IMG/VR virus record: IMGVR_UViG_3300037512_001279
Coordinates: 32,001 to 96,000 of that record
DNA from: a virus
Lineage: Duplodnaviria > Caudoviricetes
Strand: one strand, 5' to 3'
Length of the DNA stretch: 64,000 bases
Positions 1 to 64,000 of this stretch are shown in pieces. The notes under the pieces are model-generated. The model worked only from the letters and a program-made list of their open reading frames with translations. It ran no database searches and was not told where the DNA came from. The position numbers were made by a program, and so were the translations under genes. Within the stretch, counting starts at the first letter, position 1. The number at the start of each line of letters is the position of its first letter.

Positions 1-828
1 GTGATTCTATTGGATACACAAAACCTTCTCGACTTTGATGAGTTAAAAGTATATTTTGGCGAAGACTATTGGCCTACGCCACACATAAAAATAACTCAGC
101 CAAAAATACAAGATTTGATCGAATATGGCGATTCAAGGTTTTATTCCATGGTTTCCACTTTATGCGCAAACACGACGTCGTTTAGACTTCAATTGTGGGA
201 AATGGGAATTGATTGGAATAAGATTTCAGATTTTGATCTATTTAAAATTCTGATTAAGAATTACACAACTGATGAAACAAGTCTTTTATTTGGTGATTTG
301 AATCTTTCTTGGTTTGAAGAAATGCACGACGACAAGGCGGATGCTGATGTTTTAATCTACTTTCCCAGAGACGAGGAAGGTAATTTGGTTGACATTACTC
401 AGATACCGTTTGACGACGTTATTAAAATCTATGAAATCGACTACGTCAAAATAGTCGAATATTTAAGATACATGTTTAACATTCATCCAAAGACTGAAAA
501 GGCCCGCGGTAAATCCACGAAGCTTGCGATTATTGAGGATGAAAAGAGAAAGATTGCTGCAGAACTGGCGAAGAAAAAAGACACTGACATTCAGAAGTCG
601 TTTTTGCTGCCACTTGTTTCATCTTTACTAAACCACCCTGGATTCAAGTATAAAAAGGATGAACTCAGGGAAGTTGGCATAGTAGAGTTTATGGACTCCG
701 TAAAGAGACTGCAGACTTACGAAAGCTCCACTGCCCTGCTTAAAGGCATTTATTCAGGAATGGTTGACACGTCCAAGATTAAGAATCTTAATGATGAAAT
801 AAATTGGATGAAGGATTTAAACGGGTAG
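1..828 (+). CDS. Hypothetical phage protein in the tail morphogenesis region (may be 5'-truncated by the window)
   Basis: 275-aa ORF directly upstream of the putative major tail gene, followed by a hairpin-T terminator at about 821-846; no recognisable motif. Confidence 0.6.
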   Translation: MILLDTQNLLDFDELKVYFGEDYWPTPHIKITQPKIQDLIEYGDSRFYSMVSTLCANTTSFRLQLWEMGIDWNKISDFDLFKILIKNYTTDETSLLFGDLNLSWFEEMHDDKADADVLIYFPRDEEGNLVDITQIPFDDVIKIYEIDYVKIVEYLRYMFNIHPKTEKARGKSTKLAIIEDEKRKIAAELAKKKDTDIQKSFLLPLVSSLLNHPGFKYKKDELREVGIVEFMDSVKRLQTYESSTALLKGIYSGMVDTSKIKNLNDEINWMKDLNG

Positions 829-956
829 GATAACTGCCCGTTTTTAGATATGTGAAAATTACATAAATTTTTGTTATCTAAATTTTTGAATTGGCTTAGT
901 TTTCTAAGCCTTTTTATTTTTTTTTAAAACAAAAAAATAATAAGGAGGAAATAAAC

Positions 957-1760
957 ATGTTTACATTGGATGATCTTATTATTGATCGTATTCTTATGGC
1001 GACTGCTGAAGATTCCAACGGTGCATTGCTTTATACTCTGACGCAGCTTACTGATGCTACCATTGAGATTACTGCTGAATCCAGAGAAGCAAGAGACGCT
1101 AGGGGATCGCTTGTTAAGCGCTTCTATAATGCAAAGAGTGGTACGTTCTCTGCAACGAATGCCATGCTGAATCTTAACCTGTTGGCATCTTCTTCCGGAA
1201 ATGCTAAGGAAGTTGCAGGTGCAGGAGCACTGGCAATTCAGATGCCTAGAATTCTTGTAGTTAAGCAGGGGACTCAGACCGTTGATTTGTGTGCAACGGA
1301 TGAGACTCTTGTTGCTGGCTCCGTAAGAGTTAATGCTCTTGGAAATAACGGCGCTCTTGGCAAGGCTTATACACTTGGCTCCGGTTCCGCAAGTGCTACG
1401 GAGTTTATTATCACTGGTGACGTTCTTACTCTTCCTACTGATACTGATCCCGACAAGTTCGTAATTAAGTTTGAGAGAAAGACCGAGAACGGCGTTAAGA
1501 TCGTTAACAGCTCCAACCAGTTCCCTGGCACTGTTAAGCTTACGCTTCAGGCTCTTGCCATAGATCCTTGTAGCCCCGACGTTGTTCGCGAAGTTTACAT
1601 TATCATTCCTTCGTTCCAGGTTAGCCCTGAAGTTTCCATCACCGTAAACAGTGAGGGTACTTTGAATTACTCCGGCGACCTGCAGGTTGCTTACTGCTCT
1701 GGCGATCAGGAGCTTTACTCCATCGTTATGTGCGGTGATGACGAGTACGACGAGGACTAA
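957..1760 (+). CDS. Putative major tail (tube) protein
   Basis: Strong RBS (AAGGAGG), highly biased codon usage, beta-rich 267-aa protein with acidic C-terminus, located upstream of the tape measure gene. Confidence 0.6.
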   Translation: MFTLDDLIIDRILMATAEDSNGALLYTLTQLTDATIEITAESREARDARGSLVKRFYNAKSGTFSATNAMLNLNLLASSSGNAKEVAGAGALAIQMPRILVVKQGTQTVDLCATDETLVAGSVRVNALGNNGALGKAYTLGSGSASATEFIITGDVLTLPTDTDPDKFVIKFERKTENGVKIVNSSNQFPGTVKLTLQALAIDPCSPDVVREVYIIIPSFQVSPEVSITVNSEGTLNYSGDLQVAYCSGDQELYSIVMCGDDEYDED

Positions 1761-1825
1761 TTCGTAATTCGTAAAAGTATTTAGGAGGGGACTAATCTCC
1801 CCTCCTATTCTTTTAGAAGGAGAAG

Positions 1826-2296
1826 ATGGGATTTATGAATAAGAACAAGAATAACAGAAAGTGTATTATTTGCGGAAAAGAATATTCTTACTGCCCCGTT
1901 TGCGGGAAGGACGTAAAAAAACCTTCATGGTACACAATTTTCTGTAGTGACAATTGTAACAGCATTTATGAAGCAGTTACAACCTTCAGAGATGGCGGAT
2001 GTACCGTTGAAGCAGCTCGTGATTTGTTGAACGGATTAGATTTAAAAGCAGTTGATAATGATGAATTTAATGCAACTACAAGAAAGCAGATTAAAGACAT
2101 TCTTAGCTTCAATGAAAAGAAAGATGAGGTTGTTGAGCCTGTAGCTGAGGAAGTAGTTGAGGAAAAAGTTGAGGCTGTTGAGCCTGTAGTTGAGGAAGTG
2201 AAAGAAGTTGTTAAGGAAAAGAAAGAAGAAAAGAAATCTTTCAATGGTTCAAATCAGAGCTTCAAAAAGAATAACTATAACAACTTTCGCAAATAA
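1826..2296 (+). CDS. Hypothetical Zn-finger protein with E/V-rich low-complexity tail
   Basis: CxxC-x6-CxxC...CxxxC; RBS AAGGAG. Confidence 0.6.
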   Translation: MGFMNKNKNNRKCIICGKEYSYCPVCGKDVKKPSWYTIFCSDNCNSIYEAVTTFRDGGCTVEAARDLLNGLDLKAVDNDEFNATTRKQIKDILSFNEKKDEVVEPVAEEVVEEKVEAVEPVVEEVKEVVKEKKEEKKSFNGSNQSFKKNNYNNFRK

Positions 2297-2417
2297 CATA
2301 GACGTCGGTGAATTTTTAGCATAGTGGAATATACTTGCCAACGTCTAATTTGGCTATGTGTATTCCATTTTTTTACTTTTATCGACAATTTTCGGAATGT
2401 AAAGGAAGAATAAATAT

Positions 2418-2639
2418 ATGGAGATTAGCAAACTTTCAAATAAAAAGTATTCATTAAAGGACGTTGTTCGTGTTATTGACCCAAAGCAACAAATGTTGTT
2501 CTGCAAACACATGGCATATCCTGTTGACATGTACGTTACGAAAGATTTGTATTCTGACAAAGACATACTAGTAATGCTGTTCAACAAAGAAGAAACTAGA
2601 GAATTATATATTAAGTGGAAAAACCACGAACTGAAGTGA
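2418..2639 (+). CDS. Hypothetical protein
   Basis: ORF with RBS-like AAGGAAG, co-oriented with its neighbours. Confidence 0.6.
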   Translation: MEISKLSNKKYSLKDVVRVIDPKQQMLFCKHMAYPVDMYVTKDLYSDKDILVMLFNKEETRELYIKWKNHELK

Positions 2640-2647
2640 GGTGCGCC

Positions 2648-2890
2648 ATGATTGAACATTTAGAAAAAGAAGTACGTCGCTACGTAATAGCGACTTTTGA
2701 CAATCCGACAAATTACGTCGTTTGTAATGGCGCATGTAATTATTCTTTTATTGACAACATACAAAACGCATCAAAGTTTGCGTCAGAATTTGCAGCAAAT
2801 GAAGTATATAAGTCTTTATATAAAAGATATAATATTGATCTCGTTGTTCTTCCACTAAGTATAAAATACGTTTTATTGGAGGAAGATTGA
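2648..2890 (+). CDS. Hypothetical protein
   Basis: GAGGTG RBS precedes ATG 2648 (MIEHLEK...), a better start than 2615. Confidence 0.55.
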   Translation: MIEHLEKEVRRYVIATFDNPTNYVVCNGACNYSFIDNIQNASKFASEFAANEVYKSLYKRYNIDLVVLPLSIKYVLLEED

Positions 2891-2916
2891 GTATAAAATA
2901 CGTTTTTTGGGAGGAA
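2858..2916. repeat. 27-bp tandem direct repeat immediately upstream of the cysteine desulfurase gene
   Basis: agtataaaatacgttttattggaggaa (2858-2884) vs agtataaaatacgttttttgggaggaa (2890-2916), 2 mismatches. Confidence 0.85.
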
Positions 2917-2921
2917 AAACA

Positions 2922-4034
2922 ATGTATTATCTTGACAATGCAGCGACCACTCCACTTACGGATGCGGTTAAGAAAAAAATTATTGAAGTTCTTGATGATT
3001 ATGGGAACCCAAGTTCTTCATATGATCTTGGTAAAAAAACAAAAAATATAATCGAAGACGCAAGAGAAGAAGTTAGGGGATTCATTCATGCTCCCGCAAA
3101 TTCAAACATCATATTTACTTCAAGTGGTTCTGCAGCAAACTGTCTCGCCATTAAAGGACTTCTTGGTTATTGTGACGAAGACGTTGTTTTATACTCTCCT
3201 ACTGCTCATAAGTCAATTATAAAATGCTGTAAAGAATATAAATATGCTCATGAGCTAAAGGTTGATTCTGAAGGTTTTATCGACTTTGATTATCTTGAAG
3301 AAAAATTAAAAAGTTATTGGCCAGAGATGGTTCTTGTATTCTTCGAGGCTGCAAATTCAGAGCTAGGTACGATTAATAAAATACGCGAACTTGTGAAGTT
3401 AATACATTCATACGGTGCTCTTGCAATTGTTGATTTTACTGGATACATACCATATTTCAAAGTTAATGTATGTGATCTTGACGTTGACGTTGCAACATTT
3501 TCAGGTCATAAACTTCATGCACTTAAAGGAGTTGGAGTTCTTTATAAGCTTGAAGACCTTGGAATGGCTCCGGTAGTTTACGGTTCTCAAGAAGATGGTC
3601 TTTTTGCAGGAACTGAAAACGTAATTGGAATAGCCTCTCTTGGAGAAGCCGTAAAGAATTATGATTATTCATTTGTAATGAGATATCAAAGGGATAAGCT
3701 TTGGGAAATGATTAGTAACGGAATTAAAGACTGTTACTTAATAGGTACAAAAAAGGAATATGACAGATTACCGTTTAATCTGTTTATTTGTTTCAATGGA
3801 GTTAACGGAAGTAATCTTGCGTCGCTTCTTGAAACAAAAGGCATTTACGTCTCAACAGGTTCGGCATGCAATAATGGTTCTGCAGAACCTTCAGACGCAT
3901 TAGTTGCAATTGGAATGAATGAAAACGATTATCATTCATGCATAAGAATTACTTTTAGTGGTGATGAAACTTTTATAGATTTACAGAAGATATATGAAGC
4001 AATTAAGGAGTCTGTTGACTTTTTGAGGGGGTGA
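2922..4034 (+). CDS. iscS: Cysteine desulfurase, IscS/NifS family (PLP-dependent class V aminotransferase fold)
   Basis: YLDNAATT N-terminus, FTSSGS, SGHK (PLP lysine), GTEN and STGSAC (catalytic Cys); RBS GGGAGG before ATG 2922. Confidence 0.9.
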   Translation: MYYLDNAATTPLTDAVKKKIIEVLDDYGNPSSSYDLGKKTKNIIEDAREEVRGFIHAPANSNIIFTSSGSAANCLAIKGLLGYCDEDVVLYSPTAHKSIIKCCKEYKYAHELKVDSEGFIDFDYLEEKLKSYWPEMVLVFFEAANSELGTINKIRELVKLIHSYGALAIVDFTGYIPYFKVNVCDLDVDVATFSGHKLHALKGVGVLYKLEDLGMAPVVYGSQEDGLFAGTENVIGIASLGEAVKNYDYSFVMRYQRDKLWEMISNGIKDCYLIGTKKEYDRLPFNLFICFNGVNGSNLASLLETKGIYVSTGSACNNGSAEPSDALVAIGMNENDYHSCIRITFSGDETFIDLQKIYEAIKESVDFLRG

Positions 4035-4041
4035 CAGTCCC

Positions 4042-5637
4042 GTGAAAATATTAGGCAACTCCGTCGCTTCAGCGCGACAAATGGCGGCGTATTTGTCGTC
4101 AGTAAACGACAAGCCAAAATTTTCAACAGACATCTCAGTAGAAGAATTTTGCCAGTTATTTCTAGACACGTGTGAGCTTGAAGGCGTTCGCGGTGACGTA
4201 GCATTTGCTCAGGCATGTAAGGAAACTGGCAATTTTCGTTTTACGGGAAGCGTGATGTATACGCAAAACAATTTTTGTGGTCTTGGCGCTACAAACGACG
4301 GAGTTATTGGATGTATTTTTAGAAACATTAGAGACGGCATTTTGGCACAGGCACAGCATCTGAAGACATATGCCACAAAGGAAAACCTGAACATAACGTG
4401 CATAGATCCACGAAGAACTGAATGGTTTGTGAATAAAAAAAGTGGAACTGCTCCCGAAGTAGAAATGCTTGGAGGTACGTGGTCTGTTCCAGGTTATGAC
4501 ACAAATAAATATAAATCTTTGGATGAAGCAAATAATGCAAAAGATTCCTACGGGTATCAGATTGTTGACATAGTAAATAAAATTTTACAAATTAAGGACG
4601 GTGGTGAAAAAATGGCAAAGAAAAAAGTATGTTTGGATGCAGGTCATTATGGGAAATATAACCGTTCTCCTGTTGTTCCATCATATTACGAATCAGACAT
4701 GGTTTGGAAACTACATCTGATGTTAAAAAAATATTTGGAACAGTTAGGTATTCAGGTAATCACTACGAGATCTAATAAAGACAAAGATTTGGCGCTAGTA
4801 TCAAGAGGCATGGCATCAAAGGGATGTGATTTATTTCTTTCCTTACACAGCAATGCATGCGGTTCTGAGTCAGTAAATTATGCTGCAATTTATCATTTAA
4901 CTAATGACGTTACTACTGACATTGATGATTTGTCAAAAGATTTCGCTAATAAAATAGCGCCTGTTATTGGTGGCGTTATGGGTGTTGGGTATAAAGTATT
5001 AACTCGCGCAGCACAAAGTGACAGAAACAAAGACGGTATGAAGAACGACAATTATTATGGTGTTCTTCACGGTGCAAGAATGGCTGGTACTCCAGGATTA
5101 ATTCTTGAACATTCATTCCATACGAACAAAAACGCAACTCTTTGGCTTTTACAGGATGCAAATCTTGACAGGCTTGCAAAAGCTGAGGCGCAATGCATTG
5201 CTGAATGGCTGTTAGGAAATATTCCAACTCCTGAACCTACTCCTACTCCGGAACCATCTCCAACCCCAACAAATAATCTTGTTGCTAAGGGTTATGAGTA
5301 TGCCGCAAAATTCACTGGCGTAAATGAAACGAATCTTTCAAAGGCGAAGGCAAGAACGCTTCAGCATGCATTAAATCTTGATTATGGCAAATCAATTGAT
5401 GAAGACGGAATGTTTGGGCCTAAGTCTAAAGCGAAACTTGGAAGTCATTACGTAAAGAAAGGTGAAAAACAATACATGGTTACTGCTGCAGAGATACTTA
5501 TGTATTTAAACAACGTTGATTCTAATGGTGTTGAGTATCCTGGTATTTACGGTAATGGCTTGGTTAAGGCGTCTAAATCTAAATTTGGTGATGACGGTCT
5601 TAAGATTGATTCAAATGAATTCTTGAAATTGTTATAA
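4042..5637 (+). CDS. Endolysin: glucosaminidase domain, N-acetylmuramoyl-L-alanine amidase (Amidase_3), PT/PE linker and C-terminal cell-wall-binding region
   Basis: AFAQACKETG...QNNFCGLG (glucosaminidase); LDAGH, SLHSNA and ILEHSFHTN (Amidase_3 Zn ligands); PTPEPTPTPEPSPTP linker. Confidence 0.9.
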   Translation: MKILGNSVASARQMAAYLSSVNDKPKFSTDISVEEFCQLFLDTCELEGVRGDVAFAQACKETGNFRFTGSVMYTQNNFCGLGATNDGVIGCIFRNIRDGILAQAQHLKTYATKENLNITCIDPRRTEWFVNKKSGTAPEVEMLGGTWSVPGYDTNKYKSLDEANNAKDSYGYQIVDIVNKILQIKDGGEKMAKKKVCLDAGHYGKYNRSPVVPSYYESDMVWKLHLMLKKYLEQLGIQVITTRSNKDKDLALVSRGMASKGCDLFLSLHSNACGSESVNYAAIYHLTNDVTTDIDDLSKDFANKIAPVIGGVMGVGYKVLTRAAQSDRNKDGMKNDNYYGVLHGARMAGTPGLILEHSFHTNKNATLWLLQDANLDRLAKAEAQCIAEWLLGNIPTPEPTPTPEPSPTPTNNLVAKGYEYAAKFTGVNETNLSKAKARTLQHALNLDYGKSIDEDGMFGPKSKAKLGSHYVKKGEKQYMVTAAEILMYLNNVDSNGVEYPGIYGNGLVKASKSKFGDDGLKIDSNEFLKLL

Positions 5638-5652
5638 GGAAGGAGAAATACC

Positions 5653-5964
5653 ATGAGTGTTGAAACCTTTATTGGAATTTTAGTTATCAGTGCCGCCGCT
5701 ACTTCAATCGGCATTGAGATCATTAAGAAGCTATTTGATGCATTCAAGTGGAAATATGAGTCCATGGTTGTTGCAGTTATAACTGCATTTATTGTTGGCG
5801 TTGCTGAGGTTGTTATTTATGCAGCACAGGGAAACATGACATTTAATTACGTTACTGTTATTTATGCAATTTGCATGGGCATTGTAAACGTTGTTGGAAG
5901 TACTGTTGGTTATGATACCGTTAAGGCATTTATCTATGCTTTATTTGGAAAGGTGGATAAGTAA
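5653..5964 (+). CDS. Putative holin
   Basis: 103 aa with about three hydrophobic segments, directly after the endolysin. Confidence 0.75.
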   Translation: MSVETFIGILVISAAATSIGIEIIKKLFDAFKWKYESMVVAVITAFIVGVAEVVIYAAQGNMTFNYVTVIYAICMGIVNVVGSTVGYDTVKAFIYALFGKVDK

Positions 5965-5975
5965 AACAGAGAGAG

Positions 5976-6497
5976 GTGGTCGACATGTCTAATATAGAAC
6001 AGCTTTTAAAAATAGATTCGTCGGTGATTTTGTCTCTTTTTGTTATTCTTTTTGGTATTGTAGCTATTGCCCAGGTTATTGAGAAGTTTTCAATATACAT
6101 CGGTAAACCGGTGTCTTGGGTTAAAAATAAAAATAAAGACCACGAAACCATTGTAAAAATAACCGAAACTTTAGAGGCACTAAGGAAACAACAGGATGCA
6201 GACAGAGTTCAGGCCGTTAATAGAGATCAGGAAATTAAGGATGATATTGACAAATTCTCATCCATGTTTTTGGATAAAAGCGTCGAGGATATGCGATGGA
6301 GAATATTAGACTTTTCATCCGCGATCTCAAATGGCAGGAAATTCAACAGAGAGTCATATGATTTTATTATCCATACTTATGATCAGTATGAGGACATATT
6401 GAAGAAATTAGGAAAGACAAATGGCGTCATAGATGAAACGATTGTTTACATCAAGGATGAGTTTAGAAATCATCTTAAGAATGGCGACTTTAAATAG
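5976..6497 (+). CDS. Membrane-anchored coiled-coil protein (lysis-associated, holin-like)
   Basis: N-terminal TM helix, coiled coil and ...YE..L..LGKTNG.. C-terminus; in the lysis cluster. Confidence 0.6.
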   Translation: MVDMSNIEQLLKIDSSVILSLFVILFGIVAIAQVIEKFSIYIGKPVSWVKNKNKDHETIVKITETLEALRKQQDADRVQAVNRDQEIKDDIDKFSSMFLDKSVEDMRWRILDFSSAISNGRKFNRESYDFIIHTYDQYEDILKKLGKTNGVIDETIVYIKDEFRNHLKNGDFK

Positions 6498-6549
6498 TCA
6501 AGAAAGGATACGGAGGGCAGTAGCAATACTGCTCTCCTATTTTATTGTT

Positions 6550-7032
6550 ATGAAAAAATGTAAATTACTTAGTTTAGACAGTTCTACAAAGTCAACTGGA
6601 TTTGCAATATTTGTTAATGGGAACTATAAGGAAAGTTGCTTTATTGACCATTCAAAAATAAAAGACGCACAGGAACGTTTGAGCGCCATGATTTCTGACA
6701 TATATAAAATAATTGATAAATACTCTCCTGACATTGTAACATGGGAGATCACTGTTGTCGTGAGAAACCCACAGGTTCAAAGAGATTTAACCATGATTGT
6801 TGGCGCTATCATGGGCAAGTGCATAGAGAAAAACATATTCTTCTATCCTTTCAGACCTACTGAGTGGAGAAAGCTTGTCTCCGATGGAGAGAAGCTGCCA
6901 AAGAAAAGAGATGAATTAAAACAGTGGGGAAAGGATAAGGTAAAGGAACTGTTTAACATTGACGTTGAAAATGACGATGTATCTGACGCTATTCTTATAG
7001 GTCAGGCATATATAGATAAATTTAGGGAGTGA
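6550..7032 (+). CDS. RuvC-like Holliday junction resolvase
   Basis: LSLDSSTKSTGFAIF (first catalytic D), WE, and DDVSDAILIG (C-terminal acidic pair); start reassigned to ATG 6550. Confidence 0.8.
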   Translation: MKKCKLLSLDSSTKSTGFAIFVNGNYKESCFIDHSKIKDAQERLSAMISDIYKIIDKYSPDIVTWEITVVVRNPQVQRDLTMIVGAIMGKCIEKNIFFYPFRPTEWRKLVSDGEKLPKKRDELKQWGKDKVKELFNIDVENDDVSDAILIGQAYIDKFRE

Positions 7033-7039
7033 TTGAGCC

Positions 7040-7309
7040 ATGAATAATAATAAAAATCTTATGGAATCCATATTGACACACCTAAGAAAGCTAATCATTC
7101 TTACTGAGAATGGTGATGAGGATCAAATCCAAAAGTTGGTTAATAGTGCATGCGAGGTTTCAAATCAACTTATTCGGATAGAAAAAGGAGAATGTATTGG
7201 TGAAGAGTATGAAGAGTCTGAATACTCTGAAGAAGACTCCGGCGAATACTATGAAGAAAACTCTGAAGAAAGTTCTGAAGAAGAATCCGACGATGAAGGT
7301 AATAAGTAA
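7040..7309 (+). CDS. Small protein with a very acidic E/S/Y-rich C-terminus
   Basis: EEYEESEYSEEDSGEYYEENSEESSEEESDDE. Confidence 0.6.
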   Translation: MNNNKNLMESILTHLRKLIILTENGDEDQIQKLVNSACEVSNQLIRIEKGECIGEEYEESEYSEEDSGEYYEENSEESSEEESDDEGNK

Positions 7310-7333
7310 AAGGAAAAGGAAAGGAAGGAAAAT

Positions 7334-7909
7334 ATGACAGTAAAAGAATTTGTTACAAGCTATAATGCTGCAAAAACGTCTGCGGCAAAGGATGCGATTA
7401 TTAAGAAATTGAACGTAAAGGATTACGTTGACGTTAATACAAAGAGAACTTACATTAGTTTGGTTGTTGCAAAGGCTAATGCAGAATATGACAGTGACGG
7501 TAAGATTGTTGGCAGTAGATATAATTCAGTAATGCAGCACGTATTATTCACCGTTACGATGGTTCAGATGTATACAGACTTGGATATTGATTTTAAAAGA
7601 GAAAATGATCCTGACAATATTACGGAAGTTTACGATTTGCTCACAAAAAGTGGTTTGATTGACAAGATTGTTGAACTTATTGGCGAAAAGGAATTTAGTG
7701 AGTGCATGTTGTTCCTTGGTATGGAAAGTAATGATTTTGCTCAGAATGAGATGTCATTACAGGCATACGTCGGAGAAAAGATTCAGAGACTTATGGATTT
7801 AATCAGTGCGCTCTCATCTCCCGTCATTGATGAGATTAAGGATAAATTCAAAGATATCAATCCTGAAGATCTGAAGAAACTTATTGACGAGTTAAAAAAT
7901 GTCAACTAA
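7334..7909 (+). CDS. Hypothetical protein, possible tail assembly chaperone
   Basis: Helical 191-aa ORF upstream of the tape measure gene; positional inference only. Confidence 0.45.
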   Translation: MTVKEFVTSYNAAKTSAAKDAIIKKLNVKDYVDVNTKRTYISLVVAKANAEYDSDGKIVGSRYNSVMQHVLFTVTMVQMYTDLDIDFKRENDPDNITEVYDLLTKSGLIDKIVELIGEKEFSECMLFLGMESNDFAQNEMSLQAYVGEKIQRLMDLISALSSPVIDEIKDKFKDINPEDLKKLIDELKNVN

Positions 7910-7929
7910 AATGAAGATTTATTTTTTTT

Positions 7930-7964
7930 AGGCTCTGTCGGTGTCACAGCCGGCGGAGCTTTTT
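7930..7964 (+). terminator. Rho-independent terminator
   Basis: ggctctgtcgg...ccggcggagc followed by a T run. Confidence 0.7.
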
Positions 7965-7995
7965 ACAATATTATTGAGGATTGGAGGTGTAGCAT

Positions 7996-8478
7996 ATGGG
8001 AGCTTTTAAGATAGATGAAAAAACAAGGAATGATTTAGAAAAAGCAGGCAGGAAAATGGCTAACAAATTAGCTGATGATGCAAAAGAAAAACTTGTTAAA
8101 AAATACATATCATTAATTAATGATTATTATGAAGATTATACTCCAAAGGTTGATAAGCATGGAATTCCATATTATCAAAGAACATTAAATTTATTTAATT
8201 CATATAGGCCATATAAAAAGAATCCACATAATACAATTTATTATGGAGGAGTTCAGATAACTGCTGATAAAATGTATGATTACGAATCTATTTCTGGAGA
8301 ACCATTTGCTGCACAAAGTTTACTTGATAAGTTTATATATACTAAAGATGGTACTTGGCATGGTGGTGACTGGCATGGCGGATATGGAGTTAAAGCTAAA
8401 TTTAGCATATCAGGAGAATTATTAGATTATAGAGATTATTTAGTACAGTATTATACTAAAAAATACTCTGTTAAATAA
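7996..8478 (+). CDS. Hypothetical tail-associated protein
   Basis: RBS GGAGGTG; YQRT motif; immediately upstream of the tape measure gene. Confidence 0.55.
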   Translation: MGAFKIDEKTRNDLEKAGRKMANKLADDAKEKLVKKYISLINDYYEDYTPKVDKHGIPYYQRTLNLFNSYRPYKKNPHNTIYYGGVQITADKMYDYESISGEPFAAQSLLDKFIYTKDGTWHGGDWHGGYGVKAKFSISGELLDYRDYLVQYYTKKYSVK

Positions 8479-8489
8479 AGGAGGTTAAA

Positions 8490-11400
8490 ATGGCTGGGAA
8501 TACTGTTAGTATAGGTTTTGACTACAGAAAACAATTAGAAAAAGCCTGTAAAGATATAGAGCAATCTTTTGATAAAGTAATATCTTCGAATGATTATGGC
8601 AAAGATTTTGAAAAACAGATAAAGAACTTTAAAACAATGATTGCCGACATGAAAGATGATCTTTCGGATTCTTTTAAAGCTTTGTCAGACGGGAAGTTAA
8701 GTACGGAAAAATTTGAATCCTTTAAAGAGAACGTTAATAAGAAACTTAAAAACATAAATGATAGAGTTTCAGATTTAACGACAAACATAGATCAATTAAA
8801 CAAGGCATTAGGTTTTACCGGAGATAGCGTTGATTTAACAAGTGCTATTAATCAATTTAAGGAGCTTCAAGAATATATAAATACAAACAATGAAGCCGTT
8901 GAAAGGTTATTAAAAACACTTCAAACAGTTGATGGAAATCTTGAAATAAATGTTCCAAAGTTTTCTATTGATGAGGCAAAAGCACAGATAAAGCTTCTAA
9001 AAGGAATGATTAATGATTTAATGCAGGGTTCAAAAGAAGATATTTCTAAAAAACTTGCATCAATGACATCTAGCCAAATAGAAGTACTTTATTATGATTT
9101 ATCAGATAAATTTTCTGAATTGCAAGAGAAAAAAGACGAATTATTAGGAAAGATAAATGCAGCGCCAGACCAAAAGGATGGCGCTGTTTTAGCATTTAGG
9201 TCTGAATTGTCGCAGGCAGAAATTGAGATATCTAAATTGGCAGAAGACATAGAGGAAATATTTCAGTATGCCGGAGAAAGAAAATTCAAGTGGTTTGATT
9301 CAACCAAAAACGATAAAACAACAGTAAAATTTAGAAATACAATTTTAGAAATTAATAACAGTTTTGATGAAATAGAGACTAAATCACAAAAAATAATTAC
9401 TGATTTGCAAAGATATGTTGATTCGTTTTCTAATACTACTGCTAAAGTATCAGACAAACTAGAGGCTAACACTGGCGAAGTAAATGTTCAAGTAAAAATA
9501 GCTACTAGAAATGCCACTCTTATAAATGAATTAAAAGATAAAATAGAAAAGTTGCAAGAAGCATTAAATAATAAACCTCTAATTTTACCTGTAAAAATGG
9601 TTGTATCAAATGCCAGAACTACAAGCGAAGACCCATTAAAAACTAGCAAAGATGCAATAAATAAGGCAAGGAAGAAATTAAAAGAATCAACTGAAGATGT
9701 AGATATGGCAGATGCAATTCCAAAGCAGACATTGAAACAGGCTCTTATTAATGCTGAACGTGCTGCGAAGGAATCGTTTACTAGAATCCAAGAAATCTTT
9801 GATAAAACTCCTATCAACATTCATTTAACTGTTCCAGAGGAAGAAATACAGAAAATATCTGATTCTGTGTTTAGTGAAGACGGTAAAACTAAAATTGACA
9901 TTTCAAAACAAATAGATAATGCAAAAAAGAGAACGGATGAATTAATAAAATCTCTTAAAGAGGCAGATGAGACTGCATCAAAAACATTAAAAAAGAATAA
10001 ATATGCAGGGCTTGCTGAAGAAATACAAAAAAGCTTATCAGGGCTTGAAAGTCTTAAAGACATTCTTACTGCTATTCGTGATTTAGAAAGCACTCTTGGC
10101 AGAGCTACAAATGTAGCGACGAATAGTGATATTACTACTCAATGGAATAAAGTAAAGTTTTGGTTTGATTATATTTCTGATGAATCTGACAATATTAACT
10201 TTAATAAGCAAAGAGATCAAATAAATACATTGATGTCTGAATATCAGAAATACCTAAAAATGGGTGGACAAAATCCTCTTAGAAATCTTACCGATAATGA
10301 AGAAACAATAAGAAAATTATATAATAGATTCAACAAATTAAAAGACGTATCAGGAGATAAAATTGATGTCTCCGGAGAAGTTAAATCATTCAATGAAATA
10401 ACGGGTGCGGTTGATGAGTTAACCGTTGCTATTGGTGAAAAGAAAGTAGATGCAATAAATCAAGAAGCTTTGGCAATGGAAAGTGCTGCAGAAAGAGAAG
10501 TCAAAGCAATAAAATCAATAGACGACGAAATATCAGCGGCTCATTCTTCAGGGAAAAAAAATAAGCAGGATAAAGAATTAAAGAAAGAAAATATCCAAAA
10601 CATAGATGAATCTTCTTCTAAAATTACAGAAGAGTCTTTTGCTCTAGATAAAACTGCTGAATCAGCTGCGAATGCTGCAGAAGCAAAAGACAAATTTAGA
10701 AAATCTAATGAACTTCTTGCTACGAGTGCAAAAGATTCTGCAGATGCGTTGGCTATTGAAACTAATGCCCTGCAAGTTATTGAGAATATTGATTTAGATC
10801 ATAATTCTGATGAATTTAGAAATGCAGCAGAAGCCGCAAGAATGTATTGTGACGGGCTTGGCGAAATAGCTTCTATTACAAGAACATCCGGAACATATAA
10901 TACATATAACAGAAATACAGGCGAAATGGAACAAATGCTAAGAACATCGTACAGAGTTACTGATGTTAATGGCAATAGTCGTACGTTTAATCCACAAGGC
11001 AATATAATTGGTGCTAAAGATATTATAAATGCTACTGCCGCATATAGAGAATACTTAAAGATACAAGAACAAGTTTTTGCGATTAATAAAAAAGAGGCAT
11101 CTGGACAAGAATTATTAAATAGAGAAATTTCAGATAGAGAAAGTTTACTTAGAAAGCTTTCAGAACAAGAGGAATTAATTAATTCAATTGAGTCTAGAGG
11201 CCTTGAAAATTCTGAACTTAGAGAAGAAGTTGAAAGGCGAAGAATCGCAAATCAAAGGACTATTCAACAAATACAAAAAAATAGTATCTTAAACGGGCCT
11301 CTTGAAGGTTACGAAAGACAATTCTCATCATTAAATACAGATAAAAATTTATCAAAACAAACCGACGAATATAGAAGCAGATTGTTAGAGATTAATGATT

Positions 11401-14400
11401 TACTTCAAAGATTACAGGCATATAGAGACATAGATATATTTACAGATGAAGACGTTAATGATGTTACAAATTTAAGAACGCAGATAGATGGTTTATTTAA
11501 TGACTTATCCAACATGGATAAGGCTGCGAATAAGGCAAAGTCTTCCAGCGTACTTTCAAACATTACCGACTTCATAGCAAAAAATAGCAGGTTAAATTTG
11601 TCAAAACAAGGTAAGGAATACCTTTCTCAACTTGAAGAGTTACAGGATAGACTAAGAAGGGTTGGTCTTACTTCTAATGACATTCAAGATGTTGTTGCTG
11701 AGTTTAACAGATTAAAAATACAAATTACAGAAGCAGGGCTGGCTGGAAGAAGCTTTTTTGACATTATGAAGTCAAAAGCTTTCTATATGGCTGCTGAATA
11801 TCTCGCAAGGTATTTTAGTTTGCAAGATATTATTCGCTATATTAAAACTGCTGCCCAAAATGTTATTAATCTTAATACTCAGTTTACTGAGCTTGCAAAA
11901 GTTTCAGATACAAGCATTAAAAAACTCAATGCAGACTTTAAAGCATACGCAGACACAGCAAAAGAACTTGGTAGTACAATCACCGACACAATTTCTGCAA
12001 CGGCAGACTGGGCTAGAATGGGATATAATATTCCTGATAGCAAAGAACTCGCCCGTGTTGCTTTGATTTATAAGAATGTTGGCGACGGTATTGATATAAG
12101 TGCTGCAAACGAATCACTGATTTCTACATTACAAGGTTTCCAAATGGAAGCAAAAGACGCGTTACATATAATTGACGTGTTCAACGAAACTTCGAACAAC
12201 TTCGCAATTAGTTCGGCTGGAATTGGTGAAGCGTTACAAAGAAGTGCAGCTTCGTTTAATGCTGCTCATACGAGTCTTGAAAAATCTGTATCACTTGTTA
12301 CAACAACAAATACTGTATTACAAGATCCACAAGTTGTCGGAAATTTGTGGAAGACCATGAGTGCTCGAATTCGCGGTAAATTTGTGCCGTTTTATAGCGA
12401 AAGCTATAATGTGTGTTTCGAGTAAAAAATAATTACACACATAGATAACTATATAAGTCAAAAGATGATGGGACATCAGAGACTTAGGAAAGACTTATGA
12501 TTTTTATATATTTTTTAATTGGATGAAGAAGCCTGATTATTTAGCACTACAATTATAAAATATAAAAATCATAAGTATCCCAAGAGACTGCAGGACGCAT
12601 GTGGTAACATATGTGTTGAAGTTATCCCACTCTCCTATTATAGGAAATGGTAATATACAGTCCGATCCTACAATATAATCCCAAATTAATAAAATGAAAT
12701 GTAGGAATTTGGTAGAAATACCAAATCGCCATATATTATGGTCATAAAACTATTTCTCTGTATAGTTTAAGTAACAGAATTGGCAAAAACAGAGCTTGAA
12801 GAATTAAATGAAGAAGAGGATGAATTTACTGAGTCTACTTCTAAATTAAGAAGCCTTGTAAAAGGCCTTACTGGATTTGATATCATGCAAGATGAAGATA
12901 CATTCAAAGATTTGTATGATATTATTATTGGCATTGGTAAAGAGTGGAAAAATTTAACAGACATAGAGCGTGCTAGTCTTGGAGAGGCATTGGCTGGAAA
13001 AAGAATGGCGAACGGTCTTTACGCAGTGCTTGATAATCTAGATACTCTAGAAAAGGCATATAAAACTGCATCTGAATCTGATGGTTCCGCAATGCGTGAA
13101 CAGGAAAGATATCAACAGTCAATTCAATATTCAATTGACAGAACAAAAGCTTCTATTGAAGAGCTGTCAAACTCTTTACTTAATTCTGATTTACTCAAAT
13201 TCCTAGTTGATGTTGCAAACGGATTTGTTAACATTACAAATGAAGTAGTAAAATTCTCCGGTCTTCTCGGAACTATCGGCATCGGTGCTGGAGCATTTGC
13301 CGGAATAAAAAATCTCGGTAGGAGTAAAAAGTTTCTCCTCAATTCATTGATGATTTGAAAATTTTTCAAAAATCTCTTGCATTTTATATGTACAGAGAAT
13401 ATAATTATATAAAAAGAAGAGGTAGTACCGTAGGACAAACGGTTCACCACAGTTTATAGTTACTGTATCAAATTAGCAACCACATACCTTGGGGAAGGGC
13501 GGTTGCTTTTTTGATGGTTTATTTTTTGAAATGATCTAAGTACAAGCCGTAGATTACAACAACCGTCTGAACAGTTGCTACGGCAAGTGCTAAGATAGCT
13601 ATTACCATCATAGTACTTTCGTACCCCTTCGTTCTTATTTGCCATAGGCATCACTCTCCTTTTATTAGCGAAAAGTATTCCTTTGGCAGTTCTTTGGTTA
13701 AAGAACAACCAAGCGACTGAAGGGTGAACCGCTTACCCGTTTTAGTACTATCCTCTTCTTGTGCATTATAATACTTTAAAGCATTCAAATTGTCAATAAA
13801 AAATATGCCGAGGCTCACGTCGTTTTATCCAGTAATGGAATTTTTGTCGTGAGTGAGTGGATACGCTACCACAACATAAACACCCAATATGATCCTAATG
13901 GATGCGCATGAGCAAACATGCGCCTGGGAAATGACATAATCCATTACTACTCTCCCGCTTTGGGTTTGTGAAAATGTAATGGATGTCATGGTCAGCAGGG
14001 AAGCTTCTGTTTACAGGAGAACCCCCACAGTAATGATATGGGTGGTAATATTAGCCTGAAACGACTAACATTACAATAGACATTCGAAACTAACCGACAT
14101 GGCGGTAATTTGCAGGAGGAAGTACTCTCCTCTCCATGAATTGTTGGGGCAGATCGGACTGCCTGAGTATGTCCAAAGTAAAAGCAACCACATAACGCGG
14201 TTGCTTTTTGAAATAAAATCAAAATTTTATTTGATAGGTTACATAAACTTAAACAAATATATAAAAAATACAATTATGCTTATAACAATCCATGATATTA
14301 AAAATTTCTTGAAAAATCTTATATTTTTATTTATAGTACGAAGATGTTGCGTGATTTCTTCTAATTGTTCGTAAGCATCAAACTCGTAACACTCTTCCAT

Positions 14401-17400
14401 TTCGACATTGCAGTCTTTGCAATAAGTATCAGGTTCATCAGATGGTAGGTTGGCATAATCATTACATTCAGGGCATTTATATCTCTTGTATTTAATCATA
14501 ATATTATCTCTCCTTATACTAAGTATAAATAATAACAAGAATTATTCCGCAAATTAATTCTAAAATCGTTAAAACAAAAAAGAATTTCATCATTTTATAA
14601 ATGCCATGTACGTCTTTCTCTAAATTATATGTTTTTTCAGTTGTCTGAGTGTTGTTAATATTTTCAACAACAGCTTCCGTCGTTGCTTCTACCTCACCAA
14701 AATTCTCAAGAGATCCTCCACAAACACGACATATTGATGGAACTTTATCTTCTGGTGAGATTTTGTATTCTTTGCCGCATTTATAGCAAACATATTTTTT
14801 TATTATATCCCCCAATTGACATCACCTCCATATTTTAAGTATATCAACCAACATGATATTAGTCAAATAGTTTGAAATTTTTAGGAACACTTCCACAACT
14901 TAAAACCGCAATATCTTCTATTAGTGGATTATCTACAGATTTATTAGCAAATGGAGCTGATGGTTACATAAATGCAGTTAAAGGAATGACTGCACAAAAC
15001 GCTCTTCTTGTATTGTCTTATAAGAATTTAAGCGCAGCAGAAAAGAAAGAGATTCTTATCAAGGCCGGTGTTATTTCTGCTGATCAAGAGTTAATTGGAG
15101 AAAATGCACTTTTAGCTAAGTCAAATATCTCATTATCCGGAACATTTGGTATTATTGCAAGGAAGGCTGCTATGTCTGCTGCAGCAATTTTATCCAATCC
15201 AATTACATGGCTAGTTGGTGCAGTAGCCGCAACTACAATTGCAATAAAGAAAATGAACGAAGCCGTAGAAGAAGGCAGAGATAAAGCACAGGAATTGGGT
15301 TCGGAATTTGCAGATATTTCGCAAGAGCTTGATTCTTATAAAGAAAAAATAACTGAATTAACAGACAAAATAAAAGACCAGAAATCTTCAATCGAAACCG
15401 TGGTTGATTCAAGAAGACAGCTTGGTAAAATTCAGGATGAGCTTGTAAATAAATACGGTCATGAAGCAGAAGTAATTAATGCTGTTACAGATGCTATTAA
15501 TGGTCAGTCAGATGCAATAAATAATCTGTTTAATACAGTGTCTGCAGATGAGTGGCAAAAGGTAATGAACCAAATTAATAACACTGGTTTTTGGGCAAAT
15601 GCGGCGAACTGGCGTGACAACTACAAAGATCAGGTTGATCGTATAGAGCATGAATTATTTAATGAAACATATTCATTAACCGCTGCTGATAGCAGAATAT
15701 CTGTAGAACAAAGAAAATATTTTAAGAGCCTGCTTACTGAAAGGGGATGGACATATAATGAAGATAATATGTTCATGCAGTACACCGGAAGTAGAGAAAA
15801 AGCATTAAATGATATTCTTGATATTCAACAGGAGTTATCAAAGAAATTTGGCGATGATTTATCAAAAGTTCTATCTAAGACATTAACAGATTCATATAAC
15901 AGCATTAATGAAGTCTACGAAAAGTATAAAGAATTCAAAGATCAGTTTGTATTAAATTCTGTAATATTTAATCCACAGTACATGTTACAAAATGGTGAAG
16001 CAAACGGAGATTACCTTGCAAATGTATTATTAGGTTTAGAGGAAGAATACGAAGCATATATTTCGGCAGCAAACGAAGATGCTCAAAAGGCTGCCCTGCA
16101 AGGTCTTGCAAATCACCTAAGAGAGATTTTCAGCGAAGAAAATATTCCACAACTTGTTAAGGATTACATTAAACAATTATTCCCAACAATTTTTACAGAA
16201 GAAGATACAAAAATCACTCAAATAGAAAACGCAAAAAATCTTGCTAGAAATAAGGCATACGACAGTTTATATGCTGAAGCTTCTGGCTCTATGAATCGTA
16301 CTGATCAAGAAAAATTCAGAGAAGCTACTGGATTTGACAAAAAATACAATGCATTCATAGAAGAATATAAGATTGACTCCGAAGAAGAACTTGAACTTCT
16401 TGATGCATATATTGCAAAATATAAAGATCTTGATAAGGCATTTAGCCGGTATGCACAGGATGTAAAAACAGAATCACCTGTTCTTGATTACGAAGGCAAA
16501 AAAGACAGATCTAATTATACCGCCGACGATTACATAGAAGAAACAAAGTCTAACATCATTTCTCTTGGTGACGCTCTTAATAAACTTCAGACTAAAACAA
16601 TGACGTCTGCAGACAGAATGGCATTGTTTAAAGATTTTCCTGAGTTAGAATCAAGAGCAAACGACCTTGAAGAAGCGATTGGCGAAAAACTCGTCGGAGC
16701 AATTGATACATTAGAAAAGACAACCGGTAAGCAGTTAGCGCCTGAAATTAGACAGGGACTATTTGAACTTACTAGCGGCGCACTTCAAGCAAACAGAACT
16801 CTTAATGAAACGTTTAATACAATTAAAAACAGTTCAAGTGTTCTTAAGGAATTTAAGACAACTCTTAAGAATGGCGATCCAATTACTGAATCACTACTCT
16901 CTTCCATCGCAGGATTAAGTGACGAACTTGACACCTTAGTCGCAGGATTCTATGGCGGCGTTGTAACAGTTGAAGAGCTTTATGATGCCGTTGAAAAACA
17001 GCGTGAAGTTGATTTTGAGCGTTACAAGCAGTCTTACATAATGAAGCAGGCGCTCGATGAGAATTACTATAAAAATGCCATTGCGGGGCATAAAGAAGTA
17101 GTAAAACTGTTTAATGAACAGTATAAGATAGACCTTAGAAATTATACAAGCTATCAGATGGCGAAGTCTGAAGTTCAAAAGAAGATTCTTGGTCAGAATA
17201 TGAAGATGATATCTTTATATTATGACATTGAACAGATGCAATATACGGATGCCTATGCTAAACTTGAGAATGAAGCAAAGGCTTCTGTTGGACATTCTTA
17301 TGGCGAATATACAAAAGTTCGTTCTCTAATAAACGAATATAAACAAGCCATTGATGACCTTAATCAAATCGGCTGGACTGACTTCTTGGATGAACTTGAC

Positions 17401-20058
17401 AAGATGACTCTTGGCGATTTTGACAAGATTTCGGGTTCTACTAAGGATTATAAGGAACTCTTCGACTTCTTTGAGCGTCGTCTCGAAATTATTGATCAAT
17501 CGCTTAATAAGCTCGACGCATCACTTGAAGAAGTAAACGGCTCCATGGCAAAGAACATTCTTATTGCCGGTAAGATGAACATCGTGTCGAAACAGATTCA
17601 GGACTACACTTCTGCCCTCACGATGTACGAAAATAAGGCAAATCAGGAGCTGTCAAAACTCTCTGCAGACATGCAGGAAAAGATTAAGAACGGCTCTGTA
17701 AGCATTACTCAGCTTATTGGCGAGAATGGCGAAGAAGTTAACAAGACACTCGAGGAATACAAGAAGTGGGCAGACAAAGTAAACGACTGCAACGTTAAAC
17801 TTCTTGAGCTGCGTGAAACTCTGCGTGACCTCGCGCTTGAGAAATTCAACAACATTGCACAGGATTACTCCGACCAGTTTGACATTCTTGGTTCATCTAA
17901 CGACCTAATTGAAAAACAGATTTCATTGTTTGAAGAGGCAGGTCAGTTAATCGGTCGTGCGTTTTATGAAACTCAAATCGAGGCATCTCAGAAACAACGC
18001 ACAATTCTTGAGAAAGAAAAAGCCGCGCTTATTAAAGAGATGACGTCGGCGCTCTCTTCCGGTTACATTCAGAAGGGCAATGATGAATGGCTCGAAATGG
18101 CGAAGAGCATACAGGAAGTTGATTCCAGTATTCTCGACGTTGACCAATCCATAGAACAGCTTCAGAACTCCTTACTCGAACTCAACGACAAAGTATTTGA
18201 ACGCCTGCAGAATACGTTCTCAGACATCAATTCTCAGCTTTCCAACATTGTTGGAATGATCAGTGACGTTGACGTATCTGACGAATCTGGCGTATGGTCT
18301 GATGAAGGTCTTACTCAGTTAGGCGCATATGCACAGCAGTATGAGCTTGCGAGACACAACGTTGAGAAATATGAGGAAGAGATTCAGAAGCTCAATCAGT
18401 CCTACAGCGACGGTTTGTACTCTACTACGGAATACATTGACAAGCTCTCCGATCTTGCTCAGGCACAATGGGAGCAGGCCAATGCTGCAGAAGATGCAAA
18501 GAAGTCCATACTTGAACTTAACAAGGCAAGGGTTGAACTCGTAAAAGAAGGAATTCAAAAGCAGATTGACGCTTACAAGGAACTTATTGATAAGCAGAAA
18601 GAGGCTCTTGACCAGGAGAAATCCATCCGCGATTACGAGAAGACCATTGCAGAAAAGAATAAAAACATCAACAAACTGCAGAATCAGATTAACCTGTTAA
18701 GGAATGATGATTCTGCCGCGGCAAACGCTAAGAGAATTAAGCTTGAACAGGAGCTTGCTGATGCCAAGGCTGACCTTGAGGAAACTCAGTATGATCATTC
18801 AGTAGAGGCACAGAAGGAAGCCCTTGACAAGCAACTTGAAGATTTTGAAGATGCAAGGCAACAGGAAATTGATGAGTTAGAGGAATACCTGAAAGACGTC
18901 GAAAGGGTTCAGAAGGATTCGTTTGAAATCATCAAAAAGAATACCGACAAGATTGCAAAGCAAATCGAGAACATTGCCAAGACTCACGGCGTTGTTATTT
19001 CTGAAGCGATCACTAATTCTTGGAAGTCAGGTGAAGGGGCAATCGCCTCTTACGGTACTGCACTCTCATCTGCTTCCAGTGGATTTATTCAGCAGATCCA
19101 CGAGATTGAAATATATCTCGTCGCACTTCAGGATGAAGCTGACCTAACCGCAGACAGACTTGTTGGAATGTTGTCGGCTAAGGCTGATAACCTTCTTAAT
19201 GAATTTAATGCTGCAAGAGATTCCGAGAATGAACTTATCAGGGCAACCAATCTTCTTAATGAAGCATTGATTAAGACTCTTGAGGGTAATTATGACATTA
19301 GCGGAATTATTGGTGCGTTAAAGGAAGTTCAAAATCAGGTTGACGAAACCAAAAATAAGTTAACTGGTTCAACAAGCACAGGCAACGTTTCAAGTTCTAC
19401 TCAAAAAGCAATTCAGGATACCGTTTCTGCCGTTGCAAACGCAGGAGTCAAGGTTATTCCTGACGAACAAGTTAATGCAATAAAGAAACAGCAGGAACTT
19501 GATGCTCTCTCGTTTGATTATTACTATTACTGGAAACCAAAGACTCATGAGTATACGGCAGAGTATAAGAAACTTTCAGATGCCGTAAGATCTGGAGACA
19601 GTCAGGCTGCAATAGTTAAGAATAAGGTTGACAATGCCGTAGCAAGTTATCTTGCGAAGGAAGCTGCGATACTCAAGAAGTATGAAGGATTTGCCACCGG
19701 CGTACACAACCTTAACAGAACTCAGTTCGCATGGACTCAGGAGCAGGGTAACGAACTTGTGCTCTCTCCTACCAGAAATGCGATTCTTACCAAGCTAAAC
19801 AAGGGTGACACCGTACTTACTAAGGATCAGACAGACAACTTGTTTAAGTTAAGCAAGATTGATCCTGATTCCATCTTTGGTAAATTCGGCAAGATCAACG
19901 GAGTTGCAAGAGTTGAAGCTCCCGTACTTAGCATTGGAAACGTTCTTACCGTTAATGGAAACATTGACGACACGAATGCAGAAAAGATGAAGACCATTGC
20001 AATGTCTGCAATCAACACGGCCTTCAAGAAGTTCTCTAGTGAAATCGTTAAAAGATAA
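8490..20058 (+). CDS. Tape measure protein, spliced from exons 8490-12377, 12783-13319 and 14875-20058 (predicted 3202 aa)
   Basis: Long coiled-coil ORFs with a TP901-type TMP core (TISATADWARMGY...IIDVFNE..NNFAISS). Removing two group I introns joins the frames in phase: ...MSARIRG|AKTELEE... and ...GIKNLG|KFLGTLP...; C-terminal GFATG...WTQE.G.E motif. Confidence 0.85.
12378..12782 (+). ncRNA. Group I intron 1 in the tape measure gene (405 nt, ORF-less)
   Basis: 5' exon ends GCGGU, pairing with IGS GCCGU (U-G wobble at the splice site); UUUGU pairs with 3' exon GCAAA (P10); P7 GACUG (12586-90) / CAGUC (12658-62) within GAGACUG and AAUAUACAGUCC elements; terminal G at 12782; in-frame join. 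Confidence 0.92.
13377..13405 (+). promoter_or_regulatory. Sigma-A-type promoter for a putative antisense RNA inside intron 2
   Basis: TTGCAT-N17-TATAAT. Confidence 0.7.
13412..13512 (+). ncRNA. Putative antitoxin antisense RNA (about 100 nt)
   Basis: Lies between the 13377-13405 promoter and the terminator agcaacc...ggttgctttttt (13475-13512); convergent with and overlapping the 3' end of the small-peptide transcript. Confidence 0.55.
13519..13611 (-). CDS. Putative type I toxin peptide MMVIAILALAVATVQTVVVIYGLYLDHFKK (30 aa; not in the ORF track)
   Basis: Single hydrophobic helix with a KK C-terminus; GAAGGGG upstream; overlapped by a 63-aa leader ORF (13651-13460, RBS AAAAGGAGAG); own promoter with TTGACA at 13796-13791. 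Confidence 0.65.
   Translation of the reverse strand: MMVIAILALAVATVQTVVVIYGLYLDHFKK
14180..14209. terminator. Bidirectional terminator ending the intron-embedded antisense operon
   Basis: aaaagcaacc-acataacgc-ggttgcttttt. Confidence 0.75.
14239..14499 (-). CDS. Zn-ribbon protein with C-terminal TM helix (intron cargo; candidate superinfection-exclusion factor)
   Basis: CPEC...CKDC and a hydrophobic C-terminus; RBS AAGGAGAG before ATG 14499. Confidence 0.75.
   Translation of the reverse strand: MIKYKRYKCPECNDYANLPSDEPDTYCKDCNVEMEECYEFDAYEQLEEITQHLRTINKNIRFFKKFLISWIVISIIVFFIYLFKFM
14519..14815 (-). CDS. Zn-ribbon protein with C-terminal TM helix (intron cargo; same architecture as 14239-14499)
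   Basis: CYKC...CRVC and a hydrophobic C-terminus; RBS GGAGGTG. Confidence 0.75.
   Translation of the reverse strand: MGDIIKKYVCYKCGKEYKISPEDKVPSICRVCGGSLENFGEVEATTEAVVENINNTQTTEKTYNLEKDVHGIYKMMKFFFVLTILELICGIILVIIYT
14838..14866 (-). promoter_or_regulatory. Sigma-A-type promoter of the cargo genes, overlapping the intron P7 3' strand
   Basis: TTGACT (14866-14861)-N17-TATACT (14843-14838). Confidence 0.75.
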
Positions 20059-20076
20059 TTTATTTTTATATTTTTA

Positions 20077-20112
20077 CGGGGCGAGGTATGAAAATTACCT
20101 CGTCCTGTTTTA
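20077..20112 (+). terminator. Hairpin/terminator after the tape measure gene
   Basis: cggggcgaggta...tacctcgtcctg followed by tttt. Confidence 0.6.
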
Positions 20113-20137
20113 TGGAAAGGTGGTGAGGAAGAAATAA

Positions 20138-20941
20138 ATGGACGTATTTGGAAAAGACGCCTTAATAGGCGATTATAGATTGTCTGATCATGGATTAACG
20201 CTCTGTACTTTTAACTATGAGGATAATTATGATTTAGGCGTTACTCACAACACGGAAGAAGCATTTTTGGGCAGGAATCCAGTTCCGGTATATCTTGGTT
20301 CTAAATATTCATCCAAGCTCATGCCTACTTTCACTGTTATGCAAAAGGAATGTGTTACGGGAAGAAGAAACTTTACCGTCAACGAGATAAGGGAAATTCT
20401 TGGTCGTCTCACTGGATATCAGGGATACAAGAAGTTTTATCTTTATAAGGATGAAGTTCTTGAGAACATGTACTATAACGTACACGTCATAGACGCAAGT
20501 TTTGAAAAGGCTGGCGAAGACATCGTAGCAATCACGTTCAGTGCAGAATGTGACTCGCAGTTCGCCTGGGTTGACGAAAGCATTACTTATGAAAACGGTT
20601 CTATTGAAGAAACAATAAGGCTGCAGGTTAACTCTGACGACAAATATAACTATCTCCTTCCTACTGTGGTAATCACTCCAGATTGTGGCATTAACAGTTT
20701 TTCGATTATTAACGTTACTGATAACAACAGAGAGGTTGTAATTGACAACGTAAGTTCAGGTGAGGTCATCACCATGGACAGCAAACACAATATTATAACA
20801 AGTACAATTCCAAGGAATTTTTCTGAGGATTTTAACTATAAATTCATAAGGCTGCTTTCAGGAGAAAATGAGCTTCAGATAAGCGGGCCTTGTTCCATAA
20901 CTTTTAACATGAGTCTTCCAAGAAAGGTGGGCGTTCTGTAA
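20138..20941 (+). CDS. Distal tail protein (Dit)
   Basis: First gene after TMP, 267 aa, ...FIRLLSGENEL.ISG.. C-terminal motif typical of Dit. Confidence 0.75.
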   Translation: MDVFGKDALIGDYRLSDHGLTLCTFNYEDNYDLGVTHNTEEAFLGRNPVPVYLGSKYSSKLMPTFTVMQKECVTGRRNFTVNEIREILGRLTGYQGYKKFYLYKDEVLENMYYNVHVIDASFEKAGEDIVAITFSAECDSQFAWVDESITYENGSIEETIRLQVNSDDKYNYLLPTVVITPDCGINSFSIINVTDNNREVVIDNVSSGEVITMDSKHNIITSTIPRNFSEDFNYKFIRLLSGENELQISGPCSITFNMSLPRKVGVL

Positions 20942-23900
20942 ATGATTTTCAATAGAGATTTTTTCGAACAAATGGAAATTCCCGCCTTCAATTTGTGCAA
21001 GGCAAACGGGGAATATCTAGGAACAATAGAATGCATAGACCAAAAGACTTTGGTTATTGACGAATTAAATGAGATACAGTTTAAGACTCCAAAATACTTC
21101 GATGATTACGTTAATCCGTTGTATGACATGATTACGGAAATGAAGTACGTCAATCTTCCTGGAATGTTTAACTTTGTGATTACGTCGGTTGAGGAAGACG
21201 ACGATGGAGTGAATCCCATTAAAAGCGTTACGGCAAAAAGCGTTGAAGCAAATCTGGGACAGAGATATCTTGAGGAATTCTACGTAAACACTGGCGAGGA
21301 TTTTGCAGTCAACAACGTGTGCCTGTACGATCCGGCACATCCTGAGAGAAGCTTGTTAAATCTAGTGTTGGACGAGAAATGTCCTGATTGGAGCGTTGCA
21401 TACGTAGATGCCGACATCATGGGAAAACAAAGGTACTTTGAGGTAGAAAGACAGGACATATACGGATTTTTAACGGGAGAACTTGCTGAAGCTTTTGACG
21501 CGGTGGTTCTGTTTGACAGTAATAATTATACAATATCAGTTTACAAGGAAGAGAATTACGGCAGCGACACGAACGTGTTTATCAGTTATGATAACCTTCT
21601 TCAGAATGCGGCACTAACCTCTTCTTCCGATGACATTAAAACCTGCATGACGGTCATGGGTGCGGAGGACTTAAACCTTCGTGAGGTTAACATGGGGTCT
21701 GACAGGATTTACATGTTGGATTATTATGCCACTCCAGAATTCATGAGTGAGGATTGTTGTGACGCTTATGCGGCTTGGAAGAGCTTAATTGACGAGAATA
21801 AGCCGATTTACGCAGGATACGTTAACGAATGCATTAACCTGTATGACGAGATTAACTATCTCACAAACGAAAAGATGCCACTAGGTGGTGAAAACCTGAT
21901 CCACGTTGACAACTCTACGGCAACGATTAACGGCGTAACATTTACGGTTAACTCAACTGACGGTACGATCAGCGTTAACGGAACTGCATCAGAGGAAACC
22001 GAGTTCATCATAACCGACAATCTTGCGAGTTATCTTACAGAGGAAACCATATACAGATTTATTGGATGTCCACTGCAAGACCTTGATAACGTTGAGTTTT
22101 ACATGCAGTGGTATAACAAGGACGATCCTTCCAGTAAGCTAAAGCGCAACTCAATAGATGACGGCAGCGGAAACCAAATGCTGTACGAAGCTGGCGTTAA
22201 CAGGCTGTCAATATTTGTCAAGAGTGGCAAAACGGTTACAAACAAAGTGTTTGAGCCAAACATATATTTACCTGATTCAAAGAATACGGATTGGACGAAG
22301 TACGGTCTTGTGCCGTTGCAGGAACAACTTGCTTCTTACGAGGCACAGCAGGCGGTCATGGCAAAGGCAGGTCAGGGCAACCCTGACAATCCTGATTACG
22401 AGACAATGTACTTGCCGTGTTGCAATACGATTGACGACATTAAGGAACAGATTGTTGTAGTACAGGCGCAGCTTGACGCACTGTATCATCAGCTCGACGT
22501 CATTCAGGAAAACATGTATCTTATATACGTCGAGTGCGCAATGAACAATAACTTTACCGAAGAGCAGATCATTGAACTTTCAAAGTTTATCAGGGAAGAA
22601 AGCATCAACTCTGATAACTACGTCATTACTGACGAGATGACTGACGCGGAAAGAATTGAAATGCTTGAAGACATGCTTGAGTATGGCGAGGAAGAACTGA
22701 GGAAGGTTTCACAGCCTCAAATTCAATTTACTACCGACATTGTTAATCTGTTTAACATCAAGGAATTTGACGCGGTGTCTGCAGACTTTAATCGCGGCAA
22801 CTTCATACACATAATACTAAGGGATGATTACGTCGTAAAGGCAAGACTTGTTAGCATGTCGTTTGATTTTTATGATCTTGGCAAGATTACCGTAACGTTC
22901 AGCAACGTAAACAAAACCGTTGGAAAGACGCTGTTCACGGACATTTCCAAGGCAATTAACACATCCTCTTCCGTCTCAACAACCGTATCCGTAAAGAGCA
23001 GTTATTGGAACGAGGCGAACAGGGAAGCAACTGAACTGAACTCGGTAATTGACAGTGGTTATTTGTCTGCAAATAAGGCAATACAGACTTCAAGCGCAGA
23101 CGTTAAGATAGATGATAACGGTATTCTTCTTACAAGTACAGATCCTGAATATCCTAATGACCGCGTACTTATTGGCGGTTCAAGGATACTGTTTAGTGAC
23201 GACGACCTCAAGACCGTAAAAGAAGCAATTGGTCGCGTTAAGTACACCACTTCTGACGGCGTTGAGCATGACGAATTCGGCGTATTGGCGCAGTTCATGC
23301 TTGCAGGATACATCAACGGTGCGACGATTGATGCAGGAACAATTAACGTTGGCGGTCAGGAAGACGGAAAGATTATCATTTATGACGCTAACGGCAGTCA
23401 GATTGGATGCTGGGACAAGGATGGAATCGTGTTACCGCCTAACGTAACGCTTACGTGGGATAACATTGCGGGTAATGAAATCCTTGGAAGGGCCGTCAGG
23501 GTATACCTTGACCAATACAACAATACTTCTGACATATCTGCAGGACTTGCAATGACGAGTCATTATAACTTTGGCAATAACTATGATTACCAACAACTTC
23601 AAATGGCTACGAGTGGATTTGTAGCAACGTCAAGGAAAGACGTAAGCACCTCTTCCACTCCTTCAACGCAAACGGATTACAAGTATTATCAAATAAATAT
23701 TGGCAAGATTAGCGGAACTCCCGTGAACTTTAGCATCGTTACGAGAACGGGATACGTCGAGAACGCATATAAATACGTCGCAGATCCTGACGACAATGAG
23801 TCAGACAGACAAAGAAAACACGCGGCTGAAATACTGCATACGCATTACAACAATGACACGAAGACCGTATTTAAGATAAGTGAAGACGGGCAGATCTATT

Positions 23901-24370
23901 CATACGATGCAAGCGGAAATTACGTTTCTTTGGGTAACGGCAAAGCGTACTTATTTACAAACGGTGCGGAAGCAATACCGTATTTCTACGGATTTGACAA
24001 CGGCGGCATGAACGTTGGAATAGGTACTGCGGGATTATTCCACGCTACCAAGGAACTTACGTGCGGAGACAAGATAAGTCAGATAGTTCAAACGGAAAAC
24101 CATGGCGACGTAAAGATGAAAGCCGTTGGATCGCAAAGCGCATCATTCCAATACTGTGGCTCTTCCGCAATAACTTCAGGCGGTTCGGTAACGGTTAACT
24201 TTGACGCGACGTTCGAGGAAACTGTTGACTTATCACAGCCGTATCAGGTATTTATTACTAATACCTCTTCTACTCTTACGACCTACGTTGAAAAGAATTT
24301 TGACTCAATTGTCGTACACGGAAGTAACGGTGCGACTTTTGATTACATGATAGTAGCAAAACAAAAATAA
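20942..24370 (+). CDS. Tail-associated Tal/baseplate hub protein with inserted putative carbohydrate-binding module
   Basis: Follows Dit; 1142 aa; NGVTFTVNSTDGTISVNGTA module; coiled coil. Confidence 0.7.
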   Translation: MIFNRDFFEQMEIPAFNLCKANGEYLGTIECIDQKTLVIDELNEIQFKTPKYFDDYVNPLYDMITEMKYVNLPGMFNFVITSVEEDDDGVNPIKSVTAKSVEANLGQRYLEEFYVNTGEDFAVNNVCLYDPAHPERSLLNLVLDEKCPDWSVAYVDADIMGKQRYFEVERQDIYGFLTGELAEAFDAVVLFDSNNYTISVYKEENYGSDTNVFISYDNLLQNAALTSSSDDIKTCMTVMGAEDLNLREVNMGSDRIYMLDYYATPEFMSEDCCDAYAAWKSLIDENKPIYAGYVNECINLYDEINYLTNEKMPLGGENLIHVDNSTATINGVTFTVNSTDGTISVNGTASEETEFIITDNLASYLTEETIYRFIGCPLQDLDNVEFYMQWYNKDDPSSKLKRNSIDDGSGNQMLYEAGVNRLSIFVKSGKTVTNKVFEPNIYLPDSKNTDWTKYGLVPLQEQLASYEAQQAVMAKAGQGNPDNPDYETMYLPCCNTIDDIKEQIVVVQAQLDALYHQLDVIQENMYLIYVECAMNNNFTEEQIIELSKFIREESINSDNYVITDEMTDAERIEMLEDMLEYGEEELRKVSQPQIQFTTDIVNLFNIKEFDAVSADFNRGNFIHIILRDDYVVKARLVSMSFDFYDLGKITVTFSNVNKTVGKTLFTDISKAINTSSSVSTTVSVKSSYWNEANREATELNSVIDSGYLSANKAIQTSSADVKIDDNGILLTSTDPEYPNDRVLIGGSRILFSDDDLKTVKEAIGRVKYTTSDGVEHDEFGVLAQFMLAGYINGATIDAGTINVGGQEDGKIIIYDANGSQIGCWDKDGIVLPPNVTLTWDNIAGNEILGRAVRVYLDQYNNTSDISAGLAMTSHYNFGNNYDYQQLQMATSGFVATSRKDVSTSSTPSTQTDYKYYQINIGKISGTPVNFSIVTRTGYVENAYKYVADPDDNESDRQRKHAAEILHTHYNNDTKTVFKISEDGQIYSYDASGNYVSLGNGKAYLFTNGAEAIPYFYGFDNGGMNVGIGTAGLFHATKELTCGDKISQIVQTENHGDVKMKAVGSQSASFQYCGSSAITSGGSVTVNFDATFEETVDLSQPYQVFITNTSSTLTTYVEKNFDSIVVHGSNGATFDYMIVAKQK

Positions 24371-24386
24371 AGGGAGGATTTAGAAA

Positions 24387-25430
24387 GTGACGTTAGAAAG
24401 CATTAAGAATATAACCGTCGACTTGTCAAACTCCGGTACTTACAACGACAAAGTCACGGCAATGAGAGGTGATAACGGAACAAGATACGTGTACGTTACC
24501 GTCTTAAATAATGGTCACGAAGTTGATCTGTCAAATACGTATCCAGTCCTCCGTGGAACTAAAAGTGACGGGACGACTGTATTTAATCAGTGTACGATTG
24601 AAGACGGCATGGTTATTGTGGAACTTACTTCACAAATACTTGCGGCACCAGGCATTGGTCAGTTTGAAATCGCACTGTATGAACTTGTTCCTGTTGAAGG
24701 AGAGCCTGCAGGCAAAATCATTGCGGCGTTTCCTTTTCAAATAAGCGTTGTTGATTCTTCTTTTGACGCGGTAAACATCGTTTCTTCAGACGAATATACC
24801 GTTCTTGCGGAAGCAATGGAGAACATTCCTTCCATAGCGTCTGTGCAGGAGTTTGAGGACATGGTAACAGACCTTGAAGACAGAATTGACACGCAGATAG
24901 GTAATTACACTATAGGCGTTAGCGTACCTGCAAATGCCGTATTTACTGACACGACTTACGGTAATGCAACTTCGTCTGCAGATGGTCTGATGAGCAAGGA
25001 GAATTATTCCAAACTTACGGGCGTTGAGACAGGCGCTGAAGCAAACCAAAATGCATACTCAATAGTTGTTGCTGGGAGCACTCAGATTGTATCTTCCGCT
25101 AAAACGGACACGCTTACAATTTCAGGAACAAACGTTACGATCACTGGCAACGCATCAACTAAAGAAATTGGCATTGGTATTAACGGAGCAAACGTAACTG
25201 ACGCTCTTGGTTACACTCCCGCTTCTCTTGATCAGACTGGCAAGATTCCTACATCTGAACTGCCAAGCGGAATAGGCAGCATTGTTACGGCTTCGGAAAC
25301 AAACGGTAACATTGTCGTGGATGGTAATGAAATGACCGTATATGACTATGACGATGACACGGCTCTTAAGAATTACATATCAACTCAGATTAATACTGCA
25401 GTTGTTGCCGCCATCAACGGCACTTATTAA
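24387..25430 (+). CDS. BppU-like upper baseplate / fibre adaptor protein
   Basis: AMRGDNGTRYVYVTV...GTKSDGT N-terminal domain; ATSSADGLMSKE..SKL.G.E.GA fibre motif. Confidence 0.7.
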   Translation: MTLESIKNITVDLSNSGTYNDKVTAMRGDNGTRYVYVTVLNNGHEVDLSNTYPVLRGTKSDGTTVFNQCTIEDGMVIVELTSQILAAPGIGQFEIALYELVPVEGEPAGKIIAAFPFQISVVDSSFDAVNIVSSDEYTVLAEAMENIPSIASVQEFEDMVTDLEDRIDTQIGNYTIGVSVPANAVFTDTTYGNATSSADGLMSKENYSKLTGVETGAEANQNAYSIVVAGSTQIVSSAKTDTLTISGTNVTITGNASTKEIGIGINGANVTDALGYTPASLDQTGKIPTSELPSGIGSIVTASETNGNIVVDGNEMTVYDYDDDTALKNYISTQINTAVVAAINGTY

Positions 25431-25442
25431 GGGGGTGTTGTT

Positions 25443-26021
25443 ATGGCTAAAACAGATAATTTAAGTGATTTTTTAACGGACGTTGCGAATGCAATAAGGA
25501 CTAAGAAGGGAACGGTTGCAGACATTGACGCTCAGGATTTTTACGATGAGATTTTAAGCATACCAAGTGGCGGAAGTTCAGAATACGGTGTTGACGAATT
25601 AAGTTCTCCTATCAGCGCTACGTCAGGTACGTCAGCAGTACACTATGAGGGCGACACTCCTGCCCCTGCAAGCAACACCGTAACAATACCGTTTACGGCA
25701 AGTTTGGACAATTGTGACTATCTGTACTTTTGTTACAACGGTCTTGACGGCGGGAGCGGTCACACTAGCGGCGTACATTACGGAACGAGTTATGCAAAGC
25801 TGATCATTAACAGTACGGAATACATACTTTATGATTACAGCTCTCAGCAGAGTTACCCAAGCGATCATGTTGAGATAGTTAAGAAGATAAACGTTACTTC
25901 CATCACGGGAGTGCCTACGATTCAACTTTATCTGTATGCATCGTCTTCATCTTCTTCACCTCATTACTGGGCTAACGCCGATGTGAACGTTAAGCACATA
26001 TATGTTCATGCAATTACATAG
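25443..26021 (+). CDS. Putative tail fibre/receptor-binding protein
   Basis: LTDVANAIRTKKG N-terminal motif common in Firmicute phage fibre proteins. Confidence 0.55.
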   Translation: MAKTDNLSDFLTDVANAIRTKKGTVADIDAQDFYDEILSIPSGGSSEYGVDELSSPISATSGTSAVHYEGDTPAPASNTVTIPFTASLDNCDYLYFCYNGLDGGSGHTSGVHYGTSYAKLIINSTEYILYDYSSQQSYPSDHVEIVKKINVTSITGVPTIQLYLYASSSSSSPHYWANADVNVKHIYVHAIT

Positions 26022-26077
26022 AGTTTCTAAGCCTGTGTTACGCGGGCTTTTATATATTTAAAAGGAGGAAATTTATA

Positions 26078-26290
26078 ATGGTTAAATTGAAAAGTATAAG
26101 CAGTGGTACTCTTCAAGCTCCTAACTGCGTGACTGCAAAACTTTTTGCGGATCAGAAATCCGAAGTAACCGCAGGCATGACGATCGTTGGACTTCCTGTA
26201 GGATGTACTTTAGACATTGGAAGCAGCGTAATGACGGCTGCAGGAGACATTGCATTCCTTAAATCTGACGGAACATGGAATTGGGTGTAA
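26078..26290 (+). CDS. Small hypothetical tail-associated protein
   Basis: RBS AAGGAGG; ends ...LKSDGTWNWV. Confidence 0.6.
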   Translation: MVKLKSISSGTLQAPNCVTAKLFADQKSEVTAGMTIVGLPVGCTLDIGSSVMTAAGDIAFLKSDGTWNWV

Positions 26291-26302
26291 GGAGGTGTTT
26301 AC

Positions 26303-28687
26303 ATGGCAAATAATAACATGGGCTTGAGCGGTGAAGAAGCTCTTGCCATTGCGATAAAGAAATCTAATTCATATACAGATCAAGAGATTTCAAAAGTCAG
26401 AACCAAATTTCAGGTAGTTGCTTCTTATTCAGACCTTCCTGACCCTGGAAGAACTGATACGATTTATTTGGTTCCGCAGTCAGGGCATCCTGGCGTATAT
26501 GACCAATATATTTACGAAAACAACCAATACGTTGACATTGGAGATACCGAGCTTGATTTAGCTGAGTATGCTACCGACGAAGAACTTCAGCAAGGTTTGG
26601 CGCTTAAAGTCGACAAAGTTCAAGGAAAAGGACTCTCCACAGAAGATTATACTACCGTAGAAAAGACGAAACTTTCCGGAATTGAAGACGGCGCTACTAA
26701 TACTGTTGTAGACAGCGCACTCTCCACTTCTAGCGAGAATCCTGTTCAAAATAAAGTTGTAACAACAGAAATTAACGCAATCAACGCTACTTTGGCTAAC
26801 AAGGCCAATACGAGCGGATATTATGAAGATTTTGTTGCAGGAAATGCCGAGCAGCTTTTGTCTAGCGTAAACGAACAAGACAGTACGCCGTATTTATTTA
26901 GAACAACTGGCGGTTCCATTGATGTTGGAAATCGTGAGACTAACACAATCGTTGGCGGCACTATCGCGTGGAATCAACTTGTGCCTGCAATAACGTCCGG
27001 AGAAATATACAATAATAATGGTATTACTTGTTATTCAAATGGTGATGGAAGTTTTACGCTAAATGGAAAAGCAACAACAACGTCTAATTTTGTTTTAGTT
27101 AATGAATTTATGACTCCAATTGATCATATTTTTTATGTTTGCGGATATGTTAAAGACAGTGCAAATACTGCAAGTGCCTTAAGTTTTCGCGGCACTAAGG
27201 TTGATTATGGAAATGGTGCGATATGGAAAAATACTTCGGCATATTCAAGCATGAACGTTAGATTAGACTATATTATAAATGCAACTTACTCGAATACAAT
27301 TATTAAACCGCAAGTATTTGACCTCACGCAAATGTTCGGGCCAACCATTGCAGATTATCTGAATACATTGGAGTCTGGCACACCAGGTGCTGGGATTGCG
27401 AAACTGAAATTGTGGGGACTCTGCACAAAGTCGTATTATGCATATAATGCTGGAGAGCTTTTGTCAGTTAAGACTAGTGCTCATAAGATGGTTGGATTTA
27501 ATCAGTGGGATGAAGAATGGGAAATTGGCAGCATTGATCCTGCAAATGGTTCAAATACAGTAACAACAAATACAATTCGTTCTAAAAATTATATTCCAGT
27601 AATTGAAGGATTGATTTATTATATTAATTCACCATCGAATAATAATGGCATATATCAGTTGTATTTATATGATGAGAATAAAAACTATATAGGTCTTAAA
27701 GATTTTAATTCTATTACTAACAAATTATATACAATACCATCTGGTTGTCATTATTTAAGATTTAGAACTTATGCTTCTTATGGAACAACATATAACAATG
27801 ATATTTGTATTAACATTTCTTGGGATGGTGAGAAGGATGGAAACTATGAATCTTACGTTGAGTATGAATATCCGTTAGATTCAGACCTTGAACTCAGAGG
27901 TATTCCTAAATTAGATGTAGATGACAGACTCTATTATGACGGGGACACTTATGAGAGTGACGGAACGGTGACAAGAAAATATGAGATTGTTGATCTTGGG
28001 ACGCTAACGTGGACAAGAACAGGAACTGGATTGTTTAACACGGAATCGTTAAAAAATGAAATAAGAAAACCGTCAACAAGTCTAACCGTGGCAACATGGA
28101 TCATTAGCCCAATTTATACTGCCATGAATAGCAATGACATAAGCGGGCCTAACGGGGCAAATCCGTCACCAGATAAAGTAATGGCAGTAAATCCGCAAGG
28201 AGCCATGTATTTTAACAACGTTGCATATACGGATGCAGCAACGTTTAAGACTGCAATGAGCGGTGTTTACCTTGTTTATGGATTGGCAACGGAAACCACA
28301 GAATCCGCAGATCCATTTACTAATCCACAAATTTGTGATGATTTTGGTACTGAGGAATACATTGATACTAGAACTATTCCGATTCCTGTAGGTCACATTA
28401 CTGAATATACACAGAATCTGAAAGCAAAACTTGAAATGGCGCCTGATAGTCCTGATTCAAATGGTGATTACATATTGAGGCATCAGAACGGAGTTAACGT
28501 ATACGTACCTCACACTGGCGGTGGCAGTTCGTTACCAGAAACTCCGCAGAACGATGGTGAGTATTATCTTAAAAACACCGTTTCAAGTGGATCGCCAACA
28601 TTAAGTTGGGACGGCGACATACTTGCGTCGCTTGGACTCAGCATCGTTAACGGTGAACTGTGCGTGACGTACAGTGAAAATGAATAA
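26303..28687 (+). CDS. Tail fibre / receptor-binding protein
   Basis: KVDKVQGKGLSTEDYT and VDSALSTSSENPVQNKV fibre motifs; mosaic beta-rich domains. Confidence 0.7.
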   Translation: MANNNMGLSGEEALAIAIKKSNSYTDQEISKVRTKFQVVASYSDLPDPGRTDTIYLVPQSGHPGVYDQYIYENNQYVDIGDTELDLAEYATDEELQQGLALKVDKVQGKGLSTEDYTTVEKTKLSGIEDGATNTVVDSALSTSSENPVQNKVVTTEINAINATLANKANTSGYYEDFVAGNAEQLLSSVNEQDSTPYLFRTTGGSIDVGNRETNTIVGGTIAWNQLVPAITSGEIYNNNGITCYSNGDGSFTLNGKATTTSNFVLVNEFMTPIDHIFYVCGYVKDSANTASALSFRGTKVDYGNGAIWKNTSAYSSMNVRLDYIINATYSNTIIKPQVFDLTQMFGPTIADYLNTLESGTPGAGIAKLKLWGLCTKSYYAYNAGELLSVKTSAHKMVGFNQWDEEWEIGSIDPANGSNTVTTNTIRSKNYIPVIEGLIYYINSPSNNNGIYQLYLYDENKNYIGLKDFNSITNKLYTIPSGCHYLRFRTYASYGTTYNNDICINISWDGEKDGNYESYVEYEYPLDSDLELRGIPKLDVDDRLYYDGDTYESDGTVTRKYEIVDLGTLTWTRTGTGLFNTESLKNEIRKPSTSLTVATWIISPIYTAMNSNDISGPNGANPSPDKVMAVNPQGAMYFNNVAYTDAATFKTAMSGVYLVYGLATETTESADPFTNPQICDDFGTEEYIDTRTIPIPVGHITEYTQNLKAKLEMAPDSPDSNGDYILRHQNGVNVYVPHTGGGSSLPETPQNDGEYYLKNTVSSGSPTLSWDGDILASLGLSIVNGELCVTYSENE

Positions 28688-28704
28688 GGGAAGGAGAAAT
28701 AAAA

Positions 28705-30300
28705 ATGTCAAATATAACAAAGCCCATGGTGCTGAACGAAACCGTTCAGGCACTAAATGGAAAACTTGATACAATGAATGCGTTTTTGGAGAGCATCGCT
28801 ACTAGCTTAGAGCCTTCTCCTACTCCTACTCCATCTGTCGGTGGGGCAGAAAAAGACGTAAATTTCTACGATTACGATGGTACTTTGGTTACATCTTATA
28901 CGGCTGAAGAATTTCTGGAGTTAAGTGAAATGCCTACTAATCCTACACATAATGGTCTTACAGCACAGGGATGGAACTGGACTTTAGAAGACGCACAGAG
29001 TTATGTAGAAGATAATGGAATGCTGGACATTGGCCAAAACTATGTAACAAGCGATGGAAAAACTAGAATTTATATTCATTTGGATGCCGGAAGACTATCT
29101 ATTCAATTAAATTTTAAGGTTCATGGCACGTGTGTTATTGATTGGGGCGATGAGCGTTCTGATTCAGTAACAAATGATGAAGGTAGTTATTATTATCCTT
29201 GCAGCGTAAATTCTACTCATGTATATGAATCTGCTGGCGATTATGTCATTACACTAGACGTTACCAATGCCAACTGTATAGCGTTTGGTGACGATGATGA
29301 TCACGAATATGCCATAATTTCTAAATGGGATGATAATGAGTATAATAGAGAAACATCAAATGCGAACTGGGGATTTTGTAATTCCATTAAGAAAATAGAA
29401 TTAGGCTCTAAGTATTATGAATTATTGGATTATGCGTTTATTGGATGCAGGAGTATGGAAAGCATAACAATTCCTAATACTGTGTATGATGCTGGCTACA
29501 GTAGTCCTTTTGATTTTTGCTATAATTTGAAATGCGTTGTAATTCCAGACGCTGTTCCGTTTGAGGATTGGAGCGAAGGTGGCGCAGAACCGGTAATATA
29601 TAACTATAAAACAACAAATATTGATTTTGAACTGTGCGATTGTCGGTCATTAAAATATTTACTACTTCCTAAAAGCGTAACATCTATTAACTTGGAGTCT
29701 TCTACTACATCTATTGAAAAAGTTATATTGCCTCCTGATATAGAAGAGTTTAGCTATTCAACAGATGATTATGTAGCAAGTCAATTAAAAACAGTTATTA
29801 TTCCGGAGGGTGTTGAAATTATTCCACAAGAAGCATTTTATGGCTGCGGTAAACTTTCGCATGTAAAAATACCAAGCACTCTAACGAGTATTTATGATGC
29901 TGCTTTTTGTGCTTGCCAATCATTATCCTCTATAGAATTGCCAGAAACAATATCATATATAGGTGAATATGCTTTTATGTCGTCTGGAATAGAATCCTTT
30001 ACTATTCCGCCTTTAGTAACTTATATAAGTTCTGGGACATTTAGTTACTGTGATATATTAACAACTATCAACATACATGAAAACGTGACAACTATAGATA
30101 CGCAAGCATTTAATTATTGTCATAGCCTTGGCGGTATTATATTTGCTGGTGATACTCCTCCGACAGTAGATAGTAGTGATACTTTTGATGAACTTCCGAC
30201 AGATTGTGTGCTTCATGTCCCAAATAATTCGTATACGTATGCCGAGAATTATCCAGACCCAAGCGTATATGTGTATGATTATTCTATAAATCCAAAGTAA
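28705..30300 (+). CDS. BspA-type leucine-rich-repeat protein with PKD-like N-terminal region
   Basis: Repeats of L..V.IP..V..I...AF..C..L; IDWGD...HVY...GDY.I. Confidence 0.8.
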   Translation: MSNITKPMVLNETVQALNGKLDTMNAFLESIATSLEPSPTPTPSVGGAEKDVNFYDYDGTLVTSYTAEEFLELSEMPTNPTHNGLTAQGWNWTLEDAQSYVEDNGMLDIGQNYVTSDGKTRIYIHLDAGRLSIQLNFKVHGTCVIDWGDERSDSVTNDEGSYYYPCSVNSTHVYESAGDYVITLDVTNANCIAFGDDDDHEYAIISKWDDNEYNRETSNANWGFCNSIKKIELGSKYYELLDYAFIGCRSMESITIPNTVYDAGYSSPFDFCYNLKCVVIPDAVPFEDWSEGGAEPVIYNYKTTNIDFELCDCRSLKYLLLPKSVTSINLESSTTSIEKVILPPDIEEFSYSTDDYVASQLKTVIIPEGVEIIPQEAFYGCGKLSHVKIPSTLTSIYDAAFCACQSLSSIELPETISYIGEYAFMSSGIESFTIPPLVTYISSGTFSYCDILTTINIHENVTTIDTQAFNYCHSLGGIIFAGDTPPTVDSSDTFDELPTDCVLHVPNNSYTYAENYPDPSVYVYDYSINPK

Positions 30301-30325
30301 ACTAAGTAAAAGGAGGACATGAAAA

Positions 30326-30490
30326 ATGGATAATAAAGAAAAAACACCTTATTCTTCTATGACTTTCAAAGAGCGCATTGAAGCTATTAGAAAACAAAGG
30401 AAAGAACGCATTGAAGATTCTGCAAAAAAGCGCCATGAAGAAATAATGGCAGAAATTAAAAAGCGTCGCGAAGAGAGGGAAAAGAAATAG
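30326..30490 (+). CDS. Small highly charged helical protein (54 aa; not in the ORF track)
   Basis: AGGAGG at 30311-16; MDNKEKTPYSSMTFKERIEAIRKQRKE... Confidence 0.55.
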   Translation: MDNKEKTPYSSMTFKERIEAIRKQRKERIEDSAKKRHEEIMAEIKKRREEREKK

Positions 30491-30806
30491 GCTTCTGCTC
30501 TTCCATTTTGCTCAAATTTCAATCTAAAACGAATTTTACGAATACTTTTATGCCCGTAAATTAAAAATCGATTTAAGGGGCAAATACGCAATCATGTGGG
30601 GAATGGCTTCGGCTGTTCCCCATTTTTTACTTTTGAATTGTATACACCGTACGTAAAAAGTGCAATCCTGCAAAAGCAAAAAAACGGAGCAGGCGACCAA
30701 ACCTACTCCGTGACGTAAACTTATTAAGCGACATATCCTTTCATAATATTTTATGTGGATATTTTGTAAAATCTTTAATTTTTTAACCATGACAATTTTT
30801 GATTAA

Positions 30807-31012
30807 GTGATTACAAAGTGATTACAACTCTGTTTTTGAGGAAACTATTTTAATTTAATATACTTGAGAATTATTATTTTTATTGAAGTTTTCAGAAACC
30901 GAAACAATAAAAAAATAGCGAAGGGGGGACTCGAACCATTGTCTTTTGAGCTTTTTTGAACTAGAAAACTAGCCGTATTTTCTCACTTTTTGGTGATTAC
31001 AACTGATTACAA
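30807..31012. other. Putative attP: tRNA 3'-end core flanked by arm-type repeats
   Basis: Minus strand 30937-30916 reads GGTTCGAGTCCCCCCTTCGCTA (tRNA T-arm plus acceptor 3' strand); tandem (G/C)TGATTACAA pairs at 30807/30818 and 30993/31003; directly downstream of the integrase. Confidence 0.8.
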
Positions 31013-31030
31013 CCGCATAAAATAAGGACT

Positions 31031-32221
31031 TTATGATGACAATGCTTTTTTGATTTGGGCTTGAGCCTCCTCAAAAGTCTTGTCAGAATAGTAGTAGTAA
31101 TCACGTGTGCAGTTAATATTCGTGTGTCCCATTTGTTTGATGATGAGTCTTTCGTCTACCCCGCCGTTAATAAGTTTCGTGGCATACGTTTTTCTGATTT
31201 TATGCATTGACCTTGGAGGTATTCCAAGTTTTTTACACAGTCTTAGAAGTCTCAACGTAAAACACCTGCTTAGGATTCTTTCTCCATTTTTCATAAACAT
31301 GTATTCACCGAATGGATTTTTCTTCCGTATTGTCGCAAGTATTTTTTTAGCCTCGTCATTTAATATGATCGTTCTGTTACCGGCTTCGGTCTTAGGAGAC
31401 TCTCTAACCTGGAATACGTAGCCACCATCTTTGTCCTTGAACCGTTCCTCTGTCTTTGTGATGCTCAACAAATCCCCAGTGACGTCGGAGTGCTTCAATG
31501 CAGAAAGTTCTCCTACTCTCAACCCTGTTTGAAAAACCAATAGAATTCCAAGGTCAATTAAGCTAGACCTCTTCCACAATTCGAACTCAACAGCATCGAT
31601 TTCTTCTTTTGTGAAAACCGAATCTTCATCTCGAATAACCTTTTTCTTAAAGGCTTTTCTTGACAGTTCGAGATAATCACCGAAGAAATCTTTTGCACTT
31701 ATGTCCGTGTATCCCCGTTTTTTGCCATACTTTAAAACGCCTATAATTAAGGTTCTTACACCATTGTAAGCCTTGTAAGACAGATTAAAGTCGGAAATTG
31801 TTTTCTTAATAAAGTCTTCAAGCTCTGACTCCGTCAGTCGTTGCAGTTCTACCTTGTCGAAACCAGTTTTTACAAAGTATCTTGTAAAGTCCGTCCTGTA
31901 ACGATCATATGTTTGTTTTTGTATTTCATTATATTCTAGTTTCCTGTCCACCCATTTGTCAAAAATTTCTCCAAACGTGTTCACCTGACTATGTTGGAAT
32001 ATCAGGTCTTCAATTTCTTCTTTTGTTTTCTTTCGCTGCAACGCCCTCCCTTTCCTTGAATCATCAATGTACGTGTACCAATAACCGTTTTCTCCTTGCC
32101 AAATTTTGTGATTGTGTTTTTGCAGTGCTTCTTCTTTTTTCTTCATATCAATTTGGTCGCTTAATAAGTTCGCGTCTATTATACCATTCTTTAACGCGAA
32201 ATTCAATGTACTTTCATTCAA
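31031..32221 (-). CDS. int: Tyrosine integrase
   Basis: TGLRVGEL (R), SPKT (K), HKIRKTY (H-x-x-R), MGH, YY. Confidence 0.92.
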   Translation of the reverse strand: MNESTLNFALKNGIIDANLLSDQIDMKKKEEALQKHNHKIWQGENGYWYTYIDDSRKGRALQRKKTKEEIEDLIFQHSQVNTFGEIFDKWVDRKLEYNEIQKQTYDRYRTDFTRYFVKTGFDKVELQRLTESELEDFIKKTISDFNLSYKAYNGVRTLIIGVLKYGKKRGYTDISAKDFFGDYLELSRKAFKKKVIRDEDSVFTKEEIDAVEFELWKRSSLIDLGILLVFQTGLRVGELSALKHSDVTGDLLSITKTEERFKDKDGGYVFQVRESPKTEAGNRTIILNDEAKKILATIRKKNPFGEYMFMKNGERILSRCFTLRLLRLCKKLGIPPRSMHKIRKTYATKLINGGVDERLIIKQMGHTNINCTRDYYYYSDKTFEEAQAQIKKALSS

Positions 32222-32334
32222 TAAGCATCACCATCCTTTCCTTATAATATGTAATTCTCCAAAAGCAAAGGGAAAAAGGTGAAAACAGCAACAGTAAAGA
32301 ACGGTAAAAGATTTAAGAACAGTAAACAAAAGTA

Positions 32335-32375
32335 AAAAAATGGGAATGGCATAGACAGCCGTTCCCATTTTTTTC
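32335..32375. terminator. Bidirectional terminator downstream of dUTPase, similar to the hairpin at 30596-30628
   Basis: aaaaaatgggaatggc...gccgttcccattttttt. Confidence 0.7.
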
Positions 32376-32424
32376 AAATGTGTTTTAGTAAATTTTATTT
32401 GAGTAAACCATTTTGGTTTACGAA

Positions 32425-32931
32425 TCAAATTCCCGTACTGCCAAATCCACCAGTTCTTATCTCTGACACGTCATCATCTTCCGTAATGCCGTAAGGAATG
32501 AAAATGCCCTGTGCGAATCTGTCACCTTCACACAGATATAAATTATTGCATCCGTTATTCACTATCTTAATCATAATGTGTCCTTCGTTATCAGCAACGT
32601 AATATGAGCTGTCGATTATTCCAATAGTGTTCGCAAGTGCAACGTGGTATTTGAATCCAAGACTGCTTCTTGGAACAATCCCCAAAAACCATCCGTCTTC
32701 AATCTTGCAACGGATTCCCGTTGGAATAATAACGCTTTCTCCCGTACAAACCGTAACGTTATTTGGAATATAAAAGTCATATCCGGCACTTCCAATCGTC
32801 GATCTTTTCGGCAATTTTATCAAATCAAATTGCTCTTTTATCTGATCAATATCATCATCAGGAAATTGTCTAAGATAATCCTGAAGGAACTGCTCAAAGC
32901 TAACCTTCTGAAATTTCGCTACTACATTCAT
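32425..32931 (-). CDS. dut: Trimeric dUTPase
   Basis: SAGYD, IPTG, PRSSLG, GIIDSSY, RFAQGIF and RTGGFGSTG motifs. Confidence 0.95.
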   Translation of the reverse strand: MNVVAKFQKVSFEQFLQDYLRQFPDDDIDQIKEQFDLIKLPKRSTIGSAGYDFYIPNNVTVCTGESVIIPTGIRCKIEDGWFLGIVPRSSLGFKYHVALANTIGIIDSSYYVADNEGHIMIKIVNNGCNNLYLCEGDRFAQGIFIPYGITEDDDVSEIRTGGFGSTGI

Positions 32932-32961
32932 GTTTTTTACCTTCCAATCTTTTTTTTAACA

Positions 32962-33144
32962 TTATTCTTCTTGCAATGTTTCGTAATGTTCACTTCTTTT
33001 CTTTTGCTTATGATCACACGGAATACACTGCCCGTAAAAATATTCTTTCTCCTTGTACATGCAGCGCACTTTTTCTATCTTGCCGACCTTGAACAATTCG
33101 CCGTACACGCAATCCTCACACTCTGCAGTGATAATCATTGACAT
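32962..33144 (-). CDS. Small Cys-rich hypothetical protein
   Basis: CEDC...C...CIPC; overlaps the upstream gene in operon fashion. Confidence 0.5.
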   Translation of the reverse strand: MSMIITAECEDCVYGELFKVGKIEKVRCMYKEKEYFYGQCIPCDHKQKKRSEHYETLQEE

Positions 33145-33442
33145 CTTGTATACCCAACCTTTTCAACTCTCTGTTTATTGATACTTGACATTTGTCAAGT
33201 ATTTCCGAAAAGTTACCATAGTACCGATTGTAAAACGGGGCGTATATTGTTTCGTGATTCGAATCATATACCTTAACCTTTACGACGCCTTCAGTCGCGT
33301 TATATATTAATTCTCCAATCAGTGTTGACTTTCCGGAAATTTCATCCTTCAGTACGGTAAAAGTATGAATGTAAATTTGGTTGTCTGCATCGGAAAAATC
33401 ACGACTAAAAGACCATTGAGATTTACGTTGTGAAGTTTTCAT
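33116..33442 (-). CDS. Hypothetical protein
   Basis: ATG overlaps the nrdD stop codon. Confidence 0.55.
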   Translation of the reverse strand: MKTSQRKSQWSFSRDFSDADNQIYIHTFTVLKDEISGKSTLIGELIYNATEGVVKVKVYDSNHETIYAPFYNRYYGNFSEILDKCQVSINRELKRLGIQDVNDYHCRV

Positions 33443-36400
33443 TACATTGAAACCCTTTCTGCTATTTCTGCATTTTTGGCAGGATTATATCTTGTTTCAC
33501 CATGAACTCTTGTAAATCCAAGATATCCATTCATTCTATCTATCTTTGTAAGTCTAGTGCTTCCACATTTAGGGCAGGTAGTCATCTCAACTTGCTGATA
33601 TCCGCAATCTTCGCAATAACACATTGCAAGATTTACGCCCTCATAAAAGCCCTTCTCCATTGCCCTTAACACCAAACTTTTAATTGCTTCAACATTATAA
33701 CCGAGATTATATCTGCAGTATTGTATTTTACCGCCATTAAAATAATTCCAAAACCTTTCTTCTTTATCTTGCTTTTCAATTGGTGAAATCTTTTCTGTTA
33801 CATGGCAATGAAAACTATTACTTACATAGGCCCTGTCTGAAACATTTTCAATAATTCCATACATTTTACGGAATTGCTTTACTTGAAGACCGCAAAGGCT
33901 CTCTGCAGGAGTCAACACAGATGTATATTTCTATACTGGTTACTGTGTTGCAACATATCTTCATGTTTGCTAAACATGCCATCAGTTTCGAATAAGTGCT
34001 AATCTCTTATTCTACTCTACTCAGTTATTCATATAAAACTAGCTTATGTTTTATATTATCCTTTCGATGTCCTCTACATACTCATTATAATATTCAAAAT
34101 GATAACCATGCGAACTTTTAAATCCATATTTATGTTTACATATTTCTGAAATATGAGAATTTTCATATTCAATATTTAAATCATCACATGCTTCTTTGAT
34201 GGTTTCATATATCTTATTATTTTCTTTACAAATTATTCTTTTTCTGTTCCCTATTTTTAATATTTTAGATCTGTGTATATTTTGTTCTTCTCTTGTCATA
34301 TATTCTAAATTTTCAATATTATTATTTTCTTTATTACCATCAATATGATTAACTGTCAGTTCGCTTATGCCAACAAATGCATACATTATCAATCTATGAA
34401 TTCCGATTGTAATTCTTTTATCGTTATACCATATATGACATTTAATCCATCCACGTTTAGATTTGTTTTCTGCCACATATTTATCAAGTACGGAATCATA
34501 TACATGTCCGTCATTTGTTGCATAATATCTGTTATTTGTATTTGGTATTACTTTTTTAATTATTTCCAATATGACTACCTCCTATTAATTTGATGTTCGA
34601 TAGTCATATTTTGAATATTATTAATGAGACACGGTATTGCCTTATCCACAATGTGGACTTAGGTTCTCTTACCACCTTAATCTTTCGATTTAGTTGACCG
34701 TTAGCCCGAATATATCAGACACCCCTTAGCTGGGTTTGATGGTTTAAACACGGCAATCATTTACCGTATATAGCATACAAAACCTGATCTTCTTCTTTAA
34801 TTCTGTCAACATACTTTTGAATGTATTGCATAACTTCTAGTGCAAAATCACCATCTTCACGTATAGATTTACCGTTATATAGCTCTTGTAATTCGTTAAG
34901 TGCTGTAATTCCATAGCTGATAGTCATGGGTTTTAGGATGCTCTTGATTTTTTCATTTGGCTGAAGGTGTCCACCATAAAAACCACCTTCACAAAACATC
35001 ACAGGGTTTGTCGATGCTTTGAATTCTCCAATATAATCAATCGTTCTAAGATGTAGTTTTCTAATTAGCTCAAGGTAATAATTCAAAACCTCATAAAAAT
35101 CCTTGTTTTCCTGTCTAGATTTTGCAAGTATCATTGGAAGATTTAATGATACTACTCCCATATTAAACCGCCCCTCAAATACGGGCTTGTCATCATCATC
35201 TGCCGGATGCATACCACCTCTCTCATACCAAGGAGAAAGGAAGGCCCTGCAATTATGACTATATAATCCACTTACTTCAAAATGTTCACTGTCAGTTGTT
35301 ACATCGTAACTATATCCAACCTTGTCTAGCCTTTCTACTTCAATTAAATTCGCTTTAACATTGTAGTGATCAGATACCGTTTCAACAAACTTGCTAGTTT
35401 TCTTTTCACATTGTATGTAATTCATAAGTTCTTCTGTAGGATAAAACTCTACCCTATATCTAATTGCATTATAATTCTTTTTGTTATAATGGTTATAGTA
35501 CATTTTTGCAGGCATACCAAGTGTTTGTGCAAGTGCCATCTGTTGTAATGCAAGTTCTTTATTTGTAGATCCAATCTGAATTACAGACCCACCATGAGAA
35601 ATTCCATTAACTCCACCATCTGCATCAATCATACCGGCTAGGAATGATAATTTCGCACTATAATTCCAAGAGAATACTTCGTTTGGAATATGTCTATTAA
35701 TTTTATTCATTCCACCAAACATTGATGTGAAGTAATTTATATTTTTTACAATCTCATTATTTGATGTTGAAACTGCACAAATATCCTTATATGTCCCTTT
35801 AGACCCACGTTCTTGAAGTTTTACTTTTGTACTAAGGTCAAAATATTTTTTAGCAACAAATTGAAATTTATTTACAATTTCGTCTTCCCCAAATGCAGCA
35901 ACTGATGCATATATGTGGTCAGACTGATAGCAACCATCACACAACATGAAACCTAAAAACCAAGCCTTGTCATCATTAAACAAAACATTTTCTTGACAGA
36001 ACTGATTTGAGTTAATTAATATTTCATCATCTTTTATTAGATCGATTGCATGTTTTGTAACTCCATTTGTAAGAGTAATTGGATGGTCTTCTGTACACAC
36101 TAACCTTCTACCGTTTGTAAAATGTAAATCCACCCATTTATCTGATACATTTCTAATAATTCTAGTTGTGTTAACAAATCCTTTTTCTGTATCATAAATT
36201 TCAACATTATTTAAATCCATGTACAAATGTGGTTGGCCTTTAATTTGCTCTTTAGGTTCAAATGAATCTGTTAATCTATCCCACATTCTTTCAAAAGATT
36301 CTACAAAAAGTTGTCCTTTATATTTGTATGTTACAAGTTCTTTACCATCTACACAGCCCATGGGAGAGATAACTCTGCCATACTTTTTATACATTTCAGG

Positions 36401-37576
36401 GACATAGCCTTCTCCAGTAAGACTTAACCAATCAGGATACATTGTTTTACTACTGCATTCTATGCCTGCATTGAACACGTCTGCACTTGGATAATCAGAA
36501 GATCCGTCGCCATGAAGGTTTTTATCATATAAAAATACAATTTTGGGAAATAAAACAGGACGCTTAAATCCGTCCTTACCTTGTCCTTCCTTATGCACCT
36601 CTAGTAATGTAATAGCTGCCATCTTTCCAAATTTATCAGTAGCCAATCCTATAGTTACTGTGACAAACGGGTAATCACCTCGAGAAGATCCGACAGAATT
36701 CAACTTTATTTCTAGCCCCTGCCAGCCTTGTTCAAAATCGCGTTTAACTTTTTTCATGGCATATTTGTCTGCAAGCTCTTTTAATTTTTCAAAATCAACT
36801 TTGTATTCATTAGTGCATTCGCTAAATATATCATTACAATTAACAAAATATTCATCATAATATTTCTTATACGACTTTTCTGCATATGGTGCTAATATTT
36901 TGTCGATTTCTGGAATTGTATATCCGCCGTATTGCTGCGCAGCAGTGGCAAGTATAATATCTCCGATCACATCAAATACAACATCTAGAGTGTGCGGTTC
37001 GTTATACCAAAGATTGCCCATTTCGAATCCGTCTTTTAATATATGTCCAACTCTACTAAGGCAACAATTTATCGTATCTAGTCTTGCGCTTCTGTCGTGT
37101 ATGTAAATATATCCATCCTTATCTGCTTGTATTTCTTCTAATGTTAAAAAGAATTTTTTATACAACTCAGAACTAAGGGAATTATATATTAAACTTCTTT
37201 TTGTAGCTACTAAAGCAGAATCTGTATTCGCATTATTCTTGTCACCAATATATCTAATTGATTGACTTTGTTCATAAACATTATCCATCATGTGTATAAA
37301 ATCTTTTTTGTAGTTCCTGTATTCTTTATACATTTTTGCAATCTCAGGATAATCTTCTTCCAATACAGATTCAACAATATTATGCATGTCATAAACTTCT
37401 ATCTCGCCGTCTTCATCATAATTCTCTTCGATTGTTTGCCAAACATCATTTAGAATTGTAAGATAATCCTCATCTTTTAATGTGATCATTGCTCTTCTAG
37501 CAGCTTTATTACATGCATCAATAATTTTTTGTTCTTTGTAGTCTTCAATAGTTCCATCCTTTTTTACGACTTTCAT
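33442..37576 (-). CDS. nrdD: Anaerobic (class III) ribonucleotide reductase; exons 37576-34763 and 33912-33442, containing an intein (precursor 1094 aa, mature about 726 aa)
   Basis: ATP cone (MKVVKKDG), YIHD, NCC, FPKIVF, PMG-C-RAFL, YAIYG|TPAESLC, CxxC..CxxC and RMNGY glycyl-radical motif. Confidence 0.95.
33913..34762 (-). ncRNA. Group I intron in nrdD (850 nt) encoding an HNH homing endonuclease
   Basis: Exon UACGGU pairs with IGS GCCGUG; ends in G before ACT CCT GCA; GAGGACAUC / AAGAUAUGUU P7 elements; in-frame join YG|TP. Confidence 0.9.
34051..34569 (-). CDS. Intron-encoded HNH homing endonuclease with NUMOD-like C-terminal domain
   Basis: HRL...VNHIDGNKENNNIENLE; its 3' end (VEDIERII) overlaps the intron core. 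Confidence 0.88.
   Translation of the reverse strand: MEIIKKVIPNTNNRYYATNDGHVYDSVLDKYVAENKSKRGWIKCHIWYNDKRITIGIHRLIMYAFVGISELTVNHIDGNKENNNIENLEYMTREEQNIHRSKILKIGNRKRIICKENNKIYETIKEACDDLNIEYENSHISEICKHKYGFKSSHGYHFEYYNEYVEDIERII
35252..36355 (-). mobile_element. Intein (368 aa) with LAGLIDADG endonuclease in NrdD
   Basis: Starts CVDG, block B CTEDH, LGFMLCDG and FLAGMIDADG, ends YDVT...SHN followed by C+1. Confidence 0.93.
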
Positions 37577-37629
37577 GGCAAAACCTCACTTTACATGTTT
37601 ATCATAATCTCTCCAATCTCTCGATTTTT

Positions 37630-37872
37630 TTATACTCGAAATTCCTCCATGGCAGCATTGAATCTAATAATCTCATCCTGATCTTTTGTCAAAATTTCAA
37701 CATACGTATTCGTCAAATCCGGCGCTATATCTATCACGCCAAATAGGGATTTAGCGTCGAATACGTTACTGCCCTTGATAATGTTTACGTCACTGTCAAA
37801 CTGACTTACTTTAGAAACGAAATTTCTAAGCGTATTAATGTCTCTTACGTCCACCCTTATTCTGTTGCTCAT
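37630..37872 (-). CDS. HPr-like (PTS phosphocarrier fold) protein lacking the His15 equivalent
   Basis: FVSKVSQFDSDVNI.KG..VFDAKSLFGV (Ser46 motif retained); no His in the sequence. Confidence 0.75.
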   Translation of the reverse strand: MSNRIRVDVRDINTLRNFVSKVSQFDSDVNIIKGSNVFDAKSLFGVIDIAPDLTNTYVEILTKDQDEIIRFNAAMEEFRV

Positions 37873-38032
37873 TTTTGTCACCAACCTTCTTGATCTTTAC
37901 GCGACATTCACCGTAATATATAGGGCATACGTAACCGTTATCTTTGTCGCTCCAATAAGCGAACGGACATCCTGCGCAGTCCATTTTGTGAAAATCATCG
38001 TCAACCTCAAATTCTACATATGCTATCTTCAT
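37835..38032 (-). CDS. Small Cys-rich hypothetical protein
   Basis: CAGCPF...CP...C. Confidence 0.5.
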   Translation of the reverse strand: MKIAYVEFEVDDDFHKMDCAGCPFAYWSDKDNGYVCPIYYGECRVKIKKVGDKNEQQNKGGRKRH

Positions 38033-38775
38033 TATTCTTGCTCCTTGTAAAAATGATGAACCGCACTGTCACTAAAGTGATAAACCCACTTGCCCCACTT
38101 CTCAGGTCTTCTGTCGCTCCTAAAAGCTATGCATCCTCCTGTAGTGTCACCAATTTCGTACGCAAATTCGACGGCAAGTACTGTAGTTTCCGAGACGCTC
38201 TTTTTGCCATATGCAAACTGCCCTGGTCTAGTTATCACGTCCTTAACACTATTGCCGAACCTGCCGTCTTTTATCCTATTAAATATAACGGATGCTACGT
38301 TCACCTTTGAATCAAAACCGCATTGATATGTCTCTGTCTCAACTACTCTCTGTATAAGATATATCTCTTCATCAGTAAAAACATCATATACGGTTTCAGG
38401 AGTTTCCAGATATTCCCCATATTCTTCTACCAATTTCTTATAGCTTTCATACCATTCCTGTTTACTGATTTCACCGCAATCTAGCTCCAACATCTTAAGA
38501 AAATACTCGCTTTGAGCAGAAGTCCGTATGTCAATCTCTATAGGAACGTACTCTATTTTCGCATCATATTCAATTATTTCTATTACTTCTGATGCCTCTT
38601 CCGTAATGAATTGTTCTTCTTCCGGTGGAAATTCATCATTTGGGAACCCTGCAATTATTGCCATAAGCACAAATCCAACAAACAGAAGCATTAATGTTAT
38701 AATCAACAAAAGACACTGTCTTATAAGTGATAATGCATATTTCTTAACATCAGACATCTTTATCACCGCCACCAT
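38032..38775 (-). CDS. Membrane-anchored SleB-like cell wall hydrolase (Hydrolase_2)
   Basis: N-terminal TM; LIQRVVETE...VASVIFNR...F...V.DVI..PGQF...HHFY. Confidence 0.8.
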   Translation of the reverse strand: MVAVIKMSDVKKYALSLIRQCLLLIITLMLLFVGFVLMAIIAGFPNDEFPPEEEQFITEEASEVIEIIEYDAKIEYVPIEIDIRTSAQSEYFLKMLELDCGEISKQEWYESYKKLVEEYGEYLETPETVYDVFTDEEIYLIQRVVETETYQCGFDSKVNVASVIFNRIKDGRFGNSVKDVITRPGQFAYGKKSVSETTVLAVEFAYEIGDTTGGCIAFRSDRRPEKWGKWVYHFSDSAVHHFYKEQE

Positions 38776-38962
38776 TACAATATTCTCTGAAATATTCCAA
38801 CATCTTTTCCTCTTCAGGGAAGAAACAGTCTATCCCTTTTTCTGAATATAACCATCCAAAAAAGTTACAACACAATTGCCCAAAGCGAATGTCTGCCATA
38901 TACTTTTTATGAAGCAAACAAAAATCTTTATAAAATTCGTCCAATCTATTTGGATCTCTCAA
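38750..38962 (-). CDS. Hypothetical phage protein (MRDPNR... RFGQL type)
   Basis: RBS AAAGGATG; RFGQL motif. Confidence 0.55.
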   Translation of the reverse strand: MRDPNRLDEFYKDFCLLHKKYMADIRFGQLCCNFFGWLYSEKGIDCFFPEEEKMLEYFREYCNGGGDKDV

Positions 38963-39073
38963 TTACAATCACATCCTTTCTAAATGGGTTCTGCATAACG
39001 GGAGTTGTCTGACAATTTATATATTGCTTAAATGTCAATGACTATAACACCAGTTATTTTTAGTAGTATCACG

Positions 39074-39210
39074 GTGAACCACTCAGACTTATAGAAGTCG
39101 GAGCTTCCTGCTTCAACCACTACTGCGTTCCTAACAAGTTACCTTGTCGGCTCGTCTTACACAGTGTCCACAGGCGTTGATTCGGATAGTTCCTACCCTA
39201 TTGTTTATAG
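39074..39210 (-). ncRNA. Putative TnpB omega/reRNA scaffold (guide predicted from 39073 onward)
   Basis: Structured right end downstream of the tnpB stop: GGTAGGAACTATCCG...GAAGCAGGAAGCTCCGACTT-CTAT-AAGTCTGAG...TTCAC. Confidence 0.65.
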
Positions 39211-40338
39211 TTACGCTGATTCTAAGATTCTCAATCCCTCTACCTTGATATTGATAGCAGAGTTCCAATCTCTGTCTATTCCTTTGTGACCGCAATGAGG
39301 GCAATCCCATTTACGGATTCTAAGGTCTTTGAGATTTTCACTTCTATATCCGCACCAGTGACAGAGTTGAGAACTTGGGAACCACTTGTCTACTTTTATC
39401 AGATACCCGCCACGTTCTTTTAGTTTGTATTCTAAGAAGTTTACAAACATTCCGTAGCCATTATCCAAAGTAGCTTTACCATTTCCGAAGCCTTTATTTG
39501 CCATAGACCTCATATTAAGATTTTCCACACATACGCAAGCGTACTGATTGGCTGTCTCAGTTGACTTCTTATGTAGAAAATCTTTTCTTTGATTAGCTAT
39601 GTGTCTATGTATCTTAGCTATCTTCTTTTGTTGTTTTCGATAATTGTTACTTCCGATAATTTTATGTTTTAGCTTATGTTGAGCCTTTGCCAGTTTATCT
39701 TGTGATTGTCTGAAATAATGCGGCATATCACAATTATTGCCATCGCTATCCACATAAAGACCGTCTGACTTATAATCCAAACCCAGTGTATTCATACTGG
39801 TTACTGGAGCATATAATTCTTTAGTTTCATACTCAAATAATATAGAAACCTGATAAGTACCATCTCTATTTTGAGTGATAGTAGCTGATTTAAGTTTCCA
39901 ATCTTCATTAGGTTTCCTATGTATCTTAGCTTTTATCCTACCTAACTTTGGCAGTTTGATATAATTATCGCCTATCTCTATATTGTTATTGGTATAATTC
40001 GTTGTATAACTTTTCTTTGCCCTATGCTTATTCTTATACTTTGGATAACCGCCTTGCTTTTTGAAGAATTTGTCAAAACCATAAGCTAAATGAAATACTG
40101 CATTACTTAAAGCAAACTTATCGACTTCATTTAAGAAAACAAACTCTTTCTTTAGATGTTGAGTGCAGTAATTATTCGCTGATAGTTTGGATAAATGTTT
40201 TTCTCCATTCTTATATCGTTCTTGTTGTACACTAAGCATCTGATTATACACAAACCTGCAACAGCCAAAAGTCTTTTGGCATAATTCGGCTTGTTCTTTA
40301 TTTGGGTATATAGCGTAAATATAGGCTTTATTTGTCAT
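39211..40338 (-). CDS. tnpB: TnpB RNA-guided nuclease
   Basis: HTH KTFGCCRFVYN; RuvC residues GLD, VEN, DRD intact; CxxC/CxxC zinc finger. Confidence 0.93.
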   Translation of the reverse strand: MTNKAYIYAIYPNKEQAELCQKTFGCCRFVYNQMLSVQQERYKNGEKHLSKLSANNYCTQHLKKEFVFLNEVDKFALSNAVFHLAYGFDKFFKKQGGYPKYKNKHRAKKSYTTNYTNNNIEIGDNYIKLPKLGRIKAKIHRKPNEDWKLKSATITQNRDGTYQVSILFEYETKELYAPVTSMNTLGLDYKSDGLYVDSDGNNCDMPHYFRQSQDKLAKAQHKLKHKIIGSNNYRKQQKKIAKIHRHIANQRKDFLHKKSTETANQYACVCVENLNMRSMANKGFGNGKATLDNGYGMFVNFLEYKLKERGGYLIKVDKWFPSSQLCHWCGYRSENLKDLRIRKWDCPHCGHKGIDRDWNSAINIKVEGLRILESA

Positions 40339-40428
40339 AAGACTTTTCCTTTCCGTAAGATTATAACTGTTGATAGTACTAACTCCTCCCTACTTCGTTG
40401 AGGAAGTGGTTGCGCACCTGTTTTATCG

Positions 40429-40578
40429 GTGAACCCTAAATCTTATGATCGCGCCGCCAAACGGTGGGATAATTGTAACTCCCCAATTTTCTTTGAAGTG
40501 TAATTGTGGCATCAGTCTCTCCCATTCATGCCATCTTTCCTGAGACTCGACCTGATATCTATCATCCATGCCGTTCAT
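40429..40578 (-). pseudogene. 5' part of a small gene interrupted by the TnpB element
   Basis: MNGMDDRYQ...IIPPFGGAIIRFRVH, continuing in frame after the element (RDTTKNNWCYSH*). Confidence 0.6.
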
Positions 40579-40581
40579 TTT

Positions 40582-40971
40582 TTATACCCCCGAATCGTCT
40601 TTAGTATTTACTTTAGCCTTATATCTCTCGCCATCATGTAGAGATAACATGTTACAATATTCTGAAATTTCAGAACCATTAAGCTCTAAATAACTCATGA
40701 TGTCATAAACCAATTTTGCTTCAAGTTTATCAATTCCATAATCAGCAACAATGTATTTTTCGCGATACTCCTTATCAGGAATGTATGCGAACTCAACACA
40801 TGTATCATATACGATTGTTAATACTGTTTCTTCTTTACCAAATTCTTCAGAATTCGAAGGGTCATAAATAAGCTCAACCTTAATCTCATATGAATCAACA
40901 GTAATTCTCATCTCATGCTCGTTATCTTTGTTGTTATACAAAATTTCTTTCAGATCAAATAATAAATTCAT
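40582..40971 (-). CDS. Hypothetical protein
   Basis: RBS AAGGAGG. Confidence 0.65.
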   Translation of the reverse strand: MNLLFDLKEILYNNKDNEHEMRITVDSYEIKVELIYDPSNSEEFGKEETVLTIVYDTCVEFAYIPDKEYREKYIVADYGIDKLEAKLVYDIMSYLELNGSEISEYCNMLSLHDGERYKAKVNTKDDSGV

Positions 40972-41039
40972 TGTGTATCTCCTCCTTTTTATGTGAAATA
41001 TATCTATCTATTAATTCTCCAAAAATCTTTATAAAATAA

Positions 41040-41071
41040 GAAAAACGCCACCGATTTCTCGATGACGCCTT
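41040..41071 (-). terminator. Terminator ending the radical SAM operon
   Basis: Minus strand aaggcgtcatcg-agaaat-cggtggcgtttttt. Confidence 0.7.
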
Positions 41072-41097
41072 CCTTTTGGAGGTATTTTATGAAATAA

Positions 41098-41232
41098 TCA
41101 GGTCGTGCGGAGCCTCTCACTCCTGCAGCACCACTGCATGGTTCAGATACTCCACATATTGGAGCCGATTACCCATCTGATTGGTGGCAGTGCATTGTCT
41201 TAACACCGTGTTTATCTTTCACCAACGACCTG
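41098..41232 (-). ncRNA. tRNA-like structured RNA (about 135 nt)
   Basis: 7-bp acceptor-like stem CAGGUCG/CGACCUG plus A; D-like arm GUG-AAAGAUAAA-CAC; T-like arm GGAG-UGAGAGG-CUCC; long internal stems replace the anticodon arm. Confidence 0.5.
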
Positions 41233-41241
41233 CAGTTTTAT

Positions 41242-41440
41242 TTATTTTTCACTATAAGTATTATAAACATAATAAACACAAACAACATCTGCAATCCTAT
41301 CCAAATCAGTATTGGAGAAAACACCCATAGCCATGGACAATTTATGACTCCACTAAGCCTCAATGCAATAAATACAATTGTCAGAGATAAAAATAATCCA
41401 ATGCCGCCATTATTTGAGTTATTTTTTGTTCGTTGCTCAT
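41242..41440 (-). pseudogene. Small two-TM membrane protein with a frameshift in an A6 run
   Basis: ATG 41440 with RBS AGGAGAG; downstream frame GGIGLFLSLTIVFIALRLSGVINCPWLWVFSPILIW is restored by one extra A at 41422-41427. Confidence 0.6.
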
Positions 41441-41458
41441 ATACTCTCCTAATATTAT

Positions 41459-41662
41459 TTACCTGAAAGATTGACTAATTGGCATATAATCATCTGCAGA
41501 CTCATAATACCAATTCTTCTTGTCGTAATCATAAAATAAAAAAGTAACTTCATTCGTATCAAAATTCTTCTTTACGTCATAAACGGTTTTGAAATTTGAG
41601 AAGAACAAGTCATCCATTAAGTTACAATGATCTTTATGAACTACCTGAAACATCAATCCCAC
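41459..41662 (-). CDS. Hypothetical protein
   Basis: Co-oriented ORF overlapping the upstream gene. Confidence 0.5.
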   Translation of the reverse strand: MGLMFQVVHKDHCNLMDDLFFSNFKTVYDVKKNFDTNEVTFLFYDYDKKNWYYESADDYMPISQSFR

Positions 41663-41916
41663 TCTCCTTTTTCCACGACTGTTAATCCGTTTTTAATTCC
41701 CAATTCTTCATCTGACCACTCTTCCCAACGAACCAGCTCTTCATCCATATCATAAATATCACCATCATCAGGAATCAATTCACCGTTAATGCTGTGACAT
41801 GATCCGTAAAACTCCGTTGGATCTTCTTCCTCAAGATACGGGAAATTAGGTGGCCCCGTAACTCTAAATGATATATAGTCATAATCCTTCTTGCTTATTA
41901 ATTCTCTAACGGTCAT
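41653..41916 (-). CDS. Acidic hypothetical protein
   Basis: RBS GAGAGGT; operon spacing. Confidence 0.6.
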   Translation of the reverse strand: MTVRELISKKDYDYISFRVTGPPNFPYLEEEDPTEFYGSCHSINGELIPDDGDIYDMDEELVRWEEWSDEELGIKNGLTVVEKGEWD

Positions 41917-42366
41917 TTAAACCTCTCTTTCAGACAAAACGATAAAATCTTTGCCGCCAAAATATCCAAGTTCTTTTAACAAATCTGATATAAATTCATC
42001 ATCATGATCAATTCTCTTGAATACTAACTTATATCCCTGATCTAAGTATTTCAGACACTCATTATATTTTTTCTTTTCGTATTCATTCCACTCATCATTT
42101 AGCCATTCTTCCAACGTGTCATACCGGCTACACTGAACGTCTTCATTAAATTGTGCATCCAGTTGATATTTTGATACTACTGAAATTCCTTCTTCAGTCT
42201 GGTAGGAAGAACCCCTCGCATACATAAGTCTCTCTACGAGATTATTGAAGTTGGCAAGAAATGGATATTTTTTGATAGTCTCCTTATCAATCTTTGGGAT
42301 TTCTTTATAGGCAATGATAAACGAACTGCTGCTTGAATTAGTGACGAAATCTGTTCTAATCTTCAT
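41917..42366 (-). CDS. NSSSSS-tag protein 3 (MKIRTDFVTNSSSSSFII...)
   Basis: RBS GAGGAG before ATG 42366; shared N-terminal motif. Confidence 0.75.
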   Translation of the reverse strand: MKIRTDFVTNSSSSSFIIAYKEIPKIDKETIKKYPFLANFNNLVERLMYARGSSYQTEEGISVVSKYQLDAQFNEDVQCSRYDTLEEWLNDEWNEYEKKKYNECLKYLDQGYKLVFKRIDHDDEFISDLLKELGYFGGKDFIVLSEREV

Positions 42367-42367
42367 T

Positions 42368-42655
42368 TTATCTCTCCTCAATATGCATAATTCCAATGTC
42401 ATTGCTTGTATATGAATCGCCATGGCTCCATGCGCCCGCAAAATTGTCAATCAAATACTTGTCAAACAAATCTTCCCAATCATCAGTACATTCTATTTCT
42501 ATCGATTTTCCTGATGTAAGGACAAACTTATCTTTAGCGTCTCTGATAATTCGATAAAATAGATTCTTCGCAAACTCTTCGCTAGTCATGTTGCTTGCGG
42601 TATTGTTCGTGATTATAAATTTGTGCTTTTTACTTTCTGAATAATAGTCGTTCAC
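42368..42655 (-). CDS. Paralog of 43162-43464 lacking the NSSSSS tag
   Basis: FIITNN...TSEEFAKNLFYRIIRDAKDKFVL.SGKSIEIEC.D aligns with FILTNN...SSEEFAEKLVGRIIRDAKGLFEL.PGESIELEC.D. Confidence 0.7.
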   Translation of the reverse strand: MNDYYSESKKHKFIITNNTASNMTSEEFAKNLFYRIIRDAKDKFVLTSGKSIEIECTDDWEDLFDKYLIDNFAGAWSHGDSYTSNDIGIMHIEER

Positions 42656-42682
42656 AATAAGTAACGTCCTTTCTTGATTATT

Positions 42683-43153
42683 TTAGTCGCAATATCCCCA
42701 CACGATTGGGACATCCGAAAATGCGTTTTCAACAGAATAAAAATCGTACCGGCAGCATCCTTTATTATCAATTAGATAATGATGATCTAGTCCTTCCCAT
42801 TGTTTGTCTTTTTCTAAAGCTTCATTGTAAAGTTCAATTGCATCTTCTTCCGTATAACCCCACTCCAAACGTGTTTTTATATATTCATCTCTAGTCTCTC
42901 CTCCGGTATATGGAGTGTATGGGTGATCTTTTGTTATAAAGCTTATATAGTAGTTCCCAACAGAAATTTCTCCTACTTCTTCATCATAAACGACATCTTT
43001 CCACCTTATTTTGTCGGAGTAACCAAAGTCTTTACAATCTTCCTGAGCCAATTCCTTTAGTTTTTTTAATAATTGCCCGAAAGTGCAATCCTTGCGATCA
43101 ATAATAAAAGAGCTAGAGCTACTGTTAGTAACAAAATCCGTTCTAATTTTCAT
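42683..43153 (-). CDS. NSSSSS-tag protein 2 (MKIRTDFVTNSSSSSFII...)
   Basis: RBS AGGAGG; shared N-terminal motif. Confidence 0.8.
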   Translation of the reverse strand: MKIRTDFVTNSSSSSFIIDRKDCTFGQLLKKLKELAQEDCKDFGYSDKIRWKDVVYDEEVGEISVGNYYISFITKDHPYTPYTGGETRDEYIKTRLEWGYTEEDAIELYNEALEKDKQWEGLDHHYLIDNKGCCRYDFYSVENAFSDVPIVWGYCD

Positions 43154-43161
43154 AATTCCTC

Positions 43162-43464
43162 CTAATGGTGAGACTCCTTGAACTCAACTGAAATATCATT
43201 ATCCATATAATAGTTGCCACTTCCGAACCAACTTCCTCCACATTCATTATGAATATATGTCTCAAAATAATTTTCATAATGATCTTCGCATTCAAGTTCA
43301 ATTGATTCACCTGGTTTTAATTCAAATAATCCCTTAGCATCCCTGATAATTCTGCCAACCAATTTTTCAGCAAATTCTTCTGATGACAAAGTTTCATTAG
43401 AATTGTTTGTAAGAATAAAACTACTTGAAGAACTGTTTGTCACAAAATCTTTTCTATACTTCAT
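43162..43464 (-). CDS. NSSSSS-tag protein 1 (MKYRKDFVTNSSSSSFIL...)
   Basis: ATG 43464 with RBS AAGGAG, overlapping the radical SAM stop. Confidence 0.8.
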   Translation of the reverse strand: MKYRKDFVTNSSSSSFILTNNSNETLSSEEFAEKLVGRIIRDAKGLFELKPGESIELECEDHYENYFETYIHNECGGSWFGSGNYYMDNDISVEFKESHH

Positions 43465-44551
43465 TCTGAATAAATCTCCTTTCATTTCTATTGCATAATG
43501 TAATCCCATTCATAAGCGGGCAACCACCACCGCACATTGCCCTATTGGGACAACCAGGGCAAGAATGATTTAATGAATACCTAAATCTGTCGAACATTGC
43601 ACTATCCCAAACTTCCTGAATAGTATGATCTCTCAGGTTCATGTGCCATTTTGGATCTTGATTTGCAAAACTGCATGGCATCATATTCATATTTGCATCA
43701 ATGTATGCAGAAAATCTACCGCCTTCACAGAAGTCAAGACTGTTCAGATCAATGTTGTGCGAGTAGTTAATAATACCAGCACAGGTACAACTGTCAAATC
43801 CAATCTTGTGGTGGAAATTTTGTTTGCTAACCAATTCAAAAAATTCCTTCACTTTTGGATCGTCTGGTTTAAGTACATTTTCTGAACGACCAAGCGGTAG
43901 CACGTTCTTGTAAAGCAAAAACACAACCGCATTTAATCCTTGTTTGAAACTGTCATTCCTTAATCTGCTAATGGCTTCATCAATGGAATTATTTCCGAGA
44001 ACATAATGAAGACTTGTCTTTACTCCGGCATTCATTAACATGTCAAGTGCCTTATTCGTGTAATCTGTATTATGCTCTGACACTGCAACCGCGCCGCAAT
44101 ATTCCTTACAAAGTCTAGCCTTCTCAGGAGTCATCATAATTCCACTGGTAGTAAAGTTCGGAACCATACCATACTGTCTTGTTAACTTTAAAAGCTCTTC
44201 AAAGTTCTCGTGAGTATCAACATCACCTGCACCTCCAAGGGCAATTTGCAGGCACTTACCCTCACACTGTTTCATAATGGATTCATAGTCTTTAACAGAC
44301 ATGTTTGCACCGCATCTTCCAATGGCATTTTGATAACAATCTACTTTACATCTATGAGCGCATACGCATGTCTGCATTACTCCAATATCCAATAACTCAG
44401 GAAAGCTTGCCATAAAAGGATCTACGCCAGTATCATTACCATTCTCATCCAACACGCCACTTCTCATGTAAAACCCTGTGTCAGTATTAAAAATTGATAC
44501 AAACTTATTCTTCTTATCATTTTTTCCGATTAACATTCCACATACCTCCAA
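43454..44551 (-). CDS. Radical SAM enzyme with SPASM-type C-terminal domain
   Basis: C-V-C-AHR-C-KVD-C-Y cluster motif, ALGGAG, FTTSG, CEGGRF.....PCSF and CPGC....CGGGCP. Confidence 0.88.
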   Translation of the reverse strand: MEVCGMLIGKNDKKNKFVSIFNTDTGFYMRSGVLDENGNDTGVDPFMASFPELLDIGVMQTCVCAHRCKVDCYQNAIGRCGANMSVKDYESIMKQCEGKCLQIALGGAGDVDTHENFEELLKLTRQYGMVPNFTTSGIMMTPEKARLCKEYCGAVAVSEHNTDYTNKALDMLMNAGVKTSLHYVLGNNSIDEAISRLRNDSFKQGLNAVVFLLYKNVLPLGRSENVLKPDDPKVKEFFELVSKQNFHHKIGFDSCTCAGIINYSHNIDLNSLDFCEGGRFSAYIDANMNMMPCSFANQDPKWHMNLRDHTIQEVWDSAMFDRFRYSLNHSCPGCPNRAMCGGGCPLMNGITLCNRNERRFIQNEV

Positions 44552-44565
44552 ATTTATTTTGTAAA

Positions 44566-45021
44566 CTATTTCAGTTTACAAATGAGAATCTCAACATCTA
44601 ATTCTCCAAAAATTTCCTTGATAATTTCAGAAACTTTATCCCACTGTAACTTATCCAAGCCACATCCGATTTGTGGCATTGCGATTTTCCTAACATCAGG
44701 ATTATTGATTACCATGGTTCTCATTGCTTTAAGAGCAGATTTCAACGTGTCATAAGTCGGCTTAAACCAATATTTCTTTTTAGTTATTAGATTATACACG
44801 CGACCTTCCAACAAACATGTTCCATGCTCATTGAATATATCCCATCTGTCCTCAAAACTGTGACCATATTTGTTGATTAAGCGATTCTTTATGTCAAAAT
44901 ATCTATTGAATTGAACCGCAATACCAGCTCCCATTGCAAAATCTGCACTAATACATTGTGCAAAATAGTAATCATCAGATACGGAGAACAAATCTCTTAT
45001 CTCTTCTTTATAGAGCATCAT
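44566..45021 (-). CDS. Macrodomain protein (ADP-ribose processing, Poa1p/DarG/TARG1-like)
   Basis: AQCISADFAMGAGIA, YNLITK and IAMPQIGCGLDKLQW. Confidence 0.88.
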   Translation of the reverse strand: MMLYKEEIRDLFSVSDDYYFAQCISADFAMGAGIAVQFNRYFDIKNRLINKYGHSFEDRWDIFNEHGTCLLEGRVYNLITKKKYWFKPTYDTLKSALKAMRTMVINNPDVRKIAMPQIGCGLDKLQWDKVSEIIKEIFGELDVEILICKLK

Positions 45022-45347
45022 TCATCCTCTTCATAGCACAAAAATTGGTAACTTGCCGGAACCTGAGACATCAGCAAAGATTTCATTATCAAAACCACGC
45101 TTTCGCCGTTAGTTTCATTTTCAAGGCAAACTAAAACCTGATCATAATTATTTTTGTTTGTGTATAATTCATAAATTGCCATTTTTTCAACAATCGTTCC
45201 GTCATACATAATCGCTTTGTTTCTTCCAGGAATCAGTATCTGTTCTTCATTATCCTGCAAAAATCTTCTGTAAAAGAACTCTGCAGAAGCCCAATCATCT
45301 GCAATAAGTGCAACCTTTAATGTTGATTTTTCTTTTTCTTCGTCCAT
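45018..45347 (-). CDS. Hypothetical protein, first gene of the macrodomain/radical SAM operon
   Basis: RBS GGAGGTG; ATGA overlap with the macrodomain gene. Confidence 0.65.
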   Translation of the reverse strand: MDEEKEKSTLKVALIADDWASAEFFYRRFLQDNEEQILIPGRNKAIMYDGTIVEKMAIYELYTNKNNYDQVLVCLENETNGESVVLIMKSLLMSQVPASYQFLCYEEDE

Positions 45348-45417
45348 ATGAAATCACCTCCATAGTTATTCATTCTCCAAATGAAATAAAAAAAGAGCGA
45401 AATTAATCGCTCTTTTT

Positions 45418-45480
45418 AAGTAACATATTTTTTTTGATAGTAACATTTAAAATGTTACTATGTAATTTTTTGTGTTACTA
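45418..45480. repeat. Array of four AGTAACA half-sites with a central perfect palindrome
   Basis: tagtaacatt-taa-aatgttacta (45438-45460), flanked by aagtaacata (45418) and tgtgttacta (45471). Confidence 0.75.
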
Positions 45481-45515
45481 TATATAACACGGAAAGTATT
45501 TATGTTTTTCTAAAT

Positions 45516-46166
45516 TTATATTTTAGTTCTTTTAGTATGATTTGCATATGTCTTCCAGTCTGGTTCATATTCGTCGTTAGCCTGATTTCCCCACATAGCC
45601 CAATTATCTCTGTTGCCACGTGCAAATAATTCTATATAAGGCCCAGGACTACATGATTCTATTAATGGTATGAATTCATCTGGCTTACGACTGTGTTCTC
45701 TCTTCATTGCCCTTATAAGATTTACTTGAGATCTTCCTGGTTGTAATGTGCGAAATGTTTTTCCTTTCTTATTTGTTTTAACTCCAAACAGTATTATTTC
45801 AGTTACATTCCTAAAATAGAATCCAACACCCCTTCCATCAGGCATTCCATCTTTTCTAGTTTTTTCCCATATGATATTTGTCTTATAAGTGAATCCCCAA
45901 GACTTTAATACTTCAATTCCCTCTATTAATAAAGCGTTTGGAACCCACATATATAAATGAGCATCGTCTGCTGTAATTTCATTTACAGGCAAAGATTTTA
46001 TATCATTTAAAGCCATTGTTGGATATCTTTTATTCTTCATATTTTCAGGAGCAATTTTACCAGTTCTGTTGCTAAATTGCCATGGTGGGTCTGCATAAAC
46101 TGTAACAAATTTTTTATCTCCACAAAATTCAAGTAAGTTTTTTGCAGTATCATTCATTTCTAACAT
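45516..46166 (-). CDS. MT-A70 family adenine methyltransferase
   Basis: ADPPW, LYMWV, WGF.Y, HSRKP and ELFAR motifs. Confidence 0.9.
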   Translation of the reverse strand: MLEMNDTAKNLLEFCGDKKFVTVYADPPWQFSNRTGKIAPENMKNKRYPTMALNDIKSLPVNEITADDAHLYMWVPNALLIEGIEVLKSWGFTYKTNIIWEKTRKDGMPDGRGVGFYFRNVTEIILFGVKTNKKGKTFRTLQPGRSQVNLIRAMKREHSRKPDEFIPLIESCSPGPYIELFARGNRDNWAMWGNQANDEYEPDWKTYANHTKRTKI

Positions 46167-46803
46167 TCTCCTTACATATGCCTATTGCAAGTATTGGACA
46201 TCCACCTTGTCTTCTACTATCAAGTCTGTATTTTAGTTTTCCAATCCATGTAGTAGAAGACCCATATTTGCTCTTTACACCAAGCCTCGTGAATATTTCA
46301 TTTAGGTTTTCTGCTCTTGTTACTATAACGCCAACATCAATTATACCACATTCAAAATATGTGCGCATTGCTAATATATCTCTATCGAATGTCTGATCTT
46401 TTGAATTCCATTCTAAATCAAGAGCCACTTTTCCTTTTATAAAATCAACATTATGACCATCTATAAATTGTTTAATAACTATTTCATCAGTAGGTGTTTC
46501 TTCAAAATTACCTTTATGGCATCCACGATTACGTTGATATGATCTAACATGAAGATCTCCAGAAATCCTTATTTCTCTCCATCCATAAGGATAAAGTACA
46601 TTATCAAATTTTTTTGGTATTGCTGATTCTGACCCGCCTGCGTCAGTAATATCAGAATGTACTATTTTAAATTTTCTCAAACATTCCTCAATCTCTGACC
46701 ATTGCTTAGGATATCCTATAGAAATAATCTCCAATGCATGCCCATAGTTTAAAAATTCATATCGAGGCAGAAGTTCTGGCCATATATAGTCTTTTAATTC
46801 CAT
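46150..46803 (-). CDS. BglII/BstYI-like type II restriction endonuclease
   Basis: GGSES.I...GW.E...HNVDF.K..VALDLEWNSKD..FDRD; overlaps the MTase gene; start at ATG 46803 after a G-rich RBS. Confidence 0.8.
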   Translation of the reverse strand: MELKDYIWPELLPRYEFLNYGHALEIISIGYPKQWSEIEECLRKFKIVHSDITDAGGSESAIPKKFDNVLYPYGWREIRISGDLHVRSYQRNRGCHKGNFEETPTDEIVIKQFIDGHNVDFIKGKVALDLEWNSKDQTFDRDILAMRTYFECGIIDVGVIVTRAENLNEIFTRLGVKSKYGSSTTWIGKLKYRLDSRRQGGCPILAIGICKENVRNE

Positions 46804-46966
46804 TAAACCACCCCCCAATAATATATTTTTATAATTTAATATATCATAAAATGAGGATGTAATGCAATAAAAAGACAAATTTAACCATTCAAACTGTTGT
46901 AAATGTCGTAGTCATTAGGCACTTTTAGACGGATAATATATATACTTTTTCTGATGAATTACTTGT

Positions 46967-49900
46967 TTATACCTGAATGCTGTTGCAAATGTCGTAATCA
47001 GTAACCCACCATTCCTTCTCGTCCGTGTCAGTCCATTTGCCGTTAACCATAACCTTTTTATTCTGTTTCGCCTGATTCTTAACCTTGATGATGTCACCAA
47101 TTCGGATCGGATTGTTTTCAAACAACTTCTTTGCAATCTTAACCGGAATGGTATTGCCATTCGCCATGGCATATAGCTTAAGTTTTGGCGAATATTTTGT
47201 ATCTAAATCAGTAACATAGCAATATCCTGCATACTTCTTGTCAACTATGTCAACATATCCAAGGTTTTCCATTTGATACGCTATTTTTTGTTTAGTAGTA
47301 GTCCTGTATGTCCTGTATTTATCAGACAGAATCTTTACCAATTTAGCGCCGTCCAACTCCATAAAAGTCTTGGGAGTCTCTTTACTGCAACACGACCTGA
47401 TTAATTCAAAATCAAGACCACTCTCCAAAGCCTTGTCTTTTTTAATCTGCTTCTTTGAATAATATTCAGAAAAGTATTCGTTGCACTTCAACAAATAAAC
47501 AATATCGCCAAACTCCTCGAAGAAATTCAACTTTATTAGAATATCAAGTTTCCTACTGTCAACCTTCAGGTCGCCAATTCTTGCCAATAAATCAATAAAC
47601 GAATCAAATGATTCTTCTCTAATGGAATACAGATCATCTGCCGCAGTTTCGTTAAGGAATTTTACAGACTCAATTCCTTTATAAATTCCAGTTTCGTCAC
47701 ACGAATATTTTGCGGTTGAGTGCCTAAATTTAATGCTATGAATAGGAATTCCAAGTTGTTTTGCCAATTGAGTACCCATCATAATGTCGTCTTCGTTATT
47801 GGCATTATTAAGGTACGCCGTGATAAATTCCTTCGGATAATAATAACGCAAGTATGCGCACATATATCCAATCATTGAATAACCAGTGGAATGATTATCG
47901 TTTTACCCATTATTTCTAATGGAACAGACTATATCATCAACTTAATTACTTAAGTTGTCTTGCACTACCGGTGGCAACTCATCTTCCACCGTCTTATACA
48001 TAATGTATGTTTAGTCGTTTGACCTTATAAACTAAAATTAGTTTATCTTGGCACAGGATTGACACCAACTTTACTTGCTGTGCTTTCCCTGTTAGCGCAA
48101 TTTTTAGCCATCATTTCCTATGGTTACTAAACGTAAATTGCACACCCATGAGTAATATGGTTCACAAGATTATTCAATATACGTCACCGTATAAGGGGGC
48201 TAATCATCCTAACCCAAATTGATAACTTGCACTGTCTTCAATGATTTGTAAGAACGCTTTGGCTTCTTTCTCAGCAACGTCTCTCGTCTTATCAGATTTA
48301 CTGCAATATCCTTCAAGGATTGCAGGTAATGCAGCTTCAAGTCTATCCTTTTGTTTTCTACCTATTGCACGACGAATGTTGTCTGCCTGAGATCCACTAA
48401 GACCACATATGTTTGTAAGAAATTTGATTGTATCCTCCTGGAATACCAAATATCCATCGTTTTCTTTTAGAAGGTCGTCGATTAATTTTGACGGATTTTT
48501 ATTTGGAATTTTGGCAAGAAGCCTATCTCTATAACTTTCACCTGACGGACGCAATGCTGCATTTACCAAAGACAAATCGTTAACACAAGCACACTTAAAC
48601 TTTTTCATTAGATCGAATGCATACCTGCCTTCAAATTGAAACACGCCTACTGGACTATCTCCAATATGATCCCACACATTTTTATCTAGCCAATCTACAG
48701 TGTGAGACTTAGGATACGGAATGCCTGCCAAAATACAAGTATCCTTAATAATCTCAATGTTCTTCAATCCCAACAAATCATACTTTACAAGGCTTACCTC
48801 GTGGATTTCCTCCATGTTAATCGACAGAATTCTTTTGCCGTCCTTCGCCCAGAAAGTGCCGTAATTGTCAGGAAGTGTTACCGGACTAACTATAATTCCT
48901 GCAGGATGCATGGATTGTGCTATTGTAGTTCCAACAAGTCCGTCAAAATAATAGAATACTTTTGGATATTCAATTTCCTTCAGTCTCTTCAATGCCTTTT
49001 CTGCATTTTCAATCTTTTTCTTGCATTCTTCTAAGTCATTCTGAAGCTTTTCCGTCTGAACTGTTTTAAGATTTTCCTCAATCTTCTTCATCTTTTCTTG
49101 CGTATCTGCGATTGTTGACGTGAAGTTTGAGTATAATTCCTTAATGTTCTTTACTTCATCTAAAGGAATGTCAAGTGCCCTGCCGATTTCATCAATCGTT
49201 CCTTTGTCAGAAACCGTAGTCATTGCAAGCACGTATGCGGTTTTGTCAGCACCAAACTTCTCAATAATGTGATCATACACAAGCTGTCTCTGTGACGGAG
49301 AAATGTCAAGATCAATGTCGCCAATTTCTTTACGGTCTTCGTTAGCAAATCTTGAGAATACCGTATTCCATACAATTGGATTAACGTCTATAATGTCAGT
49401 CAAATATGCTATGGTCGAACCGCCAACCGAACCCCTACAGAACCCCACCGGAATGTCGTTATCCCAACACCAGCACACAAGCTCTGACATGAACAGCATA
49501 AATCCAATCATTCCAATCTTTTTGAAAACTCTAAGCTCTTCCTGGATGTTCTCTTCATATCTTGGATCAGGTTGAATTATTCCTTTTTCAAGCTTCTCGT
49601 GGTACATTCTGTATATTCTTTCAACAAAAACTTCTTCTTCGTTGTCATACAGAACCGGATATTTAAATGCCGTGTCAAGTTCATAGTCTTCAACCATGTC
49701 TGCCATGCGATTAGTATTCTCTATGGCTTCTAATACAACGTCCATTGGCAATGAATTTTGCTGTCTAAACATTGCAACAAGTTCATCATAAGACTTGTAA
49801 GTAAGATCAAACTCGTCTTCATTTGAGAATTCAATCTTCTTAGCCTTTTGAAGGATGCTTCTGCACTCGGCCTTATATTTATCAAGGCTATGCGTATCCG

Positions 49901-50504
49901 TCGCTGCAATCAACGGTTTACCGTATCTTTTAGATGCCTCCCATAATGCCTGATTGTACTTGATTTGTTCAAACGAGTTAACGTGTGGCTGAATTTCGTA
50001 ATAATCATACGACCTAAGCAGTTTGTCATACGTTATCCTTGCGGTTTCATCATCAACGGTTTCTTTTACAAATGCAGGATACCTGCTTAATGGAGATGCA
50101 AGACATGCAGAAATCTTAATTATGTTATCTGAAATGTTAAAGAACTCATCAAACGAAATTCTAGGCTTGTAATACATGTGATCTTCTCTAGTCGATGTGT
50201 CTACGAGTTTGTTTAATTCCTTGATTCCATCTTTGTTTTTTGCTATAAGGATGGTATGGTAATTATCCCTGACCTTCGGCTCAAGCTCTGCCGTTAGGTA
50301 AATCTCAACGCCATGCATGTACTTTAAACCTTTTTCGTTGGCATACATTTTCTTTTCGATATTGTTATAAATATTGCCATGTTCCGTAAAACATATTGCG
50401 GTTTGTCCAAGCTCTGCGGCTCTGTCTACATACAATTTGTAGTTCGTACAACTATCTAGCAATGAATCTTCCGTATGCAAATGATAGCAAACATAATTCG
50501 GCAC
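46967..50504 (-). CDS. dnaE: DNA polymerase III alpha subunit; exons 50504-48212 and 47898-46967 (1074 aa)
   Basis: PHP domain (HLHT..SLLDS, TEHG), RGSVGGS, DIDLD, HPAG, KYDLLGL; spliced junction YQFG-Y-NHSTGY. Confidence 0.93.
47899..48211 (-). ncRNA. Group I intron in dnaE (313 nt, ORF-less)
   Basis: Exon GGGU pairs with IGS GCCC; GAUUA pairs with 3' exon UAAUC; R element CAAACGACUA, S element GAUGAUAUAGUCU; terminal G; restores GGG T|AT AAT CAT. Confidence 0.92.
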
Positions 50505-50515
50505 AATCTCACCTC

Positions 50516-51355
50516 CTAAAATCCATTAGGGTTGTAGTAATCGTCTGACGGATCATTTTTAGTTATTGGCATTGGCTTGAATTCACAGGCATTATTTCTT
50601 TGCGAACACAGGTAATTGCAATAGAAGAAGTCAGGATTACAAGGAAATTCTTTCTCTGCCTCAATCAATTTGATTGTATCTTCTGCCCATTTGATTGATT
50701 CTTCATACTCATCTTTCTTGAACGGTATCTTAATCCAGGTTCTTTCCTTAAACATGTTCCACCACAGTTCGTCAGCCCTACCATATTCAGCAATAACCGC
50801 AATGGAGTACAAATAAAGCTGATGCTTGAATTCAGTAAAGTGTGTCTGATCAGCTTTGCTTACCGTCCCGTTCTTCAATACCTTCATTGATGCACTCTTA
50901 TGGTCAAGAATAATAATCTTTCCCGTTTCTTTTTCTTTTAGCAGCAAGTCAATAAACCCAACAAATGGCTTTCCGGCAATCTCAAAATGCACTTCTTTCT
51001 CAACGCCAAGGATTTCAAATTCATCTAAATCCAAATCAATGTTGTCAAAATAATCCAAACCCTTGTTGTAATATGATTCCATAAGGTCGACATATTTGTT
51101 TGGCGGTGCGTCATGTACTACGTCTTCAGAAAACTGCTTTTGATATTCATCTGAAACTTCAAAGATTGATATCTCGCCTTTAGCATACTTTTCTAGCACT
51201 TTATGGCATGCACCGCCAAATTCGCCAAAGAACCCATTCTCTCCACGTTCGTCATCAATGTACTGCCTGTACCATTCGTGTGGGCAATTGTAAAAACTGT
51301 TTAGACGCGAAAAACTCCAAGTCATTGTATCTAAAATAAATTGTTCAGATTCCAA
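50516..51355 (-). CDS. PD-(D/E)XK nuclease (Cas4/RecB-like recombination exonuclease)
   Basis: SFSRL...CP, G..CH, GFIDL, ILDHKS, QL.LY and C-terminal C..LC....C. Confidence 0.85.
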   Translation of the reverse strand: MESEQFILDTMTWSFSRLNSFYNCPHEWYRQYIDDERGENGFFGEFGGACHKVLEKYAKGEISIFEVSDEYQKQFSEDVVHDAPPNKYVDLMESYYNKGLDYFDNIDLDLDEFEILGVEKEVHFEIAGKPFVGFIDLLLKEKETGKIIILDHKSASMKVLKNGTVSKADQTHFTEFKHQLYLYSIAVIAEYGRADELWWNMFKERTWIKIPFKKDEYEESIKWAEDTIKLIEAEKEFPCNPDFFYCNYLCSQRNNACEFKPMPITKNDPSDDYYNPNGF

Positions 51356-51420
51356 ACCTATACCTCCTAAATAAAAAAAATTAGTGGGCAGATTTTTCTA
51401 CCCACTAATTCATTCTCTAT

Positions 51421-53328
51421 TTATTGGTCAGGAAATTGATCTTTGTTGTCTAACGGATACGGAATTTTGTCTGCATACTTCTTTCTATCCCATCCGTAAA
51501 TCCTGTCGAACTCGTCATAATTCGAATAAAAACGCCTGTCAACGGTGTCATAATGCACCGGAATTTCTTTCTGTGAACCAAAAATTCTGTCCTTTATTAC
51601 AGAAATAACAACATCATAGCCGAAGTATTTTTCTTTTGGATTCCGTTTTATTTCCTCACGCACTCTCTTAAGACCAATTGTCCTAGTAGCAAGGTTAACA
51701 ATATTCTGTGATCCTGCAATGTCAAACAAACCAATGTCATAACCACTCTGCATCTTTCTAGGATGAGCAACCATGACTACGGCAACGTCATATTTCATGG
51801 AAAACTTAATTAGTTTATTTACAAAATCAGTTTGAGCCTTATTGCCGTCCTGCATGTCATGCAACTGTACGGTCATCAAATTATCTATAATAAACAGCCT
51901 TAGCCCTTTTTTAGTGGCACACAGTTCCATACTTTCGAATAGTTTATCTTCTGAGTTTTCTTCTTCGTCTCTATAAATAAAGAAACTGTCATCATAATAT
52001 TTCGTAATCTGTTCTTTTGCACTATTGTCAACAACGTAGAAATCATTGCCGTTAGCGAGCTTTATGGATTTCATGTTACGACGGCCTGCAGCCACTTGAG
52101 CAAACCAACCTTTTGACATGCCATTTAGAAGCTCTCTTGAGAACAGGAACGTCTTATATCCACTGTCCATGGCACTAAGGACTATCTGATTCAAAAACGT
52201 TGTTTTTCCTGCACTTGGAAGTCCAGTAAGGATCGTAACGCCACCAGTAAATATTTTCATTAACTCTTTATCTAATTCCTGAATTCCAATTTCAAATCCG
52301 TCCATCTCCGTAGGATTTAATTCCTTAATCTCTGACAACTTTGCAACGGAAGTGATTGGAATGTCTTTTGCTTCTAGGATAAGGTCAAGAAGAAATTGCT
52401 TTCCTTTTGCTTGCAGTATTTCGTTGGCATCCTTTACCGGAACCATTTGTCCGGTGTTCTTAAACTCTAATTCTTTTGGTATCTCAACATACTTACACCT
52501 GATTGCACCGAGGCGATTGATCACTTCATTTCTCATCTTAATGCCAGGTTTGTCGCCGTCACTAAATACGATGATTTGGTCAAACTCCTGCAGCCAATCC
52601 CACAGATTCTCAATCCATCCCATGGATTGACAACCTTTAAGAATTGAAACGCAATTAAGATATCCTGCTTCTATCACTGACGCACAATCAATCTGCCCTT
52701 CAGTAATTACCAAAGGCTTTGTGGTATTTACTCTGTTCATGTTGAACAGGATGTCTGCAACGTCTGCATCCTTCTGAAACCAACACTTATTTTCGTCAGG
52801 TGCGGTCTTATATGACTTGCGGTAGTTTACAACTGTCAAAGTGTCATACTGATCATAAGTGTGGAATGCAACGTTGCCGTGTTCATCTGAACGAATGTCA
52901 AGGTAATCAATTGTATTTTTACTAAGTCCTCTAGCTCCGAGATATTCATACACCTTTGTCATGTCATTCCAATTGGCTTCTTCGTGTGGATATTTGTATT
53001 TGTGAAGAACCTTTACGTGCTGTTCAGGACAGCTAAATTCTTCACCTGCTTTCTCACACATGTATTTAACTGAATCAATAAACGTGCTTCCCTTCTCCAT
53101 AAGCACGTCTATAAGATCAACGGTCTTTCCACATGAAAAACAATGGAAATATCCCTCTTTTTTATTATAAATAAAGCTCGGCGTCTTCTCGTTGTGATAC
53201 GGACAGCATGCTTTAAGATTTTTCTCATCAAACTTTTCAAGGTCAAGAAGTTCTGCCATTAAAAAAGCATTTTTATCTCCAAGTTTTTCCTTGGCTTTTG
53301 TTATAAGTTCTTTTTCTATGACCGCCAA
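51421..53328 (-). CDS. Bifunctional primase-helicase (CHC2 Zn finger, TOPRIM and DnaB-like helicase)
   Basis: CCPYH...CFSC; ITEGQID, DGD; GLPSAGKT, IIDNL, VAHPRK, IAGS. Confidence 0.9.
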   Translation of the reverse strand: MAVIEKELITKAKEKLGDKNAFLMAELLDLEKFDEKNLKACCPYHNEKTPSFIYNKKEGYFHCFSCGKTVDLIDVLMEKGSTFIDSVKYMCEKAGEEFSCPEQHVKVLHKYKYPHEEANWNDMTKVYEYLGARGLSKNTIDYLDIRSDEHGNVAFHTYDQYDTLTVVNYRKSYKTAPDENKCWFQKDADVADILFNMNRVNTTKPLVITEGQIDCASVIEAGYLNCVSILKGCQSMGWIENLWDWLQEFDQIIVFSDGDKPGIKMRNEVINRLGAIRCKYVEIPKELEFKNTGQMVPVKDANEILQAKGKQFLLDLILEAKDIPITSVAKLSEIKELNPTEMDGFEIGIQELDKELMKIFTGGVTILTGLPSAGKTTFLNQIVLSAMDSGYKTFLFSRELLNGMSKGWFAQVAAGRRNMKSIKLANGNDFYVVDNSAKEQITKYYDDSFFIYRDEEENSEDKLFESMELCATKKGLRLFIIDNLMTVQLHDMQDGNKAQTDFVNKLIKFSMKYDVAVVMVAHPRKMQSGYDIGLFDIAGSQNIVNLATRTIGLKRVREEIKRNPKEKYFGYDVVISVIKDRIFGSQKEIPVHYDTVDRRFYSNYDEFDRIYGWDRKKYADKIPYPLDNKDQFPDQ

Positions 53329-53404
53329 AACTGAACCTCCCTTCTAAAGTTAACCACGGCTAAAGATTGACTAAAGCCGTGGTTTTGTGAAATCAACTAG
53401 TTTT

Positions 53405-53809
53405 TTAGTTGAAAGGAAGCTCCTCCGTGATATTGTCAGGAACATTCATAAAAGCATTGTCTGCCCCTGCAGGAGCACTGTTGCCGTCTCCCTTCTTCTC
53501 TACGAATTCAACACTCTCGCAAGCAACCTCTGTTGTGTAAACCTTTGCCCCGTCCTTGTTGGTATAGCTGCCAGTTTGAATTCTTCCGGTAACTCCAATT
53601 GCCATTCCCTTTTTGAAAAACTTCTCAAGGAATTCTGCAGTCTTTCCGAATGCCACGCAATTGATAAAGTCTGCATTCTGCTCACCCTCTTTAGCAAATC
53701 TTCTATTGATTGCTATTGAAAAACGAGCGATTGCAACGGGCTTCTCGCCTTGTGTGTAACGAATTTCAGGATCTCTTGTTAATCTTCCAACACCATTAAA
53801 ACTATTCAT
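53405..53809 (-). CDS. ssb: Single-stranded DNA-binding protein
   Basis: GRLTRDPE, ADFI.CVAFGKTAE, acidic ...EELPFN tail. Confidence 0.95.
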   Translation of the reverse strand: MNSFNGVGRLTRDPEIRYTQGEKPVAIARFSIAINRRFAKEGEQNADFINCVAFGKTAEFLEKFFKKGMAIGVTGRIQTGSYTNKDGAKVYTTEVACESVEFVEKKGDGNSAPAGADNAFMNVPDNITEELPFN

Positions 53810-53828
53810 AATCTATTCTCCTCACGTT

Positions 53829-54773
53829 TTACAATGGCTTAACAGCCTTAATCTTTTCAAGACACTCTTTAGCTTTGTCTAAATCCTTAATGGCTTTAGG
53901 ATTACCATTTGAAGCATATTCCTTAAGAGTGTCCATCAATTCTGCATTCTTTGTGCCGCCTGCCTTCTTACAGTAATCAATGATTTCGTTGTGTACTGCA
54001 GTAAGATCATCAACAGTCTGTTCTACAAGTTCTTCTTCCTTTCTAACTACTGGAGTATATCCTTCCCCAGAGTTAGCCCACTGAATAATTTTCTGACCAT
54101 GCTTCTCGGTAAGTAATGTCGGCCCTTCATTCTCAAAGATGTGAGTATTGTCCTTCTGAGACTCTGCACAGCTAGACTTCTGATCAATAAGGAAAGTGCA
54201 GGTAAATTCATACTCAAAACCATCTCTCTGCTTAGCGCCAACACCCAACTTTTGAACGGAAGCCTTACCTTTCTCATCCTTAATCATCTCATATTGATCC
54301 TTACCACGCATGGTTGCAATGATATGGATGGGTGAATCTGCAATGGCGTTAATAAACTTCTGATGACGAGGTGAAATTGTCTTCCAGTTCTGATACTGTC
54401 CACCTGCCTGCTGATGGAGTTCAAGACATCCGCCCTTGCCCTCCCATTCACTAGAAGACGAGTCGATTATAAGTATGTCGTACTTTTCTTCTACTGCAAA
54501 ATTTATGAGGTCAACATATTTCTCAGGATTGTGAGGGGCATCAATATCAACAATGTCATACTCGAACTCATTGGCGTAATAATATCCACGCTTAGACTCC
54601 GTGTTCGCCATCAAAATCCTCGCATCTCTACCAGTTTCTTTCTTAATTTCTTCTGCCATACCAGTAGCAAGACGCAAACTACTGTATGTTTTTCCGCCAC
54701 CTGACGGAGCCATGAGAGCGATCTTTACGTAGATTTTCTCTCTCTTTGCTTTCTTTACTTGAAAAGCAGCCAT
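53829..54773 (-). CDS. AAA-family ATPase, Sak4-like single-strand annealing protein
   Basis: APSGGGKTYS Walker A, LIIDS Walker B, QRDGFEYEF; start ATG 54773 with RBS AGGAGG. Confidence 0.8.
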   Translation of the reverse strand: MAAFQVKKAKREKIYVKIALMAPSGGGKTYSSLRLATGMAEEIKKETGRDARILMANTESKRGYYYANEFEYDIVDIDAPHNPEKYVDLINFAVEEKYDILIIDSSSSEWEGKGGCLELHQQAGGQYQNWKTISPRHQKFINAIADSPIHIIATMRGKDQYEMIKDEKGKASVQKLGVGAKQRDGFEYEFTCTFLIDQKSSCAESQKDNTHIFENEGPTLLTEKHGQKIIQWANSGEGYTPVVRKEEELVEQTVDDLTAVHNEIIDYCKKAGGTKNAELMDTLKEYASNGNPKAIKDLDKAKECLEKIKAVKPL

Positions 54774-54804
54774 CTCTTTTCCTCCTATTTTATTTTTTAT
54801 CATT

Positions 54805-54919
54805 ATCTCATGCCCTTGGCGGTACACCTCATGCTGAAAGGAGTTTAAGCACATGAAGTGTACCTTATATATCTATGGAGGGTACGATGGAGGTAGATGC
54901 ACCACCAAAGACACGAGAT
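54805..54919 (-). ncRNA. Structured 5' leader of the ATPase-ssb operon with two mutually exclusive folds
   Basis: 25-bp outer stem (54919-54895 / 54829-54805) whose six non-Watson-Crick positions are all G-U; competing 13-bp inner stem (54864-54852 / 54833-54821). Confidence 0.65.
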
Positions 54920-54975
54920 GTTACACTATTACATTCTCTTTTTATTTCATCATTTTTAATGAAACTTAATGAAAC

Positions 54976-55764
54976 TTAGATCCTATCCCATTGCGAATCA
55001 GTATATGATTTAATCTCTGCCTTGCTGTAAGGCAAATTAAATTTCTTGCACCACTTCCTGATCGCATTGTCGGATAAATGGAATTGCTTTCCAATTTCAG
55101 TAAATGATTTTGTTCTGATTAATCCCTTAAGTTCGTCCCTTGTTACCGGAAGTCCTTCTTCGTGCCGTTTTCTTTTAGCCTTTCCAGCGCACTTTTGACA
55201 AAGGTCTGCCTGTTTACTCATTAATCTGCCACATTGTGGGCATCTAATCTTTTGCCTGTTGTTCTTGTCATGAGTATCAACAATAGGGACTCTCTCGCCT
55301 TTAACAGGATTACCAAACTTGTCATACTTTCTAATGCCGTGATATCCTGTAGTAGGAAGTTGGCTGTTGCAATTTGGGCAAACCCACCGCAAGTTCTCAA
55401 CTACGTTATTCTGATGGTCGCCGTCGACATGATCCAACATTAATGTGAGCTGCTTGCCATGCCACTCAGGTGGAAGACCGCAAATAGAACACTTATATTC
55501 GTCGCAAACATCATGAAACCTTGTCCGTAAAGTTGATTGTGAAACCAATGACCCGTATCTAAATATTTCTTTATTTGTTTTTCTTTTAGAACCTCGCCTC
55601 TGCTGGAAATGACTTGTGTCAATCCCATACCGTTCTATCAGTTTATTAAGTTTTCTAGGATTGTCGCCAGACGTGCCGTACCCCATCATACGCAAACAAT
55701 CACTCGTCGTATAGCATTTGGCAACTATCTTCTCTAGCTGCTCCTTCGTCCAGTCTCTGATCAT
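54976..55764 (-). CDS. Free-standing HNH endonuclease with C-terminal Zn ribbon and HTH
   Basis: CSICG...LDHVDGDHQNN..ENLRWVCPNC; start ATG 55764 after GGTGGTG. Confidence 0.8.
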   Translation of the reverse strand: MIRDWTKEQLEKIVAKCYTTSDCLRMMGYGTSGDNPRKLNKLIERYGIDTSHFQQRRGSKRKTNKEIFRYGSLVSQSTLRTRFHDVCDEYKCSICGLPPEWHGKQLTLMLDHVDGDHQNNVVENLRWVCPNCNSQLPTTGYHGIRKYDKFGNPVKGERVPIVDTHDKNNRQKIRCPQCGRLMSKQADLCQKCAGKAKRKRHEEGLPVTRDELKGLIRTKSFTEIGKQFHLSDNAIRKWCKKFNLPYSKAEIKSYTDSQWDRI

Positions 55765-56023
55765 GCACACACCACCGCGATTTTTTTGGTCACTCGAAAT
55801 TTTACAGTTACAATTTTTCATCAACATTTTGTCGTTGGAATTTAATACTAGATTTTCAGATGTAAAAGAATTATAAAATAACGCTTGTTATTACAGTTTT
55901 CGAACCAATTACTTTTTTCGATTTTCGAACAAGTTCGGAGTTTTACATCCAATGTAAATACGCAAATATTATCTTTGCGTATTTATCATGGAACTATATG
56001 AAAGGAGATTCTAATGAAAATTG

Positions 56024-59000
56024 TTACCACATAATCAAAAGTCCGTTCTGTATTTCATAAACAAGATATCCGTTGGAAACTAACCACTCCTGCATGATCG
56101 TGATAATTTCAATGTCATCATATGTCCATGAGAATTCATGTTTGCCAGCGAATTTTAACTCATCAATCCTTGTTGCAAGAAATGATTTTATGGTTTCGAT
56201 TTCGTTTTCTCTTATAGTCATACATTCTCCATTTTTTAGTCGCAACTGCTGCCAATTGTATGAATTGCATAATATTTATCATTATCAATGTCGTGCGTTA
56301 CTGCACAGCCGTAATAGCCATAGCCACACTCCCACTCAATCGGAATGTCGAAAAAGTTTTTTATCATAGGATACGGAACATCCTTAGCTTTGTCATAGAG
56401 TTCTTTTGTAATTTCTTCTCTTACATATTGCATAGAAAAACCTCCTTCTTATGCATCATGTTGCAGTTGCTTCTTAACAGCATTGATAATTATTTCGCCA
56501 TTCGCCTGGATCGTAATGCTAAAACCAGCTTCCTCAATGGCCCGTAAAATATTATTCTTAATTGGATAAGGAATATCAACGCGACCAGTTTCGCCCCAGC
56601 GAATGTCTTCGTTAAAACTAATAACGCCAACCTCATACATTCTAGGATGAACCTTTTTAATTTCCTGATCGCTTACAGTTTTGATTTCGTCTGCCATGGT
56701 TATTAATTCTCCTTTTCTTCGTCAATTTTTATTTCGTAGTTTGAAAGGCTTTGATCTATAAGTATTTTTATTCCCTCGAACTTTGCAACAACATTATCAC
56801 CAAGTTCGTGTTTTTCTTTATAATATATGATTTCATCAGTCATCACAGTCTCAAAAAAGTAAAATGTATGAGTATTCATATATATGACATACTCACCATC
56901 GCATGGCTGGCATATATAACATCTCGCCATTCCTTCTCTAATTTTACCAAGAAACACGTCACGCAAATTTATCTTCACGATTATACCTCCTACATTGTAA
57001 TTCTCCATTTATAAATCAATTTCCGGCATTTTTGCAAGCCGATCCTGATATTCTTTATCAAGTACAACTTCACATTCTGGACTGCAAACAAAATCCTCAT
57101 AATTCATTTCTACAATTCGTGTTGGCTTGCCACACACGCAGCACTTCCCTTTTTGCTTTGCAATAATGTAATTCCCAACGCATTGTAATTTGCTCATATT
57201 TTGTCCTTTCAAATGAAAAATAACTTTTATCTGAAAAAATCATCCAACTTATCATTTACTACAACATCGTCAGGATCTAATACAATCTTCTTTTCTCCGG
57301 TTTCCTTATTTACGTAATAAGTAAACCATCCGTCACACATCTTAACATACTCATTTGATACAGTATTGTGGCCACCAACTGATACAATATTTTTCGCGGT
57401 GAAAATTCCATTTGTCATCATTATGTCTTTGTAATATACCGACACTTCCTGTCCTATTTGCAACCCTGGGACGTCATCAAGTTTAATTACACCTTCTCCA
57501 TTATATCTCTCATAATTATTTATTTTTTCTATAACTTCTGATGCAGAATAAAAGTCAATACAATTTGCAATACTAATATTTTCTCCAAAAATATTCTCGA
57601 ATTTATCACGAGGCATTTTAATCATTTCTCTTAGACAATCCCACGCCTCATTACGACCTCTCTCAAGAACTAATTCATCCACGATCAATCTCCCCCCCCT
57701 CGCTGTCCTCATCAACAAATAAGCACATTTGCCCGTCACAATCCTTTTGTCTCGGCTGTCTCAGCTTGTATCCGTTTGTCTCACCGAATGCATCTTGATT
57801 CTCTGGCTCAACATTCGCGAATACAAAATCCTTACAATTATTCGGACGCTTGCAATAACTTTCTGAAAGACATTCATTGCGTTCCATGCAATACGGAACA
57901 TTGTTTACGCATAAATTGATACAATATCGGCAATACTGCTTCATGGTAAATCACCGTCCTCGTCTATCAATTCTTCAAATTCTTCGCAATCCTCAGATTC
58001 TTCCAAACCCTTCTTGCACCCCGACACAAAATACTGTCTCATTGTCGTGCCGTAATACTCTTCGTAATCAATCACGGCAAATCTACAATTCCCACAATTT
58101 GTCATTCAATCACCATCCTTTTCGGTCGGTCATTCTGCATCCTCCTTGTCTGCCGGAAATACAGTTATTGTCTCTATCCTAAACGAAGACTTAACAGCTT
58201 TTTCTTTAGCATATCTTTCTAATGCCTTAAAAATATCTTCATGAGTAAATCCAACGAATAAATCCGGGGAAAGATTAAAACCAACAATGTCATTTTCAAT
58301 ATTTCGAACAATCCCATAATTATGATGATTATCAATCGATCCCATCTGCTTCACTTCCTTCCATCTTCACGCCACAATGACAATACGGCAAATTTTCAAT
58401 TTTCCCCCTTGCTCTTCTGCCACATACAGAACACTTCCAACTATCTCTTCCGCTTGATACGGTCATTGGAATCCACTTCCCAAACTTCTGTGTTAACAAA
58501 AGGATTTGATAATCTTTCAGCCATTCCACAAGCTGTCTGAAATCCAAACAACCTTGCAAATTACCGTGAGTGCGTTCATATTCTGCATTATGTTCCAAAA
58601 TAGTAATCTGTTCGTCAAGTGTCATTTTCTTTCCTCCATAAGCCATTCCATAATATCTTCTGAAATATCTTCCATAAACTCCTTAAGTTCTTTGTCCGTG
58701 AAAGATATAATCTTTGATTGTTCTAGGTAGCCGGCGATGCAAAATGCAACCATGACAGACATTGCCATTGGACTCTCTTTTGCTTCTTCAAATCTGCTCA
58801 TTCCTTATCCCTCACTTTCCTATGACTCAACCAATAAATAATCCATTATGTCAAACTTTTTGATTGCATAAAATTGTGTAGGACTTACAATATAAGGTGA
58901 ACATATAATATTTGCTCCCTCTGGCAATGCTTCTATTAGTTTGTACTTACACTCTTCTGATCCAACAATAAAATCATATTTAGTAATGATTTCTGCAAGT

Positions 59001-60647
59001 GTCTTCTCTTTGCGTTCTCTCTGCCAACGGGCAAACTTCTCTATTTCTTCAACCATACTGTCAATACTATAATTGAAAGTTCTTGTCATTACTCGCCCTC
59101 CTGCAACTTCTTCAAGACTTCCGCGATTTCCGGAAATGTGCGGCCTGTTTTTACAAGATTCTCACTATCTGCTCGTATCATCCAGCCACCATTTGCACTC
59201 ATGACAGATATAGCTTTTCCGTTATTTGCCACAAGAACAACAACCCCTTTGTCATCATGATAAATCACTTCATCCCCAACCTTTATGCATTCCTCTTCCT
59301 GCTGCTTCTTCTGCTCTTCATATGCTTTGATTTTCTCAATAGCTTCTGATGCAGAAAATTCTTCGAGAACATCAGTTAAATATCTAACATCAAAAATTTT
59401 CCTTATTTCATCAGTGTGTAATGCTCCATTCTTGATGGTTGAGTAAATTTTCTTTGCAGTTTCCCATGCCATATTCAAGCCCAACTCATAAGATGATTTT
59501 CTGTCATCTTCCGTCTTAGCGTGATAATCATTTTCTGCTTTGGAGTATCCTGCCGTGTATCCTCTCTTATATGCTTGCTCAATCAACTCTTGTGCTTGCT
59601 TTTTCATACCTTCTGTTCTCTGTTCCATTGTCCATAAACTCATTCACTCGTCCTCCTCTGTCTGATATTTTTCAATATTTTCTTCTTACATTTTTTAATT
59701 TGAAAAAGTCATCCCCAATAAAAATGTAATCATCGTTTATACATACACCATCTAAATAAACATCACACGCATATTTTGTTCTAGGATCGCGGCAATCATT
59801 TATATTTATAATGACTACTTCATATTGTTTTCCATATTCCGAATCTAAAATAAAAACATTTCCAACTTTAATTTCATTTTCATTATCCGTTGGATTGTCA
59901 ACGTCTGGTTCATTCCTTAACAATGTAATAGCCATATCTAATACTTCCATATATTTTGAATTATATTGATACATGGAATCATCTATCTCTTTGACTTCCT
60001 CAAGGATTTCGATCGCTTCTTCCCTCGTCATTCGTTCTCCTTTCCGTCCACAACTCTTTCTGTCGTTATGTTTTCCATTCTGTCAGCACATTTCCATACC
60101 AAATGCCGAAACTCAATCGTGACATACCACTGCTTTGTGTAGAAATCTATGGTGTCCGGAGAAACCATATAATTGAGTCTATCTATCATAGGAAACTGCT
60201 TATAGTTTTCTAACACTCTGCCTGTATCACCATCAACAATTCTTGCCTCAACTATCGGAGTCATGATTCTCGCCTCCCTTTTATTTCGTCCCATCTCCAT
60301 GCGTCGGAAACGCAGCCGTCCTCGCCTTCGCCAATGAAATTGTTATAATCAATTTCACTGTAACCAAGGTATTCTACGACTACGCTAAATGTCCCGACGT
60401 CAACTATTAGCATATCTCCCTTGTCATACCCGTGATCCATAACGCCCATAAAAACCACCTACATTCCGAACTTGTCTTCATAAATCGTAACGAATGCGTT
60501 AATCTTTTCTCCCTCAATTTTTTTGAAAACAATCTTGCCGCACTTCTGGCACTGCACTCTTGCTTCAATATATTCAGTTGGCTTTCTAAGATTTACGTAT
60601 TTCCATCCAAGAACTTTATAATCTTTGTGACCGCAAAATAAAAACAT
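56024..60647 (-). other. Cluster of about 15 small, tightly packed hypothetical early-region genes
   Basis: Overlapping minus-strand ORFs with RBSs (e.g. 56236-56433, 56449-56697, 56703-57008, 57227-57739, 58332-58646, 58820-59089, 59089-59643, 59672-60031); several are Cys-rich. Confidence 0.6.
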
Positions 60648-60689
60648 AATATTTATCCTCCCTTTTTACATAATAGCCGAGACAGCGCC

Positions 60690-61826
60690 TTATGCGGCAC
60701 TGTTCTCGACAACATCAAGATATCTGTTCATAAGAGTAACAATGTGATTTATCTTCTTAGTTACAAGACTCTTGTCTTTAGTAGACTTGTTGCCTTCAAG
60801 CTCCTTATAACTACATTCTTCTATTTTAATTTCATTCATGTGTTGAGTAACAAACGCCCTTATAAAATCTCCGAACCTGTCGTCATCAATATTAAGAGAC
60901 TTAAACTTGTGAAATACAGTCATCCAAATGAATGACTCTTTATTCGTAAACAGTACTTCGCTGTCTCCGTCAACAATGTCTTCAAGTCTGTCAAGGGTGT
61001 TCTCAACATCCTCAAATTCCGTTAAATCTGCATTTGCCTTAAGGTAGTTGCACATGTATTCAAGATTATTACCAGCCCAACTGTCAAGATGATTCGACGC
61101 CATTACGGTTTCACAAATGCACCTGTCAATGTTTCCACTAGTCTTTCCGTTCTTACCAAAGTCTGCGCAATCAGTAAAGAACGAGTGATCAGACAGTTTT
61201 TTAACTTCGCCTGCATACTCTTCGCCAAGATTAACAACGCCCTTCTGCACCTTATTCATTGGTTTTCCGTCATTATATCTTGCGATGTGGTACACAATGT
61301 CTTCAGACGAACAGTCAAGATACAGAACTGCGTCAAAGCAATATTCCAAAATCTTGTCGCGAAGTTCTTCAGGTAACTGTGAAAATTTCTTATTAGTAAT
61401 GTCAAACTCCTTTACTTCAACAACAGGGACTCCATGACCGTCAAGAACTATCTTGCCTTTTTCATCAGTTACGTTTGCCTGATAATATATTTTGCTTCTT
61501 CTTACCTGACCGGAAATCTTAAATCCGTCATGAACGTAGCTGTAAACGTTCGTGCATCTCTGCTTTCCGTCAATGTTCCAAACAATCGAAACTCCGTTAA
61601 TGATCTGTTCTGCCAATATAATGGACGGAATTGGATTTCCTTGCAGTATGTCAGAAATCATGTTGCTTTTCATTTTCGTGTTCCACTGATCAGAACATCT
61701 CTGAGACGGATGATCAAACCTAATCGTGTGTTTCTCAATCTTTTTGCAGATTGCAGCTACGGAATATCTTTCCAATTTGTTTTCAGATTTTTTCGGCATC
61801 ATCATAATATTTATCCCTCCATACAA
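60690..61826 (-). CDS. ParB-like / DUF262 family protein
   Basis: QR...W....S..I..IL.GNPIPSI.LA...IDGKQR...YN.G motifs. Confidence 0.75.
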   Translation of the reverse strand: MYGGINIMMMPKKSENKLERYSVAAICKKIEKHTIRFDHPSQRCSDQWNTKMKSNMISDILQGNPIPSIILAEQIINGVSIVWNIDGKQRCTNVYSYVHDGFKISGQVRRSKIYYQANVTDEKGKIVLDGHGVPVVEVKEFDITNKKFSQLPEELRDKILEYCFDAVLYLDCSSEDIVYHIARYNDGKPMNKVQKGVVNLGEEYAGEVKKLSDHSFFTDCADFGKNGKTSGNIDRCICETVMASNHLDSWAGNNLEYMCNYLKANADLTEFEDVENTLDRLEDIVDGDSEVLFTNKESFIWMTVFHKFKSLNIDDDRFGDFIRAFVTQHMNEIKIEECSYKELEGNKSTKDKSLVTKKINHIVTLMNRYLDVVENSAA

Positions 61827-61889
61827 ATATCACTAGATTACTAGAATCAATATTAAGTTTTTAGAATACCCGCCCCTCATATAAGAAAA

Positions 61890-62483
61890 TCAAATACGTT
61901 CCAATAAAATCCGGTTTTCAAAACGTCTCATTTCGTCAACACAGATGTTATACCTTTTCTCCGACATGTTTAATTTTGCCTTAATGTCGTTTTTGTCATA
62001 ATCTTGGATTATTAATTCTACAATTTGTTTCTGTTTTGATGACAATCCCTCAATAAAAGTTTCAAGCCCATTATCTTGTAACTCTTCAATGTCATCAGTT
62101 ATGTCGTAACCCGAATCAATAATGTCTGCATAAGTTTTGTCGCTGTCGTAAGAAAGTTCAGAATCAATGCTTACACAGTTTTTTACAGGAATCCTTTTCT
62201 TTCTGTTCTTCTTTGACATCATTGATTTAAATCTGTTTGTAATGCATCGCCTTACATAGTTGTCAAAAGAATCATTTATTTCTTCATTAAACATCATGGC
62301 TGCCTTCCATACCGTCAAGTTGGCCATGGAATAAAAATCGTCGTATTCAAAATCAGCAATCGCACTCCCAAACGTACTGCGAATAATCTGATCGCAAATC
62401 TTTTTTAAATTTGCCATCTCATTTCCACAATACTTCAAACACATTTTTTGAACGTCTTCATCTCGCATACGCAATACCTCCAT
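61890..62483 (-). CDS. Phage sigma-70 family factor, SigH-like
   Basis: DD..S.A...VWKA...F....SF..Y...CI.N...S......RKKR...SID region 2; LS.KQ..IV.L HTH region 4. Confidence 0.8.
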   Translation of the reverse strand: MEVLRMRDEDVQKMCLKYCGNEMANLKKICDQIIRSTFGSAIADFEYDDFYSMANLTVWKAAMMFNEEINDSFDNYVRRCITNRFKSMMSKKNRKKRIPVKNCVSIDSELSYDSDKTYADIIDSGYDITDDIEELQDNGLETFIEGLSSKQKQIVELIIQDYDKNDIKAKLNMSEKRYNICVDEMRRFENRILLERI

Positions 62484-62771
62484 AAAATTTTTGCGACCAA
62501 AAACAAGACTTATGGGGAAATTTATTTATGTCCCAGAAGTACATTCTCCATTTTTTATTCAGTTTTAGTGTTTTTGTTGGATAACAAAAAAGATTTGACT
62601 AATTCTTGAATTTTGATATTATAGAATTAGGCATGGCTCTTTTGAGTTATGTCCAACGTGGGGGCTTCCAGGAGGTGTTGGCGCACCGTTGATCGGAAGC
62701 TCTTCTCATATGTCTTGTTTCAATTCTTCTTTATTATACCATCATCACCACCTTCCGTCATTAGACAAGTA

Positions 62772-62783
62772 GAACAAATGTTC
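62772..62783. promoter_or_regulatory. Firmicute LexA/DinR (SOS) box
   Basis: GAAC-AAAT-GTTC in the divergent intergenic region. Confidence 0.7.
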
Positions 62784-62828
62784 GAATATAATTTCGTTAA
62801 TAATTTTAGTTCCGTTTTTTATTGAGTC

Positions 62829-62875
62829 CTGTTTATGGAAAATTATTGACAATTTATTTCCATAACAGTTATAAT
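62829..62875 (+). promoter_or_regulatory. Promoter with an overlapping inverted-repeat operator
   Basis: TTGACA (62846)-N18-TATAAT (62870); ctgtttatggaaa...tttccataacag imperfect inverted repeat. Confidence 0.65.
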
Positions 62876-62967
62876 TGTGCCATACCACTTTGTCTCTTTA
62901 AAGTGTTAGTTTGTCGCATTTTAAATTACTTTCTGATACGAACTTACTCAAACTTGGAGGATATAAG

Positions 62968-63543
62968 ATGCTAACACAAAAGGAACAAATACTTGAATTA
63001 AAGGTAATGAGAGAAGAAAAAGAACTTACTATCCATAATATCTGCGAACTAATTGAGAAATCAGGTAAACAACTTTCCAAGAGTTGCGTAGCTAAAATAT
63101 TTCAGGATGGATCAGAAAATCATAGTTTTAGACAAGATTCAATAAAAATCATTAAAGATGCAATTTCGGACGAAACTTCCGTTGCGAATGAACGAATTAA
63201 AACAATTAGAGAACAACATCAAAAAGAAATAGAATATCTTAAAAATTCCATTGCAGACCTGGAAAACAAAATAGAACATGAGAAACGCAAGGCCGACGAG
63301 CGCGTAGAACGAGAACGCAAACATGCCGAAAGCGAACGAGAACAATTCAATTTGCGTATACAACAATTGAATGATCATATCAAATTCCTTGCCGGACAGA
63401 TAAATATAAAAGACGGCAGGATGGATCAAAAGGATAAGCGTTATGACAGATTGTTTGAACGTTTTGATAAAAAGGAAGAAGGTTTTGATAAATTAATAGA
63501 ACAATTTCTTAACAGGTGTGAAAACTGTAGTATTAAGAAATAG
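62968..63543 (+). CDS. Putative HTH regulator with coiled-coil C-terminus
   Basis: XRE-like N-terminus (LT.HNI...G.QLSKS.VAKIF..GSE); RBS GGAGG before ATG 62968; divergent from the early operon. Confidence 0.6.
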   Translation: MLTQKEQILELKVMREEKELTIHNICELIEKSGKQLSKSCVAKIFQDGSENHSFRQDSIKIIKDAISDETSVANERIKTIREQHQKEIEYLKNSIADLENKIEHEKRKADERVERERKHAESEREQFNLRIQQLNDHIKFLAGQINIKDGRMDQKDKRYDRLFERFDKKEEGFDKLIEQFLNRCENCSIKK

Positions 63544-63570
63544 GGAAGGCAGACAAAGCCTTTCCTATTT

Positions 63571-64000
63571 TTAAAATATTGAAGATGATATTAATTGCGC
63601 AGCCATAACTTTATCATCAATACTACTATCGTCAAGATAAATTTCAGTTGTATCAGGCCTTTCATGACCCATTAGTTGTTTTACCAAGTGTAAATTACCT
63701 GTCTTATTAATCATAATATTTCCAAAAGCAGCACGAAGCTTATGTGGACTAATTTCATATCCCAATGCATCATACGCATATTTTCTAACAATTTTTGATA
63801 TTGAAGAAGAAGTAATTCTAGTTCTTGTAGAAGATATAAATAATGCATCCGTTTTATTGTATCCAATCAAAAATACTTCTCTGTGATAAATCCATTCCTG
63901 TATAGCAATGATTAATTTATCACTTAATGCATATACATGTGTTTTATGGCCCTTATCAATTATAGTTATAGTTTTATCTTCAAAATTTACATCTTCCACA
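63571..64000 (-). CDS. XerC/D-like tyrosine recombinase (C-terminal part; start is outside the window)
   Basis: DKG.K, SPHKLR, LMGH...TTEIY. Confidence 0.88.
   Translation of the reverse strand, partial: VEDVNFEDKTITIIDKGHKTHVYALSDKLIIAIQEWIYHREVFLIGYNKTDALFISSTRTRITSSSISKIVRKYAYDALGYEISPHKLRAAFGNIMINKTGNLHLVKQLMGHERPDTTEIYLDDSSIDDKVMAAQLISSSIF

Follow-up and report, generated by a model that had tools for sequence, protein, structure and literature searches.

A probable self-splicing group I intron with opposite-strand, non-nuclease cargo genes in a phage tape measure gene

Introduction

Group I introns of phages are textbook selfish elements whose sole passenger is a homing endonuclease. 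The intron in the nrdD (sunY) gene of phage T4 reportedly carries one such gene on the sense strand and is said to consist of a compact 5' core followed by the open reading frame (ORF), with a distant 3' splice site reached through P9.0 and P10. The hexacoral mitochondrial intron ND5-717, said to be very old and fixed, reportedly holds ordinary housekeeping genes in P8 that are unrelated to mobility. ND5-717 is a giant group I intron that leaves the mitochondrial transcript at the RNA level, with back-splicing reported (PMC6545197). IStrons, which occur in Clostridia and clostridial phages, are group I introns fused to IS200/605 or IS607 elements; they are 1.4 to 2.6 kb long and are spliced whole from host mRNAs. 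Their core is of the IA2 type and includes P7.1/P7.2, their many insertion sites follow T-rich pentanucleotides, and they carry a transposase/TnpB that moves the element (PMC4227781).

Here, we analyze a 64,000-nucleotide (nt) stretch of a caudoviricete record (IMGVR_UViG_3300037512_001279, positions 32,001 to 96,000; "the window"), whose tape measure protein (TMP) gene contains a 1,555-nt insert. Like the T4 nrdD intron, this insert has a compact 5' core, 3' ORFs, and P9.0 and P10 pairings that would recall the 3' splice site, but its P1 loop contains a further insert, and its 3' block is a pair of antisense genes, neither for a nuclease, served by a promoter and a terminator of their own. 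It resembles what is described of ND5-717 in being a very large group I intron with predicted removal at the RNA level and differs from that organellar, back-spliced intron in that its cargo is accessory, variable, largely antisense, and viral.

Results

The tape measure gene is interrupted in frame. ORF calling yields the TMP gene in three pieces (exons 1 to 3 in Table 1). An intron-less homologue of 3971 amino acids (L003) aligns across both RIRG|AKTELE and KNLG|KF, and excision of the 1,555-nt insert is therefore in frame; L003 reads straight over the second junction, and the intron boundaries proposed in the earlier note are right. Residues 1552 to 1909 of L003 match exon 1, and the alignment stops exactly at the final G. 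Together, the exons extend for 9.6 kb without stops or frameshifts.

Gene callers list the TMP pieces as separate proteins, and the long third ORF opens with a TTG at 14872, as expected if the gene were never spliced and yielded separate polypeptides, with exons 1 and 2 running to a stop at 13356 and exon 3 initiating at that TTG. We consider this highly improbable: no Shine-Dalgarno sequence or other ribosome-binding site precedes exon 3, whose frame is closed at 14860 and open only from 14863, 12 nt before the junction; the junction is exact relative to L003; and the covarying P1, P10, and P9.0 pairings described below would be purposeless. Stand-alone homologues of the exon 2 piece, about 200 amino acids long, number more than 200 in metagenomes.

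The first interruption, intron 1, has a U just before its 5' end and a G as its final base. The window copy has no Rfam match, and a relative (L005) has a weak match to RF00028 at the same site. The TMP genes of Thomasclavelia phages TR-TP1 and TR-TP2 (PQ571309 and PQ571310) are likewise annotated in pieces split by inserts, and the 3' part of one HNH-containing insert, in TR-TP1, is 72% identical to intron 1. Unlike the window, however, these phages have sense-strand HNH endonuclease genes in their inserts, the classical arrangement, and the inserts show no similarity to 13320-14874.

The ribozyme core is compact and complete. Helix mapping recovers the conserved P3-P4-P5-P6-P7-P3'-P8-P7' topology, including the P3/P7 pseudoknot. 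Core helix cells are paired in 81.9% of cases, versus 59% in shuffles and 32 to 41% with slid partners; 41 of the 47 core pairs change on both sides, and the covariation score is 0.60 versus 0.18. P7, the predicted guanosine-binding helix, occurs as AAUG/CAUU, AGCG/CGCU, AGUG/CACU, and ACUG/CAGU, always keeping the bulged A and the adjacent G-C pair, which is invariant in 22 sequences. A covariance model built from 21 relatives, with the window left out, matches 13991-14110 at 73.8 bits (E = 1.2e-21), the next match in the 64 kb scoring 10.8 bits, and unconstrained minimum free energy (MFE) folding of the core (z = -4.4) returns most of the helices. Rfam's curated model RF00028, which serves detection and is no defining property of group I introns, does not match the intron up to an E value of 10 and also misses the compact relatives.

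These pairings revise the arrangement in the earlier note, which took GACUAA/UUAGUC for P7: GACUAA is instead part of P8, on its 3' side, whereas UUAGUC coincides in part with the -35 box of the cargo promoter. The companion claim that the catalytic strand doubles as a promoter -35 box is not supported. Because covariation assigns P7 to other strands (Table 1), the second cargo block (14183-14867) does not separate the P7 strands, as had been thought, but sits outside them, 3' of P9.2 and of the full ribozyme. Nor is P9 minimal; P9, P9.1, and P9.2 occupy 14093-14176, and the terminal UAGUUU formerly read as a reduced P9 belongs to a 6-bp P9.0, as its 3' strand.

The 5' ribozyme and the multigene cargo following the P9 domain recall IStrons. 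Helix mapping finds none of the P7.1/P7.2 helices that mark IA2 introns, for which the window core has no room because P3' abuts P8, and there is no transposase or TnpB; on both counts the intron differs from IStrons. Moreover, unlike IStrons, the family to which this intron belongs is found at a single conserved codon of TMP, and its cargo comprises genes for defence, toxin-antitoxin systems, and membrane proteins.

Table 1. Positions of the tape measure gene pieces, intron elements, and cargo in the window
Feature	Coordinates	Strand	Basis or remark
TMP exon 1, ending ...ARIRG	8490-12377	+	ORF; homology to L003
Intron 1, 405 nt, no ORF, probable group I intron	12378-12782	+	Junction exact by homology
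TMP exon 2, 179 codons	12783-13319	+	ORF; L003 homology
Group I intron with cargo, 1,555 nt	13320-14874	+	Homology, pairings, covariance model
P1 extension hairpin, AGGAG...CUCCU	13320-13339	+	In all relatives; in MFE fold
P1-loop insert, ~450 nt	13347-13796		Absent from ~60 relatives; MFE fold
Weak promoter-like site, TTGCAT-17-TATAAT	13377-13405	+	Read from sequence; -35 only 3/6
Terminator-like hairpin 1, T6 run	13475-13512	+	Sequence; arms identical to hairpin 2
30-aa hydrophobic ORF, C-terminal DHFKK	13519-13611	-	Candidate type I toxin
Promoter-like site, TTGACA-17-TATTAT, 11/12	13768-13796	-	For minus-strand small transcript
P10 5' strand (13799-13806) and internal guide GCCGAG (13807-13812)	13799-13812	+	Relatives
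Ribozyme core, P2 to P9.2	13813-14176	+	Helix table, covariation, covariance model, MFE fold
P2, P2a, P2.1	Within 13813-14176	+	Helix table
P3	13881-13886/14039-14044	+	Covaries within subgroup
Two extra core hairpins	13892-13923	+	Helix table
P4	13924-27/13992-95	+	Helix table
P5, short P5b; P5a	P5a, 13940-47/13976-83	+	Helix table
P6/P6a	Within core	+	Helix table
P7, AAUG[A]U/ACAUU	14032-14037/14080-14084	+	Covariation
P8	14045-54/14065-74	+	Helix table
J7/9, AAACUA	14087-14092	+	Pairs with 14868-14873 as P9.0
P9; P9.1; P9.2	14093-14106; 14115-14133; 14148-14163	+	Helix table
Terminator-like hairpin 2, bidirectional	14183-14212		T5 on +, T4ACTTT on -
Cargo gene 2, 86 aa, CxxC...CxxC zinc ribbon, C-terminal transmembrane helix	14239-14499	-	RBS AAGGAGAG
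Cargo gene 1, 98 aa, zinc ribbon, C-terminal transmembrane helix	14519-14815	-	
Promoter-like site, TTGACT-17-TATACT, 10/12, TG-extended	14838-14866	-	For both cargo genes
P9.0 3' strand UAGUUU (14868-14873) and terminal G (14874)	14868-14874	+	Pairing, covariation
TMP exon 3	14875-20058	+	ORF; L003 homology; first 8 nt are P10 3' strand

Covarying pairings mark both predicted splice sites. The last six nucleotides of exon 2, CUCGGU (13314-13319), form the 5' strand of P1 with the guide, leaving a U-G wobble at the 5' splice site, and these exon and guide hexamers occur in five combinations among about 60 relatives. The extension hairpin at the first intron bases shows compensatory changes (AGACC/GGUCU, AGGGA/UCCCU, GGGGC/GCCCU, and others). 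P10, with 14875-14882 as its 3' strand, is paired at 7 of 8 positions here and at 7/8 to 7/9 overall, and it tracks the 3' exon: the strands read AAAAAUAU/AAAUUUUU in the window and UUGAAUAU/AUAUUCAA in relatives. The intron ends in G here and in all relatives whose 3' end was mapped. P1, P10, and the terminal G are thus all as the earlier note had them. P9.0 is paired at 6 of 6 positions, and its window form, AAACUA/UAGUUU, is replaced in relatives by GUACUA/UAGUAC, GAACUA/UAGUUC, and AUACUA/UAGUAU across 0.9 to 8 kb, which supports the view that covarying P9.0 and P10 keep the distant 3' end paired to the core.

The insert could instead be a mobile cassette lost by recombination at the DNA level, as might be suggested by its moron-like units, which have promoters and terminators of their own. 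That the RNA pairings define its ends, which have no terminal repeats or target duplication, and that no recombinase is encoded within it make this extremely unlikely.

Cargo occupies two peripheral sites. In the 3' block, cargo gene 1 is preceded by a ribosome-binding site (GGAGGTG, 14823-14829). No homologues were found for either cargo gene, leaving both as orphans, and the host-interaction role ascribed to them is a guess. Pfam searches of the window cargo return weak zinc-ribbon matches only, with no recombinase, and no insert ORF contains a nuclease domain of the LAGLIDADG, GIY-YIG, HNH, His-Cys, or PD-(D/E)xK families, unlike a mobile homing-endonuclease intron; the claim of opposite-strand, non-nuclease cargo in a group I intron is supported. 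Of the promoter matches in the region, the two that score best, 11/12 at 13796..13768 and 10/12 at 14866..14838, belong to the opposite-strand ORFs; shuffles of this AT-rich sequence yield promoter-like sites at least as often.

The second site is the P1 loop, where 487 nt separate the guide from the 5' splice site, as opposed to 29 to 47 nt in all relatives, and therefore an insert of about 450 nt is present, as claimed earlier; no other copy among the roughly 60 loci compared has one. In the sense RNA, two stems seal it off, one of 13 bp (13347-13359 with 13784-13796) and one formed by an inverted repeat; unconstrained MFE folding of 13308-13860 (z = -8.55) yields both of them along with P1 and the extension hairpin. 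Firmicutes prophages contain type I modules (txpA/RatA and bsrG/SR4) in which a short hydrophobic peptide with a charged C terminus is paired with a convergent small transcript sharing its terminator. The P1-loop module resembles these in its short hydrophobic ORF with a charged C terminus, behind a strong predicted promoter, and in its predicted convergent transcript with a shared terminator, making it a candidate type I toxin-antitoxin pair, but it differs in having no family match for the 30-aa ORF and a weak antisense promoter. This promoter-like site, which was not listed by the promoter scanner, may drive a sense RNA of about 100 nt that ends at hairpin 1, a candidate antitoxin without an Rfam match. 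We know of no toxin-antitoxin module within an intron P1 loop.

The two hairpins have identical arms, with T runs facing the sense strand within the intron, and could stop TMP transcription unless read through. Hairpin 2, directly 3' of P9.2, would fit a gated arrangement in which the upstream RNA stops there and either late antitermination is needed or a second transcript, starting in the cargo region, brings the P9.0 and P10 strands and exon 3 for joining in trans; P9.0 and P10 alone hold the 3' splice site, and a promoter-like site (14309-14337, 10/12) lies on the + strand. Such promoter-like matches occur at chance frequency, however, the compact relatives (757 to 1023 nt) suit ordinary cis-splicing, and we know of no trans-splicing of this kind in phages, making this arrangement very unlikely.

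The same hairpins bear on whether this copy still functions. In a defective phage, a once-active ribozyme might have lost efficient splicing because of its P1-loop insertion, its missing P5b tetraloop, and the terminators inside the intron, rendering TMP effectively a pseudogene. The P1-loop insert is unique among the loci compared, P5b is shortened and without the GNRA cap that most relatives have, and the virus record is linear and about 80% complete. Such decay is nevertheless improbable, as P1, P10, and P9.0 each fit the exon and 3'-end sequences of this very copy, the 9.6 kb of exon remains open, long stems close the P1-loop insert neatly, and a terminator-like site on the sense strand occurs in the intron of a relative (L010) too.

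The intron belongs to a family of variable content. About 60 related phage and prophage loci have an intron at the same TMP codon, with TMP homology on both flanks of the inserts and none within them. They make up a widespread and apparently undescribed intron family, whose members reside in phages and prophages of Clostridia from the gut. As the earlier note had anticipated for related TMP genes, the core is conserved whereas the cargo varies: the same type of ribozyme is accompanied by 0.76 to 8 kb of differing genes, including PemK, lipoprotein, and GmrSD/NsnA-like genes, the last being candidates for anti-phage defence. A temperate lifestyle is plausible, since the virus record has three tyrosine recombinases and relatives lie on contigs from Lachnospiraceae/Ruminiclostridium that reach 337 kb.

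Discussion

Homology, pairings, and covariation identify 13320-14874 as what is, in all likelihood, a complete group I intron of the self-splicing type. In the sense pre-mRNA, P1 would form from the last six exon bases and the guide 487 nt downstream, its strands brought together by the two long stems that seal the P1-loop insert. The compact core (13813-14176) would then fold, and the 3' splice site, 700 nt further on, would be docked by the 6-bp P9.0 and 8-bp P10. Guanosine-initiated splicing, given read-through of both internal terminators, would unite KNLG and KFLG in a 3202-aa tape measure protein, the predicted RNA junction being ...AATCTCGGT fused to AAATTTTTAGG.

Insertions appear to be tolerated in two places, the P1 loop and the tail that follows P9.2. 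Both would house transcription units that are self-contained and lie for the most part on the opposite strand: the convergent-transcript module with its hydrophobic peptide in the former and, in the latter, an operon of two genes that encode small membrane proteins with a zinc ribbon. With promoters of their own, such units could be expressed regardless of the state of the late tail operon, and splicing would strip them from the TMP message; we infer both the timing and the function of the cargo. More tentatively, the TMP intron of gut Clostridia phages may be a dedicated accessory-gene island. A conserved 5' ribozyme module and an 8-nt 3' end would flank an exchangeable cargo bay of 0.3 to 7.5 kb, filled with defence, toxin-antitoxin, exclusion-type membrane, and lipoprotein genes; lysogens would transcribe this bay on its own, and splicing would delete it from the late message. 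The P1 loop would here be a second bay, and the terminators may tie TMP to late antitermination or trans-splicing.

TMP introns account for the hundreds of "tape measure fragments" of about 200 amino acids that gene callers produce from gut metagenomes, and the Rfam group I model overlooks a common intron family. This ribozyme family is held at one site of an essential structural gene together with kilobases of changing, mostly non-nuclease genes. If splicing occurs, the family would include, to our knowledge, some of the longest group I introns of bacteria or phages, would offer a new kind of defence-gene hotspot for mining, and would represent a new way for temperate phages to keep lysogeny-expressed genes while leaving the operon unbroken.

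Two precise insertions in the tape measure gene

The window lies within a linear IMG/VR virus record of 121.6 kb, and its very long tape measure protein (TMP) gene is called as three open pieces (see the table). In L003, a related contig, the TMP (3971 amino acids [aa]) is uninterrupted. By BLASTP, the first window piece, up to the G of ARIRG, corresponds to L003 residues 1552-1909; the second, starting AKTELE, to residues 1910-2088; and the third is collinear with L003 after residue 2088. Because L003 aligns uninterrupted, the window gene contains two precise insertions, 12378-12782 (405 nt, intron 1) and 13320-14874 (1555 nt), each immediately preceded by a GGT codon and ending in TTG. Global alignment across the second junction (slash) places window GAFAGIKNLG/KF against L003 GAFLGFKNVG/IF, such that the in-frame excision at KNLG/KF proposed in the earlier note is upheld by a homologue that lacks the intron. 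The spliced RNA is predicted to join ...ATCTCGGT to AAATTTTTAGG, with ...GIKNLGKFLGTLPQLK as the predicted junction peptide. A group II intron was rejected, the boundaries not being GUGYG...AY, as was an intein, given the in-frame stop codons.

Intron 1 is without an ORF and has an exact junction, RIRG/AKTELE, with U before it and G as its last base. It includes a candidate P7 (GACUG/CAGUC), has 72% identity with the 3' part of an HNH-containing TMP insert in Thomasclavelia phage TR-TP1, and gives no match in Rfam.

An intron family at a single TMP codon

Rfam searches of the window, the gaps, relatives, and compact relatives, at gathering and E-value thresholds, never matched the family of the 1555-nt intron, and neither TMP gap gave a group I match even at an E value of 10; this silence is taken as a blind spot of the model and not as counterevidence. 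The sole Rfam group I match in the window (47906-48160, minus strand, 57.5 bits) interrupts a DNA polymerase III alpha (PHP/DnaE-like) gene, leaving pieces of 766 aa and 302 aa. Together with a near-threshold match outside the window (G000 27455-27797) and the two TMP introns, it brings the phage to at least four introns.

Since the TMP gaps were Rfam negative, relatives were compared instead. Blastn and tblastn searches of a phage collection found relatives for intron 1 and exon 2 only; the 1555-nt insert and the beginning of exon 3 had no match, and a related-locus search with the exon 3 N terminus returned none. When the 192-aa middle ORF was used as a protein query, over 200 stand-alone ORFs of ~200 aa were retrieved, many of which stop a few residues past ...FAGIKNVG with tails such as RPKMFGL and RDKMYSL (RSKKFLL in the window), a recurrence that is the signature of conserved nucleotide sequence translated in frame. 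Contigs of three such proteins, combined with a DNA pattern joining the exon end to the first intron hairpin, yielded ~60 loci with an insert at the same TMP codon. This pattern, which replaced a looser one whose matches, among those listed, were mostly due to chance, recovered at least about 12 true loci among the matches listed in genome contigs.

Ribozyme architecture

In all ~60 loci, the intron opens with a hairpin, AGGNN-loop-NNCCU, that shows compensatory changes. A guide hexamer complementary to the exon end lies 29 to 47 nt past the splice site in relatives, versus 487 nt in the window (pair CTCGGT/GCCGAG), and exon and guide covary (ATCGGT/GCCGAT, GTCGGT/GCCGAC, TTCGGT/GCCGAA, and GTTGGT/GCCAAC), confirming both the P1 of the earlier note and its placement of an insertion in the P1 loop.

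The stretch from 13799 to 14180 is ORF-free, GC-richer, and alignable with the postguide sequence of relatives. In a 22-sequence alignment, standard pairs occupy 81.9% of cells (59% when shuffled, and 32 to 41% when partners are slid by 1 to 3 columns), changes on both sides occur in 41 of the 47 core pairs, and the core covariation score is 0.60 versus 0.18. The P9 columns and P2 register, poorly aligned in alignment A1, were omitted from the model or judged by eye. P7 encloses P3' and P8 and, with P3 around P4-P6, gives the group I pseudoknot topology; its counterparts in relatives (AGCG/CGCU, AGUG/CACU, or ACUG/CAGU) retain the bulged A and adjacent G-C pair. When a covariance model for P6-P7-P8 was built from 21 relatives with the window left out, its best match in the window was 13991-14110 (73.8 bits, E = 1.2e-21), against 10.8 bits for the runner-up. 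Unconstrained folding of 13799-14215 recovered most helices (z = -4.4).

Downstream of P7', a conserved hexamer (AAACUA in the window, 14087-14092) is followed by P9, P9.1, and P9.2, extending to ~14176. The final seven intron bases are UAGUUU-G, of which UAGUUU exactly complements this J7/9 hexamer. The P9.0 hexamers covary in relatives (GUACUA/UAGUAC, GAACUA/UAGUUC, GAACUA/UAGUUU, and AUACUA/UAGUAU) across separations of 0.5 to 7.6 kb, and P10, formed by the bases before the guide and the start of the 3' exon, tracks the exon (AAAAAUAU/AAAUUUUU in the window and UUGAAUAU/AUAUUCAA elsewhere). Judged from these sequences, the remote 3' splice site is chosen by classical P9.0/P10 pairing, whose covariation indicates RNA-level selection for removing the whole element, including its cargo.

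The earlier observation was largely right, but parts of its structure map were not. GACUAA/UUAGUC is not P7, and GACUAA belongs to the 3' strand of P8; P9 is not minimal; and the second insert (block 2, 14183-14867) sits 3' of the complete ribozyme rather than between the P7 strands. UUAGUC overlaps the -35 box of a minus-strand promoter, and the idea of a -35 box overlapping a catalytic strand was rejected together with that P7 on the helix map and covariation.

Coordinates of features in the window and in related loci (L numbers)
Feature	Position	Strand	Remarks
TMP open pieces	8490-12425, 12780-13358, 14872-20058	+	ORF calls
Cargo block 1	~13347-13796		P1 loop
Predicted promoter, block 1	13796..13768	-	near-consensus, 11/12; leader after it
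Hydrophobic 30-aa ORF	13611..13519	-	ORF call; ends DHFKK
Hairpin, end of block 1	13475-13512		downstream of 30-aa ORF
Weaker promoter-like site	13377-13405	sense	could yield ~100-nt convergent RNA ending at block 1 hairpin
Helices P2, P2a, P3, P4, P5, P5a, P5b, P6, P6a, P7, P8, P9	13799-14180	+	mapped
P3	13881-13886 with 14039-14044	+	encloses P4-P6
P7, AAUG[A]U with ACAUU	14032-14037 with 14080-14084	+	covariation
Hairpin closing block 2	14183-14212		bidirectional
Predicted promoter, block 2	14866..14838	-	10/12, with TG
Block 2 ORFs, 98 aa and 86 aa			strong ribosome-binding sites; each with N-terminal CxxC...CxxC zinc ribbon, C-terminal transmembrane helix
Phage_integrase matches	31091-31546, 63628-64000		third elsewhere in record
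DUF262/GmrSD_N, 325-331 aa	L175 3016-3990; L161 2066-3040; L010 6204-7199	sense	strong ribosome-binding site; directly after ribozyme
CPYCxS...HCNNCGSDF family	L008 7123-7422; L012 4930-5319, 5950-6408; L146 11378-11815; L203 11024-11284; L161 8280-8786	antisense

Cargo in the window

In its arrangement of predicted elements, block 1 resembles a type I toxin-antitoxin pair, and family searches of the ORFs in the insert gave no match for this candidate. In the minimum free energy fold of 13308-13860 (z = -8.55), P1 and the extension hairpin are present, together with a 13-bp stem joining the insert ends and another stem built by an inverted repeat; in the sense pre-mRNA, block 1 folded as a closed domain would keep the 5' splice site near the guide.

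The two block 2 proteins, which show a weak likeness to each other (E = 0.06), are orphans by homology searching: for the 98-aa protein, the related-locus search was empty and a protein atlas gave subthreshold leads only, and for the 86-aa protein, the homologue search returned itself alone. The domain searches detected no nuclease in the ORFs of the 13320-14874 insert.

The hairpins of the two blocks have identical arms (12 and 13 nt), suggesting that they share an origin or that a terminator module was duplicated. The better T-runs of both face the sense strand, and the TMP transcript must therefore read through both; these sense-facing, terminator-like hairpins are the main caveat. One relative also has a terminator-like site on the sense strand inside its intron.

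Cargo and hosts of related introns

When the 3' ends are placed by P9.0 and P10, the introns measure 757, 909, 1023, 1555 (window), 1937, 2023, 2287, and 3151 nt, with longer ones of 5603, 5730, 5744, 5777, 6288, and 8038 nt. TMP homology flanks the inserts of relatives and is absent within them. Genes on the sense strand tend to come after the ribozyme, and those on the antisense strand tend to come before the 3' splice site. Among the cargo of relatives is a GmrSD_N/DUF262 protein of 325 aa, a full-length match to the PADLOC NsnA profile (E = 1e-31), which could act in defence or be a homing nuclease that has escaped recognition. Also present are PemK/MazF and its HTH partner, a lipoprotein, DUF3825, and Cro/C1-type regulators. 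Many members encode, antisense and immediately upstream of the 3' splice site, small proteins of a recurrent zinc-ribbon family whose C terminus has a CPYCxSxNTKKI...HCNNCGSDF module. A gene of this family is the only sizeable ORF of L203, a compact 1089-nt candidate (3' end less certain). In another relative (L012, 2222-3307), the first TMP gap holds a sense TnpB (OrfB_IS605/Cas12f-like) gene, possibly an IStron-like element at the intron 1 site.

Family members occur on Lachnospiraceae/Ruminiclostridium metagenome-assembled genome (MAG) contigs as long as 337 kb, and a temperate lifestyle is plausible for the window phage. The record encodes three tyrosine recombinases, unusually many for a single phage. 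On a 100-kb Lachnospiraceae MAG contig (CAJTYM010000008.1), two copies of the intron 5' signature (L250 and L288), ~1 kb apart in locus coordinates, may be overlapping extracts of one site.

Relation to known introns

The ORF of the T4 nrdD intron is positioned 3' of the ribozyme core, and block 2, placed after the complete ribozyme in the window, has this arrangement. Cargo likewise follows the ribozyme in IStrons (PMC4227781). Literature searches of incomplete coverage turned up group I introns in tail and tape measure genes, as well as IStrons and the giant ND5-717 intron of mitochondria (PMC6545197), and no description of phage introns whose cargo is defence, toxin-antitoxin, or membrane-protein genes. 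Comparison of the relatives, in which one ribozyme subtype carries anything from near-zero cargo (L172) to 5.7-8 kb (L175, L205, L207, L216, and L161) of varying contents, offers strong support at the level of sequence for the proposal that, in this intron family, the ribozyme would offer accessory genes a safe location.

Follow-up and report, generated by a model that had tools for sequence, protein, structure and literature searches.

The P1 loop (L1) of an intron in the tape-measure (TMP) gene, located in a 64,000-nt window of phage DNA, probably harbors a genuine toxin–antitoxin-like cassette. The reading that we favor, and hold to be reasonably likely, is a type I toxin–antitoxin cassette inserted into L1 of a group I-like intron that splits the TMP gene. 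Judged from its sequence, the cassette shows the full anatomy of a type I locus, with each part being a candidate element. Promoters, peptide, antisense unit, and repeats are in precise mutual register according to sequence reading, ORF list, and folds. Both predicted transcription starts, 7 nt past the respective −10 box, coincide with the first base of a shared repeat, AAGAAGAGG, and the predicted toxin mRNA and the predicted antisense RNA open with an identical leader of ~35 nt. The phage is probably temperate, with a host among the gut Clostridia; three tyrosine recombinases are encoded in its record.

The intron (insertion 2 of the TMP gene, plus strand) spans positions 13320–14874, with the 5′ splice site after U13319 and the 3′ splice site after G14874, as delimited by relatives, P1/P10 pairing, and the RNA core. 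As expected of a group I intron, it interrupts precisely and in frame a gene that relatives possess in one piece: L002 has a single undivided TMP of 3971 aa, and the TMP of L004 and L005, likewise undivided, aligns across the intron junction. Long open frames are kept in all three TMP exons, and the intron-terminal G14874 yields an in-frame exon join. The same conserved, co-varying RNA core was found at the same site in 23 other phage contigs. The 5′ strand of P1 is formed by the last six bases of exon 2 (CUCGGU, 13314–13319, including the splice-site U), which pair with the internal guide sequence GCCGAG (13807–13812, identified by sequence reading, fold, and relatives) at a probability of 0.93–0.99. 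Scripted tabulation of P1 across the relatives revealed two independent compensatory variants of the CUCGGU/GCCGAG helix in the window, i.e., GUCGGU/GCCGAC and GUUGGU/GCCAAC. The U·G pair that characterizes the group I splice site is present (U13319·G13807), with eight relatives having U opposite C. A candidate P10 is formed by AAAAAUAU at 13799–13806 and AAAUUUUU of exon 3 (14875–14882; seven of eight pairs), and L120, the sole relative compared for P10, has a P10-like pairing offset by 2 nt.

Alignments A2 and A4 define a conserved ribozyme-like core at 13813–14180 (plus strand), whose helices were named by analogy. Our model comprises P3 (13881–86/14039–44), P4 (13924–27/13992–95), P6 (13998–14000/14023–25), P7 (14026–35/14081–86), and P8 (14045–54/14065–74). 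Compensatory changes occur in 49 of 94 consensus pairs of the core alignment, and the window keeps 44 of the 57 central core pairs, 17 of them via double changes. The modelled P3 and P7 are in the correct order and conserved, and the nested helices co-vary strongly; P7 is invariant and thus gives no covariation information. The Rfam group I model RF00028 did not match in 12300–15000 or 13795–14240 at E-values up to 10, while detecting another intron of the window at 47906–48160. As RF00028 misses the tape-measure intron, the label “group I” is based on its architecture and on comparison with relatives. Several candidate elements were discarded, which applies to the P7 3′ strands UAUGUC (14166–72) and UUAGUC (14859–64), in place of which the family alignment shows conserved CACAGUAAUG/CAUUCG, to the motif CCTGAAACGACTAAC as an intron-family marker, which gave chance matches only, and to the splice junctions ...NLG/SNSLKFLG and ...KKF/LKFLG, which lacked P10 pairing or required a 5′ splice base other than U.

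L1 is 485 nt long in the window and 29–55 nt long in 21 relatives with the tape-measure intron at the same site. We therefore regard ~440 nt (13360–13801, boundaries approximate, no strand assigned), delimited by comparison with L1 of L112, L113, L120, and others, as a lineage-specific L1 insertion that holds the whole cassette. Together with the co-variation of P1, these lengths bear out the placement of the cassette inside the P1 loop by the first-pass annotation. The window intron is the only carrier of an L1 insert among the 24 family members. Relatives of the cassette were sought by blastn and tblastn in phage and plasmid collections, and by Rfam at gathering and permissive thresholds, without any match, including antitoxin families and RatA, SR4, or similar RNAs. 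A presence in one of 24 family members and an orphan status in every collection searched would suit decaying or neutral DNA tolerated by the intron loop, in which promoters, ORF, and repeats are leftovers or coincidences. We consider this quite unlikely: the ORF is intact and has an 87% identical counterpart in an independent contig, one promoter scores 11/12, the cassette folds have z-scores of −8.7 and −8.3, and both predicted starts coincide with the first repeat base.

The candidate toxin is encoded on the minus strand at 13611–13519, a 30-aa ORF that translates as MMVIAILALAVATVQTVVVIYGLYLDHFKK and comprises one hydrophobic helix and a DHFKK tail. This is the hydrophobic peptide ending in KK that the first-pass annotation had listed, and ORF list, hydropathy, and a homologue confirm it. 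Its best 19-residue hydropathy is 2.66, and among the 414 ATG ORFs of 20–60 aa in the window it is the only one to have both a membrane-grade helix (mean hydropathy ≥ 2.4 over 19 residues) and a basic tail (at least two K/R among the last six residues). The peptide thus agrees with the generic definition of type I toxins, which describes them as shorter than 60 aa, with a transmembrane helix predicted and the C-terminus charged (PMC6563280). A phmmer search of 1.84 billion protein representatives returned a single homologue, P0001 (E = 3e-7, 87% identity), which differs by four changes, all conservative and including two Val-to-Thr exchanges. Furthermore, the frame upstream of P0001 (KGYEST) is identical to the stretch that holds the toxin Shine–Dalgarno sequence and hairpin. 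The proposed check against small-toxin family profiles turned out negative, which counts against the toxin reading, with no known toxin family matched in Pfam, NCBIfam, or PHROGs (Pfam and NCBIfam at E up to 10); this covers Fst/Ldr (PF13955; Pfam and NCBIfam, E up to 10), TxpA/BsrG-type toxins (all three collections), and Hok/Gef (Pfam profile). Back-translation of the peptide C-terminus into degenerate patterns gave zero matches in IMG/VR and only chance matches inside unrelated frames in JGI metagenomes and GTDB genomes. Searching 401 genomes of Clostridia for the peptide yielded no meaningful match, and a related-loci search with P0001 as query found none.

The toxin ORF is preceded by the minus-strand promoter TTGACA-17-TATTAT at 13796–13768, which had been named at the outset and proved to be the top promoter-like site in 12300–15000 (score 11/12). 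The predicted full-length toxin mRNA runs from 13760 to 13405, its 3′ end being deduced. This minus-strand RNA has a predicted fold of −128.8 kcal/mol (z = −8.7) in which both ends are paired, the 5′ end (13760–13723) with its own 3′ end (13448–13414), in a closing duplex of −44.3 kcal/mol. The pairing of the mRNA ends via the terminal repeats, as postulated in the first-pass annotation, is therefore recovered in the fold. Inclusion of the 3′ arm means that the transcript must read through the first terminator, which counts against the proposed mRNA. Translation signals are located at 13630–13612 (minus strand) and consist of the Shine–Dalgarno-like GAAGGGG (13630–13624) and a GUAC-GAAA-GUAC hairpin (13624–13613) that abuts the AUG. 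The distance between Shine–Dalgarno sequence and AUG is 12 nt, which counts against the toxin reading. In the minimum-energy fold, GAAG of the Shine–Dalgarno sequence is base-paired to CUUC within a CCCUUC further upstream (13724–13719), and the leftover G's pair inside the coding region.

On the opposite strand, the candidate antitoxin promoter TTGCAT-17-TATAAT lies at 13379–13407, as read from the sequence. This promoter, listed in the first-pass annotation, has a perfect −10 box, and its −35 box matches at only three of six positions, below the threshold of the scanner, which explains its absence from the scanner list. The ~100-nt antisense unit with a terminator that had been proposed corresponds to a predicted plus-strand RNA of ~99 nt (13414–13512) with a fold of −32.7 kcal/mol (z = −4.8) and a hairpin followed by U6. 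The overlapping RNA of a type I locus is predicted from a promoter, a start, structure, and a terminator, with the weak −35 box counting against it. Its complementarity is confined to the 3′ untranslated region of the toxin mRNA, and it stops 7 nt before the toxin stop codon. The terminator hairpin (13467–13515) is bidirectional, with a strong U6 on the plus strand and a weaker UAAUUUGAU tract on the minus strand, and by sequence comparison a second bidirectional terminator at 14181–14212 has a near-identical stem. The antisense terminator and the one at 14181–14212 are co-oriented with TMP and should hinder TMP transcription unless late transcription resists termination, which counts against the favored reading.

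Beyond the core, the intron holds further cargo on the minus strand (14239–14866), namely two paralogues with a zinc ribbon and a transmembrane segment (14815–14519 and 14538–14239) transcribed from their own promoter (14866–14838). Since these are small membrane-anchored proteins with a separate promoter, and the 30-aa peptide likewise lacks a toxin family match, the cassette might be read as a moron rather than an addiction module. The peptide would then be a non-toxic accessory membrane protein, for example with a role in host membrane protein modulation or phage exclusion, and the plus-strand RNA a cis-antisense regulator or a mere terminator; many small hydrophobic phage proteins are non-toxins. 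We judge this unlikely, as a locked mRNA, a sequestered ribosome-binding site, 5′–3′ pairing, and a convergent short RNA at the 3′ end are specific to type I loci and unneeded by a moron.

The ends of the cassette are connected by inverted repeats, as originally described. The inner repeats pair 13414–13422 with 13752–13760 (9/9) and 13437–13448 with 13723–13734 (11/12). An additional outer repeat of 17 nt (82% complementary; neither arm assigned to a strand) pairs its left arm (13343–13359) with its right arm (13784–13800), the latter holding the −35 box of the toxin promoter. In the sense RNA, the outer repeat reaches pair probabilities of up to 0.99, nested stems close the loop, and P1 forms across it with the probability given above. 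That the repeats fold the cassette and join the 5′ splice site with the guide sequence is hence in line with the first proposal as far as P1 is concerned, while the stem itself is stronger on the toxin-mRNA strand. There the closing duplex amounts to −44.3 kcal/mol vs. −36.4 on the opposite strand (8 kcal/mol better), and the fold of the whole cassette to −128.8 vs. −110.9 kcal/mol (18 better), with 15 vs. 5 G·U pairs. Given these differences, the modelled closing stem looks like a property of the toxin mRNA rather than an adaptation of the intron, which would tolerate or exploit it. A hairpin that serves mainly the intron, as an extended P1/L1 arm for ribozyme folding with peptide ORF and antisense unit as by-products, would account for the nested stems by which the sense RNA closes the loop and permits P1. 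We regard this as very improbable, because the opposite strand folds clearly better, because promoters and a terminator within the insert are needless for an intron arm, and because 21 relatives pair their splice site with an L1 of 29–55 nt, so a long arm is unnecessary. More speculative, and in our view doubtful, is a dual use in which one repeat pair serves two RNAs of opposite strands, as lock of the toxin mRNA and as P1 clamp of the pre-mRNA. Cassette and intron would then be mutually dependent, pre-mRNA and excised intron would act as a second, complete antisense antitoxin in lytic growth, and the module would penalize loss of intron or prophage in the lysogen.

Under the favored type I reading, transcription from the minus-strand host-type promoter would yield an mRNA encoding a single-helix membrane peptide of 30 aa, and the convergent plus-strand promoter would produce an RNA of ~100 nt with full complementarity to the 3′ untranslated region of this mRNA. 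Base pairing between its two ends, together with the upstream CCCUUC covering the ribosome-binding site, would lock the full-length toxin mRNA, which should thus be stable yet poorly translated. The antisense RNA may out-compete the 5′ end of the mRNA for the 3′ arm, leading to an extended, perfectly paired substrate for RNase III; this duplex and the exposed 5′ end would result in degradation of the toxin mRNA. Upon loss of the element, the antisense RNA, being short-lived, would decay first, the peptide would be made and damage the membrane, and prophage-free cells would be removed. In the sense RNA, these end repeats and the outer repeat could together fold up the cassette as one long hairpin, so that the 5′ splice site still pairs with its guide 487 nt away and the essential gene would remain spliceable.

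Type I toxin–antitoxin loci are known from sites between prophage genes, and phage group I introns are known carriers of homing endonuclease genes, which lie in peripheral loops. A type I-like locus nested in the substrate-helix loop (L1) of the intron of an essential structural gene would join both of these known kinds, and our literature search found no paper describing such a locus. If the reading is true, intron loops would be safe insertion sites for independently expressed genes, transcripts of opposite strands could share RNA structure, and an addiction module would be physically tied to a selfish RNA element. In addition, the finding contributes a candidate toxin family almost without relatives, P0001 being the one homologue. 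Group I introns (TMP-IVS1/2/3) are borne by the tape-measure genes of prophages of the Bacillus cereus group (PMC2504315). The window intron resembles these in its in-frame position in TMP and in its P1 and candidate P10 guide pairing, and shares with endonuclease-bearing phage introns the placement of cargo in a loop, so that the core fold is retained. Unlike both, its family is missed by RF00028, and its cargo is no homing endonuclease but independently promoted genes, one in L1 and the others past the core.

Type I modules of convergent design, whose small hydrophobic toxin ends in a basic tail, are typical of prophages in Firmicutes and aid their maintenance (PMC6563280, PMC7699646, PMC3531473). 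In Bacillus subtilis, prophage loci with a 3′-overlapping antisense RNA include txpA/RatA of the skin element, and bsrG/SR4 and yonT/SR6 of SPbeta (PMC3834814, PMC3531473, PMC6562991). Like them, the cassette would encode a small toxin that consists of one helix and has a charged C-terminus, it lies in a probable prophage, and its genes converge such that the predicted antitoxin RNA could pair with the 3′ end of the toxin mRNA. The toxin mRNA is likewise predicted to be structured, its ribosome-binding site being masked, and RNase III-dependent decay is to be expected. The cassette differs from them in lacking sequence similarity, only the 3′-overlap layout being common with the TxpA/BsrG type, in an antisense RNA that stops short of the coding region, in the same 5′ leader on both RNAs, and in its location within an intron loop instead of between genes. 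Clostridioides difficile harbors type I modules in the prophages phiCD630-1/2 and next to CRISPR loci, e.g., CD0977.1-RCd11 and CD2517.1-RCd8, with toxins of 30–59 aa that are N-terminally hydrophobic and end in a lysine-rich tail; a role in keeping the prophage is demonstrated for these modules (PMC7699646, PMC5961336, PMC6563280). Host class (Clostridia), hydrophobic candidate toxin, and the predicted convergent overlapping antitoxin RNA agree with these modules; however, phmmer against the 1.84 billion representatives detected no homology to them (P0001 only), the intron context is different, and the window peptide sits at the lower limit of the size range (30 aa) with only two lysines.

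The locus hok/sok of plasmid R1 represents a Gram-negative family with the leader frame mok and fold-back inhibition, in which Sok pairs with the 5′ leader. As in hok/sok, long-range 5′–3′ pairing of the mRNA would keep the full-length mRNA inert, and an overlapping leader frame with a better ribosome-binding site is found upstream of the toxin start. In contrast to hok/sok, the antisense RNA of the cassette targets the 3′ end, a Hok/Gef match is lacking, and the leader ORF is probably not conserved. The par-type layout, with 5′ direct repeats and RNAs complementary at the toxin start, differs as well: the repeats of the cassette are inverted in the DNA, so that the two RNA 5′ leaders are alike and not complementary.

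The overlapping leader ORF of 63 aa (13651–13460, minus strand, in another frame than the toxin) had been listed as part of the cassette, and both the ORF and a strong Shine–Dalgarno sequence, AAAGGAGAG at 13662–13654, are indeed present. Its coding status, as judged from sequence comparison, is doubtful. The ORF extends through the terminator, had zero matches in Pfam, NCBIfam, and PHROGs, and its start region appears frame-shifted in the P0001 homologue, seemingly by two compensating 1-nt indels. Such frame-shifting differences in the frame upstream of P0001 fit the expectation for a non-coding leader. The two Val-to-Thr exchanges of the toxin would read Gly-to-Asp and Cys-to-Tyr in the leader frame. 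P0001 itself is encoded on a contig of 543 bp.

In the phage, whose IMG/VR record measures 121.7 kb, the tape-measure protein (TMP) gene is split into three ORFs on the plus strand (8490-12425, 12780-13358, and 14872-20058); in the related contig L002, it forms one uninterrupted ORF of 3971 aa. Using tblastn, the breaks were mapped directly after ...MSARIRG (12377) and ...GIKNLG (13319), and the TMPs of two other relatives, L004 and L005, span the second break without a gap, the alignment running into exon 3. Clostridia and Bacillota gut MAGs encode related TMPs. Since the record contains three genes of the tyrosine recombinase/integrase type (31031-32221 (-), 63571-64000 (-), and G000:11060-11524), a temperate lifestyle is plausible. 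The first interruption (12378-12782; 405 nt without an ORF, with a 5' exon ending in U and an insert ending in G) belongs to a conserved family occupying the same site in many relatives. Five of these (L030, L035, L036, L037, and L050) carry an additional 1.7 kb between its 5' and 3' parts, which in L035 includes an ORF of ~490 aa.

The Rfam group I model matched neither TMP insertion, although it detected a canonical group I intron at 47906-48160 (-; 57.5 bits), which lies between ORFs 46967-47875 and 48204-50504 and contains P7.1/P7.2-like inserts. With the second insertion (13320-14874) as query, nhmmer found a homologous core right behind the equivalent exon-2 end in L030, L035, and L069. 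A conserved 20-mer of this core retrieved 23 IMG/VR contigs, all 23 with the full core at the identical TMP site, and had no match in GTDB genomes. In the RNAalifold consensus of 14 distinct cores, compensatory changes occur at 49 of the 94 pairs. The window core is the most divergent of the family (~53% identity) and retains 44 of 57 central pairs, 17 through double changes, which argues that it has been maintained rather than decayed. Group I introns in TMP genes have been published (PMC2504315); a literature search revealed no paper joining a type I toxin-antitoxin system and a group I intron.

Immediately 5' of the core, a guide sequence pairs with the last six exon bases to form P1, reading CUCGGU/GCCGAG in the window, GUCGGU/GCCGAC in 11 relatives, and GUUGGU/GCCAAC in 6; among relatives, the variants represent two independent compensatory events. 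Eight family members (including L117, L123, L125, L126, L127, L129, and L130) combine exon GUCGGU with the guide ACUCGAC, which places C opposite the splice-site U, the usual partner being G. In 21 relatives, the 5' splice site and the guide are separated by 29-55 nt, compared with 485 nt in the window. All aligned loops have a small hairpin in common (AGGAG…CUCCU, 13320-13339), followed only in the window by ~440 extra nt (13360-13801), which identifies the cassette as a lineage-specific insertion in L1, the P1 loop where the first-pass annotation had placed it.

The convergent promoters, antisense unit, and end repeats described there are all present. The toxin-side promoter (TTGACA-17-TATTAT, 13796-13768, -) reaches 11/12, the top score within 2.7 kb; on the antitoxin side (TTGCAT-17-TATAAT, 13379-13407, +), the -10 box is perfect and the -35 box matches at 3/6 positions. 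Each predicted start lies 7 nt past its -10 box and coincides with the initial A of the common repeat AAGAAGAGG, and the two RNAs would therefore open with a near-identical 35-nt leader. The predicted antisense unit of about 100 nt (~13414-13512, +) terminates in a hairpin and U6, and the end repeats are accompanied by a further outer pair (13343-13359/13784-13800). On the minus strand lies the candidate toxin ORF, the previously noted hydrophobic peptide of 30 aa (MMVIAILALAVATVQTVVVIYGLYLDHFKK, 13611-13519), overlapped in a different frame by a 63-aa ORF (13651-13460) behind AAAGGAGAG. Among 414 ORFs in the whole window that start with ATG and span 20-60 aa, only the 30-aa ORF combines a membrane-grade hydrophobic stretch with a basic tail.

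A phmmer search of 1.84 billion representatives yielded P0001 (E = 3e-7) as the sole true homologue. Encoded on just one ENA contig (543 bp), P0001 shares 87% identity across 30 residues and differs by four conservative changes (V3A, A10V, V17T, and V19T). Upstream of the AUG, in the same frame, the window reads …IKGE*CLWQIRTKGYEST and P0001 …IKESDALWKIKQKGYEST, a difference most readily accounted for by two compensating 1-nt indels in otherwise conserved nucleotides, which fits a non-coding leader. In P0001, the initial AUG of the 63-aa ORF would lose its reading frame through these putative indels, and the two Val-to-Thr changes would read as Gly-to-Asp and Cys-to-Tyr in that frame; hence, the leader ORF proposed earlier exists, but its coding role is doubtful. 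A toxin-family profile search, suggested by the first-pass annotation, gave no match for the peptide in Pfam, NCBIfam, or PHROG, and the cassette matched no Rfam antitoxin RNA. By design, the peptide is type I-like; it lies outside the Fst/Ldr, TxpA/BsrG, Hok, and C. difficile families.

For the minus-strand RNA 13760->13405, the predicted folding energy is -128.8 kcal/mol (z = -8.7); in the model, its 5' and 3' ends pair with each other, as had been proposed. In this fold, an upstream CCCUUC engages the toxin's Shine-Dalgarno-like GAAGGGG through CUUC-GAAG pairing; the other G's find partners inside the coding region, and a hairpin contains the start codon. Compared over identical coordinates, the plus-strand fold is 18 kcal/mol less stable than that of the minus strand (5 versus 15 G.U pairs), and its closing duplex is weaker (-36.4 versus -44.3 kcal/mol), which in these models marks the end repeats as primarily a toxin-mRNA feature. 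In the minimum-energy fold of the sense RNA (z = -8.3), the cassette is nested within the outer repeat and P1, in line with the suggestion that a cassette stem lets the 5' splice site meet the guide; P1 pair probabilities, as thermodynamic predictions only, were 0.93-0.99 in 530-nt and 966-nt contexts.

Fold-back inhibition is established for hok/sok, and a mechanism following the same principle can be proposed. The full-length toxin mRNA would be locked and stable; the antisense RNA, with a leader like the mRNA 5' end, would take the place of that end at the 3' arm, yielding a perfect duplex of ~100 bp, and RNase III and a 5' exonuclease would destroy the mRNA. Upon loss of the element, the peptide would be produced. 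Inclusion of the 3' arm requires read-through of the terminator's weaker minus-strand side. The model draws on type I loci with 3'-overlapping RNAs that are established in Firmicute prophages (PMC3834814, PMC3531473, PMC6563280, PMC7699646). Two terminators (13467-13515 and 14181-14212) are oriented along the TMP gene and should thus impede its transcription; as a terminator downstream of the core also occurs in relatives, phages of this group presumably have a termination-resistant late transcription. The hairpins near 13474-13515 and 14180-14212 have AGCAACCACATA…GCGGTTGCTTTTT in common, a likeness suggesting that the cassette and the post-core terminator may be linked by duplication or exchange.

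The 3' splice site is predicted after G14874, giving the in-frame junction ...GIKNLG/KFLGTLP..., similar to GVKSFGQMLG of L005, with 7/8 possible P10 pairs (partner 13799-13806). Located 10 nt upstream, GAUAUUAGUC (14855-14864) resembles a textbook J8/7-P7 strand and is complementary to GACUA at 14063-14067 within the P8 loop; the family alignment speaks against it as P7 strand. At the equivalent place, L120 has GGUCAA. The 3' part of the intron is a variable cargo bay. In the window, it holds two paralogous genes of ~98 aa (14239-14866, -), encoding a zinc ribbon and a C-terminal transmembrane helix, with a promoter (TTGACT-17-TATACT with TG) and a terminator of their own. In the intron copies of L120 (~6 kb, L120:230-6239) and L035 (>4 kb, L035:4538 onward), the core is followed by several cargo ORFs, which lie on both strands.

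Follow-up and report, generated by a model that had tools for sequence, protein, structure and literature searches.

The window analysed here is a 64,000-nt stretch of a 121.6-kb virus record, and it carries what is best read as one operon for an enzyme and its putative client proteins. The arrangement is on the minus strand throughout, with a radical SAM/SPASM gene at 43454-44536 and, downstream of it, the genes A, B and D, whose products share a short N-terminal peptide, here called the tag. The features of the locus are the following.

45390..45417, minus strand: terminator-like hairpin, upstream (consensus scan only)
43454..44536, minus strand: radical SAM/SPASM enzyme, 360 aa from the ATG at 44536, with matches to PF13186, TIGR04085 and phrog_7293
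43162..43464, minus strand: tagged protein A, 100 aa, body pI 4.5, N-terminus MKYRKDFVTNSSSSSFIL
43411..43464, minus strand: tag-coding segment of A, 18 codons
42683..43153, minus strand: tagged protein B, 156 aa, body pI 4.6, N-terminus MKIRTDFVTNSSSSSFII
43100..43153, minus strand: tag-coding segment of B, 18 codons
42368..42655, minus strand: gene C, 95 aa, untagged paralogue of A, between B and D
41917..42366, minus strand: tagged protein D, 149 aa, N-terminus MKIRTDFVTNSSSSSFII
42313..42366, minus strand: tag-coding segment of D, 18 codons
41038..41075, minus strand: terminator-like hairpin, downstream of the unit (consensus scan only)

In the list of open reading frames the enzyme starts at a TTG at 44551 (43454-44551, 365 aa). 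Translation likely begins instead at the ATG at 44536, 8 nt downstream of a GGAGG; the residue numbers used below are those of the 365-aa TTG form. The proposal that the enzyme and the tagged genes are translationally coupled, made in the preliminary description of this DNA, is borne out by their spacing, as the ATG of A sits 11 nt inside the 3' end of the enzyme gene and the gaps are 8 nt from the stop of A to the start of B and 1 nt from the stop of C to the start of D. Gene C, overlooked in the first reading, is 46% identical to A over 74 aa (BLASTP, E=1e-22), and its tag has decayed to NDYYSESKKHKF. The hairpin at 45390..45417 probably marks the upstream end of a transcription unit comprising a macro-domain gene, the enzyme gene and the tagged genes. 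The macro-domain gene (44566-45021) was considered as a member of the system and rejected, being a neighbour of the enzyme here but not conserved in that place elsewhere. The host group of the phage is anaerobic bacteria.

The tag is a serine-rich peptide of 18 residues with the consensus M-K-x-R-x-D-F-V-T-N-S-S-S-S-S-[FY]-[IV]-x. It is conserved as a peptide, as had been suggested by the varied synonymous codons at this locus: the tags of B and D are identical at 18/18 residues and at 40/54 nt only, those of A and B at 15/18 residues and 39/54 nt, and each serine position uses all six serine codons among 405 distinct tag DNAs. Conservation at the level of RNA or DNA is ruled out, since all serine codon classes are used. 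The tag is located at the exact N-terminus in 322/336 ORFs, and the residues that follow its serines are always hydrophobic. A degenerate form of the pattern has exactly three matches in the whole 121.6-kb record, and a reversed-pattern control has none. The tag is carried by about 18,000 public protein clusters (50% identity), none with a known function; a full-text literature search for the motif letters returned no relevant paper, and no paper describing the tag was found.

Beyond the tag, the three proteins are dissimilar, as first described. From residue 20 onward, the bodies of A, B and D give no BLASTP match among themselves better than E=0.2, and hhalign finds their families unrelated (<1% probability where the pair is listed). 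The portability of the tag, claimed from this locus, holds generally, as at least 10 body families are mutually unrelated by profile comparison, hhalign found no relation among the 12 largest tagged families, and the tag also heads LRR, BRCT, HIRAN, ankyrin and RCC1 proteins. Client proteins range from 73 to 1249 aa across many families, and the tagged bodies are small, acidic and hypervariable. Family scans of the bodies (Pfam, NCBIfam, PHROGs, PADLOC) gave nothing above threshold, the sole matches being phrog_7397, itself a tagged family to which the N-terminal part of B is weakly matched, and, in D, a stretch with weak likeness to LmuA. The D family is the commonest (61 members on 55 contigs). 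Its AlphaFold2 model (mean pLDDT 87) has no match in the PDB by Foldseek at E<=0.001, generic alpha/beta sandwiches only being returned, and an Atlas look-up of the fold returned unnamed viral clusters only.

The models also bear on the placement of the tag. In D, residues 1-13 are coil, with residues 1-5 below a pLDDT of 50, and in A residues 1-11 are below 50. A tag that was no more than a buried strand of a shared fold would have told against the original proposal, and the AlphaFold2 predictions for these two unrelated families do not show such a strand along its whole length. The first ~13 residues of the tag would form an exposed, flexible N-terminal peptide, and the last five would enter the first beta-strand of the fold that follows. 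This strand is S14-Y20 in the D model, where tag residues 14-18 play a structural part, a feature that counts against the tag being a handle for modification. The same strand, together with the constantly hydrophobic residues after the serines, could point to tagged proteins that are very distant homologues, in which the tag is a core strand or a phosphate- or metal-binding serine loop. We regard such a shared fold or active site as highly improbable, since hhalign relates none of the 12 largest families to another, the same tag is found on LRR, BRCT, HIRAN, ankyrin and RCC1 proteins, residues 1-11 or 1-13 (with the invariant D-F-V-T-N-S-S) are unpacked in both models, and gene C retains the body without the tag. 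Untagged paralogues persist, namely gene C here and a small upstream gene in Arenibacter, so a body can be kept when its tag is gone; this also counts against a modification handle.

The same pair of enzyme and tag is found in hundreds of phages, and co-occurrence across genomes, put forward early on as a check, shows linkage both ways, on the same strand and in operon order. The enzyme is present in 84/92 tagged viral contigs (68 in the fetched stretch and 16 elsewhere in the record) and within 8 kb or less in 97/120 tagged prokaryote stretches. In the reverse direction, 76/81 enzyme-anchored loci are tagged (6/6 found by the enzyme alone and 70/75 further loci). All tags examined for orientation (225/225) lie on the enzyme strand, 223/225 of them downstream, and up to seven clients accompany a single enzyme gene. 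Tagged proteins that commonly occur without the enzyme would have been damaging to the original proposal; this is not the common case, but it applies to a minority of 8/92 viral contigs, one of them 92% complete and another with four tagged genes. About 10-13/120 prokaryote stretches extend several kb upstream of the tag and have no enzyme, which counts against modification of the tag. Neighbourhood comparison found no further gene conserved alongside the pair, and no conserved protease or cleavage motif was found after the tag or nearby.

The initial designation as a phage protein-modification system proves too narrow, as bacteria, archaea and plasmids also carry the pair, placed behind Avs2-like STAND NTPases. 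The cellular cassette, found in Arenibacter, Methanoculleus, Sporomusa and an Agrobacterium pAt plasmid, combines an Avs2-like NTPase with a small protein, a tagged protein and a radical SAM/SPASM enzyme. An adjacent Avs2 STAND NTPase was identified in ~9/120 cellular relatives and in the Agrobacterium pAt plasmid (PADLOC Avs2 down to 9e-32, NCBIfam Avs2 1e-20); no STAND gene was found in the operon of the window.

Variants of the tag follow the enzyme. D6G is a concerted change across the unrelated genes of a single locus and tracks D273E in the enzyme, with D-D in 129 pairs, G-E in 41 and about 10 exceptions, across two distinct clades; enzyme residue 273 is two residues before Cys275 of the SPASM auxiliary cluster. 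The co-variation comprises two major events only, which counts against the tag as modification handle. A sister form of the tag, GFVSN, is partnered by a diverged clade of this enzyme family, local in 41/105 GFVSN-only stretches and present in 8/8 complete (>=90%) records searched whole. It could be argued that the tag acts independently of the enzyme, as a signal for capsid packaging (T4-like), export or controlled degradation, with the enzyme merely co-regulated or acting on another substrate. The phage contigs with tags and no enzyme are consistent with this, as are the exact N-terminal position in 322/336 ORFs and the resemblance of the small, acidic, hypervariable bodies to injected phage proteins. 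We nevertheless find this improbable in view of the two-way linkage of ~90-95% with fixed order and strand, the tracking of enzyme clades by tag variants, the lack of a conserved protease or cleavage motif after the tag, and the presence of the pair in bacterial and archaeal Avs2-type cassettes, which are non-viral and involve no capsid.

The enzyme matches the SPASM models PF13186 (28.9 bits; cut-off 21.5) and TIGR04085 (33.1 bits; cut-off 27) and has the seven-cysteine SPASM pattern including CX2CX5CX3C, with conserved C255, C275, C293, C331-x2-C334-x5-C340-x3-C344 and C353. Its cluster motif had been noted as atypical and is indeed non-canonical, reading C62-x-C64-x3-C68-x3-C72 in the window, with a triad C62/C68/C72 kept across relatives as Cx5Cx3C, against the canonical CX3CX2C; in the sister clade the spacing is Cx7Cx6C. 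The Pfam Radical_SAM model PF04055 scores 17 bits, below its cut-off of 29.5, which counts against modification of the tag; many radical SAM NCBIfam models match partially, down to 1e-10, and phrog_7293 matches at 7e-23. The glycine-rich SAM-binding motif is present as ALGG(A/R)GD at 104-110, with G106, G107 and G109 invariant in 71 sequences. One relative's enzyme gene has an intein at this ALGGxGD motif, and inteins typically occupy functionally essential sites; the finding counts in favour of modification. From the combination of a radical SAM enzyme with SPASM, three [4Fe-4S] clusters would be expected, the radical-SAM one being held by the Cx5Cx3C triad. Among solved structures, the best relatives by sequence are SuiB (5v1q, 1e-8), 6efn (1e-6) and 6c8v (4e-6), with SkfB and PqqE among them; the match to anSME is weak. 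Modification of the tag is supported by these relatives, because SuiB, SkfB, PqqE and anSME modify peptides or proteins, and it is opposed by the absence from the enzyme of an RRE/PqqD-like leader-binding domain in Pfam and NCBIfam scans; the conserved N-terminal segment of 55 residues is too short for an RRE. It was also considered whether the enzyme could be the NrdG activase that the phage's NrdD lacks. This is ruled out by its SPASM domain, by the lack of a match to an NrdG model and by its tie to tags in phages generally, as it travels with tags and not with nrdD. A search of the whole virus record with TIGR02491 (NrdG, a small non-SPASM radical SAM protein) gave no match.

From sequence and predicted structure, the locus probably represents a system not described before: a single enzyme that recognises many different proteins and likely also modifies them. 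We propose, at roughly even chances, that the tag is the enzyme's handle for both recognition and modification. In favour of this stand the two-way linkage and operon order, the sister tag with its own enzyme clade, the concerted change, the predicted exposure of the tag and its portability; binding, chemistry and biological role are inferred. The exposed peptide would bind the cavity between the enzyme barrel and the SPASM domain, and one residue of the invariant T-N-S5 stretch would lose a hydrogen to the 5'-deoxyadenosyl radical. The outcome could be a covalent change such as a cross-link, an oxidation or an epimerisation, and between one and seven unrelated acidic proteins per phage would be matured by one enzyme. 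The invariance of all five serines exceeds the need of a single target residue, which counts against this proposal.

Alternatively, the tag may be a docking handle without chemistry that recruits variable binding modules (acidic domains, LRR, BRCT, HIRAN, ankyrin), the enzyme acting on the captured target, comparably to F-box proteins and the SCF ligase, or serving solely as a scaffold. Linkage and co-variation fit binding as well as catalysis, the long tagged proteins bear classic interaction domains, and in the KpAvs2 system Avap2 binds Avs2 physically (PMC11564622). We consider docking rather unlikely, as up to seven clients per enzyme gene suit turnover better than stoichiometric docking, the invariant radical SAM/SPASM cysteines and GGxGD motif suggest that chemistry is retained, and five invariant serines would be unusual in a surface docking motif. 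Moreover, SPASM enzymes of known structure (SuiB, anSME) draw the substrate peptide into the barrel.

In cells, Avs2-like immune ATPases are served by this pair, and on that ground the proteins encoded by the phage most likely have a part in conflict between phage and host or between phages. Going further, it can be tentatively hypothesised, with some doubt on our part, that the tag and this enzyme clade constitute a general portable protein-marking system of phage-host conflict, in which the radical-modified T-N-S5 licenses activity: in cells it would arm or regulate Avs2-like complexes, and in phages it would arm fast-evolving counter-defence or exclusion arrays. If the enzyme modifies the tag, a very short transferable N-terminal peptide turns unrelated full-size proteins into substrates of one radical SAM enzyme, on the scale of the protein clusters counted above; such a handle, short and genetically encodable, could also find use as a tool for radical chemistry on proteins. 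The pair links large phages of anaerobes to Avs2-type innate immunity, in which the role of Avap1 is an open published question, now directly testable with an 18-mer peptide.

Among known systems, SuiB/StrB (streptide), SkfB and PqqE have the same layout of barrel and SPASM domain and the auxiliary-cluster cysteines, and in each one enzyme recognises a conserved substrate peptide. Their substrates are short precursors, bound through an N-terminal RRE, modified in a C-terminal core and freed of the leader, whereas here no RRE was detected, the peptide comprises 16-18 residues at the extreme N-terminus of full-size folded proteins, there is no conserved protease, and the cluster cysteines are spaced Cx5Cx3C or Cx7Cx6C rather than CX3CX2C. 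No RiPP-type PqqD gene was found as a conserved partner beside the enzyme, and clients of 73-1249 aa do not have the short leader and core of a RiPP precursor. Whole proteins are acted on by the SPASM enzymes anSME/AtsB (sulfatases) and CrpC (CrpA; PMC13692751). The former recognise a C/S-x-P/A-x-R motif, absent from the tag, in a single homologous family, and TIGR03942 (anSME) scores 15.3 bits on our enzyme against a cut-off of 349; CrpC forms thioethers in a protein rich in Cys, a residue that the tag lacks. STAND/AP-ATPase conflict systems pair FxSxx-COOH peptides with radical SAM/SPASM enzymes (Kaur, Burroughs, Iyer, Aravind 2020, PMC7159879). These systems are similar in the predicted radical SAM/SPASM modification of a short conserved motif on otherwise variable proteins and in the adjacent STAND-type NTPases, but their motif is C-terminal and peptidase-released, while ours is N-terminal, of other sequence and without a conserved peptidase. 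The capsid-targeting sequence of the T4 internal proteins, cleaved by the prohead protease and without such an enzyme partner, is likewise a short conserved N-terminal peptide on unrelated, fast-evolving small phage proteins; the present tag differs in occurring also in non-viral cassettes. Radical SAM proteins of RB43/RB16-type phages (phrog_7293) show ~27% identity to the enzyme over 88% of its length and share with it the N-terminal segment F..TG.Y.R.G..DP..FPE.LD, but their cluster motif is Cx7Cx2C; this clade was rejected as a member of the system, the ORFs flanking the enzyme being without tags at one locus (Buttiauxella phage GuL6).

Compared by operon make-up, the closest published relative would be KpAvs2-Avap1-Avap2, an anti-phage operon of Klebsiella pneumoniae in which the radical SAM protein Avap1 and the small protein Avap2 are encoded with an Avs2 STAND NTPase, and in which defence against phage T2 needs Avap1 (Bechon et al. 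2024, Nat Commun 15:9860, PMC11564622). The paper links Avap2 to DUF6375 by HHpred; with HMMER, PF19902 (DUF6375) has no match to the tagged proteins or their genomes. Radical SAM enzyme, small protein and Avs2 make up the same kind of cassette as the cellular tagged pairs. In contrast, no N-terminal tag is described for the Klebsiella operon (PMC11564622), and the window, which is without a STAND NTPase, combines one enzyme with three tagged clients and a decayed paralogue.

The radical SAM/SPASM gene of the window (hereafter the enzyme) is followed on its own strand by three genes, A, B and D, that open with a serine-rich N-terminal peptide of 16-18 residues (the tag), and by an untagged paralog of A, gene C.

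43454-44536, minus strand: radical SAM/SPASM enzyme, ATG at 44536 with GGAGG 8 nt upstream
43162-43464, minus strand: tagged gene A
42683-43153, minus strand: tagged gene B
42368-42655, minus strand: gene C, paralog of A with a decayed tag
41917-42366, minus strand: tagged gene D

On account of this GGAGG, the enzyme is most likely initiated at ATG 44536 (span 43454-44536); the ORF listing places the start at the alternative TTG 44551, and enzyme residues are numbered here in the 365-residue TTG form. The ATG of A lies within the last codons of the enzyme gene (11-nt overlap), in line with the translational coupling proposed in the preliminary description; the start of B follows the stop of A by 8 nt, and that of D the stop of C by 1 nt. 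The N-termini of A, B and D read MK(Y/I)R(K/T)DFVTNSSSSSFI(L/I), while past residue 19 the best BLASTP match among the three is no better than E=0.2, so that the tag does head three otherwise dissimilar proteins. As had also been claimed, each tag uses different synonymous codons: those of B and D agree at 18/18 residues, yet at 40/54 bases. The degenerate tag pattern occurs three times in the entire 121.6-kb virus record, and the reversed-pattern control not once. Gene C, absent from the preliminary description, is 46% identical to A across 74 aa (E=1e-22), and its N-terminus has decayed to NDYYSESKKHKF.

Tag conservation was computed from 336 tagged ORFs, in 322 of which the motif stands at the exact N-terminus. 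T9, N10, S11-S13 and S15 are invariant; conservation reaches 97% or more at K2, R4, D6, V8 and S14; position 7 is F (92%) or else Y, and either of these two residues occupies position 16. Among 405 distinct tag DNAs, every serine position uses all six codons, of both the AGY and TCN classes, and selection on the tag therefore acts at the peptide level, as first supposed. The bodies behind it, all acidic (median pI 4.5), fall into about 40 BLAST clusters; among the 14 largest, just three prove related by profile-profile comparison. A profile built on residues 1-35 matched 18,318 of 1.84 billion cluster representatives at E<=0.001, an upper estimate whose members were not checked individually; in nearly all of the best 150 the match lies at residue 1. 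Longer tagged proteins with confirmed N-termini contain BRCT, BspA-type LRR, HIRAN, ankyrin or RCC1 domains, in keeping with the portability that had been proposed. Six database proteins (P0125, P0126, P0127, P0128, P0131 and P0169) have two tag copies each. A Met precedes the second copy, which is internal, and the proteins resemble adjacent tagged ORFs fused by stop-codon loss or read-through.

Whether the tag is part of a shared fold, the buried strand named beforehand as a possible refutation, was examined in AlphaFold2 models of two families. In the D-family model (34 sequences, mean pLDDT 87), a four-stranded alpha/beta fold begins with S14-Y20 as its first strand, and residues 1-13 are coil, with 1-5 under pLDDT 50; in the A-family model (mean pLDDT 70.5), residues 1-11 are under 50. 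From these models, the invariant K-x-R-x-D-F-V-T-N-S-S part is predicted to protrude, only the S-F-I-I end being structural. Taken jointly, this protrusion, the domain fusions and the untagged paralog C speak against a shared fold, a reading that we regard as highly improbable.

The expected association of the tag with this radical SAM clade is recovered in both directions. Scanning IMG/VR with K-x-R-x-D-F-V-T-N-S5-F gave 107 stretches on 92 contigs, 68 with the enzyme inside the fetched stretch and 16 more with it elsewhere in the record; conversely, tags are borne by 6/6 loci found through the enzyme and by 70/75 of a further enzyme-anchored set. Where tag and enzyme share a locus, the strand is the same for all 225 tags, of which 223 are found no more than about 4 kb downstream of the enzyme. 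Phage contigs hold one to seven tagged genes (median 3.5), and no other gene family was found conserved alongside tag and enzyme. Tags do not commonly occur without the enzyme in viral contigs: the eight remaining ones are mostly fragments, and include a 332-kb record (92% complete) and a contig on which four genes are tagged. L313 (G008:C1:27000-40000), L314, L315 and L316, from records 60-92% complete, carry one to four tagged genes and no enzyme anywhere in the record; these phages perhaps rely on the enzyme of the host or of a co-resident element. A targeting signal acting independently of the enzyme would be compatible with such records, and the linkage makes it quite improbable.

The enzyme exceeds the SPASM thresholds of both Pfam and NCBIfam and falls under that of Pfam Radical_SAM; no RRE domain was detected. 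Its closest solved structures by sequence are SuiB (1e-8), then SkfB, PqqE, BtrN and anSME. Across 71 relatives, three N-terminal cysteines, an ALGG(A/R)GD motif and the full SPASM set (C255, C275, C293, C331, C334, C340, C344 and C353) are invariant. The cluster motif is indeed atypical, with a spacing of Cx5Cx3C plus an extra C64 in the window's clade and Cx7Cx6C in the larger clade. Right beside the ALGGxGD motif, at about residue 102/103, the enzyme gene is broken in two related phage contigs, L054 (gene at 3819-6128, +) and L116; in L054 the insert is an in-frame intein, about 420 aa long, that contains a LAGLIDADG endonuclease.

A sister tag, G-F-V-S-N-S5, is commoner in viral contigs than the D-F-V-T-N form; the enzymes paired with it form a divergent clade within this enzyme family. 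The enzyme is local in 41/105 GFVSN-only stretches; whole-record look-up for the first 50 of 75 loci lacking it (47 records) located it elsewhere in 29, and of the records searched whole, 8/8 that are at least 90% complete have it. In one phage lineage D6G is concerted across three unrelated genes; in a second it is present in most tagged genes. D273, two residues before SPASM Cys275, is replaced by E in both G clades, separating G-tag from D-tag enzymes (residue pairs: D-D 129, G-E 41, about 10 exceptions). Since two major events underlie the pattern, this co-variation is at most suggestive.

The data show a two-component module: the enzyme, and an N-terminal tag that is portable, predicted to be exposed and subject to extreme selection at the peptide level. 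Most economically, the enzyme would bind the tag and then radical-modify it, a mechanism to which we give an even chance; docking through the tag without chemistry would likewise accommodate the linkage and co-variation, and we consider it rather unlikely.

Around the operon lie replication genes, an anaerobic ribonucleotide reductase, a restriction-modification pair and a macro-domain gene; none is conserved with the module, and these surroundings fit an accessory, conflict-related role. The macro-domain gene (44566-45021, -; DarG-like at 8e-13; phrog_335), directly upstream of the enzyme, is not conserved next to it in other phages. NrdD (33442-37576, -) is in pieces. Its N-part (34757-37576) includes an intein bearing a LAGLIDADG endonuclease, and between this part and the glycyl-radical C-part (33442-33918) stands an HNH endonuclease ORF (34051-34569), an arrangement suggestive of insertion by an intron or homing endonuclease. 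The search for an NrdG activase across the 121.6 kb of the record gave none. The DNA polymerase III alpha gene (46967-50504, -) also appears split, its parts about 330 nt apart (PHP, NTPase and finger at 48204-50504; HHH_6-containing C-part at 46967-47875). Directly downstream of the C-part, an MT-A70 methyltransferase (45516-46166) overlaps a BglII-like restriction endonuclease (46150-46878). A TnpB/IS605 OrfB gene with a Cas12f-like TNB domain (39211-40338, -) lies just downstream of the operon. The window also encodes a tyrosine integrase (31031-32221, -), a protein with a GmrSD-like N-terminal domain (60690-61826, -) and a sigma-70 region-2 protein (61890-62483, -).

A full-text literature search for the tag motif returned nothing relevant, the nearest papers concerning different motifs (PMC7159879) or the Avs2 accessory pair (see below). 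RB43-type T4-like phages have homologues 27% identical to the enzyme (phrog_7293); in the locus inspected, that of Buttiauxella phage GuL6, the ORFs on either side of the enzyme bear no tags. In prokaryote genomes, the tag pattern matches at least 120 stretches; among the matches listed, mostly from Clostridia and other anaerobes, with methanogens, Deltaproteobacteria, Bacteroidota and one CPR bacterium, 97/120 have the enzyme within the stretch. Nine of the listed loci, as well as plasmids of Agrobacterium, Rhizobium and Rhodobacter, hold a cassette that combines the enzyme and a single tagged protein, from a conserved family, with a small protein and an Avs2-like STAND NTPase. In Arenibacter (L172:3892-4715, +), the tagged gene is preceded by a small paralog of itself that has lost the serine run (26% identity over 102 aa, E=3e-8), echoing the A/C pair of the window; the two small proteins of the Agrobacterium cassette have no such similarity to each other. 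These cassettes are comparable in described make-up to the KpAvs2-Avap1-Avap2 operon of Klebsiella pneumoniae, which likewise places a radical SAM protein and a small partner beside Avs2: Avap1, the radical SAM partner, is needed against T2, and Avap2, the small partner, binds Avs2, the accessory pair being described there without a tag (PMC11564622).
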